In this document: positions 1-64,000 of the stretch, piece after piece
Position numbering within the stretch: position 1 is the stretch's first letter
Layout: each line of letters begins with the position of its first letter
NCBI GenBank assembly: GCA_000996895.1
Contig: LCBB01000003.1
Span: 3,659 to 67,658 of the forward strand
Reading direction: 5' to 3'
Length of the DNA stretch: 64,000 bases
Source: a candidate division WWE3 bacterium GW2011_GWC2_41_23
GTDB lineage: Bacteria > Patescibacteriota > WWE3 > UBA101185 > UBA10185
Notes under the pieces: generated by a model
What the model was told of the DNA's origin: nothing
Database searches by the model: none
The model's input: only the letters and a program-made list of their open reading frames with translations
Made by a program: the position numbers and the translations under genes

Positions 1-184
1 TCTTTTCAAACTCATCGAAATTGGCGGCTATTCTGTGGGTTATGAAACCAAAAGTCTCGCCGTTTTTTACCAGTCTGTACGATTGAACGTAGGTGGCTGT
101 TATTGCCTGCTGGAGGGTGTGAAATACCCTAACATCCACGGCTTTTTGAACACCTTGAGCTTTCGGGCTTGGGTCCATATACAT
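1..184 (-). CDS. hypothetical protein, 3' part outside window (N-terminus MYMDPSPKAQGVQKAVDVRVFHTLQQ...)
   Basis: Reverse complement of 176-200 reads AAGGAGAGAA-ATG-TAT-ATG, with the SD AAGGAG at 189-194 (minus strand). The ORF runs off the window start. It is absent from the ORF track, which likely lists only complete ORFs. Confidence 0.4.
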   Translation of the reverse strand, partial: MYMDPSPKAQGVQKAVDVRVFHTLQQAITATYVQSYRLVKNGETFGFITHRIAANFDEFEK

Positions 185-237
185 TTCTCTCCTTTTCTAA
201 GATTTACGGGGATTTTAGCACAATTTAGGGGAAATAC

Positions 238-265
238 TAAATGGAGCCAAAGGTGGGGATCGAAC
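238..265. repeat. 28-bp direct repeat (taaatggagccaaaggtggggatcgaac) identical to the tRNA-Thr 3' end plus 4 nt; att-like distal copy
   Basis: Exact 28-nt match to 2163-2190, which covers the T-loop-to-CCA 3' portion of the minus-strand tRNA-Thr plus 4 flanking nt. Confidence 0.8.
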
Positions 266-276
266 GGGGGTTAGAT

Positions 277-795
277 TTAATCCGGTACTTTCATATTTTC
301 AAATTGCTCGTTTGCCCATTTTATGTGTTCTTCCAAGCTTTGGGAAAGGCCGAAATCAGCCCTGATTTTATTCACATTCTTTGGATTTTGAAGGGGAAGT
401 GGTTCGGATACGCTCTTACCATCCATGTTCTTGTGAATCTGCATAATTTCACCGAAGCGCTGTTTTTTTCCGCTACGTACGAGAGCATTATCAATTAATA
501 TGGCAACTTTTTCTCTGTCAGATGTACATTTTAGTATTTCGTCGGATTCGCAAATGCTTTCGATGAATTTTAGGTCTCTTGAGTGGCAGGATAGTGTTAT
601 GAACCGGTTAACACCCGATTCACCTAATTTACAAACAAAATCTGTCCCGAGAGTGCCGATTAAAAACTTCAGAATGTTTGTGGTAATGGTATCTGTAATT
701 TTGACAGGTAACACACCGTATTTTCCTTGGTATCTGACTTTTTGATCTACTTTAAATAGTATTGAAAGGAAGAAATTAACTATTTTGATTTTCAT
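277..795 (-). CDS. hypothetical protein (172 aa) inside the tRNA-Thr-associated island, downstream of the ATP-grasp gene
   Basis: Complete ORF with ATG start. It follows a terminator-like hairpin after the ATP-grasp gene. No recognisable motifs and a weak SD. Confidence 0.35.
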   Translation of the reverse strand: MKIKIVNFFLSILFKVDQKVRYQGKYGVLPVKITDTITTNILKFLIGTLGTDFVCKLGESGVNRFITLSCHSRDLKFIESICESDEILKCTSDREKVAILIDNALVRSGKKQRFGEIMQIHKNMDGKSVSEPLPLQNPKNVNKIRADFGLSQSLEEHIKWANEQFENMKVPD

Positions 796-817
796 ATAAG
801 TTTATTTAAAAAAGGCC

Positions 818-850
818 TGCAGGTGGTGCAAATTTCATGCATTGTGCAGG
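818..850 (-). terminator. rho-independent terminator-like hairpin after the ATP-grasp gene
   Basis: ggcctgcag...ctgcaggcc 8-9 bp stem, followed on the minus strand by TTTTTTT (ggcctttttttaaat). Confidence 0.5.
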
Positions 851-858
851 CCTTGCTG

Positions 859-1788
859 TTAATTCAGAAGCTTAGCAATCTCTTGGGCTATAGGGTGTCT
901 GCCTCCATTTTGAACAAAAATCCACGAACCTGTCGGATTGTTCTCTAGGAAGTAGTATATACCGTCTGTGCCTAAGATAAAATCCATTGCGCTAAACTTC
1001 AACCCGAAGTTTCGGACAAATGCGACACACCTGCTTTCTAGTTCTGCTGGAAGTTCTATGCGGCTATAGATTAGTTCGCCTTTTCTCCCATCTCTATAGT
1101 CCACGTCGTTTGTTTTCCGACCGACTTGTGTAATGGAGATGGAAAACACTCTATCGCCAACCACGATTGTTCTAATGTCAAACACCCTTTCTATTTCCTC
1201 CTGAAATATTGCCGGGGAAATAGGTAGCAGGCTGAAATCAACGGGGTCCTCCAGACCTATCCTGTTGGTAAAGATTGCCAAGAGTTTTCCCTCGCTGTTT
1301 ATAAGCATCTGTTTAGCTACGGGTTTAACTACAATTTTACCAACATCTGATCTGAACCTAATTGCCTCTTCGGGGCTGCTGGTTACTAGGGTTCTGGGTA
1401 TGGTCATGCCTAAACACTTGGCGGTTTCAAGCTGTAGCTGTTTGTTATCCGCGCGTTTTATGCGGTAAGGGTTTGACACCCACCGGGCTTTTTCCAGGAG
1501 TCCGTACAACTGGAAAACCATTTCTTCTCTGCACGCCCTGTTAAGCATCTCGTACGATCCGGCTTTTTCTTTTGTGTAAAAAAGGTTGGCGATGCGAAAC
1601 CATACGGAGGTAACGCTGTCAAGATCGAGGTTGTCCAAAGAGTGTCTGAATTTGTTTCCATTCCACTCATAGGACAGTTTTGGGAAGGGTATGTCATCAA
1701 TGTTCAGGCGTACAATTGGTTTGTCAATGTACTTTGTGACTTCCTGGAGCGTACGGTCGTTTGTGAGAGTGATTACTAACAGGCACAC
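859..1788 (-). CDS. ATP-grasp ligase, RimK/MdnC-MvdD-like (candidate graspetide/ribosomal peptide maturase)
   Basis: N-terminal 'CLLVITLTNDRTLQEV...RLNIDDIPFP' and C-terminal 'DVDYRDGRK...ELPAELESRCVAFVRNFGLKFSAMDFIL..DGIYYFLENNPTGSWIF' match the ATP-grasp peptide-ligase pattern (xENNPxGxW). Proposed start is GTG at 1788, preceded by AAGGAG 9 nt upstream. The track's TTG start at 1857 would overlap the upstream terminator hairpin. Confidence 0.7.
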   Translation of the reverse strand: MCLLVITLTNDRTLQEVTKYIDKPIVRLNIDDIPFPKLSYEWNGNKFRHSLDNLDLDSVTSVWFRIANLFYTKEKAGSYEMLNRACREEMVFQLYGLLEKARWVSNPYRIKRADNKQLQLETAKCLGMTIPRTLVTSSPEEAIRFRSDVGKIVVKPVAKQMLINSEGKLLAIFTNRIGLEDPVDFSLLPISPAIFQEEIERVFDIRTIVVGDRVFSISITQVGRKTNDVDYRDGRKGELIYSRIELPAELESRCVAFVRNFGLKFSAMDFILGTDGIYYFLENNPTGSWIFVQNGGRHPIAQEIAKLLN

Positions 1789-1814
1789 GGCATTACTCTC
1801 CTTGTCGGACGTAC

Positions 1815-1855
1815 AAAAAAAGATGGGGAAGGTCTGTGGTGGTAAGCACTTCCCC
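1815..1855 (-). terminator. intrinsic terminator/attenuator between precursor peptide gene and ATP-grasp gene
   Basis: Minus strand: GGGGAAG-(17 nt loop)-CTTCCCC followed by ATCTTTTTTT. It lies between the precursor stop (1869) and the ligase SD (about 1799-1804). Confidence 0.6.
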
Positions 1856-1868
1856 AAGGTAGCGACGC

Positions 1869-1988
1869 TCAGCAGGATTCGTAGTCGGTCTGTGTCCCGC
1901 TGGTATCGGCGTCATAAGTACACTTGCCATCGCATGTGGACTCGTCCGTTCTTTCAAGAACAACAACAAATTGCTCGTAGAAAGACAT
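1869..1988 (-). CDS. candidate graspetide (microviridin-like) RiPP precursor peptide, 39 aa: MSFYEQFVVVLERTDESTCDGKCTYDADTSGTQTDYESC
   Basis: Hand translation of the minus strand. ATG at 1986-1988 with the SD AAGGAGG 6 nt upstream; TGA stop at 1869-1871. The N-terminal aromatic helix-like segment (FYEQFVVV) resembles the PFFARFL-type leader motif. The C-terminal core is rich in Thr/Ser, Asp/Glu and Lys plus 3 Cys. The gene sits immediately upstream of the ATP-grasp ligase on the same strand. Confidence 0.65.
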   Translation of the reverse strand: MSFYEQFVVVLERTDESTCDGKCTYDADTSGTQTDYESC

Positions 1989-2034
1989 TGTAACCTCCTT
2001 TCTTATATATTCGATATGTACCAATTCTGAGTGT

Positions 2035-2062
2035 ATTGTATCCCAAGCTTTTGTCCTGTCAA
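2035..2062 (-). promoter_or_regulatory. sigma70-like promoter for the precursor peptide gene (-35 TTGACA, 16-nt spacer, -10 TACAAT)
   Basis: Minus strand TTGACAggacaaaagcttgggaTACAAT, located about 45 nt upstream of the precursor ATG. Confidence 0.55.
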
Positions 2063-2162
2063 ATGTTGTGGTGGCAAGGTTTTCTCCTAATGAGGTTGCT
2101 GACCTTGGGGGTAGCCTTCGCTGTAGTGGAATCCGCGCACAGGCTTGTGTAATTTGAGTTTT

Positions 2163-2190
2163 TAAATGGAGCCAAAGGTGGGGATCGAAC
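2163..2190. repeat. proximal copy of the 28-bp direct repeat (within the tRNA-Thr 3' end)
   Basis: Identical to 238-265. Confidence 0.8.
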
Positions 2191-2241
2191 CCACAACCTG
2201 CTGTTTACAAAACAGCTGCTCTACCATTGAGCTACTTTGGC
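2167..2241 (-). tRNA. tRNA-Thr (anticodon UGU), CCA encoded
   Basis: Reverse complement is GCCAAAGTAGCTCAATGGTAGAGCAGCTGTTTTGTAAACAGCAGGTTGTGGGTTCGATCCCCACCTTTGGCTCCA. It has a 7-bp acceptor stem, a GCTC/GAGC D-stem, a GCTGT/ACAGC anticodon stem with loop TTTGTAA, and a GTGGG/CCCAC T-stem with TTCGATC loop. Confidence 0.9.
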
Positions 2242-2366
2242 GAGTGTAACGAGCCAATGAGCGATGAAGTCGCACCTTTGGCGAGGCGAAGCGGGCCAAA
2301 GACTAATGACTTTGGCGAGTGTAACGAGCCAATGAGCGATGAAGTCGCACCTTTGGCGAGGCGAGG
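2235..2366. repeat. tandem duplication (2 x 55 bp, 76-bp period) of the tRNA-Thr 5' leader plus first 7-8 nt; upstream copy carries a minimal acceptor-stem hairpin
   Basis: ctttggcgagtgtaacgagccaatgagcgatgaagtcgcacctttggcgaggcga occurs at 2235-2289 and 2311-2365. On the minus strand the upstream unit ends GCCAAAG-tcattagt-CTTTGGC. Confidence 0.75.
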
Positions 2367-2524
2367 ATAGCATAAACCAATAGATTTTAGCACGAAATTT
2401 TTTGCAATAGAAAGAGTTGTTGTCCGCGTATGCGGAGCGATCCTGTTTACGTAATCTTTATATTTGTTGTAGAATCGGGTAAATACTTTTTTCTATTCAT
2501 GTAAGTCCAAAAGGAGAGCGCTAA

Positions 2525-2743
2525 ATGAATACGAAAGATGGTGACCCACTTAGGAAGAGTGCTGTTAATTATAATACCGGTGTTTCTAATACCGGTAATA
2601 ATTGGGGCGTTTCTACACCGATGCTATGGCATGAATCTTCAAGCATCAGCATTGCGGTCGACCACTGCTTGGGTTGTCAATGCCTGGATTCAGCCTGTCT
2701 TCACTGCCGCCACAAGCAGAACAGAAACCATAACGGACACTGA
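2525..2743 (+). CDS. small Cys-rich protein (72 aa; C-terminal HCLGCQCLDSACLHCRH), unknown function
   Basis: SD AAGGAG 6 nt upstream of the ATG. A strong hairpin plus T-run terminator follows at 2803-2856. An overlapping alternative frame (2538..2765) encodes a hydrophobic 75-aa peptide, so frame assignment is uncertain. Confidence 0.4.
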   Translation: MNTKDGDPLRKSAVNYNTGVSNTGNNWGVSTPMLWHESSSISIAVDHCLGCQCLDSACLHCRHKQNRNHNGH

Positions 2744-2802
2744 CCTTAATCAGAAAAGGAGCTAACCATTCAGGTACCTGAAAAGTATTTGCCTTATTAA
2801 AG

Positions 2803-2856
2803 CCGGAGGAACTGTGAAAATTTTTTATAAATTCACAACCTCCGGCGTAGTTTTTC
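2803..2856 (+). terminator. rho-independent terminator
   Basis: ccggaggaactgtgaa...ttcacaacctccgg stem (about 14 bp) followed by cgtagTTTTTcc. Confidence 0.6.
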
Positions 2857-2924
2857 CGTCAAAAAACCCTATATTTCTCAATCGTTGACACAGCAACGGC
2901 ATGTATGGTTTAATTCACTACGTT

Positions 2925-3173
2925 ATGTCAAGAATATGCGACTTTTGCGGTAAAACTTATCAGCAAGGAAACTTGGTCCCGAGAGGGGTCGGTAACCGTG
3001 TTACCAGAAGAACCACTAACAAGAGAAAAGCTAATTTAAGAAGTAAAAGGCTTGAGATTAACGGCCGAATGGTCAGAGTCACTATCTGTGCCTCCTGTCT
3101 GAAAAGACTTAAAAAAGACATTAAAGAGGCAAATTTGGCTTTAGTACAGGCGCAAGCACAGGTAGCCGCCTAA
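2925..3173 (+). CDS. rpmB: 50S ribosomal protein L28
   Basis: MSRICDFCGK...GN...NLRSKRLEINGRMVRVTICASCLK matches the L28 family pattern including the paired Cys motifs. Start taken at the internal Met of track ORF 2901..3173. Confidence 0.8.
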   Translation: MSRICDFCGKTYQQGNLVPRGVGNRVTRRTTNKRKANLRSKRLEINGRMVRVTICASCLKRLKKDIKEANLALVQAQAQVAA

Positions 3174-4108
3174 ACGAGATATCCGTTTTCAAACTCTTTC
3201 CACGACATCATTTTTTTCCCTTCAATTTGTAAATTATCAATCGAAATTTTATCTTTTTCCGGATGCGCGGAGTATATTTTGACCGCAAGCCCGCCGTCTA
3301 CGTGATCCCTGAACTTAATTTTTCCCTGTGAAAGACACCCGGCTTCCTGAATATCTTTCAGGTAAGTCCACGCAATAGGCCAGGGGTTAAACGCCCTAAT
3401 TTTTTGGTCGATGTTTTTTGTATCATTTTTCCAGTTAATAAGCCCGTCCTCTTTAAAAACGAAGGTATTGTGAGGATGAGTTCTGGAGAAGGTGTAAGTA
3501 GCGTTGTCTTCATCCTGGGGCATGGGCTTAATACTTCCTGAGCAGTACCCAAGAATAACATCAGGAAGTTTGTCGGCGGCAACGTGGAACAAAGTTTCGT
3601 AAAGTTCTCCCGACGTTTCGGTTTGGTTCATCTTATAACCTATCTGGCTAAGGATATCACCCGCATCCATACGTTTGCTAATAAGTTGATATGTAATTCC
3701 TGTTGTTTCGTCCCCGTTTAATATCGCGAATTGTACAGGGCTTGCTCCCCGGTATTTGGGTAGAAGAGAGAAGTGTATATTAGTCAATTTTCCGTCAAAA
3801 AATTTAATGATGTCTTCCGGAATCATGTAGCTGAAATCCGCGACTACTCCGTAGTCGGGCTTGTATTTGTGAAGGTCTTCTATCACCATTCGCAGGTCAT
3901 AATCTTTCAAGGACCTTATTTCCACATACCTGACACCCTGTTCCCGCGCCCACTTTTTAACCGCGGTTTCTCTTGTTTCGTGGTTTCTCCCCACTTTGGT
4001 ATCGCTTTTAGTAACACACAAAACCAGGCTAAACTCTTTGTGAAGACTCTCAAGTATGGGGAGCGACCTGTCCGAAGTTCCGAAAAACGCGACTTTTAAT
4101 TTTTTCAC
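3170..4108 (-). CDS. fmt: methionyl-tRNA formyltransferase
   Basis: KVAFFGTS..., SLLPKYRGASPVQFAILNGDETTGITY motifs. Overlaps the def stop, as in a def-fmt operon. Confidence 0.9.
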   Translation of the reverse strand: MKKLKVAFFGTSDRSLPILESLHKEFSLVLCVTKSDTKVGRNHETRETAVKKWAREQGVRYVEIRSLKDYDLRMVIEDLHKYKPDYGVVADFSYMIPEDIIKFFDGKLTNIHFSLLPKYRGASPVQFAILNGDETTGITYQLISKRMDAGDILSQIGYKMNQTETSGELYETLFHVAADKLPDVILGYCSGSIKPMPQDEDNATYTFSRTHPHNTFVFKEDGLINWKNDTKNIDQKIRAFNPWPIAWTYLKDIQEAGCLSQGKIKFRDHVDGGLAVKIYSAHPEKDKISIDNLQIEGKKMMSWKEFENGYLV

Positions 4109-4641
4109 TGCCCCTCCTGTGAAAATAAGGCGTCCATTTCCTGCTCGGTTATTACGCCCCCAACCACTCTGTCCGTAAACAAAACGCCCTCCAAGTGGTC
4201 TATTTCATGCTGAACTGTCCTTGCAAAAAAATCCTGAGCCTTAATTTTTATGCGTTCTCCCGAAATGTCCAGAGCATCTACTTTTATTTTTTTGTAGCGT
4301 TCTACCTTTCCGTAAACATTTGGGACGCTTAGGCACCCCTCGTAATCAATTTCGGTTTCTTTGGAGGTACTCACTATTTTAGGATTTATAAGTACGTAAT
4401 CTTCGTGTGTGTACTCGCCGTTTTTGGCGGGGTCGGGAAAAAAATTCCTTACAACACACATCTTTTTTGAAACCCCGATTTGTGTAGCGGCGATGCCGGC
4501 TCCCTCAGGGTCTTTTGCCACTTCTAAGGTATCCAGCAGGTCCCGAGCAAGCTTTTTTTCTTCTTCTCCGACCTTGCTTACCTTTTGAGCCTTGTTCCGT
4601 AACACGGGGTCAGGTATTGTAACTATTTGTCTGATTGCCAT
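4105..4641 (-). CDS. def: peptide deformylase
   Basis: GIAATQIG, EGCLSVP and HEIDHLEG motifs. Confidence 0.92.
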   Translation of the reverse strand: MAIRQIVTIPDPVLRNKAQKVSKVGEEEKKLARDLLDTLEVAKDPEGAGIAATQIGVSKKMCVVRNFFPDPAKNGEYTHEDYVLINPKIVSTSKETEIDYEGCLSVPNVYGKVERYKKIKVDALDISGERIKIKAQDFFARTVQHEIDHLEGVLFTDRVVGGVITEQEMDALFSQEGQ

Positions 4642-4737
4642 GCCTCATATTTTACCACTATTAAGGGATTTCTATGTGAGTGGGGCAGTTGAGCGTACGT
4701 GTTGTGTTATACTCGAAAATGTTACTCTAAGGTAAAT

Positions 4738-4836
4738 ATGAAACTTGTAATTGTTGAGTCGCCTACAAAAGCAAAGACGCTGTCCAAGATTTTACCTCAG
4801 TCTTACAGCATAAAGTGGTTTAGGTGTGGATGTTGA
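4738..4836 (+). other. topA: topA N-terminal fragment (MKLVIVESPTKAKTLSKIL...) in a different frame from the main topA ORF
   Basis: ATG at 4738 encodes the canonical topoisomerase I TOPRIM start, ending at TGA 4834-4836 in frame 1. The rest of topA is in frame 2. Confidence 0.6.
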
Positions 4837-6868
4837 AAAAGATTTTACCCTCACATACGAAGTCCCTTCCAAAGCAAAAAAAGTTTTGACAGATTTGAAA
4901 AAAACTGCGAAAGAGGCGGAGGAAATTGTTTTAGCAACTGATCCTGATAGGGAAGGGGAGGCGATTGCATGGCACCTGGAGGAGCTGTTGCGCGGAAAAA
5001 AAGACACAAGAGTTTTTTCACGCGTTGTTTTTCACGAACTAACTAAAGAAGCAATTAACGAAGCGTTTAAAAATCCCGGAAAAATAGATTTGGATTTGGT
5101 CGACGCCCAACAAGCACGCAGGGTGCTGGACAGATTAGTGGGCTACAAACTGTCCCCATTACTTTGGAAGAAAGTTATGTACGGGCTGTCGGCAGGCCGC
5201 GTTCAGAGCGTTGCTGTGCGGTTAGTTGTTGAACGTGAAAGGGAGCGGCAGGCATTTAACCCCGAGGAATACTGGGGGGTTTTGGGGGAATTTCAAAACG
5301 GCAGCAAAAAAAAGATTCGGGCCGAGCTTTCGGAGATAAACGGCAAGAAAGTTGAGATAAAAAACGGAGGACAGGCGGAAGAAATTAAAGCCGGGGCGTT
5401 AAAAGGAACTTATTCAGTCATCTCATTAAAAAAATCAGAGCGAAAAAAGAACCCATATCCCCCTTTCAAGACATCCACTCTCCAACAGGCAATGGCCAAT
5501 ATATATGGGTTTAACGCCAAAAAAACGATGCGGGCAGCACAGGGGTTGTTTGAGAAGGGGTACATCACCTACCACAGAACGGACTCACTGAGCCTTTCCC
5601 CGCACTTTATCAATACGGCGCGCGAACTGATAAAAAAACGCTTCGGAGAGACCTATTTGCCTGCTACCCCTAACCTATATAAGACAAAGTCAGCTAATGC
5701 TCAGGAGGCACACGAAGCAATTCGTCCTACTTCGGCACATGCAGTGCCATCAAAAAGTATAGGGTTGTCAGGAGATGAGTTTAAAACATACTCGATAATT
5801 TGGTTAAGGAGTTTAGAATGCCAGATGAATCCCTCCATATATGAACAGACATCTTTATCTATAGGTTCGGATGAGGGGTATATTTTTAAGGCTTCGGGAT
5901 CCACAGTGTTGTTCGAGGGGTGGTTGGCCGTCTCAAAAATGGTCGGAGTAAAAGAGGACGAAGAGGAAACCTCTAGTATTCTTCCGGAATTAGTCGAAGG
6001 AACCAAAATGAAGCTTCTGGAGATAAAAAATGAACAACATTTTACCCAACCTCCGGCGAGATACAACGACGCTTCTTTGATAAAAAAGATGGAGGAAATG
6101 GGAGTCGGACGACCTTCGACTTACGCGCCCACACTTTCCACCATTCAGGACCGCAAATATGTGTTACGTGACGGTAGATATTTTTACCCCAACGATGTTG
6201 CTTATGTGGTCGTTGACCTTTTAGTAGAGCACTTTCCGGAAATTGTCGATTATAACTTTACAGCCCTGATGGAGGAGAGTTTGGATAAGGTTGCGGAAGG
6301 AAAAGTACAGTGGGTTCCGGTAATACGCGAATTTTATAAACCTTTCGAAAAGAAAATACTCGCGAAAGACAAAGAACTAAATAAAAGGGATGTGACAAAT
6401 CTGGGTGACAGTGAAGAAAAATGTCCGGAATGCGGCCGTGTTCTGGTTTTTAAACTAGGCAAATTCGGCAAGTTTTTAAGCTGCTCGGGATACCCGGATT
6501 GCAAGTACGCCAAGCCTTTAGAACCACTAAACGGTGTCGGCGGGGAAGATGAAGATTTTGGAAAATGCGATAAATGCGAAGATGGAATAATGGTTTTGAA
6601 GCAGGGAAGATTCGGAAAGTTTTTAGCCTGCAGCAATTATCCGAAATGCAAGAATACTAAGCCGTTTTTGGATAAAATAGGAATGAAATGCCCGCAATGC
6701 GGGGAAGGCGAGGTAGTAAAGAAAAAGTCTAAGTGGAAAGAGTTTTACGGATGCAGCAGATACCCCGATTGCGACTGGAAGAGTTGGAAGAATCCGATGG
6801 TTGTGGCAAGTGGGAATGGGGAAGATAGCGAGAAAGAGAGTGGCGATTCAATTGACAGTTTAGTTTAA
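4826..6868 (+). CDS. topA: DNA topoisomerase I (main body; three C-terminal C4 zinc ribbons)
   Basis: DPDREGEAIAWHL, YITYHRTDS, and 3x CxxC...CxxC ribbons. The apparent 5' frameshift and small deletion are described under findings. Confidence 0.85.
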   Translation: MDVEKDFTLTYEVPSKAKKVLTDLKKTAKEAEEIVLATDPDREGEAIAWHLEELLRGKKDTRVFSRVVFHELTKEAINEAFKNPGKIDLDLVDAQQARRVLDRLVGYKLSPLLWKKVMYGLSAGRVQSVAVRLVVERERERQAFNPEEYWGVLGEFQNGSKKKIRAELSEINGKKVEIKNGGQAEEIKAGALKGTYSVISLKKSERKKNPYPPFKTSTLQQAMANIYGFNAKKTMRAAQGLFEKGYITYHRTDSLSLSPHFINTARELIKKRFGETYLPATPNLYKTKSANAQEAHEAIRPTSAHAVPSKSIGLSGDEFKTYSIIWLRSLECQMNPSIYEQTSLSIGSDEGYIFKASGSTVLFEGWLAVSKMVGVKEDEEETSSILPELVEGTKMKLLEIKNEQHFTQPPARYNDASLIKKMEEMGVGRPSTYAPTLSTIQDRKYVLRDGRYFYPNDVAYVVVDLLVEHFPEIVDYNFTALMEESLDKVAEGKVQWVPVIREFYKPFEKKILAKDKELNKRDVTNLGDSEEKCPECGRVLVFKLGKFGKFLSCSGYPDCKYAKPLEPLNGVGGEDEDFGKCDKCEDGIMVLKQGRFGKFLACSNYPKCKNTKPFLDKIGMKCPQCGEGEVVKKKSKWKEFYGCSRYPDCDWKSWKNPMVVASGNGEDSEKESGDSIDSLV

Positions 6869-6990
6869 AGTTTTAAGAATTTTTCAGTAGCTTATAGCAA
6901 TTGTCATATTGCATTGTTTGTGCTAATATCCAGCCACGCGAATGCGTTAGTCAATCAGACAAAATACTCTTAGAAAGAGGAGGAGAGAAA

Positions 6991-7761
6991 ATGAACGCCA
7001 GAAACTTAAAAGGACTTTTGGTCCTGGTCTTGGTGGTTTCTTTAGTTGGTGGTTGTAGAGGATGCGATGTTATAAAGCCTACTGCTGTGTCAGTAGTGCC
7101 GTCGTCTACTCCAAAGCCTGTAGTACCCGCTGCAACCCAAACACCAACTGCAACCCAAACACCAACGGTCAAACCGACTGAAACCAACACACCGACGGTT
7201 ACGCAAACACTTGAACCGACGGTTGTTCCTACCGCGCTTTCGGCGGAGGGATACACATTCTTTGGAACCCAGCTTAAGTATTTGATTGATACTTCCGGTT
7301 GGGACTACAAGCCTTTGAATTGTGGGGCTGATGTATTTATAGGCGAAAGGAATGTGCTAATCGCAGAGTCGGGCGTCTGTCCCAGAATAATCGTTCCTGT
7401 TGCGGATAGAGCGGACGGGAGCTACCTAATTGAGGCAGAATATTGGTGGTTACCGTCGGATGGTACCAACAGCACGGCAGTACCTTTTGACCACAGATTC
7501 TATGTATACAAAGGAGACATGATAGACTCTGGGATATCCTGGCTGGATTTGGATGAATCCTCTACTATAGAGGCAATTGCAGGAGGGTATAATTTCGTTT
7601 GGGAAAAATCATTGGAAATCAGTGCTTCTATTGGAACGGAGGTGTTTCTTCCAAGCCCTGTGAAAATTTTCCCGCTCACTTCTGCAGAGTACCTATCGGT
7701 GATTTCTCGCCCGGATCTTTTTCCTCAGTATTTGGAATCTGCGGTTCAACCGAGAAAATAA
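6991..7761 (+). CDS. putative lipoprotein with Thr/Pro-rich low-complexity linker
   Basis: AGGAGG SD before ATG 6991. Signal peptide ends in the lipobox-like LVGGC. Contains TQTPTATQTPTVKPTETNTPTVTQT repeats. Confidence 0.6.
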   Translation: MNARNLKGLLVLVLVVSLVGGCRGCDVIKPTAVSVVPSSTPKPVVPAATQTPTATQTPTVKPTETNTPTVTQTLEPTVVPTALSAEGYTFFGTQLKYLIDTSGWDYKPLNCGADVFIGERNVLIAESGVCPRIIVPVADRADGSYLIEAEYWWLPSDGTNSTAVPFDHRFYVYKGDMIDSGISWLDLDESSTIEAIAGGYNFVWEKSLEISASIGTEVFLPSPVKIFPLTSAEYLSVISRPDLFPQYLESAVQPRK

Positions 7762-7861
7762 AACGGCCTTTTTGGGGACAAGTTAGTGCTTAACAACACT
7801 GAACGGTTCCCATTTTTTTTTGCTCTTGATATTTGGTGGCACCTCCGTACATAATTAATCT

Positions 7862-8416
7862 ATGAAGAAATTTTTGATAGTATCTCTAGCGTTGTTTTTT
7901 ACTGTGGCAATCTTTCTGTTTGTTGGTTGGTTTCTTCTACAAAAATACCCCGGACTGACAAGAAAAGACGCCGGTAAATTTGATAATGCTTCAAGCGGGA
8001 GTACTTTTTCTAAATTTATTGCAGAACAGCCTTACGTATTTGATATCGACGTTGGTTCCTACCCCGGGGATAAAATACTTAACATTGGGGCAGAAGAGTT
8101 CTATGAAATTCAAAGTTCTAGAGAAACTTCTGCACTTCTTGATAAAACATACAAGTTTTATTTAGTGGCTGCGATTGAAGATAGAAATAACGGATTAGTG
8201 ACTCTTTATGAAGAAGGCACAGATTCGAAGAGGCGTGTCTTTAAATGTTCGGGCGACAGGGTTTTTGCAATGAAGAATAGGAATTTTTCCTTCATTTCTT
8301 CAGGATTTGATTTTATGGAGACATTGAGTGTAGGTGACCGTGTTTATACCAAGTGTTTAAATAGTGACTGTACAACGCTGGGTCCGGATTGTATTATTGT
8401 AAAGGAGATAGAGTAA
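7862..8416 (+). CDS. hypothetical membrane-anchored protein
   Basis: N-terminal TM helix; no recognisable domain. Confidence 0.5.
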   Translation: MKKFLIVSLALFFTVAIFLFVGWFLLQKYPGLTRKDAGKFDNASSGSTFSKFIAEQPYVFDIDVGSYPGDKILNIGAEEFYEIQSSRETSALLDKTYKFYLVAAIEDRNNGLVTLYEEGTDSKRRVFKCSGDRVFAMKNRNFSFISSGFDFMETLSVGDRVYTKCLNSDCTTLGPDCIIVKEIE

Positions 8417-8427
8417 CGGGTGTTTTT

Positions 8428-11169
8428 ATGAAAGTATATTTAAAATTACTACTTTTTTATGTTGTCTTCACGATACCATTTGCTGGGGGGTTTCCCGCTG
8501 TTTCAGCTGCTACGTGCAGTTCAACCGAATGTTCGGGAGTTAAAGTTGAGAACGGTCTTACTTACTATGAATATGCGTGTGCTGGAAACACATATTGTTG
8601 CTACGCTGAGGGGTGCCCTAGCTGGGATTGCGTTGCTAGAGGTTGTTGCTGGTACTCAACAAGCGACGGCGCCGGTATGTGTAACACGAGAGCTACTTCC
8701 GGTTGTCCCGGATCATATTATGGTATATCGTGTACCATCAATGCTGCGGATGAATGCAGACCGTGCGGGGGTACTACCGGTGGCGGTGGCACAACATACG
8801 GTAAAATCATCGGCCGCATATGGAATGATGTAGATAAAAATGGCACGTATGGCGGCGTATCGGAACTATGGTCCAATACCGCTACAACGTGTTCTACATA
8901 CAAAAACGATTCTTTCAATATCCAGGAAGCGGGAACCAATAGGTTAGCTAGCTGGGCCTGCAATACCGAATGGGGTGTTCAGGCAGCATACTACACCTCG
9001 TCTGATATAGTTATCGGCTCAAAAACAATCACCCTAACAGGACTTCCTTCCGGTTATGCGTGCGGTAGCTGGTCATTTTCCAAGACCGGCGACACCAGCA
9101 CCACTGATGGCACAGGATGTGTCACAACAGCAGTTCCGATTATTGAGGGGACGAACAACCATCTATGGTGGAGAATTGTGAAAACTAATATCGCCCCTAC
9201 GCTTAGTATTGTGCCCTCCAGCGTTTCTTACTCAGGATACGCTTTGCATCCGCTTAAGATCGTTGCGGCAGATGGGGAGCCGTACGGCAGTTTAAAAATA
9301 TCTACGTCACTATCACCACCCAACAACGGGTGGCTTCCTGAGGTTCCGGCGATAAGTTTCCGTGCTTACGGTTCGACCGGCGACGGTATTTGGCCAATTG
9401 CCAAGATTTATGGTTGGAACAAGAGTACGGGCAGCCGCGTCGAGCTTAAAACTTTTAATATCAATACCGCAACTCCCACTGACTACTGGTTTGACGTTCC
9501 TTCTCCCGGTTTATACTCTTTTTTTGATTTGGAATTTACAAATGACTACAACGGGGGTGTGGGAAAGGACGTAAATCTTTACGTTGATAATCTTACCTAC
9601 ATTGCGGATAACATGTTTTATCAGACCCTTTACAAATTTGAAGCCGAGGATGCAAATCTTGTCCAGTACGATCGGTACCATCCTGACGACGGATACGGGC
9701 TGGTAAGCCCAAGTACAGCTACATCATCCGTGCCCGGCGCAACGTATGCGGTGATGGCCTGGAACGGCGCATTAAGATTTCCTGTTGTCTGGCAGTCTCC
9801 CACAACGGCGATAAACGGAAAGATTAATTTCACTGTTACGGATGATATCGGTGCTTCACTTTCCAAGTCGGTTCCAACAACGCCTATCACAGGTACTGTT
9901 ACCGGAAAGGTTTGGATAACTGCAAATCCTGCAGTATGTACGGCCTCTCATACGCCAGTTCTAACTACAGGTATAGTTACGGCAACTGCAGGCGGCACAA
10001 ATCTATCGGCACCTTTAAATTCTTTCGGTCAATACACTGTAGCCGGTTTGTTTGGCAGCATAAGCCAGTTGTGTCTTAGCGGACTGCCGGCAACCCCCGC
10101 ATACCGAATTGCGTGTAGAAACGGAGTACCCGTTTCTGCCACAACGGGTTCGTGCGACTATATCTCTCCTTCACTTTCCGGAACCGGTACCACAACAATT
10201 GATATCGGCATCCGTCCTATAACGGCAAAGGGTTGGCTGGCCGCTATGGGAAGCGATCTTTACGCAAAGGATGTTGTAGAAAGTCTTCCGCCTTACACGG
10301 GATGTCCGTTTTTGGGTAACTACTATGGTATGTGTCCGACATTCACGGAGACGCATCCTACAAGGATACCGGATCACTACGTGCTTAACTACAATCCTTG
10401 GGTAGCAACTCCCGCGTCCTCAACCGTATTTACGGAAGATGATGTGGTATCTCTTGGTCCTTCTTTGGACGAGCTGTCGGAGTCAGGGGTTTCTGCGACC
10501 CGGGTCGGTTCAAAGTTTAGAGAGAAAAACAAACAGTATTTTTCCTCTTTTCATAGTCTGATCGACACACTAAAAAATGCTCCTACCGGTACTTACAGTG
10601 CCACATCCAGTTTAAGTAACCGAACTTTTACAAAAAATTCAATAACAATCTGGAATGCCGGTACGTCGACCATTCCTGCTCCGGCCATCGGAAACTATAG
10701 TTATACCGTTTCGGACGGTTTGGCCTTTTTAGTCATTCCAAGAAACGGTCCTTCCACTAACGCGATTAACATAAACAAAATCACAACCTCAGGTGCGGGG
10801 CGTCTCGTGATTCTTGCCGATAGGGACATAAATATCGGCAGTTCTGCTGTAGGATCTTCCAACAACCTTAAAAACGATACCGCGGATATTCAGGCATCCA
10901 TTATTACAACGGGTAACGTCACCGTAAACAACTATCTGTCAGCGTCATCTTCCGCAGGGACCGTTATCATAGAGGGCCCTCTTATTATCGGGGGAGGAAC
11001 GGGAATGACGATAAACAGATCCCTTGGAACAGACAATGAATTTAGGCCTGCGGTCTTTGTCAGATTCAACCCGCTTTATATTACAAAACTAAACGATTTA
11101 GCTATGAAAAATACAATTCCTGCCCTAAATCCGCTTTTTACATTTGATTTTACAAGTGAGACGGAATAG
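8428..11169 (+). CDS. large secreted Cys-/Gly-/Thr-rich surface protein (about 913 aa), possible pilus-associated adhesin
   Basis: Signal peptide MKVYLKLLLFYVVFTIPFAGGFPAVSAA. Cys-rich N-terminal module, and a C-terminal Gly/Ser/Thr-rich region (beta-helix-like; structural interpretation is speculative). Sits directly upstream of a PilX-like gene. Confidence 0.6.
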   Translation: MKVYLKLLLFYVVFTIPFAGGFPAVSAATCSSTECSGVKVENGLTYYEYACAGNTYCCYAEGCPSWDCVARGCCWYSTSDGAGMCNTRATSGCPGSYYGISCTINAADECRPCGGTTGGGGTTYGKIIGRIWNDVDKNGTYGGVSELWSNTATTCSTYKNDSFNIQEAGTNRLASWACNTEWGVQAAYYTSSDIVIGSKTITLTGLPSGYACGSWSFSKTGDTSTTDGTGCVTTAVPIIEGTNNHLWWRIVKTNIAPTLSIVPSSVSYSGYALHPLKIVAADGEPYGSLKISTSLSPPNNGWLPEVPAISFRAYGSTGDGIWPIAKIYGWNKSTGSRVELKTFNINTATPTDYWFDVPSPGLYSFFDLEFTNDYNGGVGKDVNLYVDNLTYIADNMFYQTLYKFEAEDANLVQYDRYHPDDGYGLVSPSTATSSVPGATYAVMAWNGALRFPVVWQSPTTAINGKINFTVTDDIGASLSKSVPTTPITGTVTGKVWITANPAVCTASHTPVLTTGIVTATAGGTNLSAPLNSFGQYTVAGLFGSISQLCLSGLPATPAYRIACRNGVPVSATTGSCDYISPSLSGTGTTTIDIGIRPITAKGWLAAMGSDLYAKDVVESLPPYTGCPFLGNYYGMCPTFTETHPTRIPDHYVLNYNPWVATPASSTVFTEDDVVSLGPSLDELSESGVSATRVGSKFREKNKQYFSSFHSLIDTLKNAPTGTYSATSSLSNRTFTKNSITIWNAGTSTIPAPAIGNYSYTVSDGLAFLVIPRNGPSTNAININKITTSGAGRLVILADRDINIGSSAVGSSNNLKNDTADIQASIITTGNVTVNNYLSASSSAGTVIIEGPLIIGGGTGMTINRSLGTDNEFRPAVFVRFNPLYITKLNDLAMKNTIPALNPLFTFDFTSETE

Positions 11170-11179
11170 GCAAGTTACT

Positions 11180-12103
11180 ATGAGCGGACAAAAAACTTAC
11201 TCAAAAACCAATATTTTAAAAAACAACGAAGGGCAGGCTCTGCTTTTTGTGGTAGTAGCCCTAACTATCTCAACGGTTATTGGAGTTTCGGTAGCAACGC
11301 GTACGCTTTCCGTGACAAAAAGGGTAGCCCAAACGGATACCCAGACAAAAGTTTACTACGCGGCAGAAGCGGGGATTGAGAGATTTGTTAATCTTTCCAC
11401 CCCCGATCTTAAAGCTTTGGCAGCGGTGGGGGGTAACACGGCCGATAACTGCGCAAAGGCTAAAGCTGTTACTGCACCTAATAATTTTTGCTCGTTTACT
11501 CTTGGGAGTACTACCACGGTTGAAACCTCAACCCTTGTTAAAGTTCAGGAGATAACCTACAACGAAACCAGTCCCTCGCCGCACTACTCGGTAAAATCCA
11601 AAAACGGAATCTTTTCCTCAGTGTCGCTTTCCGGATACACCGGAAACCAGGTGACTATATGCTGGAAAGACAAGGCAGTCGAGCACACAGCCGTTTATTA
11701 CACATTATGGGGTCCTACTAATTTTATTAGCAAGGCAGTGATAAATCCTACTTCCATCGCCGGCGGCGATCCACTTTCATTTACCACTACCAATGCCCTT
11801 GATGCGGTAACTTCAGGAAACAGTATCTACAGCTCATGCCACACTGTTCTTACCCCCATTGCCTCCAACCCCTACTTTTTAAATGTCATGCCTCTGGGGG
11901 GAGACGCCACAATCGGAATCTTTCCCGGAACACAGCCCATACCTCCGCAGGGGTTTCTCATAACATCAAAAGCTTCCCTTAACACCACAAGTACACTTCA
12001 GCAGCAGGTGGTCAAAGTCATAGAAGCAACCCGCACATACAATCACGTACCCGGATTCTACGATGCCGCCCTATATGTTCAGGACGATATCATTGCGCCC
12101 TAG
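11180..12103 (+). CDS. PilX N-terminal domain-like pilus assembly/minor pilin-like protein
   Basis: EGQALLFVVVALTISTVIGVSVATRTLSVTKRVAQTDTQTKVYYAAEAGIE resembles the PilX_N pattern (G.ALI..L.LL.VLT..GVS...AAEAG.E). Confidence 0.5.
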   Translation: MSGQKTYSKTNILKNNEGQALLFVVVALTISTVIGVSVATRTLSVTKRVAQTDTQTKVYYAAEAGIERFVNLSTPDLKALAAVGGNTADNCAKAKAVTAPNNFCSFTLGSTTTVETSTLVKVQEITYNETSPSPHYSVKSKNGIFSSVSLSGYTGNQVTICWKDKAVEHTAVYYTLWGPTNFISKAVINPTSIAGGDPLSFTTTNALDAVTSGNSIYSSCHTVLTPIASNPYFLNVMPLGGDATIGIFPGTQPIPPQGFLITSKASLNTTSTLQQQVVKVIEATRTYNHVPGFYDAALYVQDDIIAP

Positions 12104-12284
12104 CTTATATTGTGCTAACTTATCAATTGCCTATATCTCCCTCCCGAAAGGGCATAGGTGAGGAGCTGCGCAAAGGCAGCGCCAAAAGTAAAAGGGAACC
12201 CGCTATTAAACTCTACGCAGTTACTGTGCGGTTTCCCAACAAATATAAATTTAAATAAGAAAGTCGTACTTAACAGAAGATACT

Positions 12285-13223
12285 ATGTCTAAATACAAAG
12301 TGCCTAAAATAGAAGATTTAATTGAAGCAGGTGTCCATTTTGGCCACCAAATTAGAAGGTGGCATCCGAAAATGGAGCCCTACATCTACACTGTCAGCAA
12401 GAATATTCATATTATTGATTTAGAGGACACCGAGCGTTTGTTGAAAGAAGCGTGCGAATTCTTAAACAAAATGGCCTCTGAAGGCAAGAAAATAGTGTTT
12501 GTCGGAACTAAAAAGCAATCCAAGGACATTATCAAGTCCGAGGCGACAAGAAGCGGGGCCATGTTTGTAAATGAAAGATGGATAGGCGGAACTATTACCA
12601 ATTTTCCTACTATAAAAAAGAACCTCGATAAATTAATCAAGTACATCCGCGGCAAAGAAACGGGGGAATTTGATAAATACACCAAGAAAGAAAGACTCCT
12701 CATTGATAGGGAAACCGACAAAATGAACCTGGTTTACGGCGGTATTTTAAGTCTCGCCGAAACCCCCGATGTCTTGTTTGTCATAGATCCTAAAAGAGAG
12801 AGAACTGCAGTAAAAGAGTCCCAGAACGCAGGAATACCTGTAGTTGCTATCGTTGATACTAATGCAGATCCTACAGGCATAGACTATATTATTCCGGGCA
12901 ACGACGACGCAATTAAGTCAGTTGCATTGTTAGTCCGTGCTATAGCCGATGCCGTCGAAGAAGGCTACAAGGACTTCGATAAAAAAGGTGCCGACCAAAG
13001 CAAGAAAGATGCAAAGAAGGCTGAGCCCGTTTCCGAAGATAAAGACGATATGGTAGTTACAACCACTGAAAGTCCTGTTGTCACTGCCGAGGTTGAAGAG
13101 ATAGAAGAAAAGCTCGTTGTCGAAGTGGTCGAACCTAAAAAGATAGAGAAGATAGAAGAAAAAGTCGAAGAAAAAAAAGAAGAAACAAAAACGCCTAAAA
13201 AGGCTAAATCAAAAAAGGCCTAA
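12285..13223 (+). CDS. rpsB: 30S ribosomal protein S2 with Lys/Glu-rich C-terminal extension
   Basis: VHFGHQIRRWHPKM..., IVFVGTKKQ, VVAIVDTNADP motifs. Confidence 0.92.
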   Translation: MSKYKVPKIEDLIEAGVHFGHQIRRWHPKMEPYIYTVSKNIHIIDLEDTERLLKEACEFLNKMASEGKKIVFVGTKKQSKDIIKSEATRSGAMFVNERWIGGTITNFPTIKKNLDKLIKYIRGKETGEFDKYTKKERLLIDRETDKMNLVYGGILSLAETPDVLFVIDPKRERTAVKESQNAGIPVVAIVDTNADPTGIDYIIPGNDDAIKSVALLVRAIADAVEEGYKDFDKKGADQSKKDAKKAEPVSEDKDDMVVTTTESPVVTAEVEEIEEKLVVEVVEPKKIEKIEEKVEEKKEETKTPKKAKSKKA

Positions 13224-13272
13224 GCATTGAGAGTACCGTAGTTACTAAACTAAATTTATATAAGGAGAAAAA

Positions 13273-13734
13273 ATGGAACTAAACATAAAAGACATTAAAA
13301 ACTTGAGAGAAGAAACCGGAGCGGGGGTTTTAGAAGTAAAACAAGCTCTGGAGAATTTTGCCGGGGATTACACCAAGGCAAAAGAAGAGTTAATGAAAAA
13401 GGTTGGCGCGAAGGCGGCTAAAAAATCTGAAAGAGTCACGAAAGACGGGTTGATTTTTTCGTATTTACACGCAGGGGGAAGAGTAGGGACTATGATATAC
13501 ATGGCCTGTGAGACCGATTTTGTAGCCAAAACAGAGGATTTTCAGAAGTTGTGCAAGGAAGTGGCTATGCAGGCCGCAACGGGTGATTACAGCTCTGTCG
13601 AAGACCTCTTGAATGACGAGTACATAAGGGAACCTTCAAAAAAGATATCAGACCTGTTGAACGAGGTCACCGCCAAGGTCGGAGAAAAAATTGAACTTAA
13701 AAAGTTCATTAAATACTCGGTCGGCGAAGACTGA
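13273..13734 (+). CDS. tsf: elongation factor Ts (short form)
   Basis: LREETGAGVLEVKQAL..., GRVGTMIYMACETDFVAKTEDFQKL. Confidence 0.85.
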   Translation: MELNIKDIKNLREETGAGVLEVKQALENFAGDYTKAKEELMKKVGAKAAKKSERVTKDGLIFSYLHAGGRVGTMIYMACETDFVAKTEDFQKLCKEVAMQAATGDYSSVEDLLNDEYIREPSKKISDLLNEVTAKVGEKIELKKFIKYSVGED

Positions 13735-13780
13735 AAACGTTTAGTTGGTAAGCCCGCGTTTTCCTGATATTATTCATCAT

Positions 13781-14329
13781 ATGAATACTTCGGAATTAAA
13801 ATCAAAACTTTCCAAAGTCCATGAGTTTCTGCAGGGAGAGTTGGGGCAGATTAGAACCGGAAGAGCATCCCCGGCTCTTATTGAGAATATTGCCGTGGAA
13901 GCTTACGGAGCCAAAATGATGGTAATAGAGCTGGGTTCCATTACGGTTTCGGACTCCCAAAATCTTGTGGTAGTGCCTTGGGACAAAGGTCTTATTAAAT
14001 CCATAACAAAAGCTATAAGAGAAAGTCAGGCAAGTCTTAATCCTATTGAAGAAAGTGACAGGATTAGAATACCCGTGCCCTCACTAACGGAAGAAAGGCG
14101 AAAGGAATTGGCAAAAATCGTCGGTGTAAAAGCAGAAGAAGCCAAGAACTCCGTAAGAAATATAAGACAGGACGCTATGAAGGACATTGAAAAAATGTTC
14201 TCCGATAAAAGCATCGGTGAAGATGAAAAATTCCGTCTCAAGGAAGAAGTTGAAAAGACAGCCAAAGAGTTCACTGACGGGGTAGAAGAAATAAGCGAGA
14301 CAAAACGATCCGAAATTTTATCAATCTAA
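13781..14329 (+). CDS. frr: ribosome recycling factor
   Basis: Classic RRF sequence (LGQIRTGRASPALIENIAVEAYG...). Confidence 0.9.
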   Translation: MNTSELKSKLSKVHEFLQGELGQIRTGRASPALIENIAVEAYGAKMMVIELGSITVSDSQNLVVVPWDKGLIKSITKAIRESQASLNPIEESDRIRIPVPSLTEERRKELAKIVGVKAEEAKNSVRNIRQDAMKDIEKMFSDKSIGEDEKFRLKEEVEKTAKEFTDGVEEISETKRSEILSI

Positions 14330-14346
14330 AGTTCCGGTTTTAAATA

Positions 14347-15474
14347 ATGACAACTCTAATAATCTTTATATTAATACTCTCGGTTTTGGTTCTAATCCAC
14401 GAGTTCGGGCATTTTATGGCCGCAAAAGCCAATGGGGTTAGAGTAGAGGAGTTCGGATGGGGGCTTCCCCCCAGGGTATTCGGGAAGAAGTTCGGAGAGA
14501 CCATCTACTCGATTAATCTGTTGCCTTTCGGGGGTTTTGTAAAACTTACAGGCGAAGATTCAGAAGAGGCTACCTCCGCCAAGGACCCCAAAAGCTTTAC
14601 ATCGAAAACACCGTTACAGAGGGCAATAATACTAATCGCGGGTGTTTTTATGAACGTAGTCTTAGCCGTTACAATTTTCTATGTTTTTATGTTCGTGAAC
14701 GGTTTCAAAACTTTCCAGATGCCACTTATATTCGATTATGATTTTAAGTTCGGAGAGACCACAAAAATCGGAACGGTGATCTCAGGCATTCAGCCGGGTT
14801 CTCCTGCTGAAAAAGCCGGATTGACCTTAGGCGAGGCGGTAACTGCTGTAAACGGCAGGAAGGTTACCGATATCACACAGTTTAAAAATACTCTGGCTGA
14901 ATACAAGGGAGAGCCTGTAAAACTCACGTTAAATGACTTAAAAGACACTACTTACACAAAGATACGGGACGTTCAGGTTTCTCCTACAAAAGATGAAGCC
15001 GGAAAACCCATCATAGGTGTCTACCTCGGTGAGTCGGTGTCTATTTCATACGAGAAGCCCCTTGATAGGGTTCTTGTGGGTTTTTATCACTCCTATAATG
15101 TGATGGGTTACTCGTTGAATACCTTAAGTCAGATGGTTGCCCTTTCGTTTAAAACAAAAGACATCTCCCCGGTTTCAGAAAGTGTCTCGGGGCCGGTTGG
15201 AATTTATAATCTTGTTGATATGGTTTTGAAATACGGAGGACCTAACGCTTGGCTTACGTTGTTTGATTACACCGCGCTTATGTCTTTAAGTTTGGCGCTT
15301 GTTAACATAATGCCTTTTCCGGCGCTGGACGGCGGCAGAGTAGCCTTTGTATTGTTTGAGGGGGTAACACGTAAGAAACCCAACCCTAAAACGGAGGCTG
15401 CTTTTCACAGGCTGGGAATGTTTTTCTTGCTGGGCTTTTTAATACTCATAACAATCAAAGATGTGGTCAGGTAA
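14347..15474 (+). CDS. rseP: RIP metalloprotease RseP (site-2 protease, PDZ domain)
   Basis: HEFGHFMAAK HExxH motif, PDZ segment and the C-terminal LDGG motif. Confidence 0.85.
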   Translation: MTTLIIFILILSVLVLIHEFGHFMAAKANGVRVEEFGWGLPPRVFGKKFGETIYSINLLPFGGFVKLTGEDSEEATSAKDPKSFTSKTPLQRAIILIAGVFMNVVLAVTIFYVFMFVNGFKTFQMPLIFDYDFKFGETTKIGTVISGIQPGSPAEKAGLTLGEAVTAVNGRKVTDITQFKNTLAEYKGEPVKLTLNDLKDTTYTKIRDVQVSPTKDEAGKPIIGVYLGESVSISYEKPLDRVLVGFYHSYNVMGYSLNTLSQMVALSFKTKDISPVSESVSGPVGIYNLVDMVLKYGGPNAWLTLFDYTALMSLSLALVNIMPFPALDGGRVAFVLFEGVTRKKPNPKTEAAFHRLGMFFLLGFLILITIKDVVR

Positions 15475-15781
15475 GATTTGTCATTGTAGCTGCAAGAATT
15501 AGAAGCCGGTCTTTTTAGGTTATATCCCGAGCATTTTACCCGTGTGTTCTAATAGTAAAAATTTGACATAGGTAATATACTAGAAATTGACGTAATGTTC
15601 TGGTAGAATCGTTCGGCTCTCTGTTAGTTACTGGTTAAACTGTTAACATACGAAGAAGCCAAGTGCCAGAATTGTGCATAAGTACGGAAGCGCGTTTTTA
15701 TTTAATACAAAGCGTTTGGAGGTGCCTACTGAATAGCAGTCTATATTAATTAGCACTAATTGATAATAGCTGCTCATCATA

Positions 15782-15973
15782 ATGACAAAAATTAAAATAA
15801 GGAACGGTGAATCTTTGGAACAGGCCTTGAGAAGGTTCAATAGAGAAGTACAAAGATCCGGTATCCTTGACGAAGTAAAAGACAGATCTCACTATAGAAA
15901 ACCCAGTGAATTAAAAAGACAGAAATCCAAGGAACTTGAAAGAAAGTTTAAATTTGAGAAACTTAGAGGATGA
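15782..15973 (+). CDS. rpsU: 30S ribosomal protein S21
   Basis: MTKIKIRNGESLEQALRRFNREVQRSGIL... matches the S21 family. Confidence 0.85.
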   Translation: MTKIKIRNGESLEQALRRFNREVQRSGILDEVKDRSHYRKPSELKRQKSKELERKFKFEKLRG

Positions 15974-16305
15974 TCTACGATAATTTAAAGGCTATGGTTT
16001 TCACACTGCAGAAGTCCGGCGACACTTTTAAGCTCGGCGTGTTGAGGTATTTCATTTCCCAGGTTCAGAACAAAGAAATAGAACTTAGAGCGCAACAGAA
16101 ACCTTTGACCGACGAGGACGTATTCAAAGTAATAAGAAAGCAGATAAAGAATAGAAAAGAAGCTGCCGAACTCTTTGAAAAGGGCGGAAGGGCAGAGTTA
16201 GTCGAGAAAGAACAAAAAGAACTCGCAGTCTACGAGGAATTTGCAAAAATGTTTCCCTTCGAACTTGAACAACCGGTTAAATTTCCTCCTCATCAGCAGA
16301 AGTAA
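15970..16305 (+). CDS. yqeY: GatB/YqeY domain protein
   Basis: Typical position after rpsU. Contains the KNREIEL...LTDEDV...RKEAAELFEKGGRAEL pattern. Confidence 0.7.
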   Translation: MIYDNLKAMVFTLQKSGDTFKLGVLRYFISQVQNKEIELRAQQKPLTDEDVFKVIRKQIKNRKEAAELFEKGGRAELVEKEQKELAVYEEFAKMFPFELEQPVKFPPHQQK

Positions 16306-16662
16306 ATGAAAAAAGGTCTACCCGAGAAACTCAACAAGGATGACATCGTCATTTCCGTTACCATTACCGGTGATGAGGCAGTTCAGGAGCTCAATAAAAA
16401 GTATCTCGGTAGAGATAGCACTACAGATGTCCTGTCCTTTCCAATAAATGAAAAACAAGAAGATGGGACGTACTACTTAGGCGATGTGGTAGTCAACAAA
16501 GAGCAGGCTTTACGACAGGCGGATAAGTATGGAAATGACGTTGAAACCGAGGTGTCGGAGCTTGTAGCCCACGGAGTACTGCACTTGCTGGGGGTGCACC
16601 ATCACGACGATGACGAGCACACCGTTCACGGAAAGCCTGTTAATAAGGACACCGGACAATGA
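16306..16662 (+). CDS. ybeY: rRNA maturation endoribonuclease YbeY
   Basis: HGVLHLLGVHH metal-binding motif. Confidence 0.8.
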   Translation: MKKGLPEKLNKDDIVISVTITGDEAVQELNKKYLGRDSTTDVLSFPINEKQEDGTYYLGDVVVNKEQALRQADKYGNDVETEVSELVAHGVLHLLGVHHHDDDEHTVHGKPVNKDTGQ

Positions 16663-17168
16663 AAATGATTGTGGGACTGGGAAATCCCGATAAAAAATAT
16701 TCAAAGACCCGCCACAACACCGGATTTATTATTCTGGACGAAATGGTTAAAGAATTATCCTGGGAAGCATCTCCGAAATTAAAATCGGAAATTTGTAAGA
16801 CAGGCGAACTTTTATTCGTTAAACCCACAACTTTTATGAACAAGTCCGGAGAAGCAGTCAGCCTGGTGAAGGAGTATTACGGCATTGATTTAGTCGACAT
16901 TTGCGTAGTCCACGACGATGTTGATTTGCTGTTCGGACAAAGAAAAGAGCAGGTAGGTGCGGGGCACGCCGGGCATAAGGGTGTTATGAGCATAATGGAT
17001 TCATTGGGAACAAAAGATTTTAAGAGAATCAGAATCGGAATAGGAAGACCTCCCGCCGGTTCGGAACTACCCGTAGACGATTTTGTTCTTAACGATTTTT
17101 CTCCTGAAGAGCTGGAAGAGGTTAAAAAAATTGGGCCAACGCTTAGGGAAAATTCAAATTTTCTTTGA
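16659..17168 (+). CDS. pth: peptidyl-tRNA hydrolase
   Basis: MIVGLGNPDKKYSKTRHNTGF... Confidence 0.9.
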   Translation: MKMIVGLGNPDKKYSKTRHNTGFIILDEMVKELSWEASPKLKSEICKTGELLFVKPTTFMNKSGEAVSLVKEYYGIDLVDICVVHDDVDLLFGQRKEQVGAGHAGHKGVMSIMDSLGTKDFKRIRIGIGRPPAGSELPVDDFVLNDFSPEELEEVKKIGPTLRENSNFL

Positions 17169-17329
17169 TACGTAAGCTTTTTCGAGAATTTCTACGGATA
17201 AGTATAAATAGCGTCATATCAGCAAAAAGTCATATTTAAAATAGTAATGTTACGGCACGTATGGGTAAGTTGTGGGTTGTACTAACACAGGTTGGTTGTA
17301 TCTGACGGGGGTGTTGTAATACAGTTATT

Positions 17330-18961
17330 ATGTTTATGTTTTACACCAAGTACCGCCCTCAAAAATTCAGCGACGTTTGCAGACCGAATGATGCTGCTGA
17401 TGCTTTGTCCAAGCAGGTGGTAAGCGGTAAAACATCCCACGCCTATCTTTTTGTGGGACCCCGTGGAACAGGTAAAACAACTTTAGCCAGGGTTTTAGCT
17501 AAAGCATTAAATTGCTCGGATGTTTCGGCTAAAGGCGACCCCTGCTGCAAGTGCTCTTCCTGCGTGGCCATAAAAGAAGGCTCTTTCGTGGATATGATAG
17601 AGATTGACGCTGCCAGCAACAGGGGAATTGACGATATAAGAGAGATCAAAGATAAGATAAAACTTGCACCGACGATGGGTAAGAACAAGGTTTACATAAT
17701 AGACGAAGTCCACATGTTGACTAACGAAGCCTTTAACGCGCTTTTGAAAACTCTGGAAGAACCTCCGAAAAAAACCACATTTATACTTTGTACCACCGAG
17801 CTTCATAAAGTTCCCGATACTATAAAATCCAGGTGCCAGGTTTACAGATTTAAAAGGGCTACGATGCCCCAGCTAATAGAAAAGTTAAAAGAGATTACAA
17901 AGAGCGAAAAAATAAAAATTTCTGAAAGGGATTTGGAGAAAATTGCTCTCGCTTCCATGGGCGGCTTCAGGGATGCCGAGACTTTATTACAGCAGGTTTC
18001 GGACGGGGAAATCAGTGTCGACTCTTTAGTGGGAATGGGTTCAAAAGAAATATATGTAGAGCTGACAGACCATCTTTTGAACGGAGATTCCGGATCGGCA
18101 ATAAGGATCGTGTCAAAGGTCTACGAAGAAGGATTGGATTTGTATGTTTGGACAGGCGAATATCTCAGATATTTGAGAGAGCTACTATTTATAAAATCAG
18201 GAGTAAAAGAAGAAGTGTCGGGAGCGACCTCTGAGCTTTTAGTAGAAATGGAAAAACAGGCGTCGCGTTTGTCAGTGGGTTGGATACTTAACGCCATGAA
18301 TTCAATACTAGAAGAACACAAAAATATTAAGACGTCTTTTATTCCTCAGCTTCCGGTTGAGATGGCCCTGGTAAAAATCGGCGGGGGCGAGGAGTTGCGT
18401 TTAAGTTGGTGCGGTTCAGGTACAATTGAGACTCCGAACCAACCCAAACCTTCTCTCGGCACAGGTAAAACAGCGACAAAAGATGCTAAAGATGAAGAAG
18501 ATGGGGATGAAGAGGGTTCTGAAGAAGATGCCGGAGAAGTTAAGGCGAAAAAGAATGCAGTCGAGGACAAGGAAGTTTCACCCATAACTTTAGAGGCTCT
18601 TGAAGAGAAGTGGAGGGAATTTATAAAAAGAAGCCGGGAACTAAATCATTCTTTGACAGCACTTTTGAAATCAGGAACACCCGTGAATGTTGAGGGTAGA
18701 TTTGTCATACTAGAAGTGTTTTACCCGTTTCACAAAGAAAGACTGGAGTCACCTCAGAACAGAAAGTTAGTAGAAAAACTTATGTCCGAGATATTTGGCA
18801 CACGCTTATCCCTAAAATGTATTTTAAGCAAGGAGAAACCAAAAAAACTTAAAAGCGGAGAATCAGGAAATTTGACAGACCTTAACATAGCTCCGGCGCA
18901 GGTGGTGTTTAATAAAGACTCGGTGATTGAAGCATTTGATGGCGGGCTCCCCTTAATTTGA
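17330..18961 (+). CDS. dnaX: DNA polymerase III subunit gamma/tau
   Basis: GPRGTGKTT Walker A, CxxC...CxxC zinc module, DEVHMLT. Confidence 0.9.
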   Translation: MFMFYTKYRPQKFSDVCRPNDAADALSKQVVSGKTSHAYLFVGPRGTGKTTLARVLAKALNCSDVSAKGDPCCKCSSCVAIKEGSFVDMIEIDAASNRGIDDIREIKDKIKLAPTMGKNKVYIIDEVHMLTNEAFNALLKTLEEPPKKTTFILCTTELHKVPDTIKSRCQVYRFKRATMPQLIEKLKEITKSEKIKISERDLEKIALASMGGFRDAETLLQQVSDGEISVDSLVGMGSKEIYVELTDHLLNGDSGSAIRIVSKVYEEGLDLYVWTGEYLRYLRELLFIKSGVKEEVSGATSELLVEMEKQASRLSVGWILNAMNSILEEHKNIKTSFIPQLPVEMALVKIGGGEELRLSWCGSGTIETPNQPKPSLGTGKTATKDAKDEEDGDEEGSEEDAGEVKAKKNAVEDKEVSPITLEALEEKWREFIKRSRELNHSLTALLKSGTPVNVEGRFVILEVFYPFHKERLESPQNRKLVEKLMSEIFGTRLSLKCILSKEKPKKLKSGESGNLTDLNIAPAQVVFNKDSVIEAFDGGLPLI

Positions 18962-18973
18962 TAGAATACTCAA

Positions 18974-19621
18974 GTGAAACTACCCCAATCTTTAACAAGG
19001 CTAATAGAATCTTTCGAAAGACTTCCGGGCGTTGGTCCTAAAACTGCACAAAGGCTGACATTTTACCTGTTACATTTTCCCCAGGAAGAATTAGAGGCTT
19101 TTGCCGAAGCCTTAGAGGGTTTAAAGAAAAATACTAAACTGTGTTCTATATGTAAAAACGTGTCGGAAACTGATGTTTGTTCGGTTTGCGGAGACCCGGC
19201 GAGAGATAAAAAAACAATTGTGGTAGTGTCAAACCCCCTGGACTCTTTTGCGTTAGAAAGAACAGGATTTATGGGAACTTACCATGTACTACACGGCATC
19301 ATAGATCCTCTCAACAATATCGGACCCGAGGAGATTTTTATTAAGGAGCTCATCGATAGGGTGGGAGCATTGGCCGGTGAGGTGTCTTTTGAAAATGTAG
19401 ACAGCCCTGAAATTGTCGAAATTATCATTGCGACAAACATGAGCATGGAAGGGGAGTCGACGGCTATGTACATTTCCAAAATGCTAAAGGAACGTGGCCT
19501 GGACGGAGGAAAGGTGAAAGTAAGCCGTATCGCCAGAGGACTTCCGGTCGGGGGCGACGTAGAGTACGCCGATGACATAACGTTGGGCCGTGCGCTTGAA
19601 GGCCGTTTTGAGATTAAATAA
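18974..19621 (+). CDS. recR: recombination protein RecR
   Basis: LPGVGPKTAQRL HhH motif, C4 zinc finger and Toprim domain. Confidence 0.9.
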   Translation: MKLPQSLTRLIESFERLPGVGPKTAQRLTFYLLHFPQEELEAFAEALEGLKKNTKLCSICKNVSETDVCSVCGDPARDKKTIVVVSNPLDSFALERTGFMGTYHVLHGIIDPLNNIGPEEIFIKELIDRVGALAGEVSFENVDSPEIVEIIIATNMSMEGESTAMYISKMLKERGLDGGKVKVSRIARGLPVGGDVEYADDITLGRALEGRFEIK

Positions 19622-19680
19622 AACTTCCTTGTTTATTATTAACGTATTCCTTCTTGCACTGTTGTGCTAAAATCGAAGTA

Positions 19681-21069
19681 ATGAAGTTATACAACTCACT
19701 CACGCGAAAAGTTGAAGATTTCAGTCCCCTTAACACCGAGATGGTCACAATGTACACCTGCGGTCCTACCGTTTATGACTATGCCCACATAGGTAATTTT
19801 AGGACATATTCCCTATCAGATTTTATAAATAGAGTTTTATTGTTCAACGGAAACCGTGTGAAATTTATTATGAACCTGACGGATGTGGGTCACATGACAG
19901 GTGACAATTTAGGAGACGCGGATACCGGTGAGGACCGTATGGAAAAATCAGTTGCCAAAGAAGGTCGCACCGCAATAGAAATTGCTAATTATTATATTCA
20001 GAAATTTACGCAAGATTATGACAAAATGAATTTTATACGCCCCGAAAAGTTTACCCGGGCTACCGAATATATTGATGAACAAATCCGTTTGGTTAAGCTT
20101 TTAGAAGAAAAGGGTTTTACTTATACGACGTCAGACGGAGTATATTTTGATACTTCTAAATTTGAAAGTTACGGTCAGCTCTCGGGGTATACAACGGACA
20201 ACGTGATGGAGGGTGCCCGTGTGGAAGTTAATCCCGAGAAAAAGCATCCTACCGATTTCGCGCTTTGGAAATTTTCGCCAATCAATGTCAAACGTTCACA
20301 GGAGTGGGCGTCGCCTTGGGGCACGGGATTTCCCGGGTGGCACCTCGAGTGCTCGGCTATGTCTTTAGCCGAGCTGGGAAATACTCTGGACATTCACGTC
20401 GGGGGAGAAGACCTGAGGATGACACACCACCAAAATGAAATTGCTCAAAGCGAGTGTGCGACGGGAAAGAAATTTGTCAGATACTGGGTTCACGGAGCCC
20501 ATATGATGGTGGACGGCGGAAGAATGGGGAAGAGCTTGGGGAATGCTTATACCTTGGCTGATATTGAGAAGAAGGGTTTCGATCCCATGGTTTTAAGATA
20601 CTTTTTTATGTCGTCTCACTACAGAAGCAAGCTGAATTTTACATGGGAGGCTCTACAGAGTGCCCAAAACGCCTTAAGAAGACTATACGAACTTGCCAGG
20701 GGTTACAAAAAAGAAGAAACAGCTAAACCGTCCAAAGATTACATCAAGAAATTCGGTGAAAAAATAAATGATGACCTGAATATGCCGGAAGCCCTTGCGG
20801 TAGTTTGGGAAATGATAAAGTCCGAACTGGAGGAGCCTGAAAAGCTTGCTACCCTCATAAAAATGGATTCGGTGTTAGGTTTGAGAATTGAAGAACATCT
20901 GGCGTACGATACCCCTCAAAAAGTGTTGGACGTTGCTAAAATGAGGTCTGAATACAGGAAGGCAGGAATTTGGGACAAGGCCGATCTGGCAAGAAAGCAG
21001 ATTTTAGAGATGGGGTACGAGGTAGAGGATCTTCCGGACGGAAAGTTCAAGATTAAAAGAAAGATGTGA
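19681..21069 (+). CDS. cysS: cysteine--tRNA ligase
   Basis: CGPTVYDYAHIGN (HIGH), RMGKSLGN (KMSKS) motifs. Start taken at MKLYNSL. Confidence 0.9.
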   Translation: MKLYNSLTRKVEDFSPLNTEMVTMYTCGPTVYDYAHIGNFRTYSLSDFINRVLLFNGNRVKFIMNLTDVGHMTGDNLGDADTGEDRMEKSVAKEGRTAIEIANYYIQKFTQDYDKMNFIRPEKFTRATEYIDEQIRLVKLLEEKGFTYTTSDGVYFDTSKFESYGQLSGYTTDNVMEGARVEVNPEKKHPTDFALWKFSPINVKRSQEWASPWGTGFPGWHLECSAMSLAELGNTLDIHVGGEDLRMTHHQNEIAQSECATGKKFVRYWVHGAHMMVDGGRMGKSLGNAYTLADIEKKGFDPMVLRYFFMSSHYRSKLNFTWEALQSAQNALRRLYELARGYKKEETAKPSKDYIKKFGEKINDDLNMPEALAVVWEMIKSELEEPEKLATLIKMDSVLGLRIEEHLAYDTPQKVLDVAKMRSEYRKAGIWDKADLARKQILEMGYEVEDLPDGKFKIKRKM

Positions 21070-21081
21070 GCAGCGCGTTCC

Positions 21082-23013
21082 TTATTCTGTCAGCAACCAT
21101 CTCACGGCGTTTATTCCTATATATTCCCTTAGTAGATTGCCGTATCTTGGCTCATAAGTAAAATCTTCAGACGGATCTTCAACATTGTCGGTTCCCTGTA
21201 GTGTTCTCTGGAATATAAATTTGTTTGCCACGAAGACCCCCCTTAATTTTAGAGTGCCTGTTTGGTCGCCTTCATCAGTATCGTAAGCTGTATAAAACGT
21301 ACCATCCGTGTGGATAGCACAATTTATTTCACTTACCGTTTTCCTTATTTCCACGTCCCCCGAGACTATGAACAATACGGCAGAGGAAGGAGCCAATGTG
21401 ATTTCTTTATCAAATCTTAGGTTGCCGTTTATGAATACCACTTGCTTAAAGGTGCTGGTGCCGTAACCGTTGGGTAGACTTGTGGCGCTGATTGTGAAAT
21501 CACCGTTTTTAATGTAAACGCCATCTGTAGTTGGCAGGGTGTTGAAGATTTCTATGGGTGTTCTTGTGGATTCGAGTAATTCAAGATATGTATAATCCTT
21601 TATACCGGTGTTGTTTTTGACCACCCACCCCTTGGTGCTTGTAAAAAAGTTTACCTCGGAGTTACCCGCTTCAATCACACTGTCTGTATTATTATCACTT
21701 GACTCAGAAAGCATATCTATTCCCAATCTGCTTCCTACTAAGCCGCCTCCCCGTAATTTGATCCACGGACCGTTAATACACAGGTCTTTGGTGGACGAAT
21801 TACCGGCCAAATCCTCGGCGTAAAACCTTACCGTTTTACAAATTTTCCAGTTACTATCGCAAAAATCTGTTTTGGGGCTAAGGAGAGTTGCGGTTACTAC
21901 CCCGGGTAAAAACGGAGGCGATATCAGAGGTGCCCACGTATTCGGTTGCCACGCACTGGCGCATGACATTAAATCGGCAAAACTACCGAATTCCGGGTTT
22001 CTGTCCGTGTGGTATTGAAATTTGTCGGTAAGAGTAGATATTCCGGACGTAGTGTCGTCAACCATGGTTGTCACGTAAAGGTGATGGTCGCTTGGCCCGA
22101 ACACACCTCTGTAAGCATTGGAATTACGCCAATTGGTCGGAGGAGTTTGGTCTATTTTAAATGAAGCAGTCTGAACCGGCTCAATATTTCCCGAACGGTC
22201 GACCGAGTAATAAGAAATTATGTGATTCCCGTCTGTTGATACCGTAAAAGTTGTATCCGCGGATTTCAGAGAGTTGTTTATGGTAGCACCGTCCATATAT
22301 ACAATACCCGCGCCCTCAAGACCGACCTCAATATATACACCGATTGCGTCCGCCACACTGACGACAAAGGGCTCTGAAATTTTTGCCCACGCGGTGGTGC
22401 CGTTAACGGTGGGGCTTTGCCCAAGTTCGGTGTATACAAAGTTATCATTTATATCTTTAGACACGGCAAATATTTTAAAATAAGCGTTTCCGAGAACGGA
22501 TTCGGTTTTAAGCCATACTTCAGCCAGCATATTACTAAGAGGGTTGGCCGCCGAGTAGCTAACAGCATGATTGATAGAGTGCCAACCAGCCCCCGCAGAG
22601 TTGATCTTTATTGATGTGCTGTCGAACACGTAATTTAGAGTATTCCTACCGTATGTTGCCAGTCCGTCCTGCAAACCGGCTTCCCAATATAGTGTGTTTA
22701 TAGATGAACCTGAGCTGGCGATTTCGAACGAAGGATTAGGCGCAAGATTAAGAGTGTCGGATTTTGTTACCGTTATCCAACTGCCGGAGTCTATCTTGTA
22801 ATTTATTGAACCCACGCCACTGTCAAGGTCGGTTGCTGCGAGGACGATATTGACGGGGGTTATATACCAGTCGGCCAGCCCGTTCGGAATTGCGGGTGTT
22901 TTAGTTAAGGTTGTGTAAGGCGGCACTTTGCTGGCAAACACAGGCTGCTGAGATACCAGGATAAAAAGCAAAGGTAACACTATTACAGCTAGGGCAGTCT
23001 TCCTTAAATTCAT
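21082..23013 (-). CDS. large secreted hypothetical protein (643 aa)
   Basis: Signal peptide MNLRKTALAVIVLPLLFILVSQQPVFA. No recognisable catalytic motif. Confidence 0.55.
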   Translation of the reverse strand: MNLRKTALAVIVLPLLFILVSQQPVFASKVPPYTTLTKTPAIPNGLADWYITPVNIVLAATDLDSGVGSINYKIDSGSWITVTKSDTLNLAPNPSFEIASSGSSINTLYWEAGLQDGLATYGRNTLNYVFDSTSIKINSAGAGWHSINHAVSYSAANPLSNMLAEVWLKTESVLGNAYFKIFAVSKDINDNFVYTELGQSPTVNGTTAWAKISEPFVVSVADAIGVYIEVGLEGAGIVYMDGATINNSLKSADTTFTVSTDGNHIISYYSVDRSGNIEPVQTASFKIDQTPPTNWRNSNAYRGVFGPSDHHLYVTTMVDDTTSGISTLTDKFQYHTDRNPEFGSFADLMSCASAWQPNTWAPLISPPFLPGVVTATLLSPKTDFCDSNWKICKTVRFYAEDLAGNSSTKDLCINGPWIKLRGGGLVGSRLGIDMLSESSDNNTDSVIEAGNSEVNFFTSTKGWVVKNNTGIKDYTYLELLESTRTPIEIFNTLPTTDGVYIKNGDFTISATSLPNGYGTSTFKQVVFINGNLRFDKEITLAPSSAVLFIVSGDVEIRKTVSEINCAIHTDGTFYTAYDTDEGDQTGTLKLRGVFVANKFIFQRTLQGTDNVEDPSEDFTYEPRYGNLLREYIGINAVRWLLTE

Positions 23014-23102
23014 CTACGTATATGATAGTTTAGGGCGGTTTATGGTGCAATGATTTATCAGATATGGTTGTGTATTACCGCCGATTCGTTTAATCTTTTT
23101 AT

Positions 23103-23834
23103 ATGGAAATGACACGCGAATCTGACAGCACATTTTCAGATCAGGAAACCTCTAATTCTACTACCGGGTTCGGAGGGGGTGAAGAGGGCGTCTCTGAAAA
23201 GGTAACTTCTATTGTTCCTGTCAGCCCCGTACAAAAACCTGATTCGTTTCAGCTTATGCAATCTGTGCTTGCTGATCAGGAAGCACGAAGGAAGCAGTCA
23301 GCGAAAAAAGCTGAGGACAGAAAAATGAAGCTGGAGTCGGAGAAGCGGGAAGAGGCAAGAATAAGAAAAGAAATAAGGGAAGGTACGGGACCGTCCGAAA
23401 AAAAACTAGACGAGTGGCGTACGGAGATCGGTCATGAGGCAGAAGAGAAGTTGCTTGAGTACTTTATGAAAATTCCCGTTGTTACGGTTGTTGATTGGGA
23501 AAACCACGAAAAAGAGGTACAAATGCCGGGAAAAGTTTACGTAGCCCGTGTCAACGCTATGCAGGACTGGAGCGGTAAAGGAGATTTTGCTCTTTCATGG
23601 GGTAAAGAGTGGATTTTGGTGGACTTAACCATCTCTAACGATTCCAGGGTATTGGCGGAGAAGTTTGAAAAAGAACGTAACGGGGGACCCAGAGTCCTGA
23701 AAATAAGCCGGACCACGCTGAATAATGCTGCTTTGGGCGGGGAATATTACCAAGATAAGGTTGTAAGTGCCCTAAGGGAAATGGTAGTTGCGTACAAAGA
23801 AGACCGTTTGCGTAAGCCCCAAAATAGGGTATAA
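23103..23834 (+). CDS. hypothetical protein (Lys/Glu-rich coiled-coil-like N-terminal half)
   Basis: ORF only. Confidence 0.4.
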   Translation: MEMTRESDSTFSDQETSNSTTGFGGGEEGVSEKVTSIVPVSPVQKPDSFQLMQSVLADQEARRKQSAKKAEDRKMKLESEKREEARIRKEIREGTGPSEKKLDEWRTEIGHEAEEKLLEYFMKIPVVTVVDWENHEKEVQMPGKVYVARVNAMQDWSGKGDFALSWGKEWILVDLTISNDSRVLAEKFEKERNGGPRVLKISRTTLNNAALGGEYYQDKVVSALREMVVAYKEDRLRKPQNRV

Positions 23835-23865
23835 TCCATAATCACTATAGGGTAAAGGAGAGGAT

Positions 23866-24150
23866 ATGATGCTGCGCAAAGGGTATTTGATGGCCTACCT
23901 TGTACAAATTTCTGAGGAAAATCTCAAGGTAGTGATTTTAGCAGTTACCACGCACAATCCTCCTTTTGTCAAAATTTTTGATAATTTGGAGGAGGCAAGG
24001 ACAGCTGTCTTTGGCATTACCGGGGCGCATCTTCCGGAATTGACTCCGATAACCAAAGACGTTTTTTGGAGCAATATCAAAGATCTAAAAAAATCCGATG
24101 AACGGTTAGCCCCTATAAATTTTGGCTCTGTCCTTAAAAGGCTTGTGTAA
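23866..24150 (+). CDS. hypothetical protein (94 aa)
   Basis: ORF with AGGAG SD. Confidence 0.4.
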   Translation: MMLRKGYLMAYLVQISEENLKVVILAVTTHNPPFVKIFDNLEEARTAVFGITGAHLPELTPITKDVFWSNIKDLKKSDERLAPINFGSVLKRLV

Positions 24151-24283
24151 AAACAATAACCTTTTTGACAGATCCCTTTACCCATACCCCCGCAATGAAC
24201 TTAATTATTAGGTTTTTGACGGGGGATTTTTTTGGTTTCAAGTTTGTTTCCAAACTTACACTATCCCTATATAATCACCCCAT

Positions 24284-25399
24284 ATGTCTTTATCAATAGG
24301 AATAGTCGGTCTCCCCAACGTCGGAAAATCAACATTATTTAACGCCCTTCTTAAACGCCAGGCCGCACTCGCGGCTAACTATCCCTTTGCCACCATTGAG
24401 CCCAACACCGGTATCGTGGATGTTCCGGACCCGCGCCTGAACATTCTTGCCCAGTTTGTTAGAAACGATTACGGCAATAAGGCAGGTGACAGGCAAATAC
24501 CTGAAAAAATAATTCCTGCGGTAGTTCAGTTTTATGACATAGCAGGCCTCGTCAAAGGAGCTTCTCAGGGAGAAGGACTCGGCAACGAATTCCTCGGTCA
24601 CATACGCGGGGTAGATGCCATCGTTCAGGTTGTCCGCGACTTTACCGACGAAAACGTAATAAGAGCAGGGGCGACCAATCCCGAAGAAGATGTTCAGACA
24701 ATAAACACAGAACTAATTCTTGCAGACCTCCAGTCCTTAGAAAAAAAGATTCCAATCCTCGAAAAAGAACTAAAAACGGCAAAAGACCCTGATTCGCAGC
24801 GTAAGCTACAGGTTATAACAAAGGTGCGCGAGACCCTTAATAGGGGAGAGCTTGCCTTGTCTTTAAACCTCGAAAAAGAGGATGAAATCCTCATAAAAGA
24901 CCTTAATCTTCTCACTCTTAAACCAATGATTATTGTACTAAACACGGATGAGTCAAAATTGAGCACCCAGGATACTCAGAATATAACAATATTAGGTAAG
25001 GGCGGTTTAAGGATTTGTGCCAAAATCGAGTCGGAACTTGCGGAATTTGACGAAAACGAGAGGCAATCCTACATGAAAGAAATCGGAATTACCGAACCCG
25101 GTCTCGACCGCCTGATACGCAAGGGGTACGAGCTTCTTAACCTCGAATCTTTTCTCACTATGGGACCTAAAGAAGTGCGGGCGTGGACTTACACAAAAGG
25201 AGACAAGGCACCCCAGGCGGCCGGAAAAATTCACACGGATTTTGAACGTGGTTTTATATCTGCCGAAATAGTTAATTATGCTGATCTAAAGCCATTGGAG
25301 AGCCTAAAAAAGGCCAGGGAAAAGGGTTTGGTTAGACTGGAGGGCAAGAACTACACGATGCGGGACGGAGACGTGGTTGAGTTTAATTTTAGCGTTTGA
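24284..25399 (+). CDS. ychF: ribosome-binding ATPase YchF
   Basis: GLPNVGKST P-loop and the C-terminal TGS domain. Confidence 0.9.
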   Translation: MSLSIGIVGLPNVGKSTLFNALLKRQAALAANYPFATIEPNTGIVDVPDPRLNILAQFVRNDYGNKAGDRQIPEKIIPAVVQFYDIAGLVKGASQGEGLGNEFLGHIRGVDAIVQVVRDFTDENVIRAGATNPEEDVQTINTELILADLQSLEKKIPILEKELKTAKDPDSQRKLQVITKVRETLNRGELALSLNLEKEDEILIKDLNLLTLKPMIIVLNTDESKLSTQDTQNITILGKGGLRICAKIESELAEFDENERQSYMKEIGITEPGLDRLIRKGYELLNLESFLTMGPKEVRAWTYTKGDKAPQAAGKIHTDFERGFISAEIVNYADLKPLESLKKAREKGLVRLEGKNYTMRDGDVVEFNFSV

Positions 25400-25539
25400 G
25401 CCGACCCCCTTGCGCAAAAGTCACTTTTTTTGTACTATTCATAAGCTCAAATGATTCTAGTTACATTAGACGTCTTTGGTAGACACCTAAACCATAATGT
25501 ATATAATAGACTCGTTGACGAAGGAATTTATCTAAACAT

Positions 25540-25824
25540 ATGAAGCAATACGAAATAATGAATATTTATAAATTGGAACTCGGAGAAGAGGGGGCTAAAG
25601 AGCTTTCTTCCAAGGTCCAGGAAAATATTGATTCTAACGGAGGCAAAGTAACTGCCTCTAATTTTTGGGGAAAGAGGAAGTTTGCTTATGAAATGAATAA
25701 GCAGAGAGAAGGCTTTTACGAGGTAATAAACTTCGAAATCGATCCCTCTAAACTCAAAAAATTTGAAAGTAAACTTAAGTTAATGAACGGTGTATTTAGG
25801 TATTTAATTACAGCTCAGAGCTGA
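25540..25824 (+). CDS. rpsF: 30S ribosomal protein S6
   Basis: Classic S6 sequence and rpsF-ssb-rpsR synteny. Confidence 0.85.
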   Translation: MKQYEIMNIYKLELGEEGAKELSSKVQENIDSNGGKVTASNFWGKRKFAYEMNKQREGFYEVINFEIDPSKLKKFESKLKLMNGVFRYLITAQS

Positions 25825-25837
25825 CATTTGGAGGTAT

Positions 25838-26245
25838 ATGGCATCAAGAAACCTGAACAAGGTAATACTCATAGGTAACCTCACGAGAGATCCAGTGGCC
25901 ACCAACAGGGAATGGGTCACACAGGGTGAAAAGAAACAGTCCGTTGATTTTCACAATATCGTAGCCTGGAATAAATTGGCCGAAATCTGCGGACAGCTCC
26001 TTAAAAAGGGCACCAAAGTTTACGTTGAAGGCAGACTTCAGACCAGGGATTGGACCGGCGACGATGGCAAAAAGAGATACAAGACCGAAGTAATAATTGA
26101 CGACATGATTATACTTTCTCCTAAGAAAGACGGGGTGGAAGGCGAGGAAGAAACTTCGGAAGAAGACTTCGTAACAGGCAGCACCACCGGAGAAGAGATC
26201 AACCTTGACGATATAGATTTAGGAGACCTTGATTCCTCCAATTAA
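25838..26245 (+). CDS. ssb: single-stranded DNA-binding protein
   Basis: OB-fold SSB pattern with an acidic C-terminal tail. Confidence 0.85.
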   Translation: MASRNLNKVILIGNLTRDPVATNREWVTQGEKKQSVDFHNIVAWNKLAEICGQLLKKGTKVYVEGRLQTRDWTGDDGKKRYKTEVIIDDMIILSPKKDGVEGEEETSEEDFVTGSTTGEEINLDDIDLGDLDSSN

Positions 26246-26277
26246 TTAAGAAAATAAGGCCCCTGCCCGGCAGGGGC

Positions 26278-26553
26278 TTGGTTAACAAAGATATGCCGAT
26301 TAAGAAAAAAACAAATACAAAATCATCAATAAGAAAGCCAAAAAGAAACACCGAGTGTTACTTTACACAAACGGGAACTAAGCCTGACTACAAAGAGGCT
26401 TTGGTTCTGAGAAGATTTATAAGTGATAGAGGTAAGATTATTCCCCAAAAGTATTCCGGACTGATGTCCAGGCACCAAAGAAAGCTTGCCCAGGAAGTCA
26501 AAAAAGCCAGATATATGGGTCTTATCCAGTATACAGACAGACACGCCATCTGA
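26278..26553 (+). CDS. rpsR: 30S ribosomal protein S18
   Basis: DYKEALVLRRFISDRGKIIP...RKLAQEVKKARYMGLI. Confidence 0.85.
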   Translation: MVNKDMPIKKKTNTKSSIRKPKRNTECYFTQTGTKPDYKEALVLRRFISDRGKIIPQKYSGLMSRHQRKLAQEVKKARYMGLIQYTDRHAI

Positions 26554-26565
26554 TACTATATATTC

Positions 26566-27567
26566 ATGCCCGTTTTAGCTGCCTATATTGGATATTCAGG
26601 TGTGAGTGTTGCTATTGAAAAGCAGGACGGGACTTTCGATTTTCAGAGATTTCCATATTCTTACTCCCGCGAACTTTTTTCGAGTGTTTGCGACGAGAAC
26701 TATTTTTACGCCGAGGTGCTGGAAGGTATTGCCAAAGAAAATAAGGTAAAACTAGCTGATTTCGACTTGCTCATGACCGGTTTTATAAGTTTTCCCCTGC
26801 CCGACCTGAATATAAAACTAATGGCTGACGTACGGGATCTTCTGTCCAAACAAGAAGAGAATTTTCCTGTGTTGATAGATGAGGTTACGGTGCTTACGAA
26901 GGATACCATGCTTTCCCAGGTTCCCATCGACTTTTTAACAAATAATGAGTATTTTGCGAATATTTCTATCTACCCCCAGCTTATAACCAGAGACTACAAC
27001 GACCAGGTAAGCCTTGACGGCTTGATAATAGATAAGGTTAAAAAAGCCGGAATCAAGCTCACCTCAAATAAGCCCGTATTATTTACGGGGGATCGTTTTG
27101 CCCGCCGTGATTTTGAACCTGTGTTTAAATACTCTTTGGCTTTGGATCTTTTCGACAGCCCGGGTTACTACTACGTAAAAATCGATAGAAACAACGCAAC
27201 TCTCCTGTCTCAGCTAATAAAAGAGTACAACCCTAACATAAACGTGGATACCTCGCAGGTAATCGAAGAAGTTGGTACTTTTGCTATAGTTCCCGGTGAC
27301 ACTGAAGTTCTACTTTCAACAGCCTTGGATACCGGGCAGTTTTTTGAAATCGAAAAAAACTCAGTTTTTTCCGTTCCCCTGGATAATTCTATAACTACTA
27401 AACTTAGTGTAAAAAATAAATCGATAGGTAACCTCGTAGGTGGGGTAGTGGGAGGAACCCTGGGTCTTCTTTTTGACACAAGGCTGGAACGTAACCAACT
27501 TATCTCAGACATAAAGATAATGAACACATTTATGAGGGAAATTGAGGAGGCCGTGAAGGGAATTTAA
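26566..27567 (+). CDS. hypothetical protein (333 aa)
   Basis: ORF only; tightly coupled to the next ORF (3-nt gap). Confidence 0.45.
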   Translation: MPVLAAYIGYSGVSVAIEKQDGTFDFQRFPYSYSRELFSSVCDENYFYAEVLEGIAKENKVKLADFDLLMTGFISFPLPDLNIKLMADVRDLLSKQEENFPVLIDEVTVLTKDTMLSQVPIDFLTNNEYFANISIYPQLITRDYNDQVSLDGLIIDKVKKAGIKLTSNKPVLFTGDRFARRDFEPVFKYSLALDLFDSPGYYYVKIDRNNATLLSQLIKEYNPNINVDTSQVIEEVGTFAIVPGDTEVLLSTALDTGQFFEIEKNSVFSVPLDNSITTKLSVKNKSIGNLVGGVVGGTLGLLFDTRLERNQLISDIKIMNTFMREIEEAVKGI

Positions 27568-27569
27568 CA

Positions 27570-28583
27570 ATGCTGGCTCCGATTATAAGAAAAATAATAC
27601 AAAATAAAACAGTTATGGTGGAGAGGTATTTACCTAGTAAGGGTAATTTATTTGTTCAAAAGGGAGACAGGTTAGAACCTTTTCAAAAACTGGGGGATTG
27701 TATGCACTCTCCGAGTAGTGTTTACTTCCCGAAAGAATTCGAACCGGTAAAATTTTTACGCGAAAAAGTTTACTTTCAAAAAGGTAACCTACTTGGAAAG
27801 CTGGGGGCAAAAAAAATCACGGCAGAAGAAAACGGTTATATGAGTTTCGACGATGCCTCCGGAGAATACTTTTTCGAAGACATGCCCGTAAAATTTACTC
27901 TGCTTTCAGGTCTCTGGGGAGAAGTTAGTGACATCGTTCCCGAGAGCTCTGTTTTGATTAAAACCACTGTAGCCGAGGTTGATCTCGTGGCGTGTACACC
28001 TAATTTCTCATTCGGGGAACTGGTAGTTTTTCCAAATCCTACTGAGATACTGGAGAAGTTTTACCTGGAAAGTTTTGTAAAGTCCACCGAAGGTAAAATT
28101 GTATACGTCGGCCATTACGCCGATTTGGACACGATAAAGAAAGCACATGACCTCAAAATATCAGCCATAGTTGCCGGAAGTGCGGACCCGGTAGGATTTT
28201 CTTACGCAAAATCGGCTAATATCGGGCTTGGCGTGCTTTCGGGCTTCGGTAAACTGGAAACTCCCGATTTTGTTTATAAGTTGTTTAATTCCGTGGCTTA
28301 CAGGCACGTGTTTTTCCATGGGGATTTGGGCGTTTTGCGTATTCCGATGTCCGGCACTGAAGAAGAAACTGCCCCCTCAAAAAAGAAAAAAACCGCGCTT
28401 AAGGTTATGCGCAAGGTTATAAAGAAAGTGATGAGGGGACAAAAAGTACAGGTATTGCAGAAACCGCATTTCGGTAAAATCGGGATAATTGACAGAGTTT
28501 CAGTATCTAGTATATTTGTAAGGTTCGATAATGAGCTAGGTCCCGTAGAAATTGACCTACCGAATTTTTTCATCATCGAATAG
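27570..28583 (+). CDS. hypothetical protein (337 aa)
   Basis: ORF only. Confidence 0.45.
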   Translation: MLAPIIRKIIQNKTVMVERYLPSKGNLFVQKGDRLEPFQKLGDCMHSPSSVYFPKEFEPVKFLREKVYFQKGNLLGKLGAKKITAEENGYMSFDDASGEYFFEDMPVKFTLLSGLWGEVSDIVPESSVLIKTTVAEVDLVACTPNFSFGELVVFPNPTEILEKFYLESFVKSTEGKIVYVGHYADLDTIKKAHDLKISAIVAGSADPVGFSYAKSANIGLGVLSGFGKLETPDFVYKLFNSVAYRHVFFHGDLGVLRIPMSGTEEETAPSKKKKTALKVMRKVIKKVMRGQKVQVLQKPHFGKIGIIDRVSVSSIFVRFDNELGPVEIDLPNFFIIE

Positions 28584-28593
28584 AAAAAAATTA

Positions 28594-29811
28594 ATGAGTA
28601 CTTTCGAGAAATTTCAGCGATTTTTAATTACTGTCCTTATAGCCGTGGGTTTTTTTTACGGAGGTTACTATTTTGGTAAGAGCGGTTATATATTCGAAGT
28701 ACGTAAGAATCCACCGAAAATCGAAATCAAAAATCAATATCCCGGAAATAAAGAGGTGGATTTTTCTCTTTTTTGGGAAGTATGGGATATCGTAAGCAAA
28801 GATTACCTTGAGAGGCCGGTTGATGCCCAGAAAATGCTTTACGGTGCTATTCAAGGGATGGTCTCATCTTTGGATGACCCCTACACTTCATTCCTTCCTC
28901 CCGCAATTAATAAAAACCTTAATGAACAATTGGACGGAAAGTACCAGGGCATTGGAGCGGAATTGGGGCAGAAAGACAACCAGCTGATAATTGTCTCTCC
29001 TTTGGACGGATCTCCTGCTAAAGCGGCAGGTTTATTGCCCGGAGATAAAATATTACTTATTGAAGACGAATCCACGATGGGAATGAGTATCACGGAAGCA
29101 GTCGCAAAGATCAGAGGAGACGCCGGAACAGAAGTGAAATTAACAATTCAGACGGAGAACAACGAACCTCGGGAAATTGCACTTCGTAGGGATGTTATTA
29201 AAATCTCAAGTGTGAGCTGGAAGGACATGGGCGAAGGAACAGCTTATATCAGAATCAGCAGATTCGGTGGAGAAACCAACAAGGAATGGGACACCGCGGT
29301 CAATGAAATTGCCATGGGTATGAGGGAACTGGATTCTATAATAATCGACGTGAGAGGCAATCCCGGAGGCTACTTGCTGTCTGCTTCCCATATTTCCAGT
29401 GAATTCTTCGGAGGAAAGCCTGTGTTGTATCAAGAGGATGCTACCGGAAATCAAACCCCGTTGAACTCTGATGCTGCCGGAAGTTTCAAAGATGTGCCCA
29501 GGGTTTATGTACTAATCGACGGAGGCAGTGCTTCAGCTTCGGAGATTTTGGCGGCAGCTTTGAAATCTCAGATAAACGCAAAACTCATCGGAACAAAGTC
29601 TTTCGGAAAAGGTACCATTCAGGACGCTAGGGATTTCAAGGACGGCTCGGGTGTGCATATAACAATCGCCAAATGGCTCACTCCCGACAAGGTGTGGGTT
29701 CACAAGGTCGGTATAGAGCCTGACGTGGTCGTGGAAGTGACAGAACAGGACATTAAGGACTTAAAAGACCCTCAGCTAGACGCCGCTGTTGAGTTGGCTA
29801 AAGAGCTGTAG
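28594..29811 (+). CDS. ctpA: carboxyl-terminal processing protease (S41 family, PDZ domain)
   Basis: PDZ segment GLLPGDKIL; DVRGNPGGYL; SASASEILAAAL. Confidence 0.85.
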   Translation: MSTFEKFQRFLITVLIAVGFFYGGYYFGKSGYIFEVRKNPPKIEIKNQYPGNKEVDFSLFWEVWDIVSKDYLERPVDAQKMLYGAIQGMVSSLDDPYTSFLPPAINKNLNEQLDGKYQGIGAELGQKDNQLIIVSPLDGSPAKAAGLLPGDKILLIEDESTMGMSITEAVAKIRGDAGTEVKLTIQTENNEPREIALRRDVIKISSVSWKDMGEGTAYIRISRFGGETNKEWDTAVNEIAMGMRELDSIIIDVRGNPGGYLLSASHISSEFFGGKPVLYQEDATGNQTPLNSDAAGSFKDVPRVYVLIDGGSASASEILAAALKSQINAKLIGTKSFGKGTIQDARDFKDGSGVHITIAKWLTPDKVWVHKVGIEPDVVVEVTEQDIKDLKDPQLDAAVELAKEL

Positions 29812-29841
29812 TAAAATTCTGAACCAGCAGGAGGAATTGTT

Positions 29842-31020
29842 ATGAAAAAAACTTCAAGAACAATAACCGGAATTGCCTGGCTTATTTTTTTCGTTTCCAT
29901 ACTTTTAGTGCTCGACATCAGATTTAACGGGGAAAACTCGTTGGTAAGTAGGGCAGGGACATCTGATTCCGGTTGGTTTTCAGGATTTGCCGAAAAAATA
30001 TCCAGTATATTTAAAAAAGACAGTTCTCAGTACTCTTCTTCCAAAGTTGTTACACGCCAGCAGGTAGTGAACGAGGAATCCACTGTAATTGACGCTGTAG
30101 ATAAGGTGTCGCCTGCTGTTGTTTCCATAGTCGTTAAAACAGTAAACTTTGACTATTTCAGCGGACCTACCACAAGTGATCAGGGCATAGGAACCGGCTT
30201 TATTGTAGACAAAAACGGATTGATTATTACCAACAGTCACGTAGTCGATGACCCCGTCGGTGAGTACACGGTTGTGACCAAAGATGGTAAGACTTACGAA
30301 GTAAACAAAATATATTTGGACGAAAGTTCGGATCTTGCAATCATCGAAATTACGGCGCGCGATTTACCTGTCGTGGAGTTTGCAGATTCGGACAACACTA
30401 AGGTAGGACAAATGGCAATTGCCATAGGAAATGCACTCGGCAGGTTCCAAAACACGGTTACCGTGGGTGTCGTTTCAGGTATTTCAAGACAGCTCCAGGC
30501 TACCGGAGGGTTCGGCGGGGTTAAAACCTATGAGAACGTTATCCAAACAGATGCGGCTTTAAACCCGGGAAATTCAGGGGGTCCTTTGGTAAACTCTTCC
30601 GGCCAGGTCATCGGGATAAATGTCGCTACCTCGATCGGAGCTGACAATATAAGTTTTGCTATTCCTGTTAACACTTTAATTCCTATTCTTGACGGATTTC
30701 TTAAGGAGGGCCGTATCATTAGACCCTATCTTGGAGTTACTTACACCATGGTCACCCCCGAGATATCGGAATTACGAGATATGCCGGTCGGCGCGTTCAT
30801 TTCAAGAGTTAGCCCGGAATCTCCTGCCAGTAAAGCAGGGTTACTAAGGGGCGATATTATTACAAAAATAAATGAGACTACTATGGACGGAGAAAATTCT
30901 TTATCCCAGGTTATTGCCAAGGCAAAAGTTGGGGATAAGTTAAAACTGTACGTCGATAGGGAAGGGAAGGAAGAAATATTTACGGCGGAAGTAGAAGCAG
31001 CTCCGGAAAATTTGAAGTAA
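29842..31020 (+). CDS. htrA: HtrA/DegP-family serine protease with PDZ domain
   Basis: TNSHVV, GNSGGPLVNSSGQVIGIN, C-terminal PDZ. Confidence 0.85.
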   Translation: MKKTSRTITGIAWLIFFVSILLVLDIRFNGENSLVSRAGTSDSGWFSGFAEKISSIFKKDSSQYSSSKVVTRQQVVNEESTVIDAVDKVSPAVVSIVVKTVNFDYFSGPTTSDQGIGTGFIVDKNGLIITNSHVVDDPVGEYTVVTKDGKTYEVNKIYLDESSDLAIIEITARDLPVVEFADSDNTKVGQMAIAIGNALGRFQNTVTVGVVSGISRQLQATGGFGGVKTYENVIQTDAALNPGNSGGPLVNSSGQVIGINVATSIGADNISFAIPVNTLIPILDGFLKEGRIIRPYLGVTYTMVTPEISELRDMPVGAFISRVSPESPASKAGLLRGDIITKINETTMDGENSLSQVIAKAKVGDKLKLYVDREGKEEIFTAEVEAAPENLK

Positions 31021-31050
31021 GAAATTACTTAAGTTCGCTGGGCACTGTAA

Positions 31051-31992
31051 TCAGGTCCGCAGGTTCTCTTTTTCCAGATAGCTTAGAATATCCTCTATAT
31101 CCCCGTCCATTATCATGCCGATGTTGTGCCATGACTTATTAGCGCGGTGATCTGTAACTCTGCTTTGCGGATAGTTGTATGTACGGATTTTTTCATTTCT
31201 CATGCCTGCCCCCACCTGACCTGCCCTTAGGTCCGAGATGCTTTTAACCTGTTGTTCCTGCATTTCGGTGTAGATTCTGGAGTACAGAATATCGAGTGCT
31301 TTTGACCTGTTTTTACCTTGTGAGCGCTCTTCCTGACATTCGACAATTATGCCGGTGGGTTTGTGAATAAGACGCACGGCTGTGGAGACTTTATTTACAT
31401 TCTGGCCGCCGCTTCCCCCGGAGCGGAAAAACTCCCATACAAGATCGTCGGGGTGTATTTCAATTTCTACTTTTTGGAGTTTAGGTAATACGGCAACGGT
31501 AGCAGTTGAGGTGTGAATACGTCCTCCCGATTCGGTGGAAGGAACTCTTTGTACCCGGTGAACCCCCGACTCATTTTTTAGCAGTCCGTAGGCGTTAGTG
31601 CCTTTGACCTCTACGGAGATTGTCTTTATGCCCCCGATTTCATTTTCCGAACGGAATACCTCGGTAATTTTCCAGTTCTTTTTTTCGGCAAAGCGCTCGT
31701 ACATTCTAAAAAGGTCGTATGCAAATAACCCCGCCTCGTTCCCTCCCGTACCCGATCTTATCTCCAGTGTGGCGACGTTTGGGTTTATATTACCGGTAGT
31801 TTCTTCCTGCGCATCTTCTGCCACCTCTTTAGGAGATTCGAGCTGACTTTTTTGTTCTTTAAGTTTAGAAATCTCTTCTTCTATGAGCTGCAGCATTCCT
31901 TCGTCGGCGCCTTCTCTCATATCTTCATGTTCCTTTATGAGGCTGTTTATCTTTTCGGCTTCTTTTTTTACGTAGTCGTTGTAGTAATCCAT
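31051..31992 (-). CDS. prfA: peptide chain release factor 1
   Basis: GGQ motif ([12 protein letters not shown]) and PST tripeptide ([15 protein letters not shown]) indicate RF1 rather than RF2. Start taken at the internal ATG (MDYYNDY). Confidence 0.85.
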
Positions 31993-32110
31993 ATCACCTT
32001 TATTATTCCAGAGAATGGGCGATTGTTGAAGAGCCGCGGTGTCCGGAATCAATTACACTTACAGAAGTATTATGGTCGTTGTCGTTGGAAATTGTGCTAT
32101 TTTTGGTAAT

Positions 32111-32434
32111 CTACTGACCTTCTTTTTTGATGTGCTCAAGCATTTCTTTTACACTCATATCTTTTGAACCGGAGAATTTCTTCTGTACCTTTTTGGAGGT
32201 CTTTATTTTATCGGCAGCTTTCTTTTTTTCATCCGCCAAAATCATTTTTCTGTTGAATTTGTCAATTCTCTTCTCGGTGTCTACAAATCTTCTCTGACCT
32301 GTGTAAAAAGGGTGGCAGGCGCCACAAATCTCCACGGAGATGGAAGGTAGGGTAGAAATGGTCGTAAAAGTGTTACCGCAGGCGCAGGTTACGAGACACT
32401 CTTTATTAACTTTTGGGTGTATTCCCTTTTTCAT
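32111..32434 (-). CDS. rpmE: 50S ribosomal protein L31 with Lys-rich C-terminal extension
   Basis: MKKGIHPK...CACGN...[27 protein letters not shown]. Confidence 0.85.
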
Positions 32435-32486
32435 AGCGGTAACGAGTATATCAATATTTTTAAACGAGTACAAGCCCGGGCGCTTT

Positions 32487-33503
32487 CTAGAGCCCGGAAC
32501 TATTATTTTTTTCGGCAATTACAACCCCGGCGGCTATAAAAGCTGTCCCTATAAGCATTAAGGTGTTGGGCAGCTCACCTAAAATAAGATATGCGAAGGG
32601 TAGGGTAAAAACCGGCGCCAGATAGCCGAAAATGGCAAAATCGGAGACTTTTGCATTCTCCAAGCCCCATTCATTAAGCCAGTACGCCACTATGGATGAA
32701 AACAGGGCCATATAAAGGAGACCGAGCACGCCTTTTATGTCGATACTGAGAATGTCAAAGTTACTCTCGCCGGCTAAGCCTAGATTTTCAAATACTGCGA
32801 GCGGAATCAATGTTATTAAGCCCACATAAAAAGAAGTAAGCACGATGGTTCCTGCCGAGTATTTTCTGGTCATAGGTTTTATTTTGATAAAACTTAAGGT
32901 TTTTTTCAGGCTGTGTGACTTTCCGCCCATGCTGAATTTTGCCCATATTACATAAACTACCCACGTCATTGCGTAAAAAAGACCCAAAACGTTACCCAGA
33001 ATTCTTTCAGCTGCCCGGCCGCCCCCGTCATTTCCCCAAAGAATAGGTTCAAGAACAATCAAAATAGTCCCCAGACTGGCGAGGACAACCCCGGCGGTTA
33101 TACCCTTATTAATTTTGTCGTGATAAAAGTAATGACCAGCATACACGGTCAAAACGGAAGCCATGACTCCGATAATCGTGTAGTCCAAAGCTGAGGTAAA
33201 CTTTAACGCTACGAACGGAAGTATAAGGGATGTTTGTGAAAAAAGCCCCAGCAGAAAAAAATTTAGATAATCGGACTTGTGAATAGGCTCCTTTTTAAGT
33301 TGAAGTGCTACCAAAGGTAGAACTACCAGGCACACTATCATAAATCTTAAGTACAGAAACGTAAAAGGAGGGATATAGCCAAGCGTGTATTTAATAACGG
33401 CAGTAGCGGCGCCCCAAATAATATTTGCCCCAAGAAAGGCAACTTGCACAGCCATAAAGTTATCGGGTATTGATTTGGGCAGAGGTCTATTGGGCATATA
33501 CAT
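32487..33503 (-). CDS. EamA/DMT-superfamily transporter (10 TM)
   Basis: Two-repeat hydrophobic architecture typical of EamA. Confidence 0.6.
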
Positions 33504-33620
33504 AAAAGATTATATGATACTTTCCCGTATAACAGAACACCCGTATTTTGGGGAATTTGCCGCAGTAAAAGGAAAGTCTGTGCCTTTTCTTAAAATGATT
33601 TAATTGATATGATGTGAACT

Positions 33621-34271
33621 ATGGAAATTACGTATATCGGACACTCATGTTTCAAAATTAAGGGAAAAGATTTAACAATTGTTATAGATCCGTATGACCC
33701 GAAAATCGGATACAAATTACCTAAGATGGAAGCCGACCTTTTACTTACCACACACGATCATTTCGATCACCACAACATTGCCGGGGTTTCCGGATACAAG
33801 TTATTGATAGATGGCCCGGGGGAGTATGAGGTTAACGGGGCATTCGTATACGGAATTCCGACTTTTCACGACGATAAAAAGGGTGAAGAGAGGGGTACTC
33901 AAACTATGTATGTGATAGATATAGACGGTTTTACGCTAATGCACCTGGGAGATTTAGGACACGAACTCAACACCGATCTTCTGGAAAAAATCTCAAAGGT
34001 TGACGTGCTGATGATACCTATCGGGGGAGGCTTTACCATAAACGCAGAGAAGGCTTCGGAAGTCATTTCATCAATAGAACCGGGAATTGTTTTACCCATG
34101 CACTACAAGACCGATGATCTCGTCGGATTTGATGATTTGCAGGGGATAGACAAGTTCATGGACGAGATGGGAGTAGAGAATAATATTAAAAAAGAAGAAA
34201 AGCTGAAAATTGCTTCTGCAAGTGATATACCTGAAGATACCGAAGTGGTTATACTTAAACCTGCCCACTAA
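33621..34271 (+). CDS. metallo-beta-lactamase-fold hydrolase
   Basis: TTHDHFDHHN HxHxDH motif. Confidence 0.7.
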   Translation: MEITYIGHSCFKIKGKDLTIVIDPYDPKIGYKLPKMEADLLLTTHDHFDHHNIAGVSGYKLLIDGPGEYEVNGAFVYGIPTFHDDKKGEERGTQTMYVIDIDGFTLMHLGDLGHELNTDLLEKISKVDVLMIPIGGGFTINAEKASEVISSIEPGIVLPMHYKTDDLVGFDDLQGIDKFMDEMGVENNIKKEEKLKIASASDIPEDTEVVILKPAH

Positions 34272-34276
34272 ATAAA

Positions 34277-35638
34277 ATGTCCGCCAAAAGAACGAATGAA
34301 CATAGAGATAGAGCGCACACGGCGCAGCAGAGCGTGCACGTACCTCCGCACGACGAACAGGCCGAGAAATCGGTACTTGGGGCTCTTTTATTGGATAAGG
34401 ACGCCATAGTTAAGGTAGTTGAATTTTTAAGACCCCATCATTTTTACCGTGAAAATCACCAAAATGTTTATGAAGCTATACTTACGCTTTTTGAAAAAAG
34501 AGAACCCGCAGACCTGATCACAGTGCCCAGCGAACTTAAGAGGAAAAATCTTCTTACACAAGTGGGAGGAGTCTCCTATTTAACAGAGCTTGTAAACTCA
34601 GTTCCCACCGCTGCCAACATCGAGGCATACGCAAAACTTATAAAAAATGACTATATCAAGAGAGCGTTGATTTCAGCGTCCGCTGAAATCGGAGAATTAG
34701 CTTTTGACGAAGGCGAGGTAGCGGAGGTTTTAGACAGAGCTGAGCAATTGGTTTACTCAGTTTCCCAAGACGCGATGTATCAAGACTTTGTACCTCTTAA
34801 AGATACCCTGGAGATTACATTTGAAAGACTTGATGAGCTGAGCAAAAATAGGGGAGCACTCAGAGGTGTGCCTACCGGGCTTAAGAGTTTGGATAGATTG
34901 TTGTCAGGTCTGCAAAAAGAAAACTTGATAATTTTGGCCGCAAGGCCTTCGGTCGGTAAAACATCACTCGCCTTGAATATCGCACAATACGCCGCAGTAG
35001 AAAAAAAGGCCGGGATTGGAATTTTTTCTTTGGAAATGGGCAGGGAAATGCTTGTGGACAGGATGATATCAGCCCAGGCAGGCATAGATAACTGGAAAAT
35101 CGCGACGGGTAATCTTGACGACGAGGATTTTGAAAAATATGGTGTAGCGGCAGGAGAACTAGCCGAGGCCAGCATATTTGTCGACGACACGGCAGGAATA
35201 GGACTACTCGAAATGCGCACGAAGGCCAGAAGACTTATGCTGGAGCAGAAAATTGATTTGATAATAGTTGACTACCTGCAACTTATTAGAGCGCCTAAGG
35301 CAGAAAGTAGAGTGCAGGAAGTATCCGAGATTTCACAGGGTTTAAAGAATCTTGCACGTGAGCTGAAAGTTCCCGTACTGGCACTTTCCCAGCTATCGAG
35401 AGCAGTGGAGCAGAGAGGTGGAGATAAAAAACCACAGCTATCCGACCTCCGCGATTCAGGTTCCATTGAGCAGGACGCCGACGTTGTCATGTTTTTATAC
35501 AGGCCGAACGAGGAAGACAGAACGAATTTGAAACTAAATGTGGCTAAGCACAGAAATGGTGCCACCGGAGAGTACGATATGTTCTTTAAATCTGAATTTA
35601 CGAAGTTCTTCGAGGTCGAATCTCACACTCAGGATTAA
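34277..35638 (+). CDS. dnaB: replicative DNA helicase DnaB
   Basis: AEKSVLGALLLD N-terminal domain, ARPSVGKTSLALNIA Walker A, Walker B, LSQLSR. Confidence 0.9.
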   Translation: MSAKRTNEHRDRAHTAQQSVHVPPHDEQAEKSVLGALLLDKDAIVKVVEFLRPHHFYRENHQNVYEAILTLFEKREPADLITVPSELKRKNLLTQVGGVSYLTELVNSVPTAANIEAYAKLIKNDYIKRALISASAEIGELAFDEGEVAEVLDRAEQLVYSVSQDAMYQDFVPLKDTLEITFERLDELSKNRGALRGVPTGLKSLDRLLSGLQKENLIILAARPSVGKTSLALNIAQYAAVEKKAGIGIFSLEMGREMLVDRMISAQAGIDNWKIATGNLDDEDFEKYGVAAGELAEASIFVDDTAGIGLLEMRTKARRLMLEQKIDLIIVDYLQLIRAPKAESRVQEVSEISQGLKNLARELKVPVLALSQLSRAVEQRGGDKKPQLSDLRDSGSIEQDADVVMFLYRPNEEDRTNLKLNVAKHRNGATGEYDMFFKSEFTKFFEVESHTQD

Positions 35639-35683
35639 CTTCCATTTTTGTCTTCAAATTGTTAGAATTGAGCGGTTCAAGCG

Positions 35684-35778
35684 CCTTTGTTGTGGCGCGG
35701 AATAAGGGCTTACCTGCGGGAAGGTACACCTTTTGATGTTAGCCGATGTCTCTTGCCTCTAAGCCGTGGTGGCGGAAT
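35684..35778 (+). repeat. two tandem degenerate copies of the tRNA-Leu 5' end (gtggcg(c)ggaataag(g/a)gctt) upstream of the intact tRNA
   Basis: 35763-35778 is identical to the first 16 nt of tRNA-Leu (gccgtggtggcggaat). A more degenerate copy lies at about 35689-35710, with spacing of roughly one tRNA length. Confidence 0.65.
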
Positions 35779-35851
35779 AAGAGCTTGCTCGACGCAGTAG
35801 CGTCTGCGCTTCCTCATATTCCACTTGTCCGGCGCGATTGGTGAAACCCGG

Positions 35852-35938
35852 GCCGTGGTGGCGGAATGGTATACGCGGTGGTCTCAAAAACCACTGGGAT
35901 CTGATCCCGTGAGAGTTCGACTCTCTCCCACGGCACCA
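35852..35938 (+). tRNA. tRNA-Leu (anticodon CAA), long variable arm, CCA encoded
   Basis: GCCGTGG acceptor, anticodon stem GTGGT/ACCAC with loop CTCAAAA, a gggatctgatccc variable-arm hairpin, T-arm, then CCACGGC-A-CCA. Confidence 0.85.
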
Positions 35939-35966
35939 AAAATTATGAAACGGACAGCCTCTGCAG

Positions 35967-36458
35967 GTGATTAAATACGAGCACATAAAGGTCAGCCGGG
36001 GTAGTGCAAACGTCAAAGTCAGGGTCAAAAACCTTATCACCGGACAGGTTCTGGACAAAGGTTACATTGCTACGGCAAAAGTCGAGGATGCGGACGTTCA
36101 GACCAAAACTACCCAATATTTGTATAACGACGGGAGTTACATTTTTATGGATCCGGTAACTTTCGAGCAATTTAGTATCTCCGAAGATATTCTGGGTAAA
36201 GCCACAGATTTTTTAATAGAGGGCGAGAAGGCAATTGTTCAGTATTTCGACGGCCGACCAATCTCTGTAGATCTTCCGGCATCTCTCGTTTTCGAAGTTC
36301 AATATACAGAGCCCGGTTATAAGGGGAACACTGTGACTAATGTTCAAAAAGAGGCGACTCTTACAAACGGAACGGTGGTTAAAGTTCCCATATTTATAAA
36401 AATCGGGGATAAAATAAAGGTTGATACGCGTTCCGGAGAGTATATTTCTAAAGCCTAA
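35967..36458 (+). CDS. efp: elongation factor P (apparently lacking about 17 N-terminal residues; Arg-type KOW loop)
   Basis: IKYEHIKVSRGSANVKVRVKNLITG aligns to EF-P beta2-beta3. An in-frame stop at 35946 lies just after tRNA-Leu. Only GTG 35967 or non-canonical starts are available. Confidence 0.75.
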   Translation: MIKYEHIKVSRGSANVKVRVKNLITGQVLDKGYIATAKVEDADVQTKTTQYLYNDGSYIFMDPVTFEQFSISEDILGKATDFLIEGEKAIVQYFDGRPISVDLPASLVFEVQYTEPGYKGNTVTNVQKEATLTNGTVVKVPIFIKIGDKIKVDTRSGEYISKA

Positions 36459-36459
36459 T

Positions 36460-37464
36460 ATGCTGTTATCAGAAAATATTAATTTCGGCCTTGTGCGGGT
36501 TCCCACAATGTACCTTGTTCTGTCGATAGGTTTTGTATTTTGGATTTTTGTGATGTGGTACGAAGCCCGTAAAGACGGTTTTGACGACGAAAGATTTCTC
36601 GACCTTGTTGTTGTTTCCACACTGACCGCGGCTTTGTTTTATTATCTTTTCAGGCTGCTTTACACGTATATAAGTCTTTACAGGCCTAACAACCCGCTTT
36701 TATTAGTTAATTACGAGGTTATGGTAAGTTTTATTGCGCTCTTAGGTGCTTTCTTACCGCCGTTCTATTTTTCAAATAAAAGGCGCTGGTCTCTGTTTAG
36801 AATATTCGACATTTATTCCCTTGCTTTCGGATTTTTTCTTGTTTTTGTAAGCCTTGGAGGATATTTGATAACCGGTGAAATGAATCATTTATGGGTTGCT
36901 GCTTTGACGCTGGTCTTTTATCTGGGGGTGCTGAGATTTAGAGGATACAGATTTGTATCGGGGCTCGTTTTTTCCTTGTTTTCCTTTTACCTGGGTGTTG
37001 TAGTATTTGTATTTTTTAAATCCCCGGCTTATTTGCTCTTTTCGGGAGCATTGTTTATTATTGGTCTATCCAATTTGTATTACAGGAGTAAAAAATATAT
37101 GAACACAAGAAATTTACCAAAAGAATTTATAGAATTAATTAAGAAACAACTTGTCAGAAAAGAAAAAGAACTTCAGAAAGAGCAGGCAAGCCTTATCAAA
37201 GAAGATCCCTACCTCCAATCCGGAAGGACTGAATCAAATTCCGAGTATATGGACGAAGCTATCCTGGAGGATACTAGAAAATCCGTTGCCGACGCTCAGG
37301 CGAGTATCGTACAGACGATGCTGATAGAGGTAAAAAGAGCTTTGGCAGCAATAAAAATAGGCAAATACGGCATATGCCAGGTATGCGGCGAACCAATAGA
37401 CAAGGCCCGTCTCAGAGCATATCCGCAAGCTACCACTTGTCTAAAGCACGCCGACGGGGAGTAA
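36460..37464 (+). CDS. Lgt-like polytopic membrane domain fused to C-terminal DksA/TraR (YlyA-like) C4-type zinc finger
   Basis: The N-terminal 230 aa align loosely to prolipoprotein diacylglyceryl transferase (…KRRWSLFRIFDIYSLAFGFFLVFVSLGGYLITGE vs Lgt …[32 protein letters not shown]). C-terminus CQVCGEPIDKARLRAYPQATTCLKH is CxxC-x17-CxxH. Confidence 0.5.
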   Translation: MLLSENINFGLVRVPTMYLVLSIGFVFWIFVMWYEARKDGFDDERFLDLVVVSTLTAALFYYLFRLLYTYISLYRPNNPLLLVNYEVMVSFIALLGAFLPPFYFSNKRRWSLFRIFDIYSLAFGFFLVFVSLGGYLITGEMNHLWVAALTLVFYLGVLRFRGYRFVSGLVFSLFSFYLGVVVFVFFKSPAYLLFSGALFIIGLSNLYYRSKKYMNTRNLPKEFIELIKKQLVRKEKELQKEQASLIKEDPYLQSGRTESNSEYMDEAILEDTRKSVADAQASIVQTMLIEVKRALAAIKIGKYGICQVCGEPIDKARLRAYPQATTCLKHADGE

Positions 37465-37470
37465 CTTTCC

Positions 37471-37773
37471 GTGGGTTTTTTATCTGCACCGGTTAGCAAT
37501 TGTGAAATTTTTTATCCCCTTCAACTAAGTTTTGTGGTACTTGTGGGTGTTTTTTATTTGATTCGAAAAAAATACTTTGTTTCCCGTTTGTCCCGCCTGG
37601 GCATTATTTTTATATTATTAGGAGGAATTGGGAATACGTTGGAGCGCGTTTTCACAGGTTGTGTACGTGATTATGTGGACTTTTTCGGCCAATTCCGTTT
37701 TAACTTTTTTGACCTGTTAGTGACTTCGGGAGTCTTTCTGTTAATATACGAACTGTGGAAGAACAAAAAATAA
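37471..37773 (+). CDS. lspA: lipoprotein signal peptidase II, C-terminal two-thirds only (TM1 absent)
   Basis: LLGGIGNTLER, VRDYVDF, FNFFD motifs correspond to the LspA GGxxGNxxDR / VVDF / FNxAD blocks. GTG start lies 2 codons after the in-frame TAA of the previous ORF. Confidence 0.6.
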   Translation: MGFLSAPVSNCEIFYPLQLSFVVLVGVFYLIRKKYFVSRLSRLGIIFILLGGIGNTLERVFTGCVRDYVDFFGQFRFNFFDLLVTSGVFLLIYELWKNKK

Positions 37774-38483
37774 GCATAATTCATGAAACCGACGATTACC
37801 TGGTAATAGACAAACCGGCCGGATTGGTAGTTAACCGCTCAAATACAGCCAAAGGGATTACTTTACAGGACATGATAGAGGAGAGAAGTCCTGTAGTCGG
37901 TGAGTGGGATCCGGAAGAGGTAGCACCTAGTGACTTTACTGCGCGCTCCGGTATAGCACACAGGTTGGATAAGGACACCTCAGGTATTTTACTGGTTGCA
38001 AAAAACGAGGAGTTTTTTGAAAATGTTTTAGATCAATTTAAAGAGCGGAAGATAGAGAAGGAATACGCCGCCGTTGTTCACGGGACCCCGGAAGAAGATA
38101 CATTGGAAATTGATGCTCCGATTAAAAGAAGCCCCAAAGACCCGATGAAGATGGCGATTGTGGCAGGGGGGAAGGAAGCTCATACGTTTGTAAGAAAACT
38201 AAATGAACTGGAAATAGACGGAAATCTTTTTTCTTATCTTCAAATCCTTCCGTCAACAGGACGGACTCATCAGATTAGAGTACATTTGGCAGCAGCTTTA
38301 CTGTATATTGCGGGAGACCCGATTTATTGTCCAAAAAATTTACTCACAATTGGCAGAGAAGCGTTCGGTAGAATGATGTTACACGCGACCAAAATAAGAT
38401 TCTTTGACCCTCATTTACATGAATTTGTACAATTTGAGTCCCCTTTGCCAACGGAATATCTTCCATTCACTTCAAAAATATAG
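37755..38483 (+). CDS. rluD: RluA-family pseudouridine synthase (RluD-like, no S4 domain)
   Basis: HRLDKDTSGILLVAKN catalytic motif; conserved lspA-rluD synteny. Confidence 0.8.
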   Translation: MEEQKISIIHETDDYLVIDKPAGLVVNRSNTAKGITLQDMIEERSPVVGEWDPEEVAPSDFTARSGIAHRLDKDTSGILLVAKNEEFFENVLDQFKERKIEKEYAAVVHGTPEEDTLEIDAPIKRSPKDPMKMAIVAGGKEAHTFVRKLNELEIDGNLFSYLQILPSTGRTHQIRVHLAAALLYIAGDPIYCPKNLLTIGREAFGRMMLHATKIRFFDPHLHEFVQFESPLPTEYLPFTSKI

Positions 38484-38499
38484 TAATGTATGAACATAT

Positions 38500-39618
38500 A
38501 TGAGATCTGTACCTGCCCAAAGGAAGGCTCCCATTCGTAATAGGAGTTCCTCCCGGACAACTAAAAATAAAGTTAATTCCGGAGCGGGTAAGAAAAAACT
38601 GATTAACAGAGGCACCCAGAAGTATTTTTCACAAATGGCATTAGGCGGGCTGATTTTTTTCTCCGCCTTTATTTTTTTGGCGGGGTATTCCATCTATAAA
38701 TATTTAAACCAGGCGTTTGCTTCGGCATCCTCAGCAGATTCCTATGCCATCTCTGACAGCAGTATAGTTACTCTGTCTTTTATTGAAGTCGAAAATGTAA
38801 ACGCCGACCCTGTCATCCTAAAAGGTTTAAAGTATATTGTTTTTGACAAAAATGATGAAAAGGTAAGTGTTTTTGACATCCCGCTCGACATCAAGGTAGA
38901 CATGACCGGAAAGTTCGGAGAAGAGGAGATTTCAAAGGTTTTTGCTCTCGGGGCACTAAATTCCACTAACGTGACGGTAGACGGTATAAAATCGGTAAAT
39001 AATACGATAATGAGGATTTTTGGGTTTTCCATAGACAGGTACATTTTGGTCAACGAGGACTTAGCCGAAACGTTGCTGAATTCTTTCAGCGGGAAAGGAC
39101 TATCGGAAATATTAAATCTTCAGGTAGCTTCGGATTTAAAAAAATTCACAATAAGCAATTTAACAATCAGCGAATATTACTCCTTGGTTAATTTTTCGGG
39201 CGGTTTAGCAAAAGATAAGATAGCTATGTATTCAATCACACAAGAGGATATAAACGACAGCGGGAACCTGGACAGCCAGATTGCTGATATGAATTTTGAC
39301 GGGGATATATCGCGCGAAGAATTGAGTGTCGCAATTCTTAACGGCACAGATTATCCCGGGGTGGCTATGTTTGGGTCGAGATTGGTAACTAACTCCGGTG
39401 GTAGGGTAGTGGCGGTTTCAAACGCAGCGTCGAGATACGAGACAAGTTATATCGCTACGGATATCCGCGATTCTGCCACGTTGAGCTATTTAAGCCGGGT
39501 TTTAGGTATCCGAAACATTATTTCCAAACAAGAAGCCCAAAAATTCAATGAAAACGAGGTTGATAGGTCCGAAATCACTGTAATAGTGGGATTTGACACT
39601 GCCGACTCTTTGTACTAA
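38500..39618 (+). CDS. LytR-CpsA-Psr (LCP) family-like membrane-anchored protein
   Basis: N-terminal TM; DIPLDIKVDM...IDRYILVNEDL block resembles the LCP core. Confidence 0.45.
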   Translation: MRSVPAQRKAPIRNRSSSRTTKNKVNSGAGKKKLINRGTQKYFSQMALGGLIFFSAFIFLAGYSIYKYLNQAFASASSADSYAISDSSIVTLSFIEVENVNADPVILKGLKYIVFDKNDEKVSVFDIPLDIKVDMTGKFGEEEISKVFALGALNSTNVTVDGIKSVNNTIMRIFGFSIDRYILVNEDLAETLLNSFSGKGLSEILNLQVASDLKKFTISNLTISEYYSLVNFSGGLAKDKIAMYSITQEDINDSGNLDSQIADMNFDGDISREELSVAILNGTDYPGVAMFGSRLVTNSGGRVVAVSNAASRYETSYIATDIRDSATLSYLSRVLGIRNIISKQEAQKFNENEVDRSEITVIVGFDTADSLY

Positions 39619-39687
39619 CATAACCCTAGTACTCTCTCCTTTCTACCCCCGTCCCAAATAAGGGCGGGGGATTATATATTTTAGGAC

Positions 39688-42267
39688 ATGTTTCTTACAT
39701 ACATTCTAATAACAGCAGGCTGCTTTCTAATAGTAGTGTTCTTAATTTTCTTAAAAAGCCGTTCAGGTGGTGAAAGTGTTGATTCCACGCTCGTAAAGGA
39801 CAGTTTGTTGGATGAGAGTAGTTTCGCGGTTTTTGAGGTTCAGCTGAGTAAAAATGAAGAAATTGCCGACATATCGCCAACAAGGGCATCTTTGGCAGCC
39901 GAAAGTATGTTCGCTGCTTTACACGGGTTACTCCGTGAAAAACCGGTAAATCAGGAATACTTGTCATTCGAGATTGTTTCCTCAACTTCCGACGGTATAC
40001 GTTTCTATTACACATGCCCCCGTGAAATCATCAAATTCGTAGAAAGTCAGGTTTACGCTCAGTTCCCCGGTGCCCACGTTAAGGCTGTTCCCGACCACGC
40101 GATGAGATTCAAAAATACATCTAAGCAGTATGAAATCGCTACAATTGACTTCGCCAGACCTTATTTTTTCCCCATAAAAAGTTTCCGTGATTTCGAAATA
40201 GACACGATGAGCGCCCTTACTTCGGCGATTTCTTCAGTTGGTGACAATGAGGAGATTTGGTATCAGTTTGTTATCAGACCCGTTGCAGATACCTGGCAGA
40301 AAGAAGGATATGATTACGTTCAAAAAGTTAGAGAGACCGGAGTTTCCTCGTCCGGAGGAAACGGATTTTTTTCAGGTTTTTTGAAAATTGCAGCGAAGGA
40401 ATTTAATGAGTTTGCGTCGGGTACTGCTACCGGGATGTTTCAATATAAGGAAAGAGTCGACGATTCCAGATTATCGGCAAAGCCACAAATAAAACTCCAA
40501 CTTTCCACCGAAATGGAACTCAGGGCTATCGAAAATAAACTATCGCACATGGGTTTTGAGACTAATGTCCGTGTTATGGCGACAGGAAATGATCACGACA
40601 GGGTTGATAACAACCTTAGGTCGTCCTTAGCTGTTCTCAAGCAGTATTCATCCACAGCCAATAACTCCTTTGTAGCCGACAAGGCGTCGAACAAGCCGCA
40701 TTTTTTGGGCATGATGTGTAACAGGACAATGGACGAGGACAAAATATTACTTCTAAATGCCGAAGAGCTTGCAACCTTTTTCCACTTTCCTTCGGCGGCT
40801 ATCGACACGCCGAACATACCGTGGATCTATTCAAGAAAGTCGGAACCTCCGGCGGATCTTCCTACCGAAGATTGTGTTTATATAGGAGAAACCACATTTA
40901 GGGACAAGAAGGTACGGTTCGGTCTAAAGAACAACGATGACCGTTTGAGACATTTATATGTGATAGGGAAGTCGGGTACAGGAAAATCTTCACTCTTTGA
41001 ATCTATGATTGCGCAGGACATTGCGGCCGGGGCAGGAGTAGGTGTTTTGGACCCGCACGGTGAAACAATAGAAAGAATTCTGGACAGGATACCTGACAAC
41101 AGGATTGAGGACGTCGTTTATTTTGATCCGTCAGACACCGAGCTTCCGGTGGGTCTTAACTTGCTGGAGATAGATGATCCTTCTAACAAAAATCTTATGG
41201 CATCGGGGCTTGTAGACGCTATTAAGCAGCATTTTGACTACTCCTGGGGTCCGAGATTGGAGTATCTTTTGAATTACGCGATCCTTACTCTTTTGGAAGT
41301 TCCCGGCACCAACATGCTCGGTATCACCCGTTTACTGGAAGACAAAAATTACCAAAATTACATCCTTCATTTTGTAAAAGACCCCGTGGTCGTTAAGTTC
41401 TGGGAAACCGAATTTAAAGAGATGAAAGGAAATCAGAAGCTCGTAACCGAAGCTATATCTCCTATTCAAAACAAGGTTAATAGGTTCTTAGCTTCTACTA
41501 CAATCAGAAATATTTTGGGCCAGAAGAAATCCACGCTGGATATATGGGATGCAATGAATTCCGGAAAAATACTTCTCATGAATCTCTCTAAAGGTAAGAT
41601 CGGAAGCGACAACGCTAACCTTTTAGGTGCACTTTTGGTGTCACGTATTCAGTTTTACGCTTTGCAGAGAGCTAAAATACCTTACGACGACCGCCGCCCC
41701 TTCTATCTTTACGTTGATGAGTTCCAGAATTTTGCCACCGGAAGTTTTGAAGAGGTGTTGTCTGAATCCAGAAAATACAAACTCGGTTTATACCTTACCC
41801 ATCAGTTTACCGCCCAGCTACCTGAAGAACTGCTAAAGTCCGTTTTTGGTAATGTGGGGACAATTATGGCATTTTCTTTGGGAGCGCCGGACGCAAAAGA
41901 ACTTGCCAATGAGTTTGCACCGTATTTCAATGCTGAGGACATCATCTCTCTTGAGCGTTTCCAGGTTTACATGAAGCTGATGAAAGACGGAATGACCTCC
42001 CATCCGTTTTCAGCCAGAATATTGGTGCCTTTTGAAAAGGACTTTTTGCTTGCCAAGACGGGTAATAGGGACAGGGTAATCCAAAGAAGCCGCGAGAAGT
42101 ACGGAGTGCCCCGTGAGTACGTGGAGAGCAAGATTAATAAGTGGGTAGAGGCAAAATTTGACAAAGGTACCGCAATTGCTCAAGAATATAAAGACAAGGA
42201 AGGAAAGACCCTGGGTACAACCGAAATTCCTTTGGATAAGGGCACTTCGGAAGGGCAATTAATTTAA
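39688..42267 (+). CDS. membrane-anchored VirD4/TraG-like (type IV secretion coupling protein-like) P-loop ATPase
   Basis: N-terminal TM; Walker A GKSGTGKSS; Walker B-like YLYVDEFQNF; RKYKLGLYLTHQFTAQL resembles the TraG/TrwB C-terminal motif. Confidence 0.6.
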   Translation: MFLTYILITAGCFLIVVFLIFLKSRSGGESVDSTLVKDSLLDESSFAVFEVQLSKNEEIADISPTRASLAAESMFAALHGLLREKPVNQEYLSFEIVSSTSDGIRFYYTCPREIIKFVESQVYAQFPGAHVKAVPDHAMRFKNTSKQYEIATIDFARPYFFPIKSFRDFEIDTMSALTSAISSVGDNEEIWYQFVIRPVADTWQKEGYDYVQKVRETGVSSSGGNGFFSGFLKIAAKEFNEFASGTATGMFQYKERVDDSRLSAKPQIKLQLSTEMELRAIENKLSHMGFETNVRVMATGNDHDRVDNNLRSSLAVLKQYSSTANNSFVADKASNKPHFLGMMCNRTMDEDKILLLNAEELATFFHFPSAAIDTPNIPWIYSRKSEPPADLPTEDCVYIGETTFRDKKVRFGLKNNDDRLRHLYVIGKSGTGKSSLFESMIAQDIAAGAGVGVLDPHGETIERILDRIPDNRIEDVVYFDPSDTELPVGLNLLEIDDPSNKNLMASGLVDAIKQHFDYSWGPRLEYLLNYAILTLLEVPGTNMLGITRLLEDKNYQNYILHFVKDPVVVKFWETEFKEMKGNQKLVTEAISPIQNKVNRFLASTTIRNILGQKKSTLDIWDAMNSGKILLMNLSKGKIGSDNANLLGALLVSRIQFYALQRAKIPYDDRRPFYLYVDEFQNFATGSFEEVLSESRKYKLGLYLTHQFTAQLPEELLKSVFGNVGTIMAFSLGAPDAKELANEFAPYFNAEDIISLERFQVYMKLMKDGMTSHPFSARILVPFEKDFLLAKTGNRDRVIQRSREKYGVPREYVESKINKWVEAKFDKGTAIAQEYKDKEGKTLGTTEIPLDKGTSEGQLI

Positions 42268-42280
42268 GGAAGGGAAGAAA

Positions 42281-43069
42281 ATGGCCGAAAACGAATTAGA
42301 CGCAATATCTGAAAGAGGTGTAGAAGATTTAAGAAAATTAGTTGCGTTAACACACAGCAACTTAGAAAAGATTTCCCGTATTCTGGACAACATAGATAAA
42401 GAGAAACGTAAAGAAATGTATAAAGAGATGCCCGGAGTATCCGGATATTTTGACGGAACCTATTTGATAGGGGAGGACGGTTCAAAGTATGAGGTTCCCG
42501 CTAATTACGCAGCCAAATCAAGAATAGTGTTCGGTGATACCCTGAAAATGATAGAAGAGGACGGCAAAAAGCTGTTCAAGCAAATCGATAAGGTTCCCAG
42601 GAAACGACTGGAGGGAATTTTGTCCAAAAAAGAAGGCAAATGGTACTTTCTCTCCGACGGAGGGACTTATAAAGTATCGGATATAGCCGCAGAATTCCAC
42701 AAGGCAGAGTTAAATGATAAAGCCGTAGCGTATGTACCCGAGAATGCGCTGAACGCAACGTACGCAGCTCTAGACTATCTTGAGAAAGAAAAGTTACCCG
42801 AAGTTACGCAGGATCAGAAGAAAAAAGAAGTTCCGGTTACTGCGACCTTGAAAAAAGCTGACAGTGAGATTAAGGTAAAAATCGCGGAAACTAAAAAATC
42901 TGAAGCTAGAAGTGTGCAAAAACCGGTAGAGAGAAAAATAGTAAGTCCTGTGAAACCTAAACCCACCGTCAAGCCGGAAGTCAAACCCGAGTCAAAATCG
43001 GCTCCCGAGCCGCCAAAAACACAAAAAGAATTCGTCGCTAATATAATGGATGACGATGATTTGAGGTAA
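42281..43069 (+). CDS. hypothetical protein with Lys/Pro-rich repetitive C-terminus
   Basis: ORF with an SD (GGAAGGGAAGAAAATG). Follows the VirD4-like gene with a 13-nt gap. Confidence 0.45.
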   Translation: MAENELDAISERGVEDLRKLVALTHSNLEKISRILDNIDKEKRKEMYKEMPGVSGYFDGTYLIGEDGSKYEVPANYAAKSRIVFGDTLKMIEEDGKKLFKQIDKVPRKRLEGILSKKEGKWYFLSDGGTYKVSDIAAEFHKAELNDKAVAYVPENALNATYAALDYLEKEKLPEVTQDQKKKEVPVTATLKKADSEIKVKIAETKKSEARSVQKPVERKIVSPVKPKPTVKPEVKPESKSAPEPPKTQKEFVANIMDDDDLR

Positions 43070-43070
43070 A

Positions 43071-43766
43071 TTATTCCTCGACTATCTCTTCTTCTTCCTC
43101 GGCTTCTTCATCCTCGAGGTCTATGTCGTCCAACCCCTTCTTAATGTAAGGTCTTATGTCTTGTTTTTCACCGCGGAAAATTGGAACGGATGATTTAATT
43201 ATCATAGTCAGAGACTTGTCGGCTGCCCTGACAACATAGCCGCTCACTTCTGCATGTATATCCGCCGCTTTATTCAATCTGGAAACAATTTCTTTTTCTT
43301 CAAGGACTGAGACCAAAATTTCCTTGTCTTTTCTGCACTTATAAACATCGATGTTTTTCTTTTTTATCTTGAATTTAAGGCATTCTCCGATGGTAAAATC
43401 CCTTCCGGTAATACCTTTGCAGTTTATATTTGCAACTATTTCAACGGTTGTGCCGGGTTCTTTGAGAAGGTGGTTTGAATTTATGCCGTTTTCGTGTTTA
43501 ACGTCGATTTTTTTGGCTTTGGCAACTTCGTAATTTTTCAGTGCGACCGCGTTTATGGGGTCTACAGCTAGTACCTCTTTAAATATTTTTTTGGCTTTAT
43601 CGAATTGCTTTAGCTGTATCATCGCTCTTCCCAACCTGATTTTTGTTTCCAGGTTGTTAGGATATTTTTCTAGAATTTGGGAGTTTAATTCTATTGCTTT
43701 TTCCCAGTTGTGGCCGAGTGCGGCCTCTATTGCCTTCTTGCTCAGTATAGCGAGGCTTAATTGCAT
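43071..43766 (-). CDS. TPR-like repeat hypothetical protein with acidic C-terminal tail
   Basis: Start placed at the internal Met (MQLSLAILSKK) to avoid overlap with yebC. Appears to contain TPR-like helical repeats. Confidence 0.45.
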   Translation of the reverse strand: MQLSLAILSKKAIEAALGHNWEKAIELNSQILEKYPNNLETKIRLGRAMIQLKQFDKAKKIFKEVLAVDPINAVALKNYEVAKAKKIDVKHENGINSNHLLKEPGTTVEIVANINCKGITGRDFTIGECLKFKIKKKNIDVYKCRKDKEILVSVLEEKEIVSRLNKAADIHAEVSGYVVRAADKSLTMIIKSSVPIFRGEKQDIRPYIKKGLDDIDLEDEEAEEEEEIVEE

Positions 43767-43827
43767 GCCTACAAGGATAATAAATATAAAGTTTTTGTCA
43801 ATCACAAAAAATGCTAATATAGCATGT

Positions 43828-44370
43828 ATGTCGGGGCACTCTAAATGGGCAAATATCAAAAGAAAAAAGGAAGTTACGGACGCTAAAAAAGGCAAAATTT
43901 TCTCAAAGATGAGCCGTCTCATCAGTGTTGCAGCCCGTAACGGCGCGGATCCCGATTCTAATGCTCCGTTAAGAATAGCGGTCGAAAAGGCTAAAGAAGC
44001 CAGAATGCCGAAGGAAAATATAGATAAGGCTATCGCTAAAGGCTCGGGACAGGGCGGGGGAGACAGCTATTCGGAGGTCACTTATGAAGGTTTTGGACCC
44101 GGGGGTGAAGCTTTTTATATTTTAGCTTTAACAGACAACAAAAACAGGACGGTTTCAGAAATCAGAAACATTTTTAGTAAAGCCGGTGGATCTTTAGGTG
44201 GGGCGGGTAGTACCGCGTACATTTTTAATCCTGATCCTGAGAACCCTTCTTATTCAATGGAAATCGATGATCCTAAATATGCTTCAAGACTGGAATCTCT
44301 TTTGGAAGAACTGGACGACCATGACGATGTTCAGGATGTATATGTAAATTTCGTCCTGCCGGAAGAATAA
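43828..44370 (+). CDS. yebC: YebC/PmpR-family transcriptional regulator (short form)
   Basis: MSGHSKWANIKRKK... hallmark N-terminus. Confidence 0.85.
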   Translation: MSGHSKWANIKRKKEVTDAKKGKIFSKMSRLISVAARNGADPDSNAPLRIAVEKAKEARMPKENIDKAIAKGSGQGGGDSYSEVTYEGFGPGGEAFYILALTDNKNRTVSEIRNIFSKAGGSLGGAGSTAYIFNPDPENPSYSMEIDDPKYASRLESLLEELDDHDDVQDVYVNFVLPEE

Positions 44371-44374
44371 CGAC

Positions 44375-44857
44375 ATGGTAATTTTAGGTATTGATCCGGG
44401 AACGGCGAGACTCGGGTATGGAATAATCAAAGAAAAAACTAAAGACAGGTTGTCGTTAGTTAAATCGGGCGTTTTTGTTACAGCAAAAGAATCACAATTA
44501 CAGGACAGACTCCTTTATTTATACGAAAATCTTCTTGAGCTTATTGAAAAATATTCCCCTGACGTAATAGTCGTGGAACGTATATTTTTTAACACGAACG
44601 CTAAGACAGCTATTGCAGTGGGACAGGCTAGGGGAGTAATACTTTTGTCAGCGGCCCGTACAAAAACCCGTATACACGAGTACACGGCTCTTGAAGCTAA
44701 ACTGGTGTTGACGGGGTACGGCAGATCGGACAAAAAAGTTATGCAGGAAGCTGTAAAGGATATTCTTCAGCTTGAGGCTATCGTCAAGTCCGACGACGCT
44801 AACGATGCCGTTGCTATGGCTTTATGTTACATAAAAAAAGGAGAGTCCAAAAAATGA
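44375..44857 (+). CDS. ruvC: crossover junction endodeoxyribonuclease RuvC
   Basis: ILGIDPGTARLGYGI and catalytic acidic residues. Confidence 0.9.
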   Translation: MVILGIDPGTARLGYGIIKEKTKDRLSLVKSGVFVTAKESQLQDRLLYLYENLLELIEKYSPDVIVVERIFFNTNAKTAIAVGQARGVILLSAARTKTRIHEYTALEAKLVLTGYGRSDKKVMQEAVKDILQLEAIVKSDDANDAVAMALCYIKKGESKK

Positions 44858-45675
44858 TTCGCACTATTACACAGACAATAACCCAAAAAGTAGAGAAGAA
44901 ATACAGGTTTGCAATACACGCGCTATTTTATGCTGCATTTTTGTTCTTACACAGCAGCGGATTTATCCCTCTTGAGAGTTTCGGACTTTATTTCGCCATA
45001 CTTTTAGTTACAAGCTTTTCAGTAATCCTCGTGCATTATCCGAACGTGACCTACAGGAACATTTTTATGGCTGTACTTTTACCTATGAACCTCGCCTTAG
45101 GAGGCACCCTGGCTTTATTGCTTTTTCCTAATATAAGTTTGGTATTTAAACTCTCAGCGATAATTGCCTTTTCATTTTTGGATTATATTATTTTGCTGAT
45201 AAATAATGTTTTTTTGGTGATAGAAGACAGAGAAGAAGTGATCCCTCTTTATAGGGTTGCGGTTACGTGGAGTTTAATACTACAAATCATAGTTCTGATA
45301 CCCCTTGTCGCCTCCATCTACAAATTTAATGTTAATAGCTTTTACCATGCCACAGCAGTAGCTGTTTTAGCATTTTTTTATTCTTTATATCAGATATGGG
45401 TTACCAGGTACGATAAAGATGCGAAGAACGCCGGGGTAGCAGAGAAGATTTTTTTATCGTTTATCGTATTTTTCCTGGTTTTTTCCGGTGTGATAGGTGT
45501 TTCTTTCATTCCGTCTGAACCGTTTCTAAGAGCTTTGTTTACATCGTCCGTTGCCATGTTCGGGCTTAGCTATGTAAGCGCCTATTTAAAAAACGAAATT
45601 AATAAGAAATTTATATTTCAGTACGCTTTTATTACGATAGTTTTCCTCGTGTTAATGTTGATATTCCGCCCTTAA
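44854..45675 (+). CDS. hypothetical polytopic membrane protein
   Basis: Multiple TM helices; ATG overlaps the ruvC TGA (ATGA). Confidence 0.45.
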   Translation: MIRTITQTITQKVEKKYRFAIHALFYAAFLFLHSSGFIPLESFGLYFAILLVTSFSVILVHYPNVTYRNIFMAVLLPMNLALGGTLALLLFPNISLVFKLSAIIAFSFLDYIILLINNVFLVIEDREEVIPLYRVAVTWSLILQIIVLIPLVASIYKFNVNSFYHATAVAVLAFFYSLYQIWVTRYDKDAKNAGVAEKIFLSFIVFFLVFSGVIGVSFIPSEPFLRALFTSSVAMFGLSYVSAYLKNEINKKFIFQYAFITIVFLVLMLIFRP

Positions 45676-45679
45676 GTAC

Positions 45680-46506
45680 CCGGGTAGGTGAGTGAAGAAG
45701 GGGAGAACCAAGAGAAGAACTATAGGGTATAATTTGTCGTACTTCCTAGCAATAAATACTATAGGGTGCTAATGTCGAACATAATCCCGTACGTTTGACC
45801 TATATTTAAGGACGTTTGTCATATATCTGAGCAAATAAACTGTTCATTTTATGACAGTATTCGTTGTAACAGCAACGTTCTGCACGATTGTCATACTTTT
45901 CGGTGGGGTGGGGGTGTGGATAACTCAGGACGCCGGTTTCGGTAATTCAGTTTTAATAATTCAGATCATCCGGAGAGCAGGGAATTTTTATTCTTTTCTA
46001 TTAATAAATTAGATTAATAAATATTCGTTAATTAAAAATCATAAATAAATCTTTTGCGTTTATTTTTAGTGCATTCATTCTCTCTCACTAATTTGTGTCG
46101 TATATTTGCTTTGGCCACGCCACAGGCTCAGCCTCCAACTCAACGTCGTTAAACATACATTATACGACGTGTGGCGTGTAGACAAAACCGGCATGCCCCA
46201 CGTATAGGTATATCTTATTTTATTCACGCGAAATTATTTTTCTATTTTCTCTATTTATTACTGTAATAATATTTTCTGCTTCTCTTCCAAAAATATACTT
46301 TCCCCTATTATTCCCGTGTATCCTTATAAATTACATTTAACGCACGGTGCCCCTCCCAAAATTTTTCTGATTTCTCTACCCGCCTCCGGTTCGTTGGGAT
46401 ATTTCATCCTCTATGTACTATAATCTATATATCTTAATGAAATTCGGGCTCATTTCATGAGATGCTGTGCCATTATTTGTTGTTGTGATAAATTTTTTTA
46501 AAAAAG
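45680..46506. other. about 830-bp ORF-free AT-rich region with several inverted repeats and poly-G tracts (possible ncRNA / recombination site / regulatory region)
   Basis: No ORF over 60 aa on either strand in the track. Contains gccacgccacag...tgtggcgtg and ctataggg repeats and a gtggggtgggggtgtgg tract. Confidence 0.4.
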
Positions 46507-47547
46507 ATGACTAAAGTATCGTTAGACTCAAATCTCTCCGACGTGATAACCCAGTACCTCGAGTATTGTGAGATAGAAAAGAACCTCTCGCAGAACACTC
46601 TCAAAATGTATCATTTTTATTTAACGGATTTTTTAGAATGGCTGGGTGCGTTTTTAAAAATAGACAAAATCACCCTGGCGGAAATTACCGACGACAATAT
46701 TAAAAAATACAGACTTGATCTTAACCGCAGAATAAGTAGAAAATCCAACATGGAATTTAAACGTTCCACCCAAAAGACTTTTTTGGTTGCAATAAGGGCT
46801 TTATTGAAGTATTTGGTGGTTGAAACGGAGGTTGAGATTATGTCTCCGGAACAGATAATACTTGGAAAATCGGACGACCGTGTGCCCAAAGTCCTTAACG
46901 AAGAGCAGATGAAAAGGCTATTTGACGGCCAGGACCTGAGCAAAAGGTCCGGAATAAGGGACCGAGCCATTTTAGAAACTTTGTACAGTACGGGGCTTCG
47001 TGTTAGCGAACTCACCAAGTTAAACAGAGACGACGTTAATCTTATTTCCGGAGAGTTTACCGTTATAGGTAAGGGACGCAAAGCAAGAACTGTCTATTTA
47101 TCCCCCGCAGCAAAAGACTGGATAAAAAGGTACCTGGGGATTCGGGGGGATTCTTTTAAACCTTTATTTCTAAGATATTCAGGTAAGCACATGGAGTCGG
47201 ATGATTTTGACGGCGAGTCGTTGAGGCTTACAGTGCGCAGCGTTGAAAGAATGATTAAGAAATATGTTACGAACTCCGGCATTTCCGTTGATGCTACGCC
47301 CCATACTCTCAGGCACACTTACGCCACAGGGCTGCTTCAGGAGGGGGCGGATTTAAGAAGCGTTCAGGAATTGTTAGGCCACTCTAATGTTTCTACGACA
47401 CAGATTTACACCCACATCACGAACAGGCAGCTTAAAAACATTCATAAGCTTTATCACAAGGATATTGACGGTAAGCCGGCTTCTTACGCAAAAGACAACG
47501 AAGAAGATGTTAGTGACGACGACGCAGGAATAACTTCTTTAAGCTAA
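46507..47547 (+). CDS. tyrosine site-specific recombinase (XerC/XerD-like integrase family)
   Basis: RAILETLYSTGLRVSEL, HTLRHTYAT, LLGHSNVSTTQIYTHI with catalytic R-H-R-Y. Carries a C-terminal acidic extension. Confidence 0.85.
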   Translation: MTKVSLDSNLSDVITQYLEYCEIEKNLSQNTLKMYHFYLTDFLEWLGAFLKIDKITLAEITDDNIKKYRLDLNRRISRKSNMEFKRSTQKTFLVAIRALLKYLVVETEVEIMSPEQIILGKSDDRVPKVLNEEQMKRLFDGQDLSKRSGIRDRAILETLYSTGLRVSELTKLNRDDVNLISGEFTVIGKGRKARTVYLSPAAKDWIKRYLGIRGDSFKPLFLRYSGKHMESDDFDGESLRLTVRSVERMIKKYVTNSGISVDATPHTLRHTYATGLLQEGADLRSVQELLGHSNVSTTQIYTHITNRQLKNIHKLYHKDIDGKPASYAKDNEEDVSDDDAGITSLS

Positions 47548-48611
47548 TTCAAAATCACATCATGCGCGTTGCTTTCACGTATGCCGGCCGGGGTTACACG
47601 AATAAATTCGGCGTTTTTCCAAAGTGCCTCTAAATTTATTGCACCGGAGTAACTAAAGCCCGATCTGATACCTGCTAACAGGCTTTCGATAACGTCCTGA
47701 AGCGGCCCTTTATAAGGTACTAATGCTTCTACACCCTCGGTATGATTGGTGTACGATTCGTTTTTATCCTGCGAATACTTCCCTATCTGTCGCACCTTTT
47801 CCTTTTTAGAGGTTGAACCGTTGTACTCTTTATATTCTTTACCGTTAATTTCAATTATTTCCCCGGGCGCCTCATCCGTTCCTGCCAATAAATTACCTAA
47901 TGTTACCGCAGATGCTCCCGCGGCAAGTGCCTTAACTATGTCGCCTGAGTTTTTAGCGCCCCCATCAGCAATTATTGTTTTACCGTATTTTTCTGCTGCC
48001 TTTTTTGCCTCACATATCGCGGTTATCTGCGGGACACCGTGGCCGGTCATTATTCTTGTAGTGCAGATGGAACCCGGTCCTACCCCGACCCTGACGGCGT
48101 CGGCGCCGGATTCAAATAGGGCGCAGGCCCCTTCATACGTGGCAATCACTCCGGCAATTACCGTTAGATCTTTACCGTACTTCTCCGCTATATATTTAGT
48201 TGCGCTGACAAATCTATCCATATGTCCGTGGGCAACATCCATAAGAATTACTTTAGCTCCGGCCTTAGCCAGGATTTCCGCCACTAATTTGTAACCCTCT
48301 TTACAACCCAGCGAGGCTGCAGCAACAACTCCCGAACTTGCGATTTTGGAAATATTGTCGGCTTGAATTTCCGGAGCGTCGAATCTTGGTAAAATTCCCA
48401 TTCCCCCTAGTTTTCCCAGTGCCACAGCCATTTCCACGCCTGTTACTGAATCCATATTTGTAGATATTAATGGAATGGACAGTTCAAGATTTTTAGATAT
48501 ACGGGTATTAAGGTTTATATCCCTTCTCGACCCTATTGAAGAGACTTTGGGTATTAATAAAACGTCGTCGTAGCTGAGAGCTGTTCTCAGGTCGTTTAAA
48601 TACACAATCAT
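47544..48611 (-). CDS. guaB: IMP dehydrogenase/GMP reductase-family protein (no CBS domains)
   Basis: [36 protein letters not shown]. Confidence 0.75.
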
Positions 48612-48634
48612 TATGTTACGTCAGGAAAAAAAGT

Positions 48635-49342
48635 TCAGCAAGTATGGAGGAAAGACGCAATGGGTTCAAAACTTTTTCTGTGAATTTCGCACGGTCCGTG
48701 GATTTTCAAGGCTTCGATATGCCTGGTTGTTCCATACCCTTTGTGGGAAGAAAAGCCATAAAGAGGAAACTTTTTATCCATTTCTATCATGAAATTGTCT
48801 CTGTAAACTTTTGCGATTATTGAGGCCGCTCCCACGCTGATACTTTTTAGGTCCCCTGAGATTATGTTTAATTGGCGCGCTTCGTCGAAGTTTTTTATCT
48901 TGACCACATCCGTGATGACAAACTCAGGAGTCACTTTGAGACCTGCCACGGCATTTTCAAAAGCCCGGGATGTGCAAACAGCCATTCCTTCTCTGTCTAT
49001 TGATTCATTGTCTATTTCGGTAATTGAGTAAGAAAGACATTCTTGCAACAGAAACTCATTCGCCTTTTGCCGTTTATTCGCCGATATTTTCTTGCTATCC
49101 GTGATGTTTTTGTATCCGGCTTTTCCTATATATTCGACGTCGTTATTTCTACTGAAACTCCTATTTCTACTGATGAGAAATGCCTCGATGTCCAGCATTT
49201 TCTCTATATCCAGAATAGCTGCTGCCACAACTAAAGGTCCCGCCAGCGGTCCCCTACCCACTTCATCCACACCGGCGATATATTTAAATCCCTGCGACAT
49301 GTACAGTTCTTTTTCAATTTGGAAGTTTTCAGGAAATCTCAC
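48635..49342 (-). CDS. rnhB: ribonuclease HII
   Basis: IAGVDEVGRGPLAGPLVVAA motif. The true start may be the internal Met (MSQGFKYIAG). Confidence 0.85.
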   Translation of the reverse strand: MRFPENFQIEKELYMSQGFKYIAGVDEVGRGPLAGPLVVAAAILDIEKMLDIEAFLISRNRSFSRNNDVEYIGKAGYKNITDSKKISANKRQKANEFLLQECLSYSITEIDNESIDREGMAVCTSRAFENAVAGLKVTPEFVITDVVKIKNFDEARQLNIISGDLKSISVGAASIIAKVYRDNFMIEMDKKFPLYGFSSHKGYGTTRHIEALKIHGPCEIHRKSFEPIASFLHTC

Positions 49343-49356
49343 ACGTACAGAATAAA

Positions 49357-51927
49357 TTATTCGTCGGTTTCTTCAAGCGCTTCTTCGATAACTGCGGCTG
49401 AAGTTAGAGTGTCCCCCGAGTCCAGTTTAATGAGCCTGACGCCTTGTGTTGCCCTGCCAAGCACCGGAACGTTCTTTGCCCCTATCCTTAAGACTTTACC
49501 GCTTGATGTGGCCAGGAGTACGTCCGAGCCCTTGTCCGTGTTAACCGCTCTGGCGCTTACCAAGTGGCCTGTCTTGTCCGTTACTTTATAAGTAAGTATG
49601 CCCGACCCTGCCCTACTCTGAGTTTTATATTCACTTGTTTTTGTTCTTTTGCCGTAGCCTTTGTCTGACACGACAAGGAGATCTATATTTTTCGCGCTCT
49701 TGGGTACTATTACCGAGCCCACGACGCTGTCGTTACCTTTGCTGAGTTTTATTCCGGTAACACCTCCTGCGGCGCGTCCCATATCTCTGACATCTTTTTC
49801 GCTGAATCTTATGGACTGACCCATGGTTGTAGTGATAAGCACGTCGTCATCGCCGTAAGTAATTCCTGCAAAGGCAAGATTATCTCCGGCTCCGAGCTTT
49901 ATAGCCAGTATCCCTGAGGATCTTATGTTTGAGAATTCAGGCATTCCTGTTCTTTTTACAACACCTTTTTCGGTGACGAAGAACACAAATCCTTTCTCTT
50001 CGGCCATATCAGACGTAGTTACAGTTAAAAAGGCCTCTATTCTTTCACTTTGTGTTGTGCTTAAAAAGTTGACTAAAGGAGTTCCTTTTGCTGTTCTTGA
50101 TGATTCCGGTATGTCCCATACGCGCATTTTATATACGCGTCCGGTGTTTGTGAAAAATAGTGCCCAGTCGTGAGTCGAGCAAGTTCTGATAGTATCAACG
50201 CTATCCTCCTCTTTCAACCCCTGTCCTACAACGCCCTTTCCTCCCCTACCCTGTTTCTTGTAAGTGTCTTCTTTTAATCTTTTGATGTAGCCGCTTTCAC
50301 TGATTGTTACTATGCAGGGCTCATCTATGATGAGGTCTTCGTCGGAAAGTTCGCCGACCTTACCTTTTACGACAATACTTTTTCTCTTGTCGCCATATCT
50401 TTCTTTCAGGTCTTCGAGCTCTTTTTTGACGGTCTCGATTATTCTCGTAGGCGAGGCTATCAGGTCCTCGAAATCGTCTATGATGGCCACTATCTCTCTT
50501 AACTCATCTTCTATCTTTTGTCTTTCAAGAGCGGCGAGCTTTCTTAACTGCATATCCAGTATTGCTTGCGACTGAATTTCCGAAAGTCCGAATTTCTTCA
50601 TTAGCCCTAACTTTGCAACTTCGGCGTCTTTGCTTGCTCTGATGAGCGCTATGACGGCATCCAGGTTATCGAGAGCGATTTTTAAACCCTGTAGAACATG
50701 TTCTCTTTCCCGCGCTCTTCTGAGTAAGTAAATTGTTCTTTTTACCACTACTTGCTGTCTGTGTCGTACAAACTCTTCCAATATCATTTTTAGGGTCATG
50801 AGCTTGGGCTCGTTATCAAGCAAGGCAACGAAATTTGCATTGAAAGTGTTTTGAAGTTGGGTATATTTATACAGCTGATTCTGTATTTTCATTACTACTG
50901 CCTCTTTCTTGAGTTCTACGACAATTCTTAGTCCCTGTTTATTGGATTCGTCTCTCAGATCCGAGATGCCTTCGATTCTTTTGTCCTTTACCAAATCCGC
51001 GATTTTTGAAATAAGGGTGGATTTGTTGACCATGTAAGGAATTTCGGTGACGACGAGCTTCATCTTTTCACCTTTTCCTTCTTCTATTCCCATCTTCGCT
51101 CTGGTCACTACCCTACCCTTCCCTGTTGCGTACATCTGTATGATTTCTTTTTGATCGTAAATTGTCCCTCCTGTAGGAAAGTCGGGACCTTTGATTATTT
51201 TGACGAGGTCTTCGACGTTTGCCGAAGATTCAAAAGCAAGTTTGGCGACCTTGTCCTTATCTTCTTTTCCCGGTTTTTCGCCTATTTCTATGGCTTTTTC
51301 AATCAGGAGATTTATTCCGTCGACTACCTCGGAAAGGTTATGAGGGGGTACGTTTGTTGCCATACCTACGGCAATTCCTGCCGCACCATTTAGTAGTAAA
51401 TTGGGTAAAAGACTCGGTAAGTAGGTAGGTTCGTAGTTTTGCAGGTCATTCATTACGAATGCTATGGTTTCTTTGTCTATATCGGAATAAAGTTCCTCGG
51501 AGATTTTATGAAGTTTACACTCTGTATACCTCATAGCTGCCGGCGGGTCTCCGTCTATACTTCCGAAGTTTCCTTGAGGGAAAACCAACGGGTATCTCAA
51601 GTTGAAGTCCTGTGCCATTCTGACAAGAGCTTCATAAACCGAAGTGTCGCCGTGGGGGTGATACTTCTTTAAAACTTCTCCTATAACAGCCGCGCATTTA
51701 TGGAACTTGCCGGATGCTGACATGCCCTGATCCTGCATAGCGTAGATAACTCTTCTTTGTACCGGCTTTAATCCGTCTCTGACGTCAGGAAGGGCGCGCG
51801 AAACAATGACTGACATCGCATAGTCCAAATAAGAACTTTGCATCTCATCAGTGATTTCAGTTTGGAGTACTCTTTCATCCAGCTCCTCTTGAGTTAGTTG
51901 AGTTATTTCATCTGGTTTCTTAGCCAT
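49357..51927 (-). CDS. gyrA: DNA gyrase subunit A
   Basis: [46 protein letters not shown]-terminal beta-pinwheel repeats. Confidence 0.92.
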
Positions 51928-52048
51928 AACTAGATAATATTAACACTTTTTCGTCTGTCTTTCCACCCCTTTTTTAGTGCTATAAAGGGAAAAACGCCGT
52001 AAGTGAGTTTTTTTGCCGTGCTGTCTGAGTACAAAGAAAGACCGCGCC

Positions 52049-52073
52049 GGGCGCGGTCTTTCACGAATATTAT
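52049..52073 (-). terminator. terminator hairpin after hppA
   Basis: aaagaccgcgccgggcgcggtcttt palindrome, with a T-rich run on the minus strand. Confidence 0.5.
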
Positions 52074-52088
52074 TCTTAGCTAAATTGG

Positions 52089-54314
52089 TTACTCCTGTGC
52101 GAAAGCTTTTTTTCTAAAGTCGCCTTTCTGAAAGAAAAGTAACCAGGCAAGAGATCCAAGAATAACAGCGGCAATTCCGTATTTAACCACAGGATTAATA
52201 TCCATGACTAAAAGAGGAGCTATGATAACCGAGATTAGGTTAATCACTTTGAGTAAAGGATTAAGGGCAGGACCTGCGGTGTCCTTCAACGGATCTCCTA
52301 CAGTGTCTCCCACGATACTGGCTTTATGAGCTTCCGATCCTTTACCTCCGAAGTTACCTTCTTCAACGTATTTTTTAGCGTTATCCCAAGCACCTCCGGC
52401 GTTGGACATAAATACCGCTAATAACTGGCCCGATAAAATCAGTCCGGCGAGGAATCCTCCGAGAGGTTCGACCCCGAATAAAAGTCCTACCAACACCGAG
52501 CTTAATACTGCCAAGAGAGCTATAGGTAATAGTTCCTTTTGAGCCGATTTGGTACAGATAGCGACGGTTGTGGCATAGTCAGGTTTTACGGTACCTTCCA
52601 ATATGCCGGGTATTCTAAACTGTCTCCTCACGTCGGCAATGATAGATGACGCTGCTCGTGAGACGGCATCAATCAGACGGGAACTAAATAGTAACGGTAA
52701 AGCACCTCCTATCAAAAGCCCCACGAAAACAAGAGGCTCGGATACTCTTATACCGCTCGCCAAAGTCCCGGGTCTTACTTTTTCCACGTCGGTAATAAAA
52801 GAACCGAACAAAGATACGGCCGCAATAACTGCGCTTCCTATGGCCACACCTTTAGTAATAGCTTTTGTGGTATTTCCTGCTGCGTCAAGACGCGCCAATA
52901 TGGCCTGACCTTTAGAATCAATCTTTGCCATTTCTCCGATACCGCCCGCGTTGTCTGAGATAGGACCGAATGAGTCCATCGCAACATTGTTGCCGGTAAG
53001 GGTTAACATTCCGATACCGGTTAGCGACACCCCGTACAAAACGTATACAGGAGGGAACCCGGAATAAATTGCAATTGCCCCTACTATTGTCAGTGCGATG
53101 ACGAGAGCTGACCAAACACTGGATTCCAAGCCTGTTGAAAGACCGGAAAGTATTGTTGTGGCTGCCCCGCTTTTGGTCTGTTCCGCGATTTTCTTAACAG
53201 GAGCATACGCGCCATCCGTGAAATAACCCGTTACGTGGTCAATAACGATGGCTAAGATAACACCGATAACGACTGATCCGAATGCTCTCCACTCATGCAT
53301 ATAGAACTGAGCGAGAACTGAAAATAAGACAACGGATATTGCAGCGGATGTATAGAACCCGCGGTTAATTGTGTGTAAAGGATTTTCGTTGTTTCGGCTC
53401 TTAACAAATGCGGTTCCTATAATAGAGCTCAACACACCGATTCCTCTTACTATTAACGGGAAGACGATCCACTTTACAGATCCTGTAAGGGAAGCAAGAG
53501 CTAGCCCCAGGATCAATGAGGAAACTATAGTAACTTCGTAGCTTTCGAAAATGTCGGCTGCCATTCCCGCACAGTCTCCCACGTTATCTCCGACAAGATC
53601 AGCGACAACTGCGGGATTTCTTGGGTCATCCTCAGGTATACCGGCCTCGATTTTTCCAACAAGATCAGCACCCACATCTGCAGCTTTGGTGTATATTCCG
53701 CCGCCGACTCTCATTAATAGAGCAAGCAAAGTACCTCCGAAGCCGAATCCCAGTAATGCATCTGGAGCCGCTTTTCCGAAGGATATGAAAATTAAAGTTC
53801 CGCCGAGCAAACCAAGTCCGTCGGTAAGCATTCCCGTTACGGTACCTGCACGGTACGCGGTTTTGAGAGCTTCCGGTGCCTTTTCTTTAGACGCGAGATC
53901 GGCGACTCTAATGGATGCATCTATTGCCATTCTCATGCCAAGGCGGCCAACCATCGCCGAGAATATTGCTCCGGCTAAGAACGCAAGTGCGCGTCCTACC
54001 GCGACGATAATTTTGGCATTGGCGCCAAATACTTCTGTAGCTTCGGCAGAGGGTTGAACAACCCAAACGCTGAGAAACAGCACAACTACAAGCACGCCAA
54101 TCATATTACGGATAATGCGCCATTGTGACGCCAGGTATGCTTCGGCCCCTTCTTTGATGCCTCCCCACACTTCTCTCATTTTTCCCTCAGGTAAGGGAAT
54201 ACTTAAAATTTGACGTCTCAGATAGAATGCGTAGTAAAGCCCTAAAAGAGCTATACCCAAAACACCGAACAAACTTGCAACTTCAAACGTTGAGAATTCT
54301 TTTAATCCAATCAT
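52089..54314 (-). CDS. hppA: membrane-bound H+/Na+-translocating pyrophosphatase
   Basis: GDNVGDCAGMAADIFESYEV, DTVGDPLKDTAGPALN signatures; about 16 TM. Confidence 0.9.
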   Translation of the reverse strand: MIGLKEFSTFEVASLFGVLGIALLGLYYAFYLRRQILSIPLPEGKMREVWGGIKEGAEAYLASQWRIIRNMIGVLVVVLFLSVWVVQPSAEATEVFGANAKIIVAVGRALAFLAGAIFSAMVGRLGMRMAIDASIRVADLASKEKAPEALKTAYRAGTVTGMLTDGLGLLGGTLIFISFGKAAPDALLGFGFGGTLLALLMRVGGGIYTKAADVGADLVGKIEAGIPEDDPRNPAVVADLVGDNVGDCAGMAADIFESYEVTIVSSLILGLALASLTGSVKWIVFPLIVRGIGVLSSIIGTAFVKSRNNENPLHTINRGFYTSAAISVVLFSVLAQFYMHEWRAFGSVVIGVILAIVIDHVTGYFTDGAYAPVKKIAEQTKSGAATTILSGLSTGLESSVWSALVIALTIVGAIAIYSGFPPVYVLYGVSLTGIGMLTLTGNNVAMDSFGPISDNAGGIGEMAKIDSKGQAILARLDAAGNTTKAITKGVAIGSAVIAAVSLFGSFITDVEKVRPGTLASGIRVSEPLVFVGLLIGGALPLLFSSRLIDAVSRAASSIIADVRRQFRIPGILEGTVKPDYATTVAICTKSAQKELLPIALLAVLSSVLVGLLFGVEPLGGFLAGLILSGQLLAVFMSNAGGAWDNAKKYVEEGNFGGKGSEAHKASIVGDTVGDPLKDTAGPALNPLLKVINLISVIIAPLLVMDINPVVKYGIAAVILGSLAWLLFFQKGDFRKKAFAQE

Positions 54315-54419
54315 GAGGAGAATTTTAACTGCGCGTACATTTGTTTGTCAACCTTATTTTCCTTAATATTATAAGGTTCCCGGCATGTAGATCGTAGGAA
54401 TTTTTATGAGAAAAAGAAA

Positions 54420-54449
54420 GGACCCAAAAAAATGTTCTTTTTTGGGTCC
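54420..54449 (-). terminator. strong palindromic terminator (ggacccaaaaaa...ttttttgggtcc) downstream of the gyrB-DUF unit
   Basis: 12-bp perfect stem, followed on the minus strand by a T-rich tract. Confidence 0.6.
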
Positions 54450-54477
54450 AAGCCGGGAGGACGCGGCTGATGTAGTC

Positions 54478-54765
54478 TCAATTGAGAAAGTTTCGTACCC
54501 TACATTTAAAGAGTTCGAAATTAAAATCTTCCGGTTCGAAACCCTCCTCCATTATTTGCTTTCTGATCTTTTCGAGCGTGGGACCATGCAGTTCCCATTT
54601 ATTGCCGGTTCTGGACGCCTGTATGTAGAACAGAAATTCCTTGGTCTGTGCCTCTGAAATCAGGGTCACGGGAATTTTTACCAGGTGTTTGATGTTGTCA
54701 GGACATATTTTTTCGGTCGACGGGTTACCTATACAGCAACTTCTAATCGCCTGAAGATCGCTCAT
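54478..54765 (-). CDS. small hypothetical protein, possibly DUF721/DciA-like
   Basis: Sits next to gyrB. Weak resemblance of KEFLFYIQASRTGNKWELHGPTLEKIRKQI to the DUF721 pattern. Confidence 0.35.
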   Translation of the reverse strand: MSDLQAIRSCCIGNPSTEKICPDNIKHLVKIPVTLISEAQTKEFLFYIQASRTGNKWELHGPTLEKIRKQIMEEGFEPEDFNFELFKCRVRNFLN

Positions 54766-54827
54766 TTCTCTCTCCTTTAGTACATTATTTTTTTATATTT
54801 GTAAAAAGTATAAACCAAGTTTGGAGT

Positions 54828-56807
54828 TTATGTAATATCCAGATTTGCCTGTTTGGCGTGCGTTTGTATGAATCTCTTTCGTGGTGCCACTTCTTCACCC
54901 ATAAGCATTGTGAAAACTTCATCAGCCCTGGAGGCATCCGCCACATTTATTTGTTTAAGACGTCTTGTTTCGGGGTTCATGGTCGTTTCCCAAAGCTCAT
55001 CGGCGTTCATCTCGCCCAGCCCTTTAAACCTTTGGGTTACAGCCTTTTGACCCTCCGGAGTTTTCAGAAACTTTTCTCTGTCGCGGTCGTCGAATAAGTA
55101 TCTCTTCTCTTTTCCCCAGACTGCTTTATATAAAGGAGGCACAGCAACGAAAATATGTCCTTCCTGAATAAGTTCGGGCATGTGTCTATAAAAGAAAGTT
55201 AGATAAAGAGAAACAATGTGCATTCCGTCGACGTCGGCATCTGCCATAAGTATTATTTTTCCGTATCTGACCTTTGCAGGATTGTACTGCTCCCCTATTC
55301 CTGCACCTATGGCAATAATTAGGGCTTTAAACTTGTCGCTGTCCACTATTTTATCTAAACGAGCTCTTTCTGTGTTCAGAATCTTCCCGAATATAGGTAG
55401 AATGGCCTGATACTCCCTGTTTCGTCCTTGTTTTGCAGAACCTCCCGCGGAGTCTCCCTCGACGATAAATATCTCAGTTTTTTCCGCATCTTTTTTAGAA
55501 CAGTCAGCGAGTTTTCCGGGTAGGACACCGCTGCCCTCGAGAGCCGTTTTTCTTATAACGGTATCCCGCGCGGCTTTGGCTGCCATTCTGGCTTTAAGTG
55601 CAAGGATGTTTTTCTCTATTATTGCCTGCGCGTCTTTGGGGTTTTCGTTGAAGAAGGTTTCAAGCGACTCTTTTATTACGGATTCCACCGCTACTCTGAC
55701 ATTAGTATTACCTAATTTCGCTTTGGTCTGTCCTTCAAACTGCAAGGAGGCTGAATCAAGGGAAACTGAGATTACCGCTGTCAGTCCTTCTCTTAAGTCA
55801 TCGCCGGATAAATTTGCATCTTTCTCTTTAAGATACCCTGCTTTTCTCGCGTAATCGTTAACACATTTAGTAAGAGCAGTTCTGAAGCCGGTAAGATGTG
55901 TTCCGCCTTCGGAATTTTTAAGGTGATTTGCGAATGTGAGAACATTTTCAGTAAAAGAATCGTTATACTGCAGAGCCGCCTCAACAGTTACGTCATCGTA
56001 GTCTTTTTTAACGTGGTACACCTTCGGGTTAAGAACTGTTTTGTTCCTGTTTAATGCCGTGAGATATGCTTTTACCCCACCTTCGAAATGATACGTATAC
56101 TGCTGGCCGGTTCTGTGGTCCTCAAGTTCAAACTTAATGCCTGCAGTGAGGTATGCATATTCCCTTAATTGGTTCAAGAAATATTTAAAATCGAAGTTGG
56201 TAGTTTCAAAAATGGTATCGTCAGGCATGAATTCCACGACTGTACCCGTATCATAATTAAAAGTGGTCAGATCAATACCCCACGGTGCGGATTTTAGTTT
56301 TGAAATCGTTTTTGGTTTAGATGGATCTATTTTTTCTACCGGTCTTACGACATGACCGCCGTTTTCGTATTCTTGTATTACCGTGTTAGGTCCTCTTTTA
56401 ACCACCACCCTACACCACTTTGAAAGTGCGTTAACGACTGAGGCTCCTACTCCGTGTAATCCGCTTGAAACTTTATATCCTCCGCCGCCGAATTTTCCGC
56501 CCGCGTGTAATTTTGTGTAAGCAAGTTCAAGTGCGCTGACACCGTAACCTTTTTTAATGTCGTAGGGAATACCGCGGCCGTTGTCGTAAACAATCGCAGA
56601 TCCGTATTCGGTGAAAACGAGTTTGATGTGAGATGCAAAACCGCCGATTGCTTCATCCATTGAGTTGTTAACCACCTCGGTTATTAAATGATGCAACCCC
56701 TCCTGTCCGGTGGAGCCGATATACATTCCGGGTCTTTTTCTAACAGGATCCAGTCCCTCAAGAACCTGAATCTGATCTGAGCTGTAATTATCGTAGTTGT
56801 TAGTCAT
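54828..56807 (-). CDS. gyrB: DNA gyrase subunit B
   Basis: GHKL ATPase motifs (LHGVGASVVNALS), Toprim EGDSAGGSAKQGR, PLRGKILN-like. Confidence 0.92.
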   Translation of the reverse strand: MTNNYDNYSSDQIQVLEGLDPVRKRPGMYIGSTGQEGLHHLITEVVNNSMDEAIGGFASHIKLVFTEYGSAIVYDNGRGIPYDIKKGYGVSALELAYTKLHAGGKFGGGGYKVSSGLHGVGASVVNALSKWCRVVVKRGPNTVIQEYENGGHVVRPVEKIDPSKPKTISKLKSAPWGIDLTTFNYDTGTVVEFMPDDTIFETTNFDFKYFLNQLREYAYLTAGIKFELEDHRTGQQYTYHFEGGVKAYLTALNRNKTVLNPKVYHVKKDYDDVTVEAALQYNDSFTENVLTFANHLKNSEGGTHLTGFRTALTKCVNDYARKAGYLKEKDANLSGDDLREGLTAVISVSLDSASLQFEGQTKAKLGNTNVRVAVESVIKESLETFFNENPKDAQAIIEKNILALKARMAAKAARDTVIRKTALEGSGVLPGKLADCSKKDAEKTEIFIVEGDSAGGSAKQGRNREYQAILPIFGKILNTERARLDKIVDSDKFKALIIAIGAGIGEQYNPAKVRYGKIILMADADVDGMHIVSLYLTFFYRHMPELIQEGHIFVAVPPLYKAVWGKEKRYLFDDRDREKFLKTPEGQKAVTQRFKGLGEMNADELWETTMNPETRRLKQINVADASRADEVFTMLMGEEVAPRKRFIQTHAKQANLDIT

Positions 56808-56866
56808 AACCCTAGTATTGTATATCAGTGGGAGAGTATATTCAACACCTTTTCGCCCATTTTTGC

Positions 56867-57511
56867 CTACAGATTAAGCAAAAGAGCCTCTACCGCGAGG
56901 CGTTGGTTTACGTTGGTCTCTTCGAGAGTTTTTTTGGTTTGGAGAATCTTTTTTATCCTCACAGCAGTGACTGTTCCCGGTGACGTAGCGTGTAATTCGC
57001 GTACCCACTTTTCCATGATTTCCACCGTTTCTTCTTTTTCTGTTTCGGATATTTCTTTTGCTTTGTCCAACCGTTGTCCTGGGTTCATATTCAGGATTTT
57101 TTTTATTCCCGAATCTTCTCTTTCAATTTCTTCTGAAGGGAAAGCGCGTTTTTTTACGCATCTGGAGATTACCGTCTCAAGAAGTGAGTTTTCGGTTTTC
57201 GAAAGTAAAAAAAGCTCGGCATATTTAGGAGGTTCTTCAAGAATTTTCAGCAAAGCGTTCTGGGCTTCCGTGGTCATAAGCTCGGAATTTGCTATTACTA
57301 CTGTTTTCTTCTCTTTATTTAACGGTTTCTCCTGTAAAAATTTTTTAACTTTTCTCGAGGATGCAATTCCGATGCTTTTTTTATCTTCTTCTTTCTCCAC
57401 TATCAAAAGATCGGGGTCACCTGAGTTTTCAATATGAAGGACGCCCTCCTTTCGGAGTGTTTCAACTCTGTCTTTAAATGTTCCTCCATATATAAGTACC
57501 GCTTTTCCCAT
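56867..57511 (-). CDS. holB: DNA polymerase III delta' subunit-like (minimal, no P-loop)
   Basis: TEAQNALLKILEEPP clamp-loader motif. Confidence 0.65.
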   Translation of the reverse strand: MGKAVLIYGGTFKDRVETLRKEGVLHIENSGDPDLLIVEKEEDKKSIGIASSRKVKKFLQEKPLNKEKKTVVIANSELMTTEAQNALLKILEEPPKYAELFLLSKTENSLLETVISRCVKKRAFPSEEIEREDSGIKKILNMNPGQRLDKAKEISETEKEETVEIMEKWVRELHATSPGTVTAVRIKKILQTKKTLEETNVNQRLAVEALLLNL

Positions 57512-57637
57512 AGGAAGATTATACTTTAAGAAGAACAACGTGCCTAACTTCCTTAAACGGCGCTGTGCTTGAAAGAAGTATTGCGGACATTGGGGCAAGT
57601 TGTTAACATATTTAAGTAGAAGTTAGTTGACTGCCCT

Positions 57638-59401
57638 ATGCTAAAAACAGAAACAGTTAAAACAGTCGCAGACGTTTTGTACGAAAAAAAGCTGATAAAC
57701 TCGGATCAGCTTGCTGCTATCAAATTTGAAAATGTTAACACCGGTAAAAGTGTTGAGCAGGTTGTAAAAGACCGCGGCTATGTTAAAGCCGAAGATTTCG
57801 CCGAGGCTTTAGGTGTGGTTTACAATGTTCCTTTTATTACCCTTACTGCTGAGCAGGTCGACCCGAGCTTAATGGATCTTGTCCCCTTGAATGTCGCCAA
57901 AAAATACAGATTTGTTCCTTTTGAGCTTAAGGAAAATAAACTTTCCCTGGCGATGATAGACCCTCTTGATCTTCAGACAATCGATTTTATCGAACGTAAA
58001 ACCGGGTACAAGGTTGTCCCTTACATAACTATTGAAAAGACAATTGAAAAAGTTTTGGAAGAACAAAAAGGTAAAGAGCTCGGTGAAGAAATTACGGCTG
58101 CCTTACAGGAAATTACCGAGACCACTTTAAAAATTGAGGAAAGCGGTGGTGAAATTACGGATGCTACCCTGCGCGACGCGCCTATCGCAAGAATAGTTTC
58201 GATGATACTGGAAACTGCTGTTAAAATCGGAGCATCGGACATACACATAGAGCCGGGTGAAGACGGTTCCCGCTTAAGGTACAGGGTCGACGGTATTTTG
58301 GAAGAGAAAAGAAAACTTCCTAAGGAAATGCATGACTCGGTTATAGCGAGAATAAAAATTCTTGCCTCAATGAAGATAGACGAAAAAAGGGTTCCGCAGG
58401 ACGGACGTTTTAAGGTACAGGTCGGAAAAAGCGAAACCGACTTGAGAATTTCTACCCTACCCACTATTTACGGCGAGAAAGTCGTTATCAGGTTATTAAA
58501 AGAAGAAGGTACCGTTTTCTCATTCCGCGATCTTGGTATGCGCGGTTCTACTTTAAAAAGATTTGAAGAAGCCTCTTTGAAACCTAACGGAATGCTTTTG
58601 GTCACAGGTCCTACCGGTTCGGGTAAGACTGTTACTTTGGCTTCCGCTTTAAGTAAATTAAATACTGTCCGCGTTAATATTGTGACACTCGAAGACCCGG
58701 TAGAAATACGGGTGCCCGGTGTTAATCAGGTGCAGGTCAATCCTCAAGCAGGTTTGGATTTTGCCGACGGGCTGAGATCTTTCTTAAGACAGGACCCGAA
58801 CATCATCATGGTTGGTGAAATTCGAGACGGAGACACTGCAGAACTGGCAGTTCACGCTGCTCTCACAGGACACTTGGTCTTGTCTACTCTGCACACAAAT
58901 TCAGCGGCAGGCGCATTGCCCAGGTTATTGGATATGGGAGTTGAAAACTTTTTATTAGCTTCAACTGTTAACGCGATATTGGCACAAAGACTCGTCAGAA
59001 AGATTTGTGTGGATTGCAAGGAAGAATATGAACCTCCCGAGGAAGTTCAGGAGAGTGTTAAGAAAATTGTAGCGGAGATTTCTGAAAATAAAGCGCTGCT
59101 AGCCAGAGACCCCGAAATAACAAAAATTCTAAAAAGCGTATCCGGAAAAGATAAACTTACTCTTTGGCACGGAAAAGGTTGCCCAAAGTGCGGAAATACC
59201 GGATATAGGGGAAGGATTGGTATCTACGAACTTCTTTACATGACTGAAGAAATTTCTCATCTGATTCTTGAAAATGCTCCGTCGAGCAAAATTCACGAAA
59301 CGGCTGTAAAACTTGGAATGCTCACTCTTCTCCAGGATGGTTACCTCAGAATTGTCGAAGGCATAACAACTCTTGAAGAAGTATTGAGAGTTGCCAAGTA
59401 A
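57638..59401 (+). CDS. pilB: type IV pilus assembly ATPase PilB (GspE family)
   Basis: GSPII_E N-domain, GPTGSGKT Walker A, C4 zinc motif CVDC...CPKCGNTGYRGRIGIYELL. Confidence 0.9.
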   Translation: MLKTETVKTVADVLYEKKLINSDQLAAIKFENVNTGKSVEQVVKDRGYVKAEDFAEALGVVYNVPFITLTAEQVDPSLMDLVPLNVAKKYRFVPFELKENKLSLAMIDPLDLQTIDFIERKTGYKVVPYITIEKTIEKVLEEQKGKELGEEITAALQEITETTLKIEESGGEITDATLRDAPIARIVSMILETAVKIGASDIHIEPGEDGSRLRYRVDGILEEKRKLPKEMHDSVIARIKILASMKIDEKRVPQDGRFKVQVGKSETDLRISTLPTIYGEKVVIRLLKEEGTVFSFRDLGMRGSTLKRFEEASLKPNGMLLVTGPTGSGKTVTLASALSKLNTVRVNIVTLEDPVEIRVPGVNQVQVNPQAGLDFADGLRSFLRQDPNIIMVGEIRDGDTAELAVHAALTGHLVLSTLHTNSAAGALPRLLDMGVENFLLASTVNAILAQRLVRKICVDCKEEYEPPEEVQESVKKIVAEISENKALLARDPEITKILKSVSGKDKLTLWHGKGCPKCGNTGYRGRIGIYELLYMTEEISHLILENAPSSKIHETAVKLGMLTLLQDGYLRIVEGITTLEEVLRVAK

Positions 59402-59471
59402 TAAAAGTATGTTCGTATTTGTAGGTATAAAAATAAGGATTTTATTAAAAAAAGGAGAGAATAATTAAAGT

Positions 59472-60545
59472 ATGAAACTTAACGCAACACAATTATTAGA
59501 AAGAGTCGTATCTTTGAATGCTTCGGATTTACACGTGTCGGTGGGGAGTAAACCTTACGTTAGGGTCAAAACTGTTCTTTCGTTGCTTGAGGATTTTGAT
59601 GTACTTACCGTTGATGATGTTGAGTACTTTCTTTCACAAATATTAGATACCCAGCAACGGGAAGTTTTGGAAGTAAATAAAGAACTGGATTTTTCTGTTG
59701 CTCTTGGAACAAAAGCCAGGTTTAGGGTAAATGCTTTTTTCCAAAAAGGATATCCTTCGGCTGCTCTGCGACACATACCTATGTCGGTTCCTTCACTCGA
59801 GGAATTAAATCTACCTCCGTACTTAATGAATTTGTGTCAGCTGAAATCGGGATTGATATTAGTTGTGGGACCTACCGGACACGGTAAATCTACCACTATC
59901 GCTTCAATGATAGACAAAATAAATGAAGGCCGGGCCGAACACATACTGACGGTTGAAGATCCTATCGAATACATTTTTGCAAATAAAAAATCCTTAGTTG
60001 AGCAGAGAGAAATGTTTTTGGATACTCACGATTGGACAGTCGCTCTTAAATCTATGTTACGACAAGATCCTAACGTCATTCTAATCGGTGAAATGAGAGA
60101 TTCGGAAACAATTTCTTCCGCGCTGGAGATTGCGGAAACAGGCCACTTGGTTTTTGCAACTTTACACACGAACTCCGCTTCTCAAACTGTTGAAAGAATC
60201 GTTTCTTCGTTTGCATCTGAAAAACAGAATGAAGTAAGAGTCCAACTTTCGCAGGTGCTTGAAGTGGTCGTCTCTCAGAGACTAATACCCTCCCCCACTA
60301 AAGGTGTAGTTCCCGCCGTGGAAATAATGTTGGGTAGTGACGCAGTGCGAAATTTAATCCGTGAAGGTAAAGCTCACATGATAGATAATATTATCAACAC
60401 AAGCTCCCAAGTAGGAATGGTCAGTTTAGACAGATCAATTGCATATTTGGTTAACAACGGACTTGTGGACTTCCAGGAAGGTATTAAGTACACCCTGAGA
60501 CCTGAAGACTTCAGACGTTTGATAGACTCCAAGATGGTGAAGTAA
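59472..60545 (+). CDS. pilT: twitching motility retraction ATPase PilT
   Basis: GLILVVGPTGHGKSTT, GEMRD, ATLHTNSA. Confidence 0.88.
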   Translation: MKLNATQLLERVVSLNASDLHVSVGSKPYVRVKTVLSLLEDFDVLTVDDVEYFLSQILDTQQREVLEVNKELDFSVALGTKARFRVNAFFQKGYPSAALRHIPMSVPSLEELNLPPYLMNLCQLKSGLILVVGPTGHGKSTTIASMIDKINEGRAEHILTVEDPIEYIFANKKSLVEQREMFLDTHDWTVALKSMLRQDPNVILIGEMRDSETISSALEIAETGHLVFATLHTNSASQTVERIVSSFASEKQNEVRVQLSQVLEVVVSQRLIPSPTKGVVPAVEIMLGSDAVRNLIREGKAHMIDNIINTSSQVGMVSLDRSIAYLVNNGLVDFQEGIKYTLRPEDFRRLIDSKMVK

Positions 60546-60547
60546 GC

Positions 60548-61750
60548 ATGGCAATTTATACATACACAGCTAAAAACATGGCGGGAAAAACAGTCGGCGG
60601 AACTGTTGACGCACGAACCAAAGATCTCGCTGTGTCTCTTCTAAAGGGACAGGGAATGTACGTTATATCCATTCAGGAAAAGAAAGAAACTATTTTTGAC
60701 ACCTTTTTGAATTTCCGCGGGGTTTCCCAGACCGATGTCGTGACTTTTACGCGTCAGTTTTCTACTATGATTTCGGCAGGGCTTCCTATTTCACGCGCCC
60801 TGGAAGTGTTGGCTGCTCAAACGCAGAGTCAGAATTTTAAAAAAGTTATTTACGATATTTTAAGAAATGTTGAAGGGGGCGCCTCTCTTTCTACAGCACT
60901 CGGGAGATATCCGGAGGTGTTTTCTATTACCTACCAGGCATTGGTTAAAGCAGGAGAATCTTCAGGAAAAATGGACATCATTTTAAAAAGACTGGCCGAT
61001 AATATGGAGGCTCAACGGGATCTGAACTCCAGATTTAAAGGCGCAATGATATATCCGATGGTTGTTATGATAGCTATGGTAGGTGTGTTCGTAGTCCTCA
61101 TGGTTTTTGTTGTCCCGCAACTTGCCGAAATGTACAAGAGTATGGATGTTGAACTTCCTCCGGTGACGCAACTAATGATTTCAACATCGGACTTTATGGT
61201 TAAAAATATCATATTGTTAGCTATCGCTACAGCAGCTGCTGTTCTTGTGATTAGATACTACGCAAAAAGTGAAAAAGGAAAGTATTATATGGCGGAGTTG
61301 GTGATGAGACTTCCTGTTTTCGGGAAAATTAATAAGGACAAGGATTTTGCGCAGTTTAGCAAAACATTGGCTTTGCTAATTAATTCTGCAGTACCCATTG
61401 TCGAGGCGTTAGGTATAGTGTCAACTGTTATGTCCAGCCCTACCTTTAGACTAGAAGTATTAAACGCTGCGAGACAAGTCGAAAAAGGAACGTCACTTTC
61501 CAGTTTTTTTAAATCTTCTGAACACTTCCCTCCTCTTTTATCGCAAATGGCAAACGTTGGAGAAGAGACCGGTAAGATGGATGAGGTCTTAGACCGTGTC
61601 GCTACTTATTACGAGGGTGAAGTGGACAATAAAGTAAAAGGATTGTCAGCGGCACTTGAGCCTATCATACTTGTTATATTGGGTGTGATGGTGGGGTTTT
61701 TGATTATCTCGATAATCACACCTATCTATAAGATTACACAGTCTATTTAA
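60548..61750 (+). CDS. pilC: type IV pilus platform protein PilC (GspF family)
   Basis: Two GspF repeats with internal TM helices. Confidence 0.88.
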   Translation: MAIYTYTAKNMAGKTVGGTVDARTKDLAVSLLKGQGMYVISIQEKKETIFDTFLNFRGVSQTDVVTFTRQFSTMISAGLPISRALEVLAAQTQSQNFKKVIYDILRNVEGGASLSTALGRYPEVFSITYQALVKAGESSGKMDIILKRLADNMEAQRDLNSRFKGAMIYPMVVMIAMVGVFVVLMVFVVPQLAEMYKSMDVELPPVTQLMISTSDFMVKNIILLAIATAAAVLVIRYYAKSEKGKYYMAELVMRLPVFGKINKDKDFAQFSKTLALLINSAVPIVEALGIVSTVMSSPTFRLEVLNAARQVEKGTSLSSFFKSSEHFPPLLSQMANVGEETGKMDEVLDRVATYYEGEVDNKVKGLSAALEPIILVILGVMVGFLIISIITPIYKITQSI

Positions 61751-61797
61751 GCAGTTGGTATTTTATTGAGTGAGGAGGTGAAAAGATAAAAACTAAT

Positions 61798-62307
61798 ATG
61801 AGAAAACAAAAAGGTTTTACACTAGTTGAACTTTTGGTTGTTATCGCAATCATCGGTATCTTAGCAGGTGCTTTGTTGGTTGCTATTAATCCTCAGTCGA
61901 TGATCATGAAATCAAACGATGCAAAAAGACTGTCTGATATCGACTCTTTGACTAAAGCAATTAACCTGGCACTAACAGAACAGGAGATTACATTAGGTGT
62001 GACCGGAACTTGTGCGGATTGTACAAGTAATACCGGCGACAGAGATCTCGACGGTTTGGGTTGGGTGAAATACACTATCCCGACAGGAAAGGTCGGACTT
62101 TCAAGGTTTGTTGCCGTGTTACCAATCGATCCGGTTAATGACACAGTTAACGCAGTCGCGCACGTTTACACTTTCGGGTCCTCAGCAACGGATTTTGAAG
62201 TTAACGTCGTATTGCAGCACGCAGATAATCTGTTGAAGATGAGTACGGACGGAGGAAATAACGCCAATGCTTACGAATCCGGTACGAGTTTATTGATACT
62301 TCCTTAG
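61798..62307 (+). CDS. type IV pilin (prepilin with class III signal peptide)
   Basis: MRKQKG|FTLVELLVVIAIIGILAG, with the conserved Glu at +5. Confidence 0.88.
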   Translation: MRKQKGFTLVELLVVIAIIGILAGALLVAINPQSMIMKSNDAKRLSDIDSLTKAINLALTEQEITLGVTGTCADCTSNTGDRDLDGLGWVKYTIPTGKVGLSRFVAVLPIDPVNDTVNAVAHVYTFGSSATDFEVNVVLQHADNLLKMSTDGGNNANAYESGTSLLILP

Positions 62308-62392
62308 TTGGTTGCCGGCAATCAGCGAGAAAGGCTCTCTTATGGGAGCCTTTTTTGTTGTGGAATCGTAAAAAAAGTGCGAGAATTTCCTA

Positions 62393-63283
62393 ATGGTGCT
62401 GACGTTTCTCAACCTCGGAATTATTTTTATTTTCGGAGCAGTTCTCGGTTCTTTTTTGAATCTTGTTTCAGACCGTGTTGTTAAAGGTGAAAAAATAGTT
62501 GCTAGTCACTCAAGATGCGACAAGTGTGGTAAGGAATTAAAAGCTTTAAATCTGATTCCGGTAATTTCATTTTTGGTGCAGAGGGGAAAGTGTTCGTTTT
62601 GTAAAACAGGGCTTTCCTGGTACTACCCTTTTTCCGAGATATTGGCCGGATTTTTATTGGTTTTGGCAGCAATACTATCCAAATTTTCCGTGGTTGATTC
62701 TTTTTCAATCGATTCGTTAATAGGTTTTCTTTTCTTAGTTATTGTGTTTTCATTTTTTGAAATTCTTTTACTCGCGGATCTTAAGTACTTATTAATTCCC
62801 GATAAAATAGTAGTGCCTGCAATAATTTTTGTTGCGTTTTTTCACATATCAACGACGGTGGCTAATTTATATGATTACCGCAATAGATTACAGAACGATG
62901 ATTTCGGAAGGTACCTTCTTAAAGCAGGTTTTTTTGAAAACCAGGTTGGGACAGCTTTACGGGCGCTGGGTTTTAATTTTGGATCTGCTATAGCTATAGC
63001 TCTATTTTTTCTATTTATAGTTTGGGTAACACGCGGCAGGGGTATGGGCGGCGGGGACATCAGGCTTGGTCTATTGGTAGGACTTGTAAACGGATTTCCT
63101 TACAATCTACTGGCAGTGTTTTTGGGATTTTTTATAGGCGCGGTTGTCAGTATAGGTTTAGTAATAACACATAAAAAGACGCTAAAAAGTGTGGTACCAT
63201 TCGGGCCATTTCTTATTTTGGGAAGCTTAATATGTTTTGTCTGGGGGGCTGAAATCTTAAACTGGTATTTCAACTTGTTTTAG
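62393..63283 (+). CDS. pilD: prepilin peptidase PilD (A24 family)
   Basis: N-terminal CxxC...CxxC zinc motif and multiple TM helices with the GGGD(I/V) block. Confidence 0.85.
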   Translation: MVLTFLNLGIIFIFGAVLGSFLNLVSDRVVKGEKIVASHSRCDKCGKELKALNLIPVISFLVQRGKCSFCKTGLSWYYPFSEILAGFLLVLAAILSKFSVVDSFSIDSLIGFLFLVIVFSFFEILLLADLKYLLIPDKIVVPAIIFVAFFHISTTVANLYDYRNRLQNDDFGRYLLKAGFFENQVGTALRALGFNFGSAIAIALFFLFIVWVTRGRGMGGGDIRLGLLVGLVNGFPYNLLAVFLGFFIGAVVSIGLVITHKKTLKSVVPFGPFLILGSLICFVWGAEILNWYFNLF

Positions 63284-64000
63284 ACTGACCCCGAGCTTTT
63301 TAATTTTATTTTTCGGAAGTGTGATCCAAAAAGTGCTTCCCATTCCCATGCCTTCAGAGTCGGCTCCTACCATTCCCCCCATTCCGTGTATGTAAAGTTT
63401 TACTATGTACAGGCCTAATCCGGTACCGCCGGAGTCTGTTGCAATAGTATAGCTGTTATCGATTCTTCCGAATTTATGGAACAGTTTGGGAAGGTCTTTT
63501 TTGTCTATGCCGGATCCCGTGTCTTTAATAGAAATTCTGTAAAATTCTTCATACTCATCTATGGATATTGTTATAATTCCGTCTTTCGTAAATTTCACCG
63601 CATTTTCAACCAGGTTTGTGAAGACATCCCGGAGCTTTTCAGAATCGGCGTCCACAAGAATTTCAGTGGAAGGAGGATTAAATTCTATTTTTAAATTCTT
63701 CTCACCCACTCTGATATCGAAGTTGGATACAACATCTTTTATGGTGTTAATCAAATTGAGCTGGGTAATGGAGAAAGAAACTTTTTTTCTCTCAAATTTC
63801 GAAATATCCAACATGTCGTTTATTAATGAAATCATTCTCTGGGTGCCCACAAGAGCTTTGTTAAGGTACTCAAGTTGCTTTTGATTAAGCTTTCCGGCTT
63901 TTTGTTTTTCTAACATCCACAGGTAGCTTTTTACTATTGTCATTGGAGTTCTAAGCTCATGAGAGGCGACCGAAAGAAATTCGTCCTTTAGTGTATTTAG
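63257..64000 (-). CDS. sensor histidine kinase (5' end beyond window)
   Basis: H-box reads SHELRTPMT when continued past the track ORF. HATPase_c motifs NLVENAVKFT, DTGSGI, GGTGLGL. Confidence 0.8.
   Translation of the reverse strand, partial: LNTLKDEFLSVASHELRTPMTIVKSYLWMLEKQKAGKLNQKQLEYLNKALVGTQRMISLINDMLDISKFERKKVSFSITQLNLINTIKDVVSNFDIRVGEKNLKIEFNPPSTEILVDADSEKLRDVFTNLVENAVKFTKDGIITISIDEYEEFYRISIKDTGSGIDKKDLPKLFHKFGRIDNSYTIATDSGGTGLGLYIVKLYIHGMGGMVGADSEGMGMGSTFWITLPKNKIKKLGVSLKQVEIPV

Follow-up and report, generated by a model that had tools for sequence, protein, structure and literature searches.

How did a graspetide cassette come to lie directly behind a tRNA gene in a bacterium of candidate division WWE3 (Candidate Phyla Radiation, CPR), framed by two copies of the end of that gene? 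The 64-kb window (the whole stretch of DNA analysed here, to which all coordinates refer) contains two exact copies of the 28-mer TAAATGGAGCCAAAGGTGGGGATCGAAC, at 238-265 and 2163-2190 in direct orientation and separated by 1,897 bp, and no further copy was found within the window with up to three mismatches allowed. As an earlier note on this DNA had claimed, the repeat derives from the 3′ end of a tRNA gene: 24 of its 28 bp are the terminal nucleotides of tRNA-Thr(UGU), a minus-strand gene that encodes its own CCA, and the other 4 lie just beyond; the gene itself was identified by both ARAGORN and Rfam. The copy at 2163-2190 comprises tRNA positions 52-75 (G53, the T loop, the 3′ strands of the T and acceptor stems, the discriminator U and the encoded CCA) and the TTTA immediately 3′ of them. 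The tRNA stays intact, the islet begins 5 nt past its CCA, and an Rfam scan of positions 1-3000 returned nothing besides this gene. The boundaries of the islet are the following.

1-180, minus strand: contains the 5′ part of a 99-aa flank ORF with its start at 178.
200-237, minus strand: chromosomal flank outside the islet, homologous to the sequence directly 3′ of tRNA-Thr in empty-site genomes.
238-265, minus strand: distal 28-bp repeat, an exact duplicate of 2163-2190 with the last 24 tRNA-Thr nucleotides including CCA, plus TTTA.
2163-2190, minus strand: proximal 28-bp repeat, the tRNA 3′ end plus TTTA.
2167-2241, minus strand: intact tRNA-Thr(UGU), the copy kept in the window lineage (ARAGORN; Rfam tRNA, 75.2 bits).
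2234-2383, minus strand: tRNA leader with two 75-nt tandem units containing acceptor-stem-like hairpins.

That the repeat is merely a chance match or an assembly artefact has a practically negligible probability. The chance expectation for 28-mer matches is 0 (100 shuffles), more than 20 contigs, which stem from independent samples and assemblers, share the identical structure, and longer homologous repeats exist in two other species. Since both copies and their 1,925-bp spacing recur in every independent assembly of the window species that spans the region, an assembly artefact can be set aside.

Between the repeats lie only three genes, all on the minus strand, which encode a precursor peptide, an ATP-grasp ligase and a DUF6624 protein. 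This agrees with the cargo listed in the earlier note (precursor, ATP-grasp and a 172-aa ORF, with no integrase), and Pfam and NCBIfam scans of all ORFs found no recombinase in the islet or among the neighbouring ORFs.

266-276, minus strand: 11-nt spacer remnant, ATCTAACCCCC (minus strand), with the deletion junction at its end.
277-795, minus strand: divergent DUF6624 protein of 172 aa (Pfam DUF6624, E 9e-5, below threshold).
806-854, minus strand: intrinsic-terminator-like hairpin with a 10-bp stem and a U tract, 3′ of the ATP-grasp gene.
859-1788, minus strand: ATP-grasp RiPP maturase (predicted graspetide synthetase) of 309 aa with a GTG start.
1869-1988, minus strand: predicted graspetide precursor of 39 aa, MSFYEQFVVVLERTDESTCDGKCTYDADTSGTQTDYESC.
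2035-2062, minus strand: promoter-like TTGACA-16-TACAAT 5′ of the precursor gene, matching the consensus at 11 of 12 positions (a consensus match only).

The ATP-grasp protein aligns over its full length with the profiles TIGR04187 from NCBIfam (1e-53), MvdC (6e-49) and MvdD (2e-44), and is a divergent member of the RiPP maturases, as all bit scores fall under the NCBIfam curated cut-offs; its dN/dS relative to the homologue in L015 is 0.09. The precursor displays a conserved leader and a core rich in Thr/Ser/Lys plus Asp/Glu, as expected for a graspetide. Its 39-aa ORF is kept in six loci that represent five distinct cassettes or contexts, with the shared pattern SF[YF]EQF..V...[ST]C.G.CT[YW]D...TD[YH]ES[CT]. 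The DUF6624 gene adjoins the ATP-grasp gene at every homologous locus, its homologues in related cassettes score up to 6e-17, its dN/dS is 0.12-0.22, and a PDB sequence search with the protein yielded no match. It is the conserved third member of this graspetide cassette family. The hairpin at 806-854 has a fold energy of -20.7 kcal/mol (z -3.95), with 0 of 200 shuffles folding equally well. Together with a promoter that the cassette seems to carry itself, these parts make 266-2162 a self-contained predicted graspetide cassette consisting of promoter, precursor, ATP-grasp ligase, terminator and DUF6624 gene.

Graspetide gene clusters of the CPR have been described by Makarova et al. 2022 (PMC8939145), and graspetide groups associated with DUF6624, as well as its co-occurrence, by Carter et al. 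2026 (PMC13097080). The WWE3 cassette resembles these clusters in its precursor, MvdC/MvdD-like ATP-grasp, conserved uncharacterised DUF6624 partner and CPR host. Unlike the present case, neither paper discusses tRNA linkage or mobility (the words 'tRNA' and 'mobile' are absent from the text of PMC8939145), and WWE3 is not mentioned.

The state of the repeat was compared among five WWE3 species, i.e. the window species, L014, L015 (RIFOXYC2_FULL_42_13), L016 and L017 (RAAC2_WWE3_1). The empty tRNA-Thr site for which the earlier note had suggested looking in relatives is present and precise in two related species (L014 and L016), in which the tRNA gene leads straight into the flank that otherwise follows the distal repeat. 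Within the window species, no empty allele was detected: all contigs with an identical fmt also have the islet (23/23). The flank GTGCTAAAATCCCC is common to all five species (alignment A1, columns 2140-2180). RIFOXYC2_FULL_42_13 contains the cassette and has kept the proximal tRNA(1), and its distal repeat still comprises 68 tRNA nucleotides. RAAC2_WWE3_1 has a complete distal tRNA-Thr, preceded by homologous leader units, whereas its tRNA(1) is mostly missing, as are five-sixths of the ATP-grasp gene and the whole precursor gene. The order in this genome is a 39-nt pseudo-tRNA fragment fused to the last 47 ATP-grasp codons, an intact DUF6624 gene, a spacer, leader units and the intact tRNA.

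The 28 bp at 238-265 align with the 3′ ends of both the 68-nt partial tRNA in L015 and the complete tRNA in L017. Moreover, the 11 nt that follow the DUF6624 stop codon in the window are identical in RAAC2 (L017, L044, L045), where a further stretch of about 170 nt, made up of spacer, leader and tRNA, follows them; this stretch is missing at the corresponding point of the window. Positions 266-276 are thus the rest of a spacer that once parted the DUF6624 gene from a second tRNA unit. The RAAC2 distal unit is about 98% identical to the proximal units of L015 and L016 over 133 nt (130/133), a repeat that in this least-decayed haplotype covers the whole tRNA and at least 58 nt of its 5′ leader. 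These comparisons show an ancestral layout of tRNA(1), cassette, spacer, leader and tRNA(2), in which the direct repeats were at least 133 nt long, and a leader unit of the same kind belonged to the long repeat. The 28 bp of the window, which the earlier note took for a preserved att core, are what a deletion of about 120-170 bp has left of a second tRNA-Thr(UGU) gene that was once complete and had its own leader; the window species has kept tRNA(1) and lost all of tRNA(2) except these 28 bp. The three species accordingly hold the ancestral element in three different states of decay. A haplotype with both tRNAs intact was not found in a metagenome scan that used the conserved 3′ end of the DUF6624 gene; the scan recovered 7 contigs, which all matched either L015 or RAAC2 in type.

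Duplicated genes typically decay reciprocally, as the two tRNA copies have done, and it could be argued that the locus has a purely vertical history. In this scenario, the tRNA-Thr unit was duplicated in tandem, the cassette was inserted once between the copies, and differential loss followed, in L014 and L016 because the two tRNA copies recombined and elsewhere through partial deletions, with no horizontal movement at any stage. The locus is indeed prone to tandem duplication, as the leader is a variable-number tandem repeat of tRNA acceptor-stem sequences, and an exchange between the 133-nt repeats would restore a clean empty site. Such a history is nevertheless distinctly improbable in view of the divergence of the genes involved. 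Between the three cassette species, the islet genes have a dS of 0.22-0.29 and a third-position identity of 0.84-0.87, whereas for the flanking topA, def, fmt, L28 and p407 genes dS ranges from 0.47 to >3 and third-position identity from 0.47 to 0.80; even in the closest species pair, flanking-gene dS is still 0.6-0.9, with flank dS estimates saturated and imprecise. Sliding identity amounts to 87-97% inside the islet, but to 46-67% in the adjacent non-tRNA flanks. In addition, both tRNA copies are followed by the same CCA-TTTA(A) trailer, which unequal crossing-over within the leader repeat would not yield.

A tree of the flanks, built with the window strain in place of the L001 strain, places the window species and the two empty-site species in one group with 99% bootstrap support, and a vertical history is hard to reconcile with this topology. 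A pairing of the window species with RAAC2 in a flank tree based on L001 was rejected, as the L001 strain has a RAAC2-like recombinant topA. These WWE3 lineages often recombine here, as exemplified by a topA tract that is 100% identical between one strain and RAAC2, and ordinary homologous replacement could have added to the low divergence of the islet. The cassette is much younger than the surrounding genes, and the flank tree is incongruent with its distribution; both features indicate that it was horizontally exchanged between related species. The boundaries of this exchange coincide with the tRNA copies. Hence, the claim of the earlier note that a discrete islet at the tRNA-Thr 3′ end has moved horizontally is upheld, and the site-specific integration invoked for it is unproven.

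Which mechanism could have brought the cassette to this site? In known tRNA-integrated islands, the identity block usually runs from the crossover inside the tRNA (anticodon or T loop) to its 3′ end, and the integrase is usually encoded by the tRNA-proximal end; sublocation rules for tyrosine-integrase islands and prophages in tRNA genes were reportedly set out by Williams in 2002. For the WWE3 islet, a tyrosine or serine integrase, since lost or encoded elsewhere, might have put a circle into tRNA-Thr, such that the repeats represent attL and attR of a decayed or trans-mobilisable remnant resembling a cis-mobilizable element (CIME). The islet has much in common with tRNA islands and prophages, including insertion directly 3′ of a tRNA, tRNA-derived direct repeats, an intact tRNA at one end, a precise empty site in relatives, accessory cargo and horizontal spread. 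In a WWE3 genome further removed from the window species, a similar 20-nt duplication of the tRNA-Tyr 3′ end encloses 143 bp, which shows that such scars recur in this tRNA cluster. Furthermore, the leader contains perfect inverted repeats with 7-bp arms and an 8-nt spacer (GCCAAAG-N8-CTTTGGC, in the window at 2295-2316) that are laid out like the core sites of recombinases, one hairpin loop contains the left edge of the long repeat, and a gene for an XerC/D-type recombinase is encoded in the window.

This XerC/D-type gene (46507-47547), the sole recombinase gene in the 64-kb window, is located 44 kb from the islet, and neither the three haplotypes nor any assembly showed an integrase within or next to the cassette. 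A tblastn search with an Xer-type recombinase gave no match in loci L001 and L014-L017. Unlike typical tRNA islands, the WWE3 islet lacks an integrase and spans only 1.9-2.1 kb, the ancestral repeat of at least 133 nt takes in the complete tRNA gene together with its leader and extends beyond the segment from crossover to 3′ end, and RAAC2 retains the distal copy as the working tRNA. No carrier came to light either. The 24-nt tRNA core has 0 matches in IMG/VR viral contigs, no relatives of the ATP-grasp and DUF6624 proteins were detected among viral contigs, and the islet had no blastn match in collections of phages and plasmids. Searches of limited extent for an integrase-bearing element at the same site (viral scans, the five WWE3 genomes and metagenome contigs) were negative, and no other island with this core was found. 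We therefore consider site-specific integration unlikely, albeit deserving of real weight; a tyrosine recombinase acting in trans could have been the integration enzyme, with the leader hairpins as its sites.

CIMEs, as described in streptococci, are integrase-less, att-flanked elements that rely on a related ICE or prophage for mobilisation in trans. The islet resembles them in its att-like flanking repeats and in carrying cargo only, with no recombination genes, but no cognate integrase-bearing element is present in the genomes, metagenome or viral contigs examined, nor is there a sign of present-day mobilisation. Of the decayed or trans-mobilised islet proposed in the earlier note, it is the decay that is borne out by the haplotypes; for trans-mobilisation, neither a cognate integrase nor a sister element or viral carrier was found.

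Host homologous recombination is favoured instead, because the repeat spans the whole tRNA and leader and no integrase occurs in any haplotype. Campbell-type insertion-duplication is seen with suicide plasmids or with circular intermediates excised between direct repeats. A circular DNA composed of the cassette and one tRNA-Thr unit could have undergone a single crossover with the resident tRNA-Thr gene, with host homologous recombination as the catalyst, which would automatically place the cassette between two full tRNA units. The insertion would be reversible through recombination between these units until decay of one repeat locked the cassette in; in the window species, it would now be fixed and no longer mobile. 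In line with a Campbell-type insertion, both reconstructed flanking copies are complete across the three haplotypes, i.e. with leader unit(s), tRNA and TTTA(A). Further points of likeness are the arrangement of homology copy, insert and homology copy, a repeat length equal to the homologous segment carried, the dispensability of a dedicated recombinase and the reversibility until one repeat decays. In contrast to the known examples, this would be a natural case with an essential tRNA gene as the homology, for which we infer the circle and the crossover, no circular form or donor element having been recovered. A RecA-type single-crossover insertion fits the data at least as well as site-specific integration. 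Taken together, this is a real, fossilised tRNA-bounded islet for which formation by homologous recombination is favoured, and to the whole explanation, i.e. an ancestral tRNA-cassette-leader-tRNA element, its exchange between species, Campbell-type entry and repeat decay, we assign a probability of about 0.6.

The same cassette family occurs in at least eight other contexts (L009/10, L011/12, L013, L049, L050, L051/52, L053 and L054), none of which has tRNA-derived or other repeats flanking the cassette, so that tRNA duplication is not a general property of the cassette. L013 is the sole one of the eight that lies between tRNA genes, in this case two distinct ones for tRNA-Met. What looked like a flanking repeat at this locus was dismissed as not significant, since 86 of 500 shuffles score equally.

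The islet leaves current views in place. Islands linked to tRNA genes, remnants devoid of an integrase and graspetide clusters in the CPR are all known already, and it is a modest variant of this theme. Its comparison across genomes documents the transfer of a small RiPP (graspetide) cassette from species to species in an uncultured CPR lineage with small genomes, a kind of lineage for which mobile elements and natural product genes are sparsely described, by a route that may not involve an integrase encoded on the element. Side by side, the three haplotypes make up a natural series in which a duplicated essential tRNA gene around an insert decays reciprocally, so that the insert would become fixed. 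For genome annotation, they advise caution, as a short repeat of a tRNA 3′ end is not necessarily the att core of an integrase.

The number of leader units differs among species and among strains. Conceivably, though this is very improbable, the leader hairpins serve as recombination sites at which a host Xer-type or other hairpin-recognising recombinase captures integrase-less cassettes beside CPR tRNA genes in an IMEX- or integron-like manner. If so, each array unit would be the trace of an earlier event, and the crossover would lie where the long repeat has its left edge, inside one hairpin loop. Finally, the spacer before the distal tRNA shows about 65-73% identity to the native tRNA promoter over 30-46 nt, a marginal match (z of about 4-5) that is suggestive of homology between the two.

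The 28-mer TAAATGGAGCCAAAGGTGGGGATCGAAC occurs in two exact copies, at 238-265 and 2163-2190, and no further copy is found in the whole window with up to three mismatches allowed (chance expectation: none). On the tRNA strand it reads GTTCGATCCCCACCTTTGGCTCCA followed by TTTA, extending from the T loop to the encoded CCA and four more bases. The earlier note had described a repeat of a tRNA 3' end enclosing three genes, and the exact 28-mer pair, the placement of tRNA-Thr(UGU) and the ORFs all agree with that description:

2167-2241, minus strand: tRNA-Thr(UGU)
1869-1988, minus strand: 39-aa ORF (precursor)
859-1788, minus strand: ATP-grasp gene
277-795, minus strand: 172-aa ORF (divergent DUF6624)

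The islet is fixed in the window species: all 23 contigs read with identical fmt carry it, with both repeat copies 1,925 bp apart (23/23).

The cargo is a gene cluster of known kind, given its ligase, precursor and DUF6624 matches and the published CPR graspetide clusters. The ATP-grasp protein aligns end to end with RiPP-maturase models (TIGR04187, 1e-53; MvdC, 6e-49; MvdD, 2e-44), all three matches being under the models' curated cut-offs. In six loci, which represent five distinct cassettes or contexts, the homologous ligase gene is preceded by a 39-aa ORF, and the precursor has the conserved pattern SF[YF]EQF..V...[ST]C.G.CT[YW]D...TD[YH]ES[CT]. The DUF6624 gene follows the ligase gene in every homologous locus, with a match of 9e-5 for the 172-aa protein and as low as 6e-17 among cassette homologues. 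A strong promoter-like site is predicted upstream of the precursor gene, as is a putative terminator hairpin downstream of the ligase gene. CPR graspetide clusters with a conserved uncharacterised partner protein have already been described (PMC8939145), and DUF6624 is reported to co-occur with several graspetide groups (PMC13097080).

By exact-protein look-up, the window was matched to WWE3 (CPR) groundwater genomes, e.g. GCA_001773275.1 and GCA_003449415.1. A scan with the fmt protein, taking one genome per species, gave four close WWE3 species and a more distant one. RIFOXYD1_FULL_43_17 and RIFOXYB1_FULL_43_24 are precise empty sites, in which tRNA-Thr and TTTA run straight into GTGCTAAAATCCCC, the sequence after the distal 28-bp copy in the window. 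RIFOXYC2_FULL_42_13 has all three genes in this position; its distal repeat, preceded by an 85-nt spacer, comprises tRNA positions 8-75 (68 nt with one mismatch) and TTTAA. The complete genome RAAC2_WWE3_1 was ruled out as a further empty site by cassette remnants upstream of its single tRNA-Thr, which are arranged in the following order:

first, a slightly mutated 39-nt tRNA-Thr fragment, anticodon stem to T arm
second, joined directly to this fragment, the final 47 codons of the ATP-grasp gene
third, an intact DUF6624 gene
fourth, the same spacer as in RIFOXYC2_FULL_42_13
fifth, 1.5 leader units
sixth, the intact tRNA-Thr, then the normal flank

This distal unit matches the leader and tRNA upstream of the cassette site in RIFOXYC2_FULL_42_13 and RIFOXYB1_FULL_43_24 over 133 nt with three mismatches. 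Because of this match, the three haplotypes are most simply derived from an ancestor with two tRNA units, in the order tRNA(1), cassette, spacer, leader, tRNA(2), of which a different part was later lost in each lineage. The window spacer has its first 11 nt (ATCTAACCCCC) in common with RAAC2 and then jumps to GTTCGATCC, a deletion of about 120-170 nt having left the 28 bp of the window haplotype. When metagenomes were scanned with the conserved DUF6624 gene end, seven more contigs emerged, all of the RIFOXYC2_FULL_42_13 or RAAC2 type, and a haplotype with both tRNAs intact was found in none of the seven.

Among the three species with cassette genes, these genes differ by a dS of only 0.22-0.29 (third-position identity 0.84-0.87, dN/dS 0.09-0.22), whereas dS ranges from 0.47 to above 3 for the flanking topA, def, fmt, L28 and 407-aa genes and is still 0.6-0.9 for the flanking genes of the closest species pair, the two with empty sites. 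In 250-bp windows, between-species identity amounts to 87-97% in the cassette, 46-67% in the adjoining non-tRNA flanks and 76-85% in fmt and def, and the edges of the high-identity block coincide with the tRNA copies at both ends. A tree of topA, def and fmt that uses the window strain places the window beside the two empty-site species with 99% bootstrap support, and leaves RIFOXYC2_FULL_42_13 and RAAC2 outside. A purely vertical history of the islet conflicts with the sliding identity, the flank tree and the dS contrast, and we consider it improbable. Together, these three lines of evidence indicate that the cassette unit was exchanged among WWE3 species after their divergence and that the crossovers lay within the tRNA copies or close to them.

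The comparisons establish where the insertion sits, that the ancestral repeat was long, that it decayed differently by lineage, that relatives have empty sites, that the cassette has diverged little and that an integrase is absent; the insertion event is inferred. For the overall account, we favour host homologous recombination, with a probability of roughly 0.6. A circular DNA carrying the cassette and one tRNA-Thr unit would have recombined once with the resident tRNA-Thr in a Campbell-type insertion, which would leave the cassette flanked on each side by a complete tRNA unit; the same circle would be excised if the two units recombined with each other. This account is preferred because the ancestral repeat takes in the whole tRNA together with 58 nt or more of its 5' leader, because no haplotype carries or adjoins a recombinase, and because searches for the core and the cargo turned up neither an integrase-bearing sister element nor a viral contig, phage or plasmid that has either of them. 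Integrase identity blocks are unlike such a repeat, since they begin at a crossover inside the tRNA and stop at its 3' end. At the locus, no integrase was detected by Pfam or NCBIfam, and tblastn with a Xer-type recombinase gave no match in the loci of the window species and its relatives; the sole tyrosine recombinase of the window is an XerC/D-type gene at 46507-47547. Site-specific recombination could instead have inserted the islet, which we consider rather doubtful. It would fit three observations: the leader hairpins consist of perfect inverted 7-bp arms separated by 8 nt, one such hairpin contains the left edge of the long repeat, and in the more distant WWE3 genome a 20-nt duplication of a tRNA-Tyr 3' end bounds 143 bp.

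Homologous insertion-duplication has a product structure that the islet matches. Functionally, the feature is comparable to a small genomic islet linked to a tRNA gene, but it differs from integrase-type islands in having no integrase of its own and in an ancestral repeat that is not confined to the 3' part of the tRNA. It resembles CIME-like, integrase-less att-flanked remnants, although no cognate element is known for it. The locus provides evidence that a RiPP cassette was passed from one CPR species to another and is a clear and instructive case that involves no new principle.

The cassette family (ligase identity 45-64%) occupies at least eight unrelated positions in other CPR-like contigs, where no tRNA-derived or other significant flanking repeats were found; the tRNA duplication belongs to the WWE3 locus and not to the family. 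One of these contexts (L011) has a 99-nt intergenic repeat of 81% identity (7992-8090 and 9565-9663), with one copy between the ATP-grasp and DUF6624 genes and the other 1.5 kb downstream, which may be a small dispersed repeat element. In another (L051, 3255-3899), a truncated ATP-grasp gene (214 aa) abuts prfA and the DUF6624 gene is intact, so that here, besides RAAC2, DUF6624 outlives the ligase.

Directly upstream of tRNA-Thr(UGU), the window contains a tandem array at 2234-2383 (hairpin 2295-2316), which is also present elsewhere:

RIFOXYC2_FULL_42_13, 11778-11865: leader array
RIFOXYB1_FULL_43_24, 11793-11882: leader array
loci L042, L046 and L047: leader array

In each unit, a hairpin made from the two acceptor-stem strands of the tRNA itself (GCCAAAG-N8-CTTTGGC) is followed by about 11 nt. 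The unit length is 75 nt in the window but 33 nt in some species, and the unit is present in 1 to 4 copies, varying across species and among strains of one species. The array has no Rfam match, and its units resemble tRNA copies with internal deletions, or else a structured leader.

Past the left end of the window follow two paralogous small ORFs (99 and 111 aa), tRNA-Tyr, a 407-aa ORF, tRNA-Thr(GGU), a 224-aa HTH ORF and tRNA-Trp. The locus is a common Thr-Tyr-Thr-Trp tRNA cluster loosened by ORF insertions. The two paralogues (window 1-178, minus strand; 10618-11356 in L001, the locus of another strain of the window species) lie between islet and tRNA-Tyr, have no family match, and occur in one or two copies in relatives with only 46-67% identity between species; they are a hypervariable gene pair in a tRNA spacer. 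The 224-aa ORF (L001 13113-13853), with an N-terminal helix-turn-helix and weak transposase and resolvase HTH matches, fills 741 bp between tRNA-Thr(GGU) and tRNA-Trp in the window species only, the gap being 10 bp in RIFOXYD1_FULL_43_17, RIFOXYC2_FULL_42_13 and RAAC2. Its stop codon overlaps the 5' end of tRNA-Trp, no flanking repeat was seen around it, and it may be a free-standing selfish gene.

In the more distant, WWE3-like genome (L018), whose fmt is 70% identical, the 20 nt that end tRNA-Tyr (11948-11967) recur as an exact copy 163 bp downstream (12111-12130), just before tRNA-Thr(GGU), and the enclosed 143 bp have no ORF. The same tRNA cluster thus bears a second scar from duplication of a tRNA 3' end. 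On the other side of the islet, a 72-aa Cys-rich ORF (2525-2743, plus strand), predicted by some gene callers only, lies between L28 and the tRNA leader; its recognisable, highly diverged RAAC2 counterpart (78 aa) shares the motifs MN.K.GDP and D.CLGC.

An earlier flank tree with L001 (strain ERZ27254726) was misleading, as this strain has a RAAC2-like recombinant topA. Its topA segment at 3890-5140 is 100% identical to RAAC2_WWE3_1 and only about 90% identical to the window strain (window 4812-6837); def and fmt beside it show no difference from the window strain. The segment records a very recent recombination between species. On the right flank, by contrast, the 407-aa gene has its closest counterpart in RIFOXYC2_FULL_42_13, and the region is a recombination mosaic.

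Follow-up and report, generated by a model that had tools for sequence, protein, structure and literature searches.

The first 2.3 kb of the analysed window (the whole 64,000-nucleotide stretch of a candidate division WWE3 genome) hold what is very probably a graspetide cluster, i.e., an ATP-grasp-modified RiPP cluster, of three genes. Specifically, a minimal cassette of 1.9 kb encodes, all on the minus strand, a 39-aa precursor, a 309-aa macrocyclase, and a DUF6624 protein. Computation establishes that the genes exist, that they are homologous, conserved, and linked as described, and that the peptide is under purifying selection. The kind of system is already known, and loci of this kind have been reported for CPR bacteria; what is corrected here is the assignment of the precursor. 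The features on which the argument relies are the following, in the direction of transcription.

2167..2241, minus strand: tRNA-Thr(TGT), found by ARAGORN and Rfam (75 bits), the upstream boundary of the cassette
2035..2062, minus strand: sigma-70-like candidate promoter TTGACA-16-TACAAT, 5' of the precursor gene, matching at 11 of 12 positions
1994..2000, minus strand: Shine-Dalgarno sequence AAGGAGG, 5 nt 5' of the precursor ATG, read directly from the sequence
1869..1988 including the stop codon, minus strand: candidate graspetide precursor gene, 39 aa, from ORF reading, family alignment, and profile matches
1815..1856, minus strand: hairpin (8 bp, 17-nt loop; 1856-1824) and T7 (1821-1815) in the precursor-ligase spacer
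1798..1803, minus strand: Shine-Dalgarno sequence AAGGAG, 9 nt 5' of the ATP-grasp GTG, read directly from the sequence
859..1788, minus strand: predicted graspetide synthetase (ATP-grasp macrocyclase), 309 aa, GTG start, from NCBIfam, PDB, and Foldseek
808..854, minus strand: strong terminator-like hairpin (10-bp stem) and T6, 3' of the ATP-grasp gene, from folding
277..795, minus strand: DUF6624 (PF20329) protein, 172 aa, third conserved gene of the cassette, from a profile search
238..265, minus strand: 28-nt perfect copy of the tRNA-Thr 3' end (equal to 2163-2190), 100% identical in a repeat search, the downstream boundary of the cassette
1..178, minus strand: start of a cluster342 gene (MDPSPKAQGVQKAVDVRVFH...) that runs off the window, phmmer against KKT26267.1 at 2.1e-35

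Profile comparisons and a modelled structure assign the ligase to the graspetide maturases, and not to RimK or glutathione synthase. The NCBIfam models TIGR04187 (1.1e-53), MvdC (5.9e-49), MvdD (2.1e-44), and grasp-with-spasm (4.5e-23) all match over the full length, at scores that fall short of the curated cut-off for each named maturase family (182.4 bits vs 350 for TIGR04187, 167 vs 425 for MvdC, and 152 vs 475 for MvdD) and under the Pfam gathering scores. A sequence search of the PDB aligns residues 9-308 with MdnB at 6.8e-34 and also retrieves AMdnB, CdnC, MdnC, PruB, and PsnB. When the AF2 model of the ligase (pLDDT 89) is searched with Foldseek, ranks 1-32 are occupied exclusively by graspetide macrocyclases (E 1e-26 to 1e-18, TM about 0.8), and RimK and LysX first appear at rank 33. 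Moreover, among 21 clade members K155 (in VVKP), R206, E282, and N284 do not vary, and D269 is near-invariant; E282 and N284 are the E-x-N of the FLENNP motif, and these five residues are taken here to be those that bind the nucleotide and Mg in ATP-grasp enzymes.

The peptide encoded at 1869-1988 reads MSFYEQFVVVLERTDESTCDGKCTYDADTSGTQTDYESC, then TGA. Its putative leader, MSFYEQFVVVLE(R), is very short at ~12 residues and is followed by a core from about T14 to C39, in which T18, T24, and T34 are candidate donors, D26, D35, and E37 are candidate acceptors, and C19-x-G-x-C23 contributes a Cys pair. The family consensus is SF[YF]xQF for the leader and [ST]C.G.CT.D…TD.ES for the core. The family alignment shows F3, Q6, F7, T24, D26, T34, and D35 as invariant and either Ser or Thr at position 18 in every member, while E37 is near-invariant and a C-terminal Cys is frequent; the L058-type members lack the Cys pair and retain T24, D26, T34, and D35 unchanged. 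The peptide gene has a pN of 0.17-0.29 vs a pS of 0.67-1.0, and the peptide is under strong purifying selection with saturated synonymous sites. The leader motif fits hhxxh, with Ser in place of Pro except in the L058 type (PFFKQF), and the published graspetide leader pattern is 'Phhx(1,2)h' (PMC8939145). No Lys is conserved in the family, so lactams (omega-amides) are not expected, and neither a signal peptide nor a double-glycine motif is present in the peptide. NCBIfam and Pfam searches with the 39-aa peptide gave no match of note (DUF6296, at 0.049, was regarded as noise), and no NCBIfam model is matched, including the cognate 'ATP-grasp target RiPP' model.

Donors (18, 24, 34) and acceptors (26, 35, 37) are interleaved in the order T-x-D ... 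T-D-x-E, which is atypical of graspetide cores. In the characterised graspetides each donor lies N-terminal to its acceptor (bioRxiv 10.1101/2023.06.21.545981); under this rule, the partner of D26 must be [S/T]18 or T24, and the connectivity is not predictable, even though rule-obeying candidate pairings exist, such as 18 to 26, 24 to 35, and 34 to 37. The Branch 1 signature of Makarova, TxxxTx(6-10)Dx(1-4)D, fits the window peptide (T14, T18, D26, D28) and no other member, and was discarded as a coincidence. A 380-aa repeat protein (P0169) was likewise discarded as a spurious member of the family, its match being limited to the leader-like SFYEAFVV.

In sequence comparison, the 39-aa family tracks the ligase across CPR phyla. 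An exhaustive search of 1.84 billion representatives with the peptide family gave eight family clusters, and the peptide profile detects members (E 1e-16 to 1e-26) at eight other distinct loci, in the same position 5' of the orthologous ligase. The comparison rests on 10 distinct loci (the window, the L001 type, L002, L003, L004, L005, L006, L055, L061, and the L058 type), to which L131 was added. The hosts of the precursor-ligase pair are WWE3, Saccharibacteria, and Woesebacteria genomes, together with several metagenome contigs, and no paper among those searched treats graspetides together with Saccharibacteria. The precursor lies directly 5' of every full-length orthologue with inspectable upstream sequence, and it is missing wherever the ligase gene is 5'-truncated (L007/63/64, L057, and L033/113/114).

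The signals around these genes suggest the way in which they are expressed. The element TTGACA-16-TACAAT is the top promoter-like site of a scan of 200-2500; L001, a 95%-related locus in which the 172 nt 5' of the start codon are 73% identical, has exactly these -35 and -10 hexamers, and the element presumably acts as a promoter in the CPR bacterium. The position of the AAGGAGG element favours the 39-aa start over a 51-aa TTG start, and the orthologues in L003, L055, P0167, and P0170 share the start Met of the 39-aa peptide. From the precursor stop codon to the GTG at 1788 the spacer measures 80 nt, the stop codon being 12 nt ahead of the hairpin with no overlap. In direct folding, the spacer hairpin with its T7 reaches a dG of -13 kcal/mol (z -2.3; equalled by 6 of 200 shuffles), while the 96-nt spacer as a whole folds no better than shuffles (z -0.12), and the MFE fold of the spacer pairs the T-run with the ligase Shine-Dalgarno region as well. 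All ten orthologous loci have a hairpin between precursor and ligase, most of them followed by a T-run, yet the hairpins share no sequence relationship, and these loci have no conserved alternative pairing of the anti-terminator type. The spacer hairpin resembles a weak, probably leaky intrinsic terminator, which would act by partial termination. The hairpin behind the ligase gene is stronger (dG -20.7 kcal/mol, z -3.9, equalled by 0 of 200 shuffles). A consensus terminator scan called neither of the two because their loops exceed 8 nt, and an Rfam search of 1-3200 found the tRNA alone, with no riboswitch and no leader RNA.

Much of this architecture had been read by the first-pass annotation from the letters alone. 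The 39-aa ORF with its TGA stop, the near-consensus promoter (at 2062-2035), and the strong Shine-Dalgarno sequence (at 2000-1994) are present as it described them, and the succession of precursor, hairpin, and enzyme that it presented as a RiPP operon layout recurs in 10/10 orthologous loci. The 80-nt spacer with a stem-loop and T7 is also there, the hairpin having 8 bp; its designation as an attenuator is unproven, and the element is better described as weak and intrinsic-terminator-like. The GTG-start ATP-grasp gene has the Shine-Dalgarno sequence and contains the strings quoted for it (LLVITL, RLNIDD, and FLENNPTGSWIF), with 309 aa as its actual length in place of the proposed 310. Lastly, the adjacent 172-aa ORF, suggested as an accessory factor, is present and encodes a protein of the DUF6624 family, which accompanies the ligase in other loci as well.

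The 172-aa ORF belongs to DUF6624, as a profile search shows, and is the third conserved member of the cassette. The single sequence reaches 22.5 bits (9e-5) against PF20329, below the gathering score of 27 bits, and a single-sequence search with it returned two close copies alone. A profile built from 11 cassette homologues, taken from locus translations, retrieved 542 proteins, and among the 120 matches listed all carry PF20329 except two near-identical WWE3 copies; furthermore, the orthologue in L131 is annotated as PF20329. The gene lies 3' of the ligase in the loci that are long enough (WWE3, L002, L005, L006, L058/59/62, and L131). The AF2 model (pLDDT 93) shows a helical fold with one beta hairpin, for which no fold match was found among solved structures. 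DUF6624 has been reported as enriched in graspetide BGCs (PMC13097080; PMC8939145, as 'cluster 23', which is here equated with DUF6624).

Taken together, the elements are compatible with the following sequence of events. The sigma-70-like promoter would drive the 39-aa precursor gene, and the weak hairpin with its T7 would let part of the transcription pass into the ligase gene, yielding more precursor mRNA than enzyme mRNA, until the stronger terminator behind the ligase gene is reached. The N-terminal leader SF[YF]xQF would dock on the ligase, which, with ATP, would convert side-chain carboxylates of the core to acyl phosphates and join the activated carboxylates to Thr/Ser hydroxyls in omega-ester (macrolactone) bonds. 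Donors [S/T]18, T24, and T34 and acceptors D26, D35, and E37 could give up to three rings, both the linked residues and the ring number being predictions, and the C19-x-G-x-C23 pair may add a disulfide. A function of the DUF6624 protein, removal of the leader, export, and a biological activity of the product are presumed.

A different precursor has been proposed for these loci. Makarova et al. 2022 (Biol Direct 17:7, PMC8939145) described CPR graspetide loci with a 'Branch 2' ATP-grasp, including the WWE3 309-aa ligases, and named as precursors the tandem ~100-aa cluster342 genes that neighbour the ligase, an assignment spanning ten WWE3 genomes with 309-aa ligases; the same paper allows that other Branch 2 loci may have their precursors in small ORFs overlooked by gene callers, and the motifs of the 39-aa family are absent from the portion of its supplements that was searched. 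The window has a cluster342 gene within about 700 bp of the cassette, recognised through the KKT26267.1 reference sequence of that supplement. Still, this gene is outside the tRNA-repeat bracket, beyond the tRNA-derived repeat, and it is very unlikely that the ligase acts on the ~100-aa proteins and that the 39-aa ORF is not the precursor. Cluster342 homologues, which have no Pfam family match, were found in WWE3 loci only and are missing from L131 and from L002, L059, and L062, where 1.9-3.4 kb of sequence extends past the DUF6624 gene. In RAAC2_WWE3_1, a complete tRNA-Thr gene separates the cluster342 genes from the cassette, and these genes are intact though the 309-aa ligase gene is cut to its last ~48 codons. 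The 39-aa family, unlike cluster342, follows the ligase across phyla, and gene content and order therefore argue against cluster342 as precursors and favour the 39-aa ORF. That this ORF might be a regulatory uORF, the translation of which controls the terminator and hence ligase expression by classical attenuation, is suggested by the succession of short ORF, hairpin with T-run, and enzyme gene, and by the pairing of the T-run with the ligase Shine-Dalgarno region. Such a role is highly improbable, since selection spans the whole peptide, notably the Thr, Asp, and Cys near its C-terminus, while the hairpin sequences are unconserved and lack a conserved anti-terminator pairing, the stop codon precedes the hairpin rather than overlapping it, and the strong Shine-Dalgarno sequence and dedicated promoter suit a highly expressed product.

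Two further explanations were weighed. The peptide might be unmodified or merely disulfide-bonded, as a bacteriocin-like product, leaving the ligase or the DUF6624 protein to another role such as immunity; the conserved C-x-G-x-C pair, the frequent C-terminal Cys, and the absence of a leader protease or exporter gene from the cassette would agree with this. The chance of it is very slight, given that the L058-type members dispense with the Cys pair and keep the Thr and Asp residues, that strict adjacency to a macrocyclase homologue is a hallmark of a substrate, and that the peptide carries neither a signal peptide nor a double-glycine motif. The ligase might instead be a RimK/LysX-type or other housekeeping enzyme that adjoins a small ORF by chance, as weak RimK matches (TIGR00768 at 1.1e-10; Pfam RimK at 0.0074, under the gathering score) and the label 'glutathione synthase/RimK-type ligase-like' given to a ligase fragment by one source could suggest. 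The probability of this is minimal: the scores lie under the RimK family cut-offs (41.3 vs 143.4 bits for TIGR00768; 16.4 vs 21 bits for PF08443), the maturase models surpass RimK by more than 40 orders of magnitude and also span the N-terminal pre-ATP-grasp domain, and 32 macrocyclase chains outrank RimK in the structure search, so that a RimK or glutathione-synthetase identity was rejected on HMM scores and structural ranking. Moreover, unlike a housekeeping gene, the ligase gene is dispensable and decaying in the close relatives RAAC2_WWE3_1, L007, and L057, and its linkage with the small peptide gene is strict. A graspetide synthetase with the 39-aa peptide as its substrate thus remains the preferred reading.

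The setting of the cassette adds a further aspect. Of the characters of a tRNA-targeted island, the distal direct repeat of the tRNA 3' end is present, and an integrase ORF is absent from the 1.9-kb cassette in the ORF list; as counterparts of the 28-nt repeat, L001/L054 have copies of 73 nt, and RAAC2_WWE3_1 has a complete tRNA. The base composition of the cassette is not distinct from that of its surroundings and gives no signal of horizontal transfer. A more ambitious combination of these observations, tentative and on the whole rather unlikely, would see here a group of graspetides not described before, with rings of a new topology, DUF6624 as its obligatory partner or a new tailoring enzyme, and a mobile CPR cassette. 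Within it, the topology might involve an acceptor-before-donor D26-T34 ester plus a disulfide, and the tRNA-bracketed 1.9-kb cassette would pass from one CPR phylum to another and serve by itself as a weapon or signal, between episymbiont and host or among CPR bacteria. To our knowledge, an acceptor-before-donor ester occurs in no characterised graspetide.

Graspetides are of interest for protease inhibition and as macrocyclic scaffolds. Why CPR bacteria should have them is a question that has been raised for episymbiont biology (PMC8939145), and the 39-aa peptide provides a concrete substrate with which to address it; a construct joining it to the 309-aa ligase, and optionally to the 172-aa DUF6624 protein, would be very small. 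Besides revising the precursor named for WWE3 loci in the literature, the result suggests that the precursors which the survey could not find in other Branch 2 loci be looked for among short ORFs directly 5' of the ligase, missed by gene callers. Finally, the cassette is a compact system for probing DUF6624, a widespread graspetide-associated family without a known fold.

Among the known systems, plesiocin (PsnA2/PsnB; PDB 7DRM-7DRP) is one in which a single ligase puts several Thr-Glu/Asp omega-esters on a short core, and its ligase is a fold match (E about 1e-21). The sequence similarity is weaker (PsnB 2.7e-13), and the plesiocin core consists of repeated TTxxxxEE units with the donors first, whereas the core described here is single, interleaved, and provided with a Cys pair. 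In the microviridins, MdnB and MdnC cross-link the core through Thr/Ser and Asp/Glu side chains, and the leader motif is PFFARFL. The cassette shares with them (MdnA with MdnB/MdnC; PDB 5IG8, 5IG9) the macrocyclase fold (TM about 0.8), full-length homology (6.8e-34), an upstream precursor gene, and an aromatic/hydrophobic leader motif; it differs in having one ligase instead of two, in lacking both the TxKxPSDx(E/D)(E/D) core and a conserved Lys, and in the absence of a GNAT and of an ABC transporter. Membership in the microviridins was rejected on the missing core motif, the single ligase, and MvdC/MvdD scores under the cut-offs. The term 'microviridin-like' used by the first-pass annotation accordingly holds at the level of the enzyme superfamily and fails for the core and the number of ligases, and the capacity for omega-amides that it envisaged is contradicted by the peptide family, in which no Lys is conserved. 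Both comparisons it had proposed came out in its favour: the protein groups with RiPP maturase models (1.1e-53), not with RimK (1.1e-10) or glutathione synthase, and homologous small peptides beside the ATP-grasp gene of relatives are conserved and co-occur with it across CPR phyla. Its view that a RiPP cluster would be unusual in a reduced genome had been overtaken by the CPR graspetide loci, WWE3 309-aa ligases included, published in 2022 (PMC8939145).

The SAV_5884-type systems with PruB (prunipeptin; TIGR04187; PDB 9BOU) provide the best curated family (1.1e-53) and the top structural match (E 3e-26), but the score of 182 bits vs a cut-off of 350, the lack of a PIMT-type methyltransferase here, and an actinobacterial vs a CPR host set them apart. 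In the updated RODEO survey of Carter et al. 2026 (21,584 peptides; PMC13097080), group 42 and also groups 18, 20, and 23 are similar in their candidate-phyla origin and in ligases under Pfam/TIGRFAM cut-offs, and DUF6624 co-occurrence is high (82% in group 42). Conversely, the Komeilibacteria representative precursor of group 42 (MKKNSTPKPLILDRL...GFTTHGTPNDPDSGGTD) has no relationship with the SF[YF]xQF...TD[YH]ES family, the motifs of which were not found in the portion of the Carter et al. material that was searched (PMC13097080). Closest is Makarova Branch 2, with the same orthologous group, i.e., the WWE3 309-aa ATP-grasp and the 'cluster 23' protein (PMC8939145); the paper's precursors are the cluster342 proteins, whereas here the 39-aa ORF takes that place and cluster342 lies outside the cassette.

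The first-pass annotation had proposed a graspetide precursor with its ATP-grasp ligase, and this reading is supported, with corrections, by the homology of the ligase and by the conservation and linkage of the 39-aa peptide. Its sequence statements on the peptide, Shine-Dalgarno (SD) sequence, promoter, spacer, hairpin and T7 run are borne out by direct reading of the window, as are the amino-acid strings quoted from the ATP-grasp ORF (859-1788), although this ORF encodes 309 and not 310 aa. The promoter-like site is the top-scoring one of the region in a promoter scan, and an 80-nt spacer separates the precursor stop codon from the ligase GTG (1788).

Features of the cassette
2062-2035, minus strand: promoter-like TTGACA-16-TACAAT, 11/12 positions matching
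2000-1994, minus strand: SD AAGGAGG of the precursor gene, 5 nt ahead of the ATG
1869-1988, minus strand: 39-aa precursor ORF, translation MSFYEQFVVVLERTDESTCDGKCTYDADTSGTQTDYESC, then TGA stop
1856-1824, minus strand: spacer hairpin, 8 bp, then T7 (dG -13 kcal/mol, z -2.3)
9 nt ahead of the GTG at 1788, minus strand: SD AAGGAG of the ligase gene
808-854, minus strand: stronger terminator-like hairpin between the ligase and DUF6624 genes, 10-bp stem, then T6 (dG -20.7, z -3.9)

The ligase groups with graspetide maturases and not with RimK or GshB, because maturase HMM scores, PDB and Foldseek matches and conserved ATP-grasp residues all point the same way. Four maturase models of NCBIfam align along their entire length (TIGR04187, 1.1e-53; MvdC, 5.9e-49; MvdD, 2.1e-44; grasp-with-spasm, 4.5e-23), as against 1.1e-10 for RimK and 2e-3 for glutathione synthase; the ligase stays under the curated cut-off of every maturase model, and its Pfam matches are all sub-threshold. 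The top PDB sequence matches are MdnB (6.8e-34, residues 9-308), AMdnB, CdnC, MdnC, PruB and PsnB. With an AlphaFold2 model built on an alignment of 21 clade members (pLDDT 89), Foldseek ranks 1-32 are all graspetide macrocyclases (E 1e-26 to 1e-18, TM about 0.8), with RimK, LysX and ArgX ranked 33rd or lower. Residues expected in an active ATP-grasp enzyme are conserved across the clade, with no variation at K155, R206 and E282-x-N284 and almost none at D269. The nearest homologues are metagenome proteins without names, which scans of genomes and metagenomes assign to WWE3 (95% identity in loci L001 and L050-54), Saccharibacteria, Woesebacteria and further CPR bins; the window accordingly belongs to a WWE3 (CPR) genome.

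The peptide is conserved and co-occurs with the ligase, since it is kept beside full-length ligases and missing beside truncated ones: a homologous small ORF lies directly 5' of each full-length orthologue having upstream sequence, and the gene is absent from loci with a 5'-truncated ligase (L007/63/64, L057, L033/113/114).

Peptide homologues
L002: MTSFYAQFSVVLEKVDENSCNGGCTHDVNQGGDITDYEST
L003: MSFYEQFAVILANVDEASCDGRCTYDANSSGDVTDHESC
L005: ...SFFTQFATELTNVNEGTCNGDCTYDSDNKGSLTDHEST
L058/59/62: divergent type without the Cys pair, ...PFFKQFASPITGYAESSLDPTWDSNAYGQLTDYGTC

A five-member profile recovers the remaining members at E 1e-16 to 1e-26 and has no second match anywhere in the window. F3, Q6, F7, T24, D26, T34 and D35 are invariant in the alignment, C19, G21, C23, E37 and S38 nearly so, and position 18 is Ser or Thr without exception. 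Among the window, L002, L003 and L055, pN (0.17-0.29) is lower than pS (0.67-1.0, synonymous sites saturated), and against L001 the window shows one conservative change besides three that are synonymous. When 1.84 billion representative proteins were searched exhaustively, eight genuine clusters of the family emerged; one further match, a repeat protein, is judged spurious. The new member P0170, on a 252-kb scaffold, has a 308-aa ligase (56% identical) next downstream and a 171-aa PF20329 protein after that. Another database protein, P0166 (70 aa), carries the same 39 residues as the window peptide, but with Arg in place of the stop codon, so that translation runs on for 31 residues across the hairpin region; this reflects either a genuine stop-loss allele or an error in sequencing or assembly.

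The stem-loop between precursor and ligase had been called a terminator/attenuator. A GC-rich hairpin occupies the interval between the peptide stop codon and the ligase SD in 10/10 orthologous loci, mostly followed by a T-run, and the ten hairpins are mutually unrelated in sequence. Because position is conserved while sequence is not, the comparison supports a functional terminator, probably leaky; the alternative pairings of a classical attenuator find no support among the ten loci.

CPR graspetide loci were already described by Makarova et al. 2022 (PMC8939145), so that the locus, put forward as unusual in a reduced genome, is no first. In Branch 2 of that study, 309-aa ATP-grasp proteins are listed for ten WWE3 genomes, and a "cluster 23" family protein occurs in every locus; the kind of system, its presence in CPR and the ligase orthogroup itself are therefore already published. 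The 39-aa precursor family is apparently unpublished as far as can be checked, as 0/6 of its motifs occur in the searched portions of the supplements. The same study assigns the substrate role in WWE3 loci to "cluster342", tandem ~100-aa paralogues; the start of one such gene lies at the window edge.

Features between the cassette and its surroundings
1-178, minus strand: start of a cluster342 gene (MDPSPKAQGVQKAVDVRVFH...), 2.1e-35 to KKT26267.1, continuing past the window edge
2167-2241, minus strand: complete tRNA-Thr(TGT), one flank of the 1.9-kb cassette
238-265 and 2163-2190: perfect 28-nt repeat of the tRNA-Thr 3' end, 238-265 being the other flank

Against this assignment, cluster342 homologues are found in WWE3 loci only, and L002, L059, L062 and L131 have none despite sufficient flanking sequence. 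Moreover, cluster342 is separated from the cassette by the 28-nt tRNA copy in the window, by a 73-nt copy in L001 and L054, and by a complete tRNA-Thr gene in RAAC2_WWE3_1, where the cluster342 genes are intact although the peptide gene has been deleted, along with three quarters of the ligase gene. Cluster342 proteins have no Pfam match. The 39-aa ORF is thus the better candidate for the ligase substrate.

The tRNA-Thr and its 28-nt copy are arranged around the cassette like att sites, and no integrase lies between them; in L001 and L054 the distal 73-nt copy (98.6% identical) receives no tRNA call. In L033 (CP006914, the complete RAAC2_WWE3_1 genome, 3962-4936), and likewise in L113 and L114, a 39-nt tRNA-Thr fragment runs straight into what remains of the ligase gene, its final ~48 codons, and downstream the DUF6624 gene (91% identical), full tRNA-Thr and two cluster342 genes are intact. 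The ligase is 5'-truncated (from residue ~99 or ~46) in L007/L063/L064 (WWE3 GW2011_GWC2_44_9), which retain the DUF6624 gene, and in L057; this pattern looks like recurrent cassette decay. Directly upstream of the window tRNA-Thr, two 75-nt tandem units (2234-2383, 85% identical) overlap its first 8 nt and have no Rfam match; L001 has a different short tandem repeat there, about three copies (ORF artefact FAKGSSLWLAT x3). Divergent from the tRNA lies a small Cys-rich ORF (72-87 aa, motif ...ALWQ..VD.CLG.C...C..C; window 2525-2743(+), L001 3014-3277(-), L033 3656-3892(-)) with a good SD, a hairpin terminator and no Pfam match. This gene is, judging from the alignments, evolving fast, since the surrounding ~365 bp (window 2415-2779) cannot be aligned as DNA among these three WWE3 genomes.

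The third gene lies 3' of the ligase in WWE3, L002, L005, L006, L058/59/62, L067, L104 and L131. In loci other than the window, those of other phyla included, it abuts or overlaps the ligase gene; the window copy has no obvious SD. The 172-aa ORF alone falls slightly under the Pfam gathering threshold of DUF6624. A profile of eleven cassette homologues retrieves 542 proteins, and among the 120 matches listed all are PF20329 except two near-identical WWE3 copies, many being from CPR. The confident AlphaFold2 model (pLDDT 93) combines a helical bundle with a single beta hairpin and has no counterpart among the solved structures compared; 100 sequences show no variation at H71, D102, G115 or R145. 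Carter et al. 2026 (PMC13097080) report strong enrichment of DUF6624 in graspetide groups 18, 20, 23 and 42 and an abundance of candidate phyla in groups 27 and 42; the representative precursor of group 42 is unrelated to the 39-aa family. The protein could be a partner protein, a tailoring enzyme or an immunity factor.

L058, L059 and L062 carry tandem ATP-grasp genes (492-1469 and 2474-3424), the second with the Cys-less peptide in front and DUF6624 behind. Distant ligase relatives (28-40% identity) in Chloroflexi and Saccharibacteria MAGs (L008, L010-L020) have unrelated 43-93-aa ORFs some 100-300 nt ahead of the matching ligase region, with a PFG[VA][DE]L-type leader and C-terminal tails rich in Thr/Ser and Asp; by these features they are typical precursors of other graspetide groups.

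MdnB/MdnC, PsnB and CdnC bind a leader and form side-chain esters via acyl-phosphate intermediates. By homology, the ligase would bind the leader of the 39-aa peptide and then form side-chain esters in the same way, with [S/T]18, T24 and T34 as conserved candidate donors and D26, D35 and E37 as candidate acceptors. Lactams are unlikely in the product, since the family has no conserved Lys. No protease or exporter gene occurs in the cassette or its immediate neighbours (bL28, fmt, def, topA). The practical value lies in a corrected precursor assignment, open to experiment. Because donors and acceptors are interleaved, and in characterised graspetides the donor is N-terminal to its acceptor (bioRxiv 10.1101/2023.06.21.545981), ring connectivity is beyond prediction from the sequence. 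Usual graspetide cores, unlike this one, are donor-rich and then acceptor-rich. The system had been proposed as microviridin-like, which it is not in the strict sense.

Follow-up and report, generated by a model that had tools for sequence, protein, structure and literature searches.

The nearest natural precedent known to us for the locus described here is found at the tyrT gene of Escherichia coli, whose 178-bp tandem repeats and rtT RNA were reportedly described between 1978 and 1991 (Egan & Landy 1978; Rossi et al. 1981; Bösl & Kersten 1991). The tyrT repeats lie downstream of the tRNA gene in 178-bp units that each hold the 3′-terminal ~19 nt of tRNA-Tyr, they are co-transcribed and processed to rtT RNA, and they are thought to have arisen by unequal recombination. 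Tandem clusters of tRNA genes and pseudogenes are also known from bacteria, for example the tRNA-Pro/His repeats of Photobacterium, and the birth of tRNA genes by tandem duplication has reportedly been followed experimentally. A third kind of tandem RNA array is the antitoxin of type III toxin–antitoxin systems, in which ToxI-type repeats of ~36 nt fold into pseudoknots and are cut to unit length by an endoribonuclease. Work on isolated tRNA parts has established that the top half of the molecule is the part read by RNase P, the CCA-adding enzyme and synthetases (PMC4033280), and that acceptor-plus-T hairpins with a bulge on the 5′ side are good substrates of the HARP type of RNase P in vitro (PMC12439589). 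Our literature search returned neither an array equivalent to the present one nor any genome-encoded, evolutionarily maintained mini- or microhelix array, and the paper on the RAAC2 WWE3 genome does not mention it (PMC3812714).

The locus lies in a 64-kb stretch of DNA (the window), whose closest genomes belong to candidate division WWE3 (Katanobacteria; CPR/Patescibacteria) and include the complete RAAC2_WWE3_1, with Fmt proteins 88–90% identical. Here the leader of a tRNA-Thr(UGU) gene with the neighbours rpmB, fmt, def and topA carries a real array of acceptor-stem mini- and microhelices, which is conserved within a clade, specific to this locus and variable in copy number. Its features in the window are as follows, where R1 denotes a covariance model of the long modules.

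2167–2241, minus strand: tRNA-Thr(UGU) gene with encoded CCA, acceptor stem GCCAAAG/CTTTGGC and discriminator U (ARAGORN; Rfam RF00005, 75.2 bits)
2234–2289, plus strand: copy 1 of an exact 56-bp direct repeat, taking in tRNA nucleotides 1–8 (repeat search, pattern search)
2242–2252, minus strand: proximal linker tcgttacactc, pre-tRNA positions −11 to −1, with C at −1 (sequence; module table)
2253–2282, minus strand: proximal minihelix GCCAAAG-gt-GCGA-cttca-TCGC-t-CATTGGC (R1, 46.8 bits, E 6e-11; fold)
2283–2294, minus strand: linker ccgcttcgcctc from the microhelix to the proximal minihelix (sequence; module table)
2295–2316, minus strand: microhelix, or “body-less tRNA”, GCCAAAG-tcattagt-CTTTGGC, a perfect 7-bp copy of the acceptor stem (fold; R1, E 0.015)
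2309–2364, plus strand: copy 2 of the exact 56-bp direct repeat, 75 bp from copy 1 (repeat search, pattern search)
2317–2327, minus strand: linker tcgttacactc, the same as the tRNA-proximal one (sequence; module table)
2328–2357, minus strand: distal minihelix, the same sequence as 2253–2282 (R1, 46.8 bits)
2358–2364, minus strand: tcgcctc, the 5′ edge of the repeated unit (repeat and pattern search)
2384–2392, minus strand: putative extended −10 promoter TGCTAAAAT, single copy, upstream of the array (motif position across the clade)

As the 5′ end of the tRNA is at 2241, the region 2235–2366 that had drawn attention in a first-pass annotation consists of the first tRNA bases and the 5′ leader. 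The 55-bp unit reported there is present in two exact copies (2235–2289 and 2310–2364, 0 mismatches, with 0 copies expected from 100 shuffles), at a period of 75 bp instead of the 76 first given. Read on the tRNA strand, its proposed anatomy of leader, tRNA 5′ end and internal hairpin is borne out: the unit runs tcgcctc, GCCAAAGgtgcgacttcatcgctCATTGGC, tcgttacactc and GCCAAAGT, that is, a linker, the internal hairpin, the leader at tRNA positions −11 to −1 and tRNA nucleotides 1–8. The order along the leader is thus promoter, minihelix, microhelix, minihelix and tRNA. Its 5′ part comprises tcgcctc, GCCAAAGgtgcgacttcatcgctCATTGGC (2357–2328), tcgttacactc and GCCAAAGtcattagtCTTTGGC (2316–2295), and its 3′ part ccgcttcgcctc, GCCAAAGgtgcgacttcatcgctCATTGGC (2282–2253) and tcgttacactc, after which the tRNA begins with GCCAAAGTAGC and ends with CTTTGGCTCCA.

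The three hairpins, two identical 30-nt minihelices and one 22-nt microhelix, all contain the tRNA acceptor strands, as GCCAAAG with either CTTTGGC or CATTGGC. The description of the microhelix (2316–2295, minus strand) as a tRNA with its body deleted is apt, and it folds with −9.2 kcal/mol (z = −4.57), a stability reached by none of 200 shuffles. In the proximal minihelix, a 7-bp acceptor-type stem with an A·A mismatch is followed by a 2 × 1 internal loop and a 4-bp inner stem; the fold of the window minihelix has −10.9 kcal/mol (z −2.75). The minimum free energy structure of the whole leader plus tRNA lacks the cloverleaf and is therefore uninformative. With two copies only, the array falls below the threshold of Tandem Repeats Finder and was not reported by it, and tRNA models (Rfam at E ≤ 10, ARAGORN) matched none of the leader hairpins and called only 2167–2241.

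Each unit of the array holds tRNA nucleotides 1–7(8) and 66–72 together with U73-C74, in the orientation of the tRNA. The locus thus resembles tyrT in having co-oriented tandem units at a bacterial tRNA gene, each with a terminal fragment of that very tRNA. The WWE3 units differ in that they lie upstream, measure 33–75 bp, contain both acceptor strands as a hairpin and are conserved, with covariation, across species, whereas the tyrT repeats are not known to form acceptor-stem hairpins. With the synthetic mini- and microhelices (PMC4033280; PMC12439589) the modules share a 7-bp acceptor stem closed by a loop or a second helix of ~5 bp, a small 5′ bulge, a single-stranded 5′ leader and a discriminator-like base. 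The synthetic molecules, however, were made in the laboratory and end in a free 3′ NCCA, while the WWE3 modules are encoded in the genome, lie inside a precursor, are followed on the 3′ side by UCG or UCA and a linker, and contain no T-loop sequence. Duplicated tRNA genes with decaying extra copies, as in tandem tRNA clusters, are seen at the WWE3 locus as well, but known tRNA pseudogenes are cloverleaf-sized and decay irregularly, whereas the remnants here are precise acceptor-stem hairpins that are maintained. ToxI arrays are similar in being transcribed tandem repeats of ~33–45 nt that would be cut into structured units, transcription and cutting being predictions at our locus; yet a tRNA follows and not a toxin gene, and the units are simple tRNA-stem hairpins and not pseudoknots. 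A type III antitoxin array was also rejected on its context, as the genes downstream of the tRNA vary between species and searches of Pfam, NCBIfam and PHROGs identified no toxin among them.

The comparison of tRNA-Thr loci in related genomes that the first-pass annotation had suggested uncovered arrays of the same kind in other WWE3 lineages. Between the motif TGnTAAAAT and the tRNA, one to four modules are found in eight species-level lineages (the window, L008, the L009 group, L010, L011, L158, L166 and L161). The relatives' arrays are built from unit sequences of their own, upstream of an orthologous tRNA-Thr(UGU) whose sequence is the same or one base different in all clade members:

L009: three 33-bp units, GCCAAAGgcagtagtCTTTGGC + tcgctacgttc
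L010: three units
L011 (RAAC2): one and a half units
L008: a degenerate minihelix, two microhelices and a further minihelix
L158 (Fmt 77%): a microhelix and a minihelix
L166 (Fmt 75–76%): two minihelices
L161 (Fmt 73%): a minihelix, a microhelix and a minihelix

No leader modules were found in the outgroup WWE3 species L012 (Fmt 70%) and L163 (68%), the latter with a tRNA only one base off that of the window. Within the clade, the number of units changes readily. With identical flanks, one microhelix unit is present in L167, three in L009 and four in L060, and L165 has one module where L166 has two; L007 has at least four 75-bp units, a count that is uncertain as the contig ends within the array. 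The junction ...YTC-GCCAAAG recurs at each unit and at the start of the tRNA, which makes it an evident place for slippage or unequal exchange to act.

The motif TGnTAAAAT recurs at the same place, ahead of the array, in every member of the clade. In the window the leader from the putative TGCTAAAAT promoter to the tRNA would be ~136 nt long, and motif-to-tRNA distances in genomes with arrays range from 67 to 176 nt. In the array-less outgroups the equivalent motif is TGTTAGAAT in L163, 57 nt before the tRNA, and TGATAAAAT in L012, at 27 nt. Because the motif sits farther from the tRNA where arrays exist, the arrays would appear, from promoter position, to be insertions into the transcribed leader. 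A consensus promoter scan did not call TGCTAAAAT, which has a poor −35 region. The suggestion that the repeat might be a duplicated promoter is not supported, as this only promoter-like motif (2392–2384) is present once, outside and upstream of the repeat. The hairpins are likewise no intrinsic terminators or attenuators: a U-run is lacking, linkers of the UCGCUUCGUUC type come after them, and no terminator-like site was found within 1800–3000.

Specificity was assessed on ~320 tRNAs from WWE3 loci and from 120 metagenome loci that were retrieved by the anticodon-arm sequence of tRNA-Thr(UGU); tRNA-Thr(UGU) accounts for 119 of them, and its acceptor stems are of many kinds. In this set, repeated hairpins of a tRNA's own acceptor stem occur upstream only of the WWE3 tRNA-Thr(UGU) with GCCAAAG/CTTTGGC. 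None were seen at about 110 other tRNA-Thr(UGU) loci, nor at the Tyr, Thr(GGU), Trp and Leu tRNAs of the same genomes. The sole other match of the scan, in L138, is a long tRNA-like fragment 331 nt upstream. When R1 was run with filters off on the 64-kb window, it returned the three leader elements only, and on 445 kb of related and unrelated loci it returned leader elements of the clade only. Within the sequence covered, a widespread intergenic repeat, which had been named as a reason to discard the tRNA connection, is thus not what the unit is, and the absence of copies away from tRNA-Thr in the window, in the 445 kb (R1) and in the pattern scan equally speaks against a dispersed REP-, BIME- or MITE-like family. 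REP/RAYT, CRISPR and integron attC elements were rejected on the single-locus occurrence and the absence of spacers or cassettes.

We considered what such an array might do. The reading that we slightly favour is that the array consists of tRNA-derived top-half modules in the pre-tRNA leader, co-transcribed with the tRNA, kept paired by selection and probably removed by RNase P. We are much more certain that tRNA-derived hairpins in the leader are under constraint than we are of the RNase P step. Each module is composed of the 7-bp tRNA acceptor stem, a closure that is either a 6–8-nt loop (microhelix) or a 2 × 1 internal loop with a second helix of 4–6 bp (minihelix), a T-C, and an 11–14-nt linker that is like, and partly equal to, the −1 to −11 leader of the tRNA. 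The single TGCTAAAAT promoter would transcribe these modules as part of the pre-tRNA. Each would fold alone, and its additional acceptor strands, thereby sequestered, would not come into competition with the acceptor stem of the tRNA. By offering a tRNA-like junction of leader and G1-C72 along with U73-C74, the modules may allow RNase P, with other RNases, to cut the leader into hairpins and free the tRNA. The role as a processing element that the first-pass annotation offered as one option is plausible.

The form of the modules agrees with these proposed steps in part. Long modules, with 7 bp, a 2 × 1 loop and 4–6 bp, have the build of a minihelix-type RNase P substrate, and YTC precedes G1 in 19 of 22 modules; microhelices provide a stem of 7–9 bp only. 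Bacterial RNase P RNA prefers a 3′ RCCA. Neither this sequence nor N73-C74-C75 follows the modules, which are flanked by UCG or UCA, and once by CCG, and so have only U73- and C74-like bases. Competition between modules and tRNA could not be judged from the partition function, in which the native acceptor stem of the tRNA has a probability of ~1e-4 even without the leader, so that this test is not informative.

The most serious alternative, which we regard as unlikely though by no means far-fetched, is that the hairpins are neutral debris of duplicated tRNA-Thr genes, that is, an unselected, slippage-prone minisatellite that is regenerated or gene-converted from the tRNA ends and corrected on a palindromic template. 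The variation of unit number between assemblies would be expected of such debris, as would the modules that are visibly imperfect: one-mismatch forms recur, with C2·U71 (CTTTGTC) or A6·A67 (CATTGGC), and module L008a is clearly decaying, so that the constraint is not absolute. The outgroups point the same way: with a nearly identical tRNA they have no modules, and in L163 and L012 the tRNA can evidently do without them. Conversion from the tRNA, however, cannot maintain loops, inner helices and linkers, and it is these parts that are conserved or covary at near-saturated divergence, the four-fold sites of fmt being only 26–61% identical between the eight lineages. Microhelix loops are nearly alike across lineages (gcagtagt, tcagtagt, tcattagt), the first two belonging to orthologous microhelices in L008–L011. 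Among the linkers, tcRctWcgttc and tcggctNcgcctc can be told apart as two conserved types, and identical linkers occur despite the saturation of synonymous sites, tcacttcgttc in L010 and L161 and tcggctatcgcctc in L158 and L166. A TC follows 21 of the 22 tabulated modules, as U73-C74 does in the tRNA, and the YTC that precedes 19 of them is like positions −3 to −1. The stretch from the promoter to the first hairpin is unalignable between lineages.

The pairing itself is also maintained. In an alignment of eight distinct long modules, all five pairs of the inner stem change on both sides; 88.5% of the cells are paired, compared with 35–53% when the partners are slid, and the covariation score was reached by none of 500 shuffles, for a sample that is small and made of mutually related modules. 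The microhelix of L158 shows a compensatory change in the acceptor-type stem, GCTAAAG/CTTTAGC, while the tRNA of L158 retains GCCAAAG. The best reading of these patterns is that selection keeps the hairpins self-paired, although template switching within a strand can likewise produce double changes in short DNA palindromes, with no selection on RNA. Nor do wobbles and mismatches reveal the structured strand, as G·U versus C·A pairs gave two cases each way in our own reading of the aligned modules. In addition, modules are present in all eight lineages of the clade in spite of very compact genomes. Intergenic distances in RAAC2_WWE3 average 66 bp (PMC3812714), so that a structured leader of 60–170 nt is unlikely to be idle filler.

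The neutral reading also draws on a second tRNA-Thr copy that is decaying at the same locus, on the 3′ side of the live gene. The “att-like” repeat that had been noted there is present as an exact 28-bp match, and represents the remnant of this copy, beyond a small island:

238–265, minus strand: remnant of the second tRNA-Thr copy, the last 24 tRNA nt + TTTA, a 28-bp exact repeat with 2163–2190
266–2162, minus strand: 1.9-kb island between the two tRNA copies (NCBIfam, Pfam)
277–795: island gene for a 172-aa protein
859–1857: island gene for an ATP-grasp peptide maturase (TIGR04187 / MvdC / MvdD, E 1e-53 to 3e-44, below the curated cut-offs)
1869–1988: island ORF for a 39-aa precursor-like peptide

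In L009, L060 and L167 the homologous second copy is almost full length, with the 5′ acceptor strand lost and the promoter decayed, and in L011 the homologous promoter and tRNA copy are the live ones. The duplication of tRNA-Thr and its subsequent decay by deletion are therefore directly visible at the locus. The segment in between is a small graspetide island flanked by tRNA-Thr and its decayed copy. L008 and L010 have no island, L011 has the 172-aa gene only, upstream of the tRNA, and in all three the sequence past window position 238 directly adjoins the tRNA. The idea of the first-pass annotation that tRNA-Thr is a recombinationally active locus stands, both in the varying unit number and in the decaying 3′ copy.

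A similar history may account for the array. The leader and tRNA, up to C74, would have been duplicated and the tRNA body then deleted internally, in keeping with the T-C found behind every hairpin and with a linker that resembles the leader. Later changes in unit number would have come from slippage or unequal exchange at the ...YTC-GCCAAAG junctions, and the 75-bp duplication in the window would be one such step. The third module of L008, GCCAAAG-tt-GTGGC-tcc-GCCAC-c-CTTTGTC, aligns to the end of the variable loop and the T-arm of the tRNA (6 of 1000 shuffles score as well); the corresponding alignment of the long hairpin in the window is not significant (137 of 1000 shuffles).

We consider it improbable that the hairpins are themselves the product, being freed, perhaps trimmed at the 3′ end and CCA-tailed, and then mimicking the acceptor end of tRNA-Thr, whether to draw off an acceptor-stem-binding enzyme or toxin, in the manner of a decoy or sponge, or to carry an aminoacyl group. 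Such a role would give a reason for the conservation of loop and linker sequences beyond the needs of pairing and for the U73- and C74-like bases after each hairpin, and a top half suffices for RNase P, the CCA-adding enzyme and several synthetases (PMC4033280). No partner protein, however, is linked to the locus, whose neighbours vary between species. The second acceptor pair is an identity element for ThrRS in E. coli, and it is this pair that the recurrent C2·U71 mismatch strikes.

The array might in principle act at the level of DNA, since the covariation fits a DNA palindrome equally well. Palindromic operators or cruciforms for a regulator or recombinase, for example as a roadblock that tunes transcription of tRNA-Thr, would suit the perfect 7-N8-7 palindromes that recur with a 33-bp period, about three helical turns, in L009 and L010. 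Spacing in other lineages is irregular, however (41/34/41 in the window), and no regulator or recombinase gene is linked. Moreover, each half-site corresponds exactly to an acceptor strand of the tRNA, and T-arm sequence persists in the third L008 module, so that the palindromy is inherited from the tRNA. We accordingly give a DNA-level element very little credence.

Less probable still is the idea, raised in the first-pass annotation, that serial integrase (att) events at the tRNA gene left the array behind as scars. A repeat of the tRNA 3′ end does flank an island here, but this island lacks an integrase and its 28-bp boundary is better explained by the decayed second gene copy. The array units contain the 5′ acceptor strand, lie upstream, in phase with the 5′ end of the tRNA, and follow one another head to tail without intervening foreign DNA. 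A scan of flanking ORFs (window 277–7761; Pfam, NCBIfam, PHROGs) revealed no integrase, and matches to a collection of 50,697 phage records are confined to the tRNA body, with none in the leader. Modules that are conserved and covary over eight lineages with near-saturated synonymous divergence contradict such scars as well.

An assembly artefact from collapsed or duplicated reads can practically be discounted, as independent assemblies from NCBI, JGI and ENA, at least seven in number (L001–L004, L178–L180) and some with the locus on contigs of 100–190 kb, share the identical two-unit array, and homologous arrays exist in seven other lineages, although contigs L007, L156, L175 and L176 break inside the array and some copy numbers, notably the at least four units of L007, may be unreliable. 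In L003, the tRNA is seemingly missing owing to an NN scaffold gap only.

Mini- and microhelices are classic laboratory models for how the acceptor end is read by RNase P, the CCA-adding enzyme and synthetases, and they figure in ideas on the origin of tRNA. It would be a long shot to claim that WWE3 bacteria make free tRNA-Thr top-half RNAs through leader processing of the RNase P type, with a job of their own, for instance as a decoy or sponge for an enzyme or toxin directed at acceptor stems or as a CCA-tailed, chargeable carrier, and with copy number as a tuning knob. The locus does document the birth and decay of tRNA gene copies in uncultivated CPR bacteria. If the leader is processed as we propose for the co-transcribed modules, it would provide a natural system for the choice of RNase P sites on tandem substrates, and a case in which duplicated genes for structured RNA have been “made safe”, and not erased, in a streamlined genome; a locus with a variable number of units could then set the level of one tRNA.

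The 28-bp repeat at window 238-265, which the first-pass annotation had called 'att-like', represents the remaining stump of a second copy of the tRNA-Thr(UGU) gene. Positions of this copy or its remnant:

Window 238-265: 28-bp stump
L009 (related WWE3 locus) 9920-9994: second copy
L011 (RAAC2 locus) about 8470-8551: homologous copy

The copy is almost full length in L009 and in L060 and L167 of the same group, where it lacks the 5′ acceptor strand and its promoter has decayed. In L011 it is the homologues of this promoter and copy that are functional. The locus has thus undergone duplication, with an outcome that differs from one lineage to the next.

Directly downstream of the window tRNA-Thr(UGU) lies a small island whose genes suggest a graspetide (ATP-grasp RiPP) cluster:

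266-2162, minus strand: entire island
2062-2035, minus strand: promoter-like TTGACA-16-TACAAT
1869-1988, minus strand: 39-aa precursor-like ORF, Thr/Asp/Glu/Cys-rich, MSFYEQFVVVLERTDESTCDGKCTYDADTSGTQTDYESC
859-1857, minus strand: MvdC/MvdD-like ATP-grasp maturase ORF (E 1e-53, below the curated cut-off)
277-795, minus strand: 172-aa DUF6624-like protein ORF

The island occurs in the window species as well as in the L009 group. The related loci L008 and L010 lack it, and in L011 the 172-aa gene alone is present, upstream of the tRNA.

Divergent from the tRNA promoter, a 72-aa Cys-rich ORF (2525-2743, plus strand) had no family match, and a 64-87-aa ORF occupies the same position in six relatives (L002, L004, L158, L161, L156 and L167). 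Further along the window (about 44000-48000), cumulative GC skew shows a steady climb up to about 46 kb, beyond which it declines, coinciding with a change of the dominant gene strand; this turn and strand switch may mark a replication origin or terminus.

The sole acceptor-strand palindrome found outside the tRNA leader, GCCAAAG-N12-CTTTGGC, lies within the peptide deformylase (def) coding sequence of one relative (L156 4549-4574; L157 1304-1329), where it is probably due to chance.

Several unrelated CPR lineages carry, on sequence evidence, nested or disrupted tRNA-Thr genes in metagenome contigs:

L056 about 5560-5900
L095 about 990-1142
L112 1-380
L069 about 6640-6900 (possible case)

An intact tRNA-Thr(UGU) sits within an anticodon-loop insertion of an outer tRNA-Thr-like gene and is flanked by the outer gene's 5′ and 3′ halves; the D- and T-loop regions of the outer gene bear further insertions that are palindromic and GC-rich. 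To our knowledge, nested tRNA genes of this kind have not been described.

In L008, L010, L011 and the window (about 222-214, minus strand), the next gene after the tRNA is preceded by a recurring motif, TGTGCTAAAATCCCC, that is apparently its promoter. The similarity of this motif to the tRNA-Thr's own TGCTAAAAT suggests that promoters in this WWE3 clade usually take the extended -10 form.

Follow-up and report, generated by a model that had tools for sequence, protein, structure and literature searches.

The window is the whole 64,000-nt stretch analysed here, taken from the deposited draft genome of the WWE3 (Katanobacteria) bacterium GW2011_GWC2_41_23, a metagenome-assembled genome from aquifer groundwater, and it carries topA, the gene for a type IA topoisomerase, in two pieces (table 1). 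The first piece starts at the ATG at 4738 with MKLVIVESPTKAKTLSKILPQSYSIK, which represents 26 authentic topA codons and includes the VESP motif with the TOPRIM catalytic Glu. It then runs through six out-of-frame codons (WFRCGC) into the stop codon TGA at 4834-4836. The second piece lies in the next frame relative to the 5' fragment, opens with GVDVEKDF... and has its first possible start at GTG 4826, and the two ORFs overlap by 11 nt. Thus far we agree with the first-pass annotation, which had described a topA split over two frames at just these positions. The 680-aa product of the second piece contains the rest of TOPRIM (DPDREGE), a Topoisom_bac domain with the active-site motif GYITYHRTDS (PF01131, E = 8.4e-123 in Pfam) and the C-terminal zinc ribbons, which were recognized as three matched stretches of Zn_ribbon_Top1 (PF01396). 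In addition, it is exactly the protein KKS03298.1 (UniRef100_A0A0G0YSE3; UniProt A0A0G0YSE3), which is annotated as "topoisomerase protein" and is encoded on a contig of 91,033 bp.

Table 1. Features of the window, and topA deletions of the window and of three sibling GW2011 genomes (topA positions count from its start codon)
Feature	Position	Strand	Description
topA 5' fragment	4738..4836	+	32-codon ORF: 26 authentic codons, then 6 out-of-frame codons, TGA
topA deletion junction	4812..4815	+	35 nt gone at 4814/4815; the exact place can vary by 3 nt within AAA
topA 3' part	4826..6868	+	680-codon ORF; deposited protein KKS03298.1, 680 aa
Deletion 2	25893/25894	+	45 nt in ssb, in frame; EMRYTPQGNAVASFV lost
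Deletion 3	35948/35949	+	38 nt just past the efp ATG; frameshift
Deletion 4	46486/46487	+	39 nt intergenic, TGCAACTAAACCAAGGAGCGACGTCCCAGGATGCCCCAG; upstream of tyrosine-integrase gene 46507..47547
gyrA	49357-51927	minus	intact
H+-pyrophosphatase gene	52089-54314	minus	between gyrB and gyrA
gyrB	54828-56807	minus	intact
Type IV pilus-like cluster	57638-63283		two T2SSE ATPases, T2SSF, prepilin peptidase, N_methyl pilins
topA of GWC2_41_23 (window)	topA +77/78		35 nt deleted; no other topA deletion
topA of GWE1_41_72	topA +77/78; +600-620		29 nt deleted; 21 nt at +600
topA of GWF1_42_51	topA +77/78; +615-634		42 nt deleted, in frame; 20 nt at +615
topA of GWB1_42_41	topA +77/78; +457-523		4 nt deleted; 67 nt at +457

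The Pfam profile of Toprim is divided between the two ORFs. Profile positions 1-20 fall on the short ORF and positions 39-96 on the long one, and positions 21-38 are absent from the topA of the window. Thus, the middle of the TOPRIM domain is missing from the DNA itself. TOPRIM in full (catalytic Glu, GHxRDLP block and DxDxE) and Topoisom_bac are united in one polypeptide in the intact protein of the same strain and not in the window. Alignments to intact alleles showed that the lost segment is AGCATCGATGGGCCACATCAGGGATCTCCCTAAAA, which encodes ASMGHIRDLPK plus 2 nt, and that the window reads ...CAGCATAAAGTGGTTTAGG... across the junction. By alignment, the missing block is equivalent to residues 29-39 of E. 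coli TopA, with the conserved GHIRDLP inside. The absence of this conserved block had already been noticed in the first pass and was confirmed here. However, the loss had been put at about 15 codons, and it is exactly 35 nt, that is, 11 codons plus 2 nt.

The intact TopA of the same strain (P0132) was found by homology search and cluster look-up, and it has 721 aa. Its residues 1-26 are identical to the 5' fragment of the window and its residues 42-721 are identical to the 680-aa ORF. What it holds in addition to the window is ASMGHIRDLPK, placed between ...SYSIK and SGLGVDVEKDF.... The protein contains the motifs VESP, DPDREGE and GYITYHRTDS and the C-terminal zinc ribbons, and its alignment with E. 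coli TopA spans the TOPRIM and cleavage domains in full (E = 2e-59). In the assembly collection the 721-aa protein is indexed in 66 blocks, and each of the 24 contigs examined encodes it. When the neighbouring def gene was used as a handle, the 721-aa topA was likewise found alongside it in 23 of 23 further contigs examined, one of which was, by its name, assembled from run SRR1658467. Furthermore, the two parts of the window (1-4814 and 4812-16868) matched four other sequences at 100.000% identity and without a mismatch, namely two contigs from ENA whose names are in MEGAHIT style, a JGI contig of 191,928 bp and an ANAN16 scaffold from ENA (L002, L003, L004 and L007), and the only difference from these four across 1-16868 was the 35-nt gap at 4814/4815. 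The same-strain assemblies were taken from JGI, ENA and other NCBI genomes, and the intact ones may or may not derive from sample C2. The gene is intact in every independent assembly of the strain that was examined, and we therefore consider the break in topA to be almost certainly an assembly error and not biology.

Full topA spacing was seen in all 12 other fetched loci that matched the pattern (11 distinct contigs), and among all the loci fetched, shortened alleles were seen only in four GW2011 records. A flexible junction pattern gave one match among the metagenome contigs (L016), with the intact length, and no match among the genome contigs. Meanwhile, the exact-product look-up of the 680-aa ORF returned no called gene that is indexed, the product being present in the cluster table as KKS03298.1. 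Exact-product look-ups of the 32-aa and 45-aa upstream ORFs, which would reveal other contigs with the same junction, found nothing on record.

The frame shifts by one position between the two topA ORFs, as it would if one base were extra or missing, and the first-pass annotation had listed a sequencing indel together with an assembly indel among its options. The alignment with the intact allele upholds the assembly indel, in the form of a 35-nt loss, and speaks against the one-base sequencing error. The loss is clean and without substitutions, and a single-base repair would give one ORF that is still about 12 residues short. The simple sequencing error of one base, which the first-pass annotation had named as the finding that would refute its observation, is thus contradicted by the alignment, and we give it practically no chance.

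Another option was that the gene is split and still functional, either as a 32-aa peptide and a 680-aa protein whose translation restarts at GTG 4826, or through a programmed frameshift or bypass. The 11-nt overlap of the ORFs and the GTG at 4826 would suit such an arrangement. However, 11 codons, including the conserved GHIRDLP block, are gone from the DNA, and recoding cannot supply DNA that is absent. The comparison with topA of close relatives, which had been recommended earlier, was carried out and showed one continuous ORF in relatives at 93%, 90%, 82% and 74% identity and in the identical strain, so the split arrangement is not conserved. In addition, sibling genomes carry other lesions in the gene, one of which is 42 nt long and in frame. 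A split or recoded topoisomerase is therefore hardly credible.

We compared the intact allele with topA of three sibling GW2011 genomes from this strain and found no substitutions in the flanks of their deletions. Together with the window they show four different first deletions, all of which can share one left end, after CAGCATAAA (table 1). A genuine pseudogene would be expected to show the same lesion in independent samplings. However, the lesion differs in each of these GW2011 genomes and all other assemblies are without it. Neither a pseudogene nor a recoding signal would be expected to give four distinct lesions in a single gene of a single clonal genotype, with a different one fixed in the consensus of each sample. 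Sibling GW2011 genomes also have private losses elsewhere; for example, GWA1_42_46 lacks 202 nt near ssb and GWF1_42_51 lacks 71 nt near 46.3 kb.

Could the deletion nevertheless be real? One reading is that a very recent 35-nt deletion has turned topA into a pseudogene in the C2 subpopulation and is compensated, for example by reduced gyrase activity. The deletion is present in the deposited record and frameshifts topA, and both gyrA and gyrB lie in the window. Furthermore, the lost segment is bordered by a short, imperfect direct repeat (TAAAAG...TAAAAG, 34 nt apart), at which slippage might be favoured. However, slippage between these copies would cost 34 nt and not 35, and the siblings lose 29, 42 and 4 nt; repeat-mediated slippage was thus rejected as a cause. 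In addition, three siblings have different deletions at the same spot of topA, the independent assemblies are all intact, and this reading needs simultaneous damage to ssb and efp in a genome that is otherwise 100.000% identical, with three of its four lesions on branch points of the assembly graph. The same genotype is intact in every independent assembly examined and the siblings differ at the same point. The recent pseudogenisation proposed in the first pass is thus not supported, and we regard a real deletion as very unlikely.

A related reading takes the fixed end itself as biological. The deletions that start at topA +78 (4, 29, 35 and 42 nt in four samples) would then mark a real fragile or targeted site in the WWE3 population. 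For instance, DNA cut at a specific site could be resected on one side and its ends then joined, which would leave the right ends variable and produce topA-defective cells beside an intact majority, and different assemblies could capture these cells variously. We consider a fragile site of this kind extremely improbable.

The position of the left end is better explained by strain divergence. A second, co-occurring WWE3 strain has a TopA (P0126) that is 93% identical to that of the window strain, and both strains were binned from sample GWE1 (GWE1_41_27 and GWE1_41_72). One contig of this second strain (L011) shows no difference from the window strain between -343 and +80 of topA (424 nt). Its differences begin at +81, +84, +105, +118 and +120 and are dense afterwards. 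The segment deleted in the window, +78 to +112, starts 3 nt before the first of these SNPs and holds the first three of them. The left breakpoint lies 3 nt ahead of the first SNP that separates two co-occurring strains, and thus we take it to be a branch point of the assembly graph. Furthermore, the additional topA deletions of the siblings (+457-523, +600-620 and +615-634) also lie in SNP-dense stretches.

Independent assemblies were also tiled over the whole 64 kb, and three to five same-strain assemblies were compared per region. The window was 100.000% identical to most of them, with at most a few single-base differences, apart from four losses, of which the one in topA is the first (table 1). 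The second lies in ssb (25838-26245). By translation, it removes EMRYTPQGNAVASFV, which is part of the OB fold, and the segment is kept in 5 of 5 independent assemblies compared. The third lies in efp (35945-36458, ATG at 35945-35947), directly downstream of tRNA-Leu(caa) at 35852-35938. By translation, the window reads MKRTASAGD and a stop, and the remainder follows in another frame to 36458; efp is intact in the five other assemblies compared. The first-pass annotation had found a broken topoisomerase gene surprising because it took the other essential genes here to be intact. The deletions in ssb and efp make this premise false.

Two of these further losses also coincide with boundaries between strains. 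The ssb deletion includes L017 position 7108, the final SNP ahead of a 14.8-kb stretch in which strain L022 does not differ from the window strain, and the efp deletion includes L024 positions 6227, 6235 and 6237, the final SNPs ahead of 16 kb of such identity in strain L025. Thus the coincidence of a lesion with a strain-variant branch is seen for topA, ssb and efp, and the fourth site is not tied to such a branch: no strain boundary was found at 46486/46487 in the one strain compared there (L026). Possibly an integrated element has its edge here. Similar lesions recur, with four deletions of 35-45 nt in the 64 kb of the window and losses of 4, 20, 21, 29, 42, 67, 71 and 202 nt in sibling GW2011 genomes.

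Taken from these comparisons, the deletion is unique to one assembly, its flanks equal the intact alleles, lesions fall at branch points between strains and similar lesions recur. We therefore propose, with a probability of roughly 94%, that topA was split by a local misassembly in the draft genome deposited for GW2011_GWC2_41_23 and that the organism has a normal, continuous gene for a 721-aa type IA topoisomerase. From the comparison of assemblies we also infer that read support for the topA junction would be missing.

The process may have been as follows. Two closely related WWE3 strains would co-occur in the sampled aquifer, with sequences that are the same for 424 nt up to topA +80 and divergent beyond. 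The divergence after the shared stretch would create a branch in a de Bruijn graph assembly, and contigs would end there. When the contigs were rejoined, a few dozen nucleotides at and near the first SNPs would have been dropped and no Ns left; the step that dropped them was presumably scaffolding, automated error repair or gap handling. The same process would have damaged ssb, efp and the intergenic site in the window, and other sites in the sibling assemblies. There is no N anywhere in the window, so the gap must have been closed or stripped silently if this proposal is right, and the stripping of N gaps is compatible with the N-free window. Elsewhere in the same strain Ns are handled in other ways; in a UBA-type assembly NN stands where small stretches have been lost, and runs of N are retained in the ENA ANAN16 scaffolds. 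A later paper of the same group states that IDBA-UD was used sample by sample on reads from the aquifer and that scaffolding errors were reassembled with Velvet (PMC4736985). In addition, the script ra2.py mends local errors of scaffolding or puts Ns in their place (PMC5220378).

Some other observations were made in the window and in related contigs. First, a 56-nt sequence is repeated directly and perfectly, with a period of 75 nt, at 2234-2289 and 2309-2364, and the first of the two copies extends into the 5' end of tRNA-Thr(tgt) (2167-2241, minus strand). The repeat occurs in 7 of 7 assemblies compared over this stretch and is thus real, and it may be a duplicated tRNA upstream region. Second, when 11082-52228 of the window was compared with L022, L025 and L026, the co-occurring WWE3 strains appeared as a mosaic, in which identity is 100% over blocks of 10-16 kb and then changes sharply to about 80% or 92%. 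Such changes lie near 25.9 kb and 35.9 kb; in L026, the switch from 92% to 100% lies somewhere before 46.2 kb. The mosaic could be caused either by recent homologous recombination between populations or by chimeric contigs in the ENA assemblies. Third, small losses occur in the same strain in the products of other pipelines. For example, the TPA assembly DMHP01000008.1 (L005/L020; window 12266-12345) lacks 78 nt at the start of rpsB, flagged only by NN, and a JGI assembly (3300025073, L006/L021; window 16634-16680) has lost about 50 nt, by which ybeY and pth are fused into one 270-aa call.

On the sequence evidence, the interruption of topA is almost certainly not a real biological feature, and this WWE3 bacterium almost certainly has an ordinary, intact topoisomerase I. 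The value of the result is a warning about the record. KKS03298.1 (A0A0G0YSE3) almost certainly stands in GenBank and UniProt as a truncated artefact, and in this contig at least topA, ssb and efp are very probably corrupted by silent losses of 35-45 nt, with similar lesions in the sibling GW2011 genomes of WWE3. Inferences about gene loss, pseudogenes and minimal genomes in the candidate phyla radiation (CPR) would be misled by such drafts. Meanwhile, the lesions lie at boundaries of strain divergence, and comparison among sibling assemblies would be a simple way to flag errors of this type.

The topA of the window resembles gene 60 of phage T4, which encodes a topoisomerase subunit and is read by programmed translational bypass, in that a topoisomerase-related coding sequence is not one continuous ORF in the DNA. 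Gene 60 of T4 contains 50 extra nucleotides, which are skipped by the ribosome. However, in the window coding nucleotides of topA are missing and not extra, and thus bypass cannot mend the protein; moreover, the feature is not conserved. Meanwhile, the intact allele is similar to the type IA TopA of E. coli (1ECL/1MW8) and T. maritima (2GAI), with a full TOPRIM, the cleavage domains and zinc ribbons. Unlike E. coli TopA, the gene in the window is interrupted and lacks the equivalent of residues 29-39, which we regard as a property of the record and not of the organism.

The closest parallel is found in the errors described for metagenome-assembled genomes (MAGs) by Chen et al. (2020, Genome Res 30:315; PMC7111523), which include unsupported consensus, N gaps whose flanks overlap and erroneous repeat counts. 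As in their IDBA-UD scaffolds curated with ra2.py, the window shows short, presumably unsupported stretches at points of strain variation. In addition, genes are truncated or frameshifted in the deposited genomes, the positions vary among assemblies of the same population, and the errors are absent when other tools are used. However, the window differs from those cases in that its 35-45 nt are lost silently, with no Ns left at the site.
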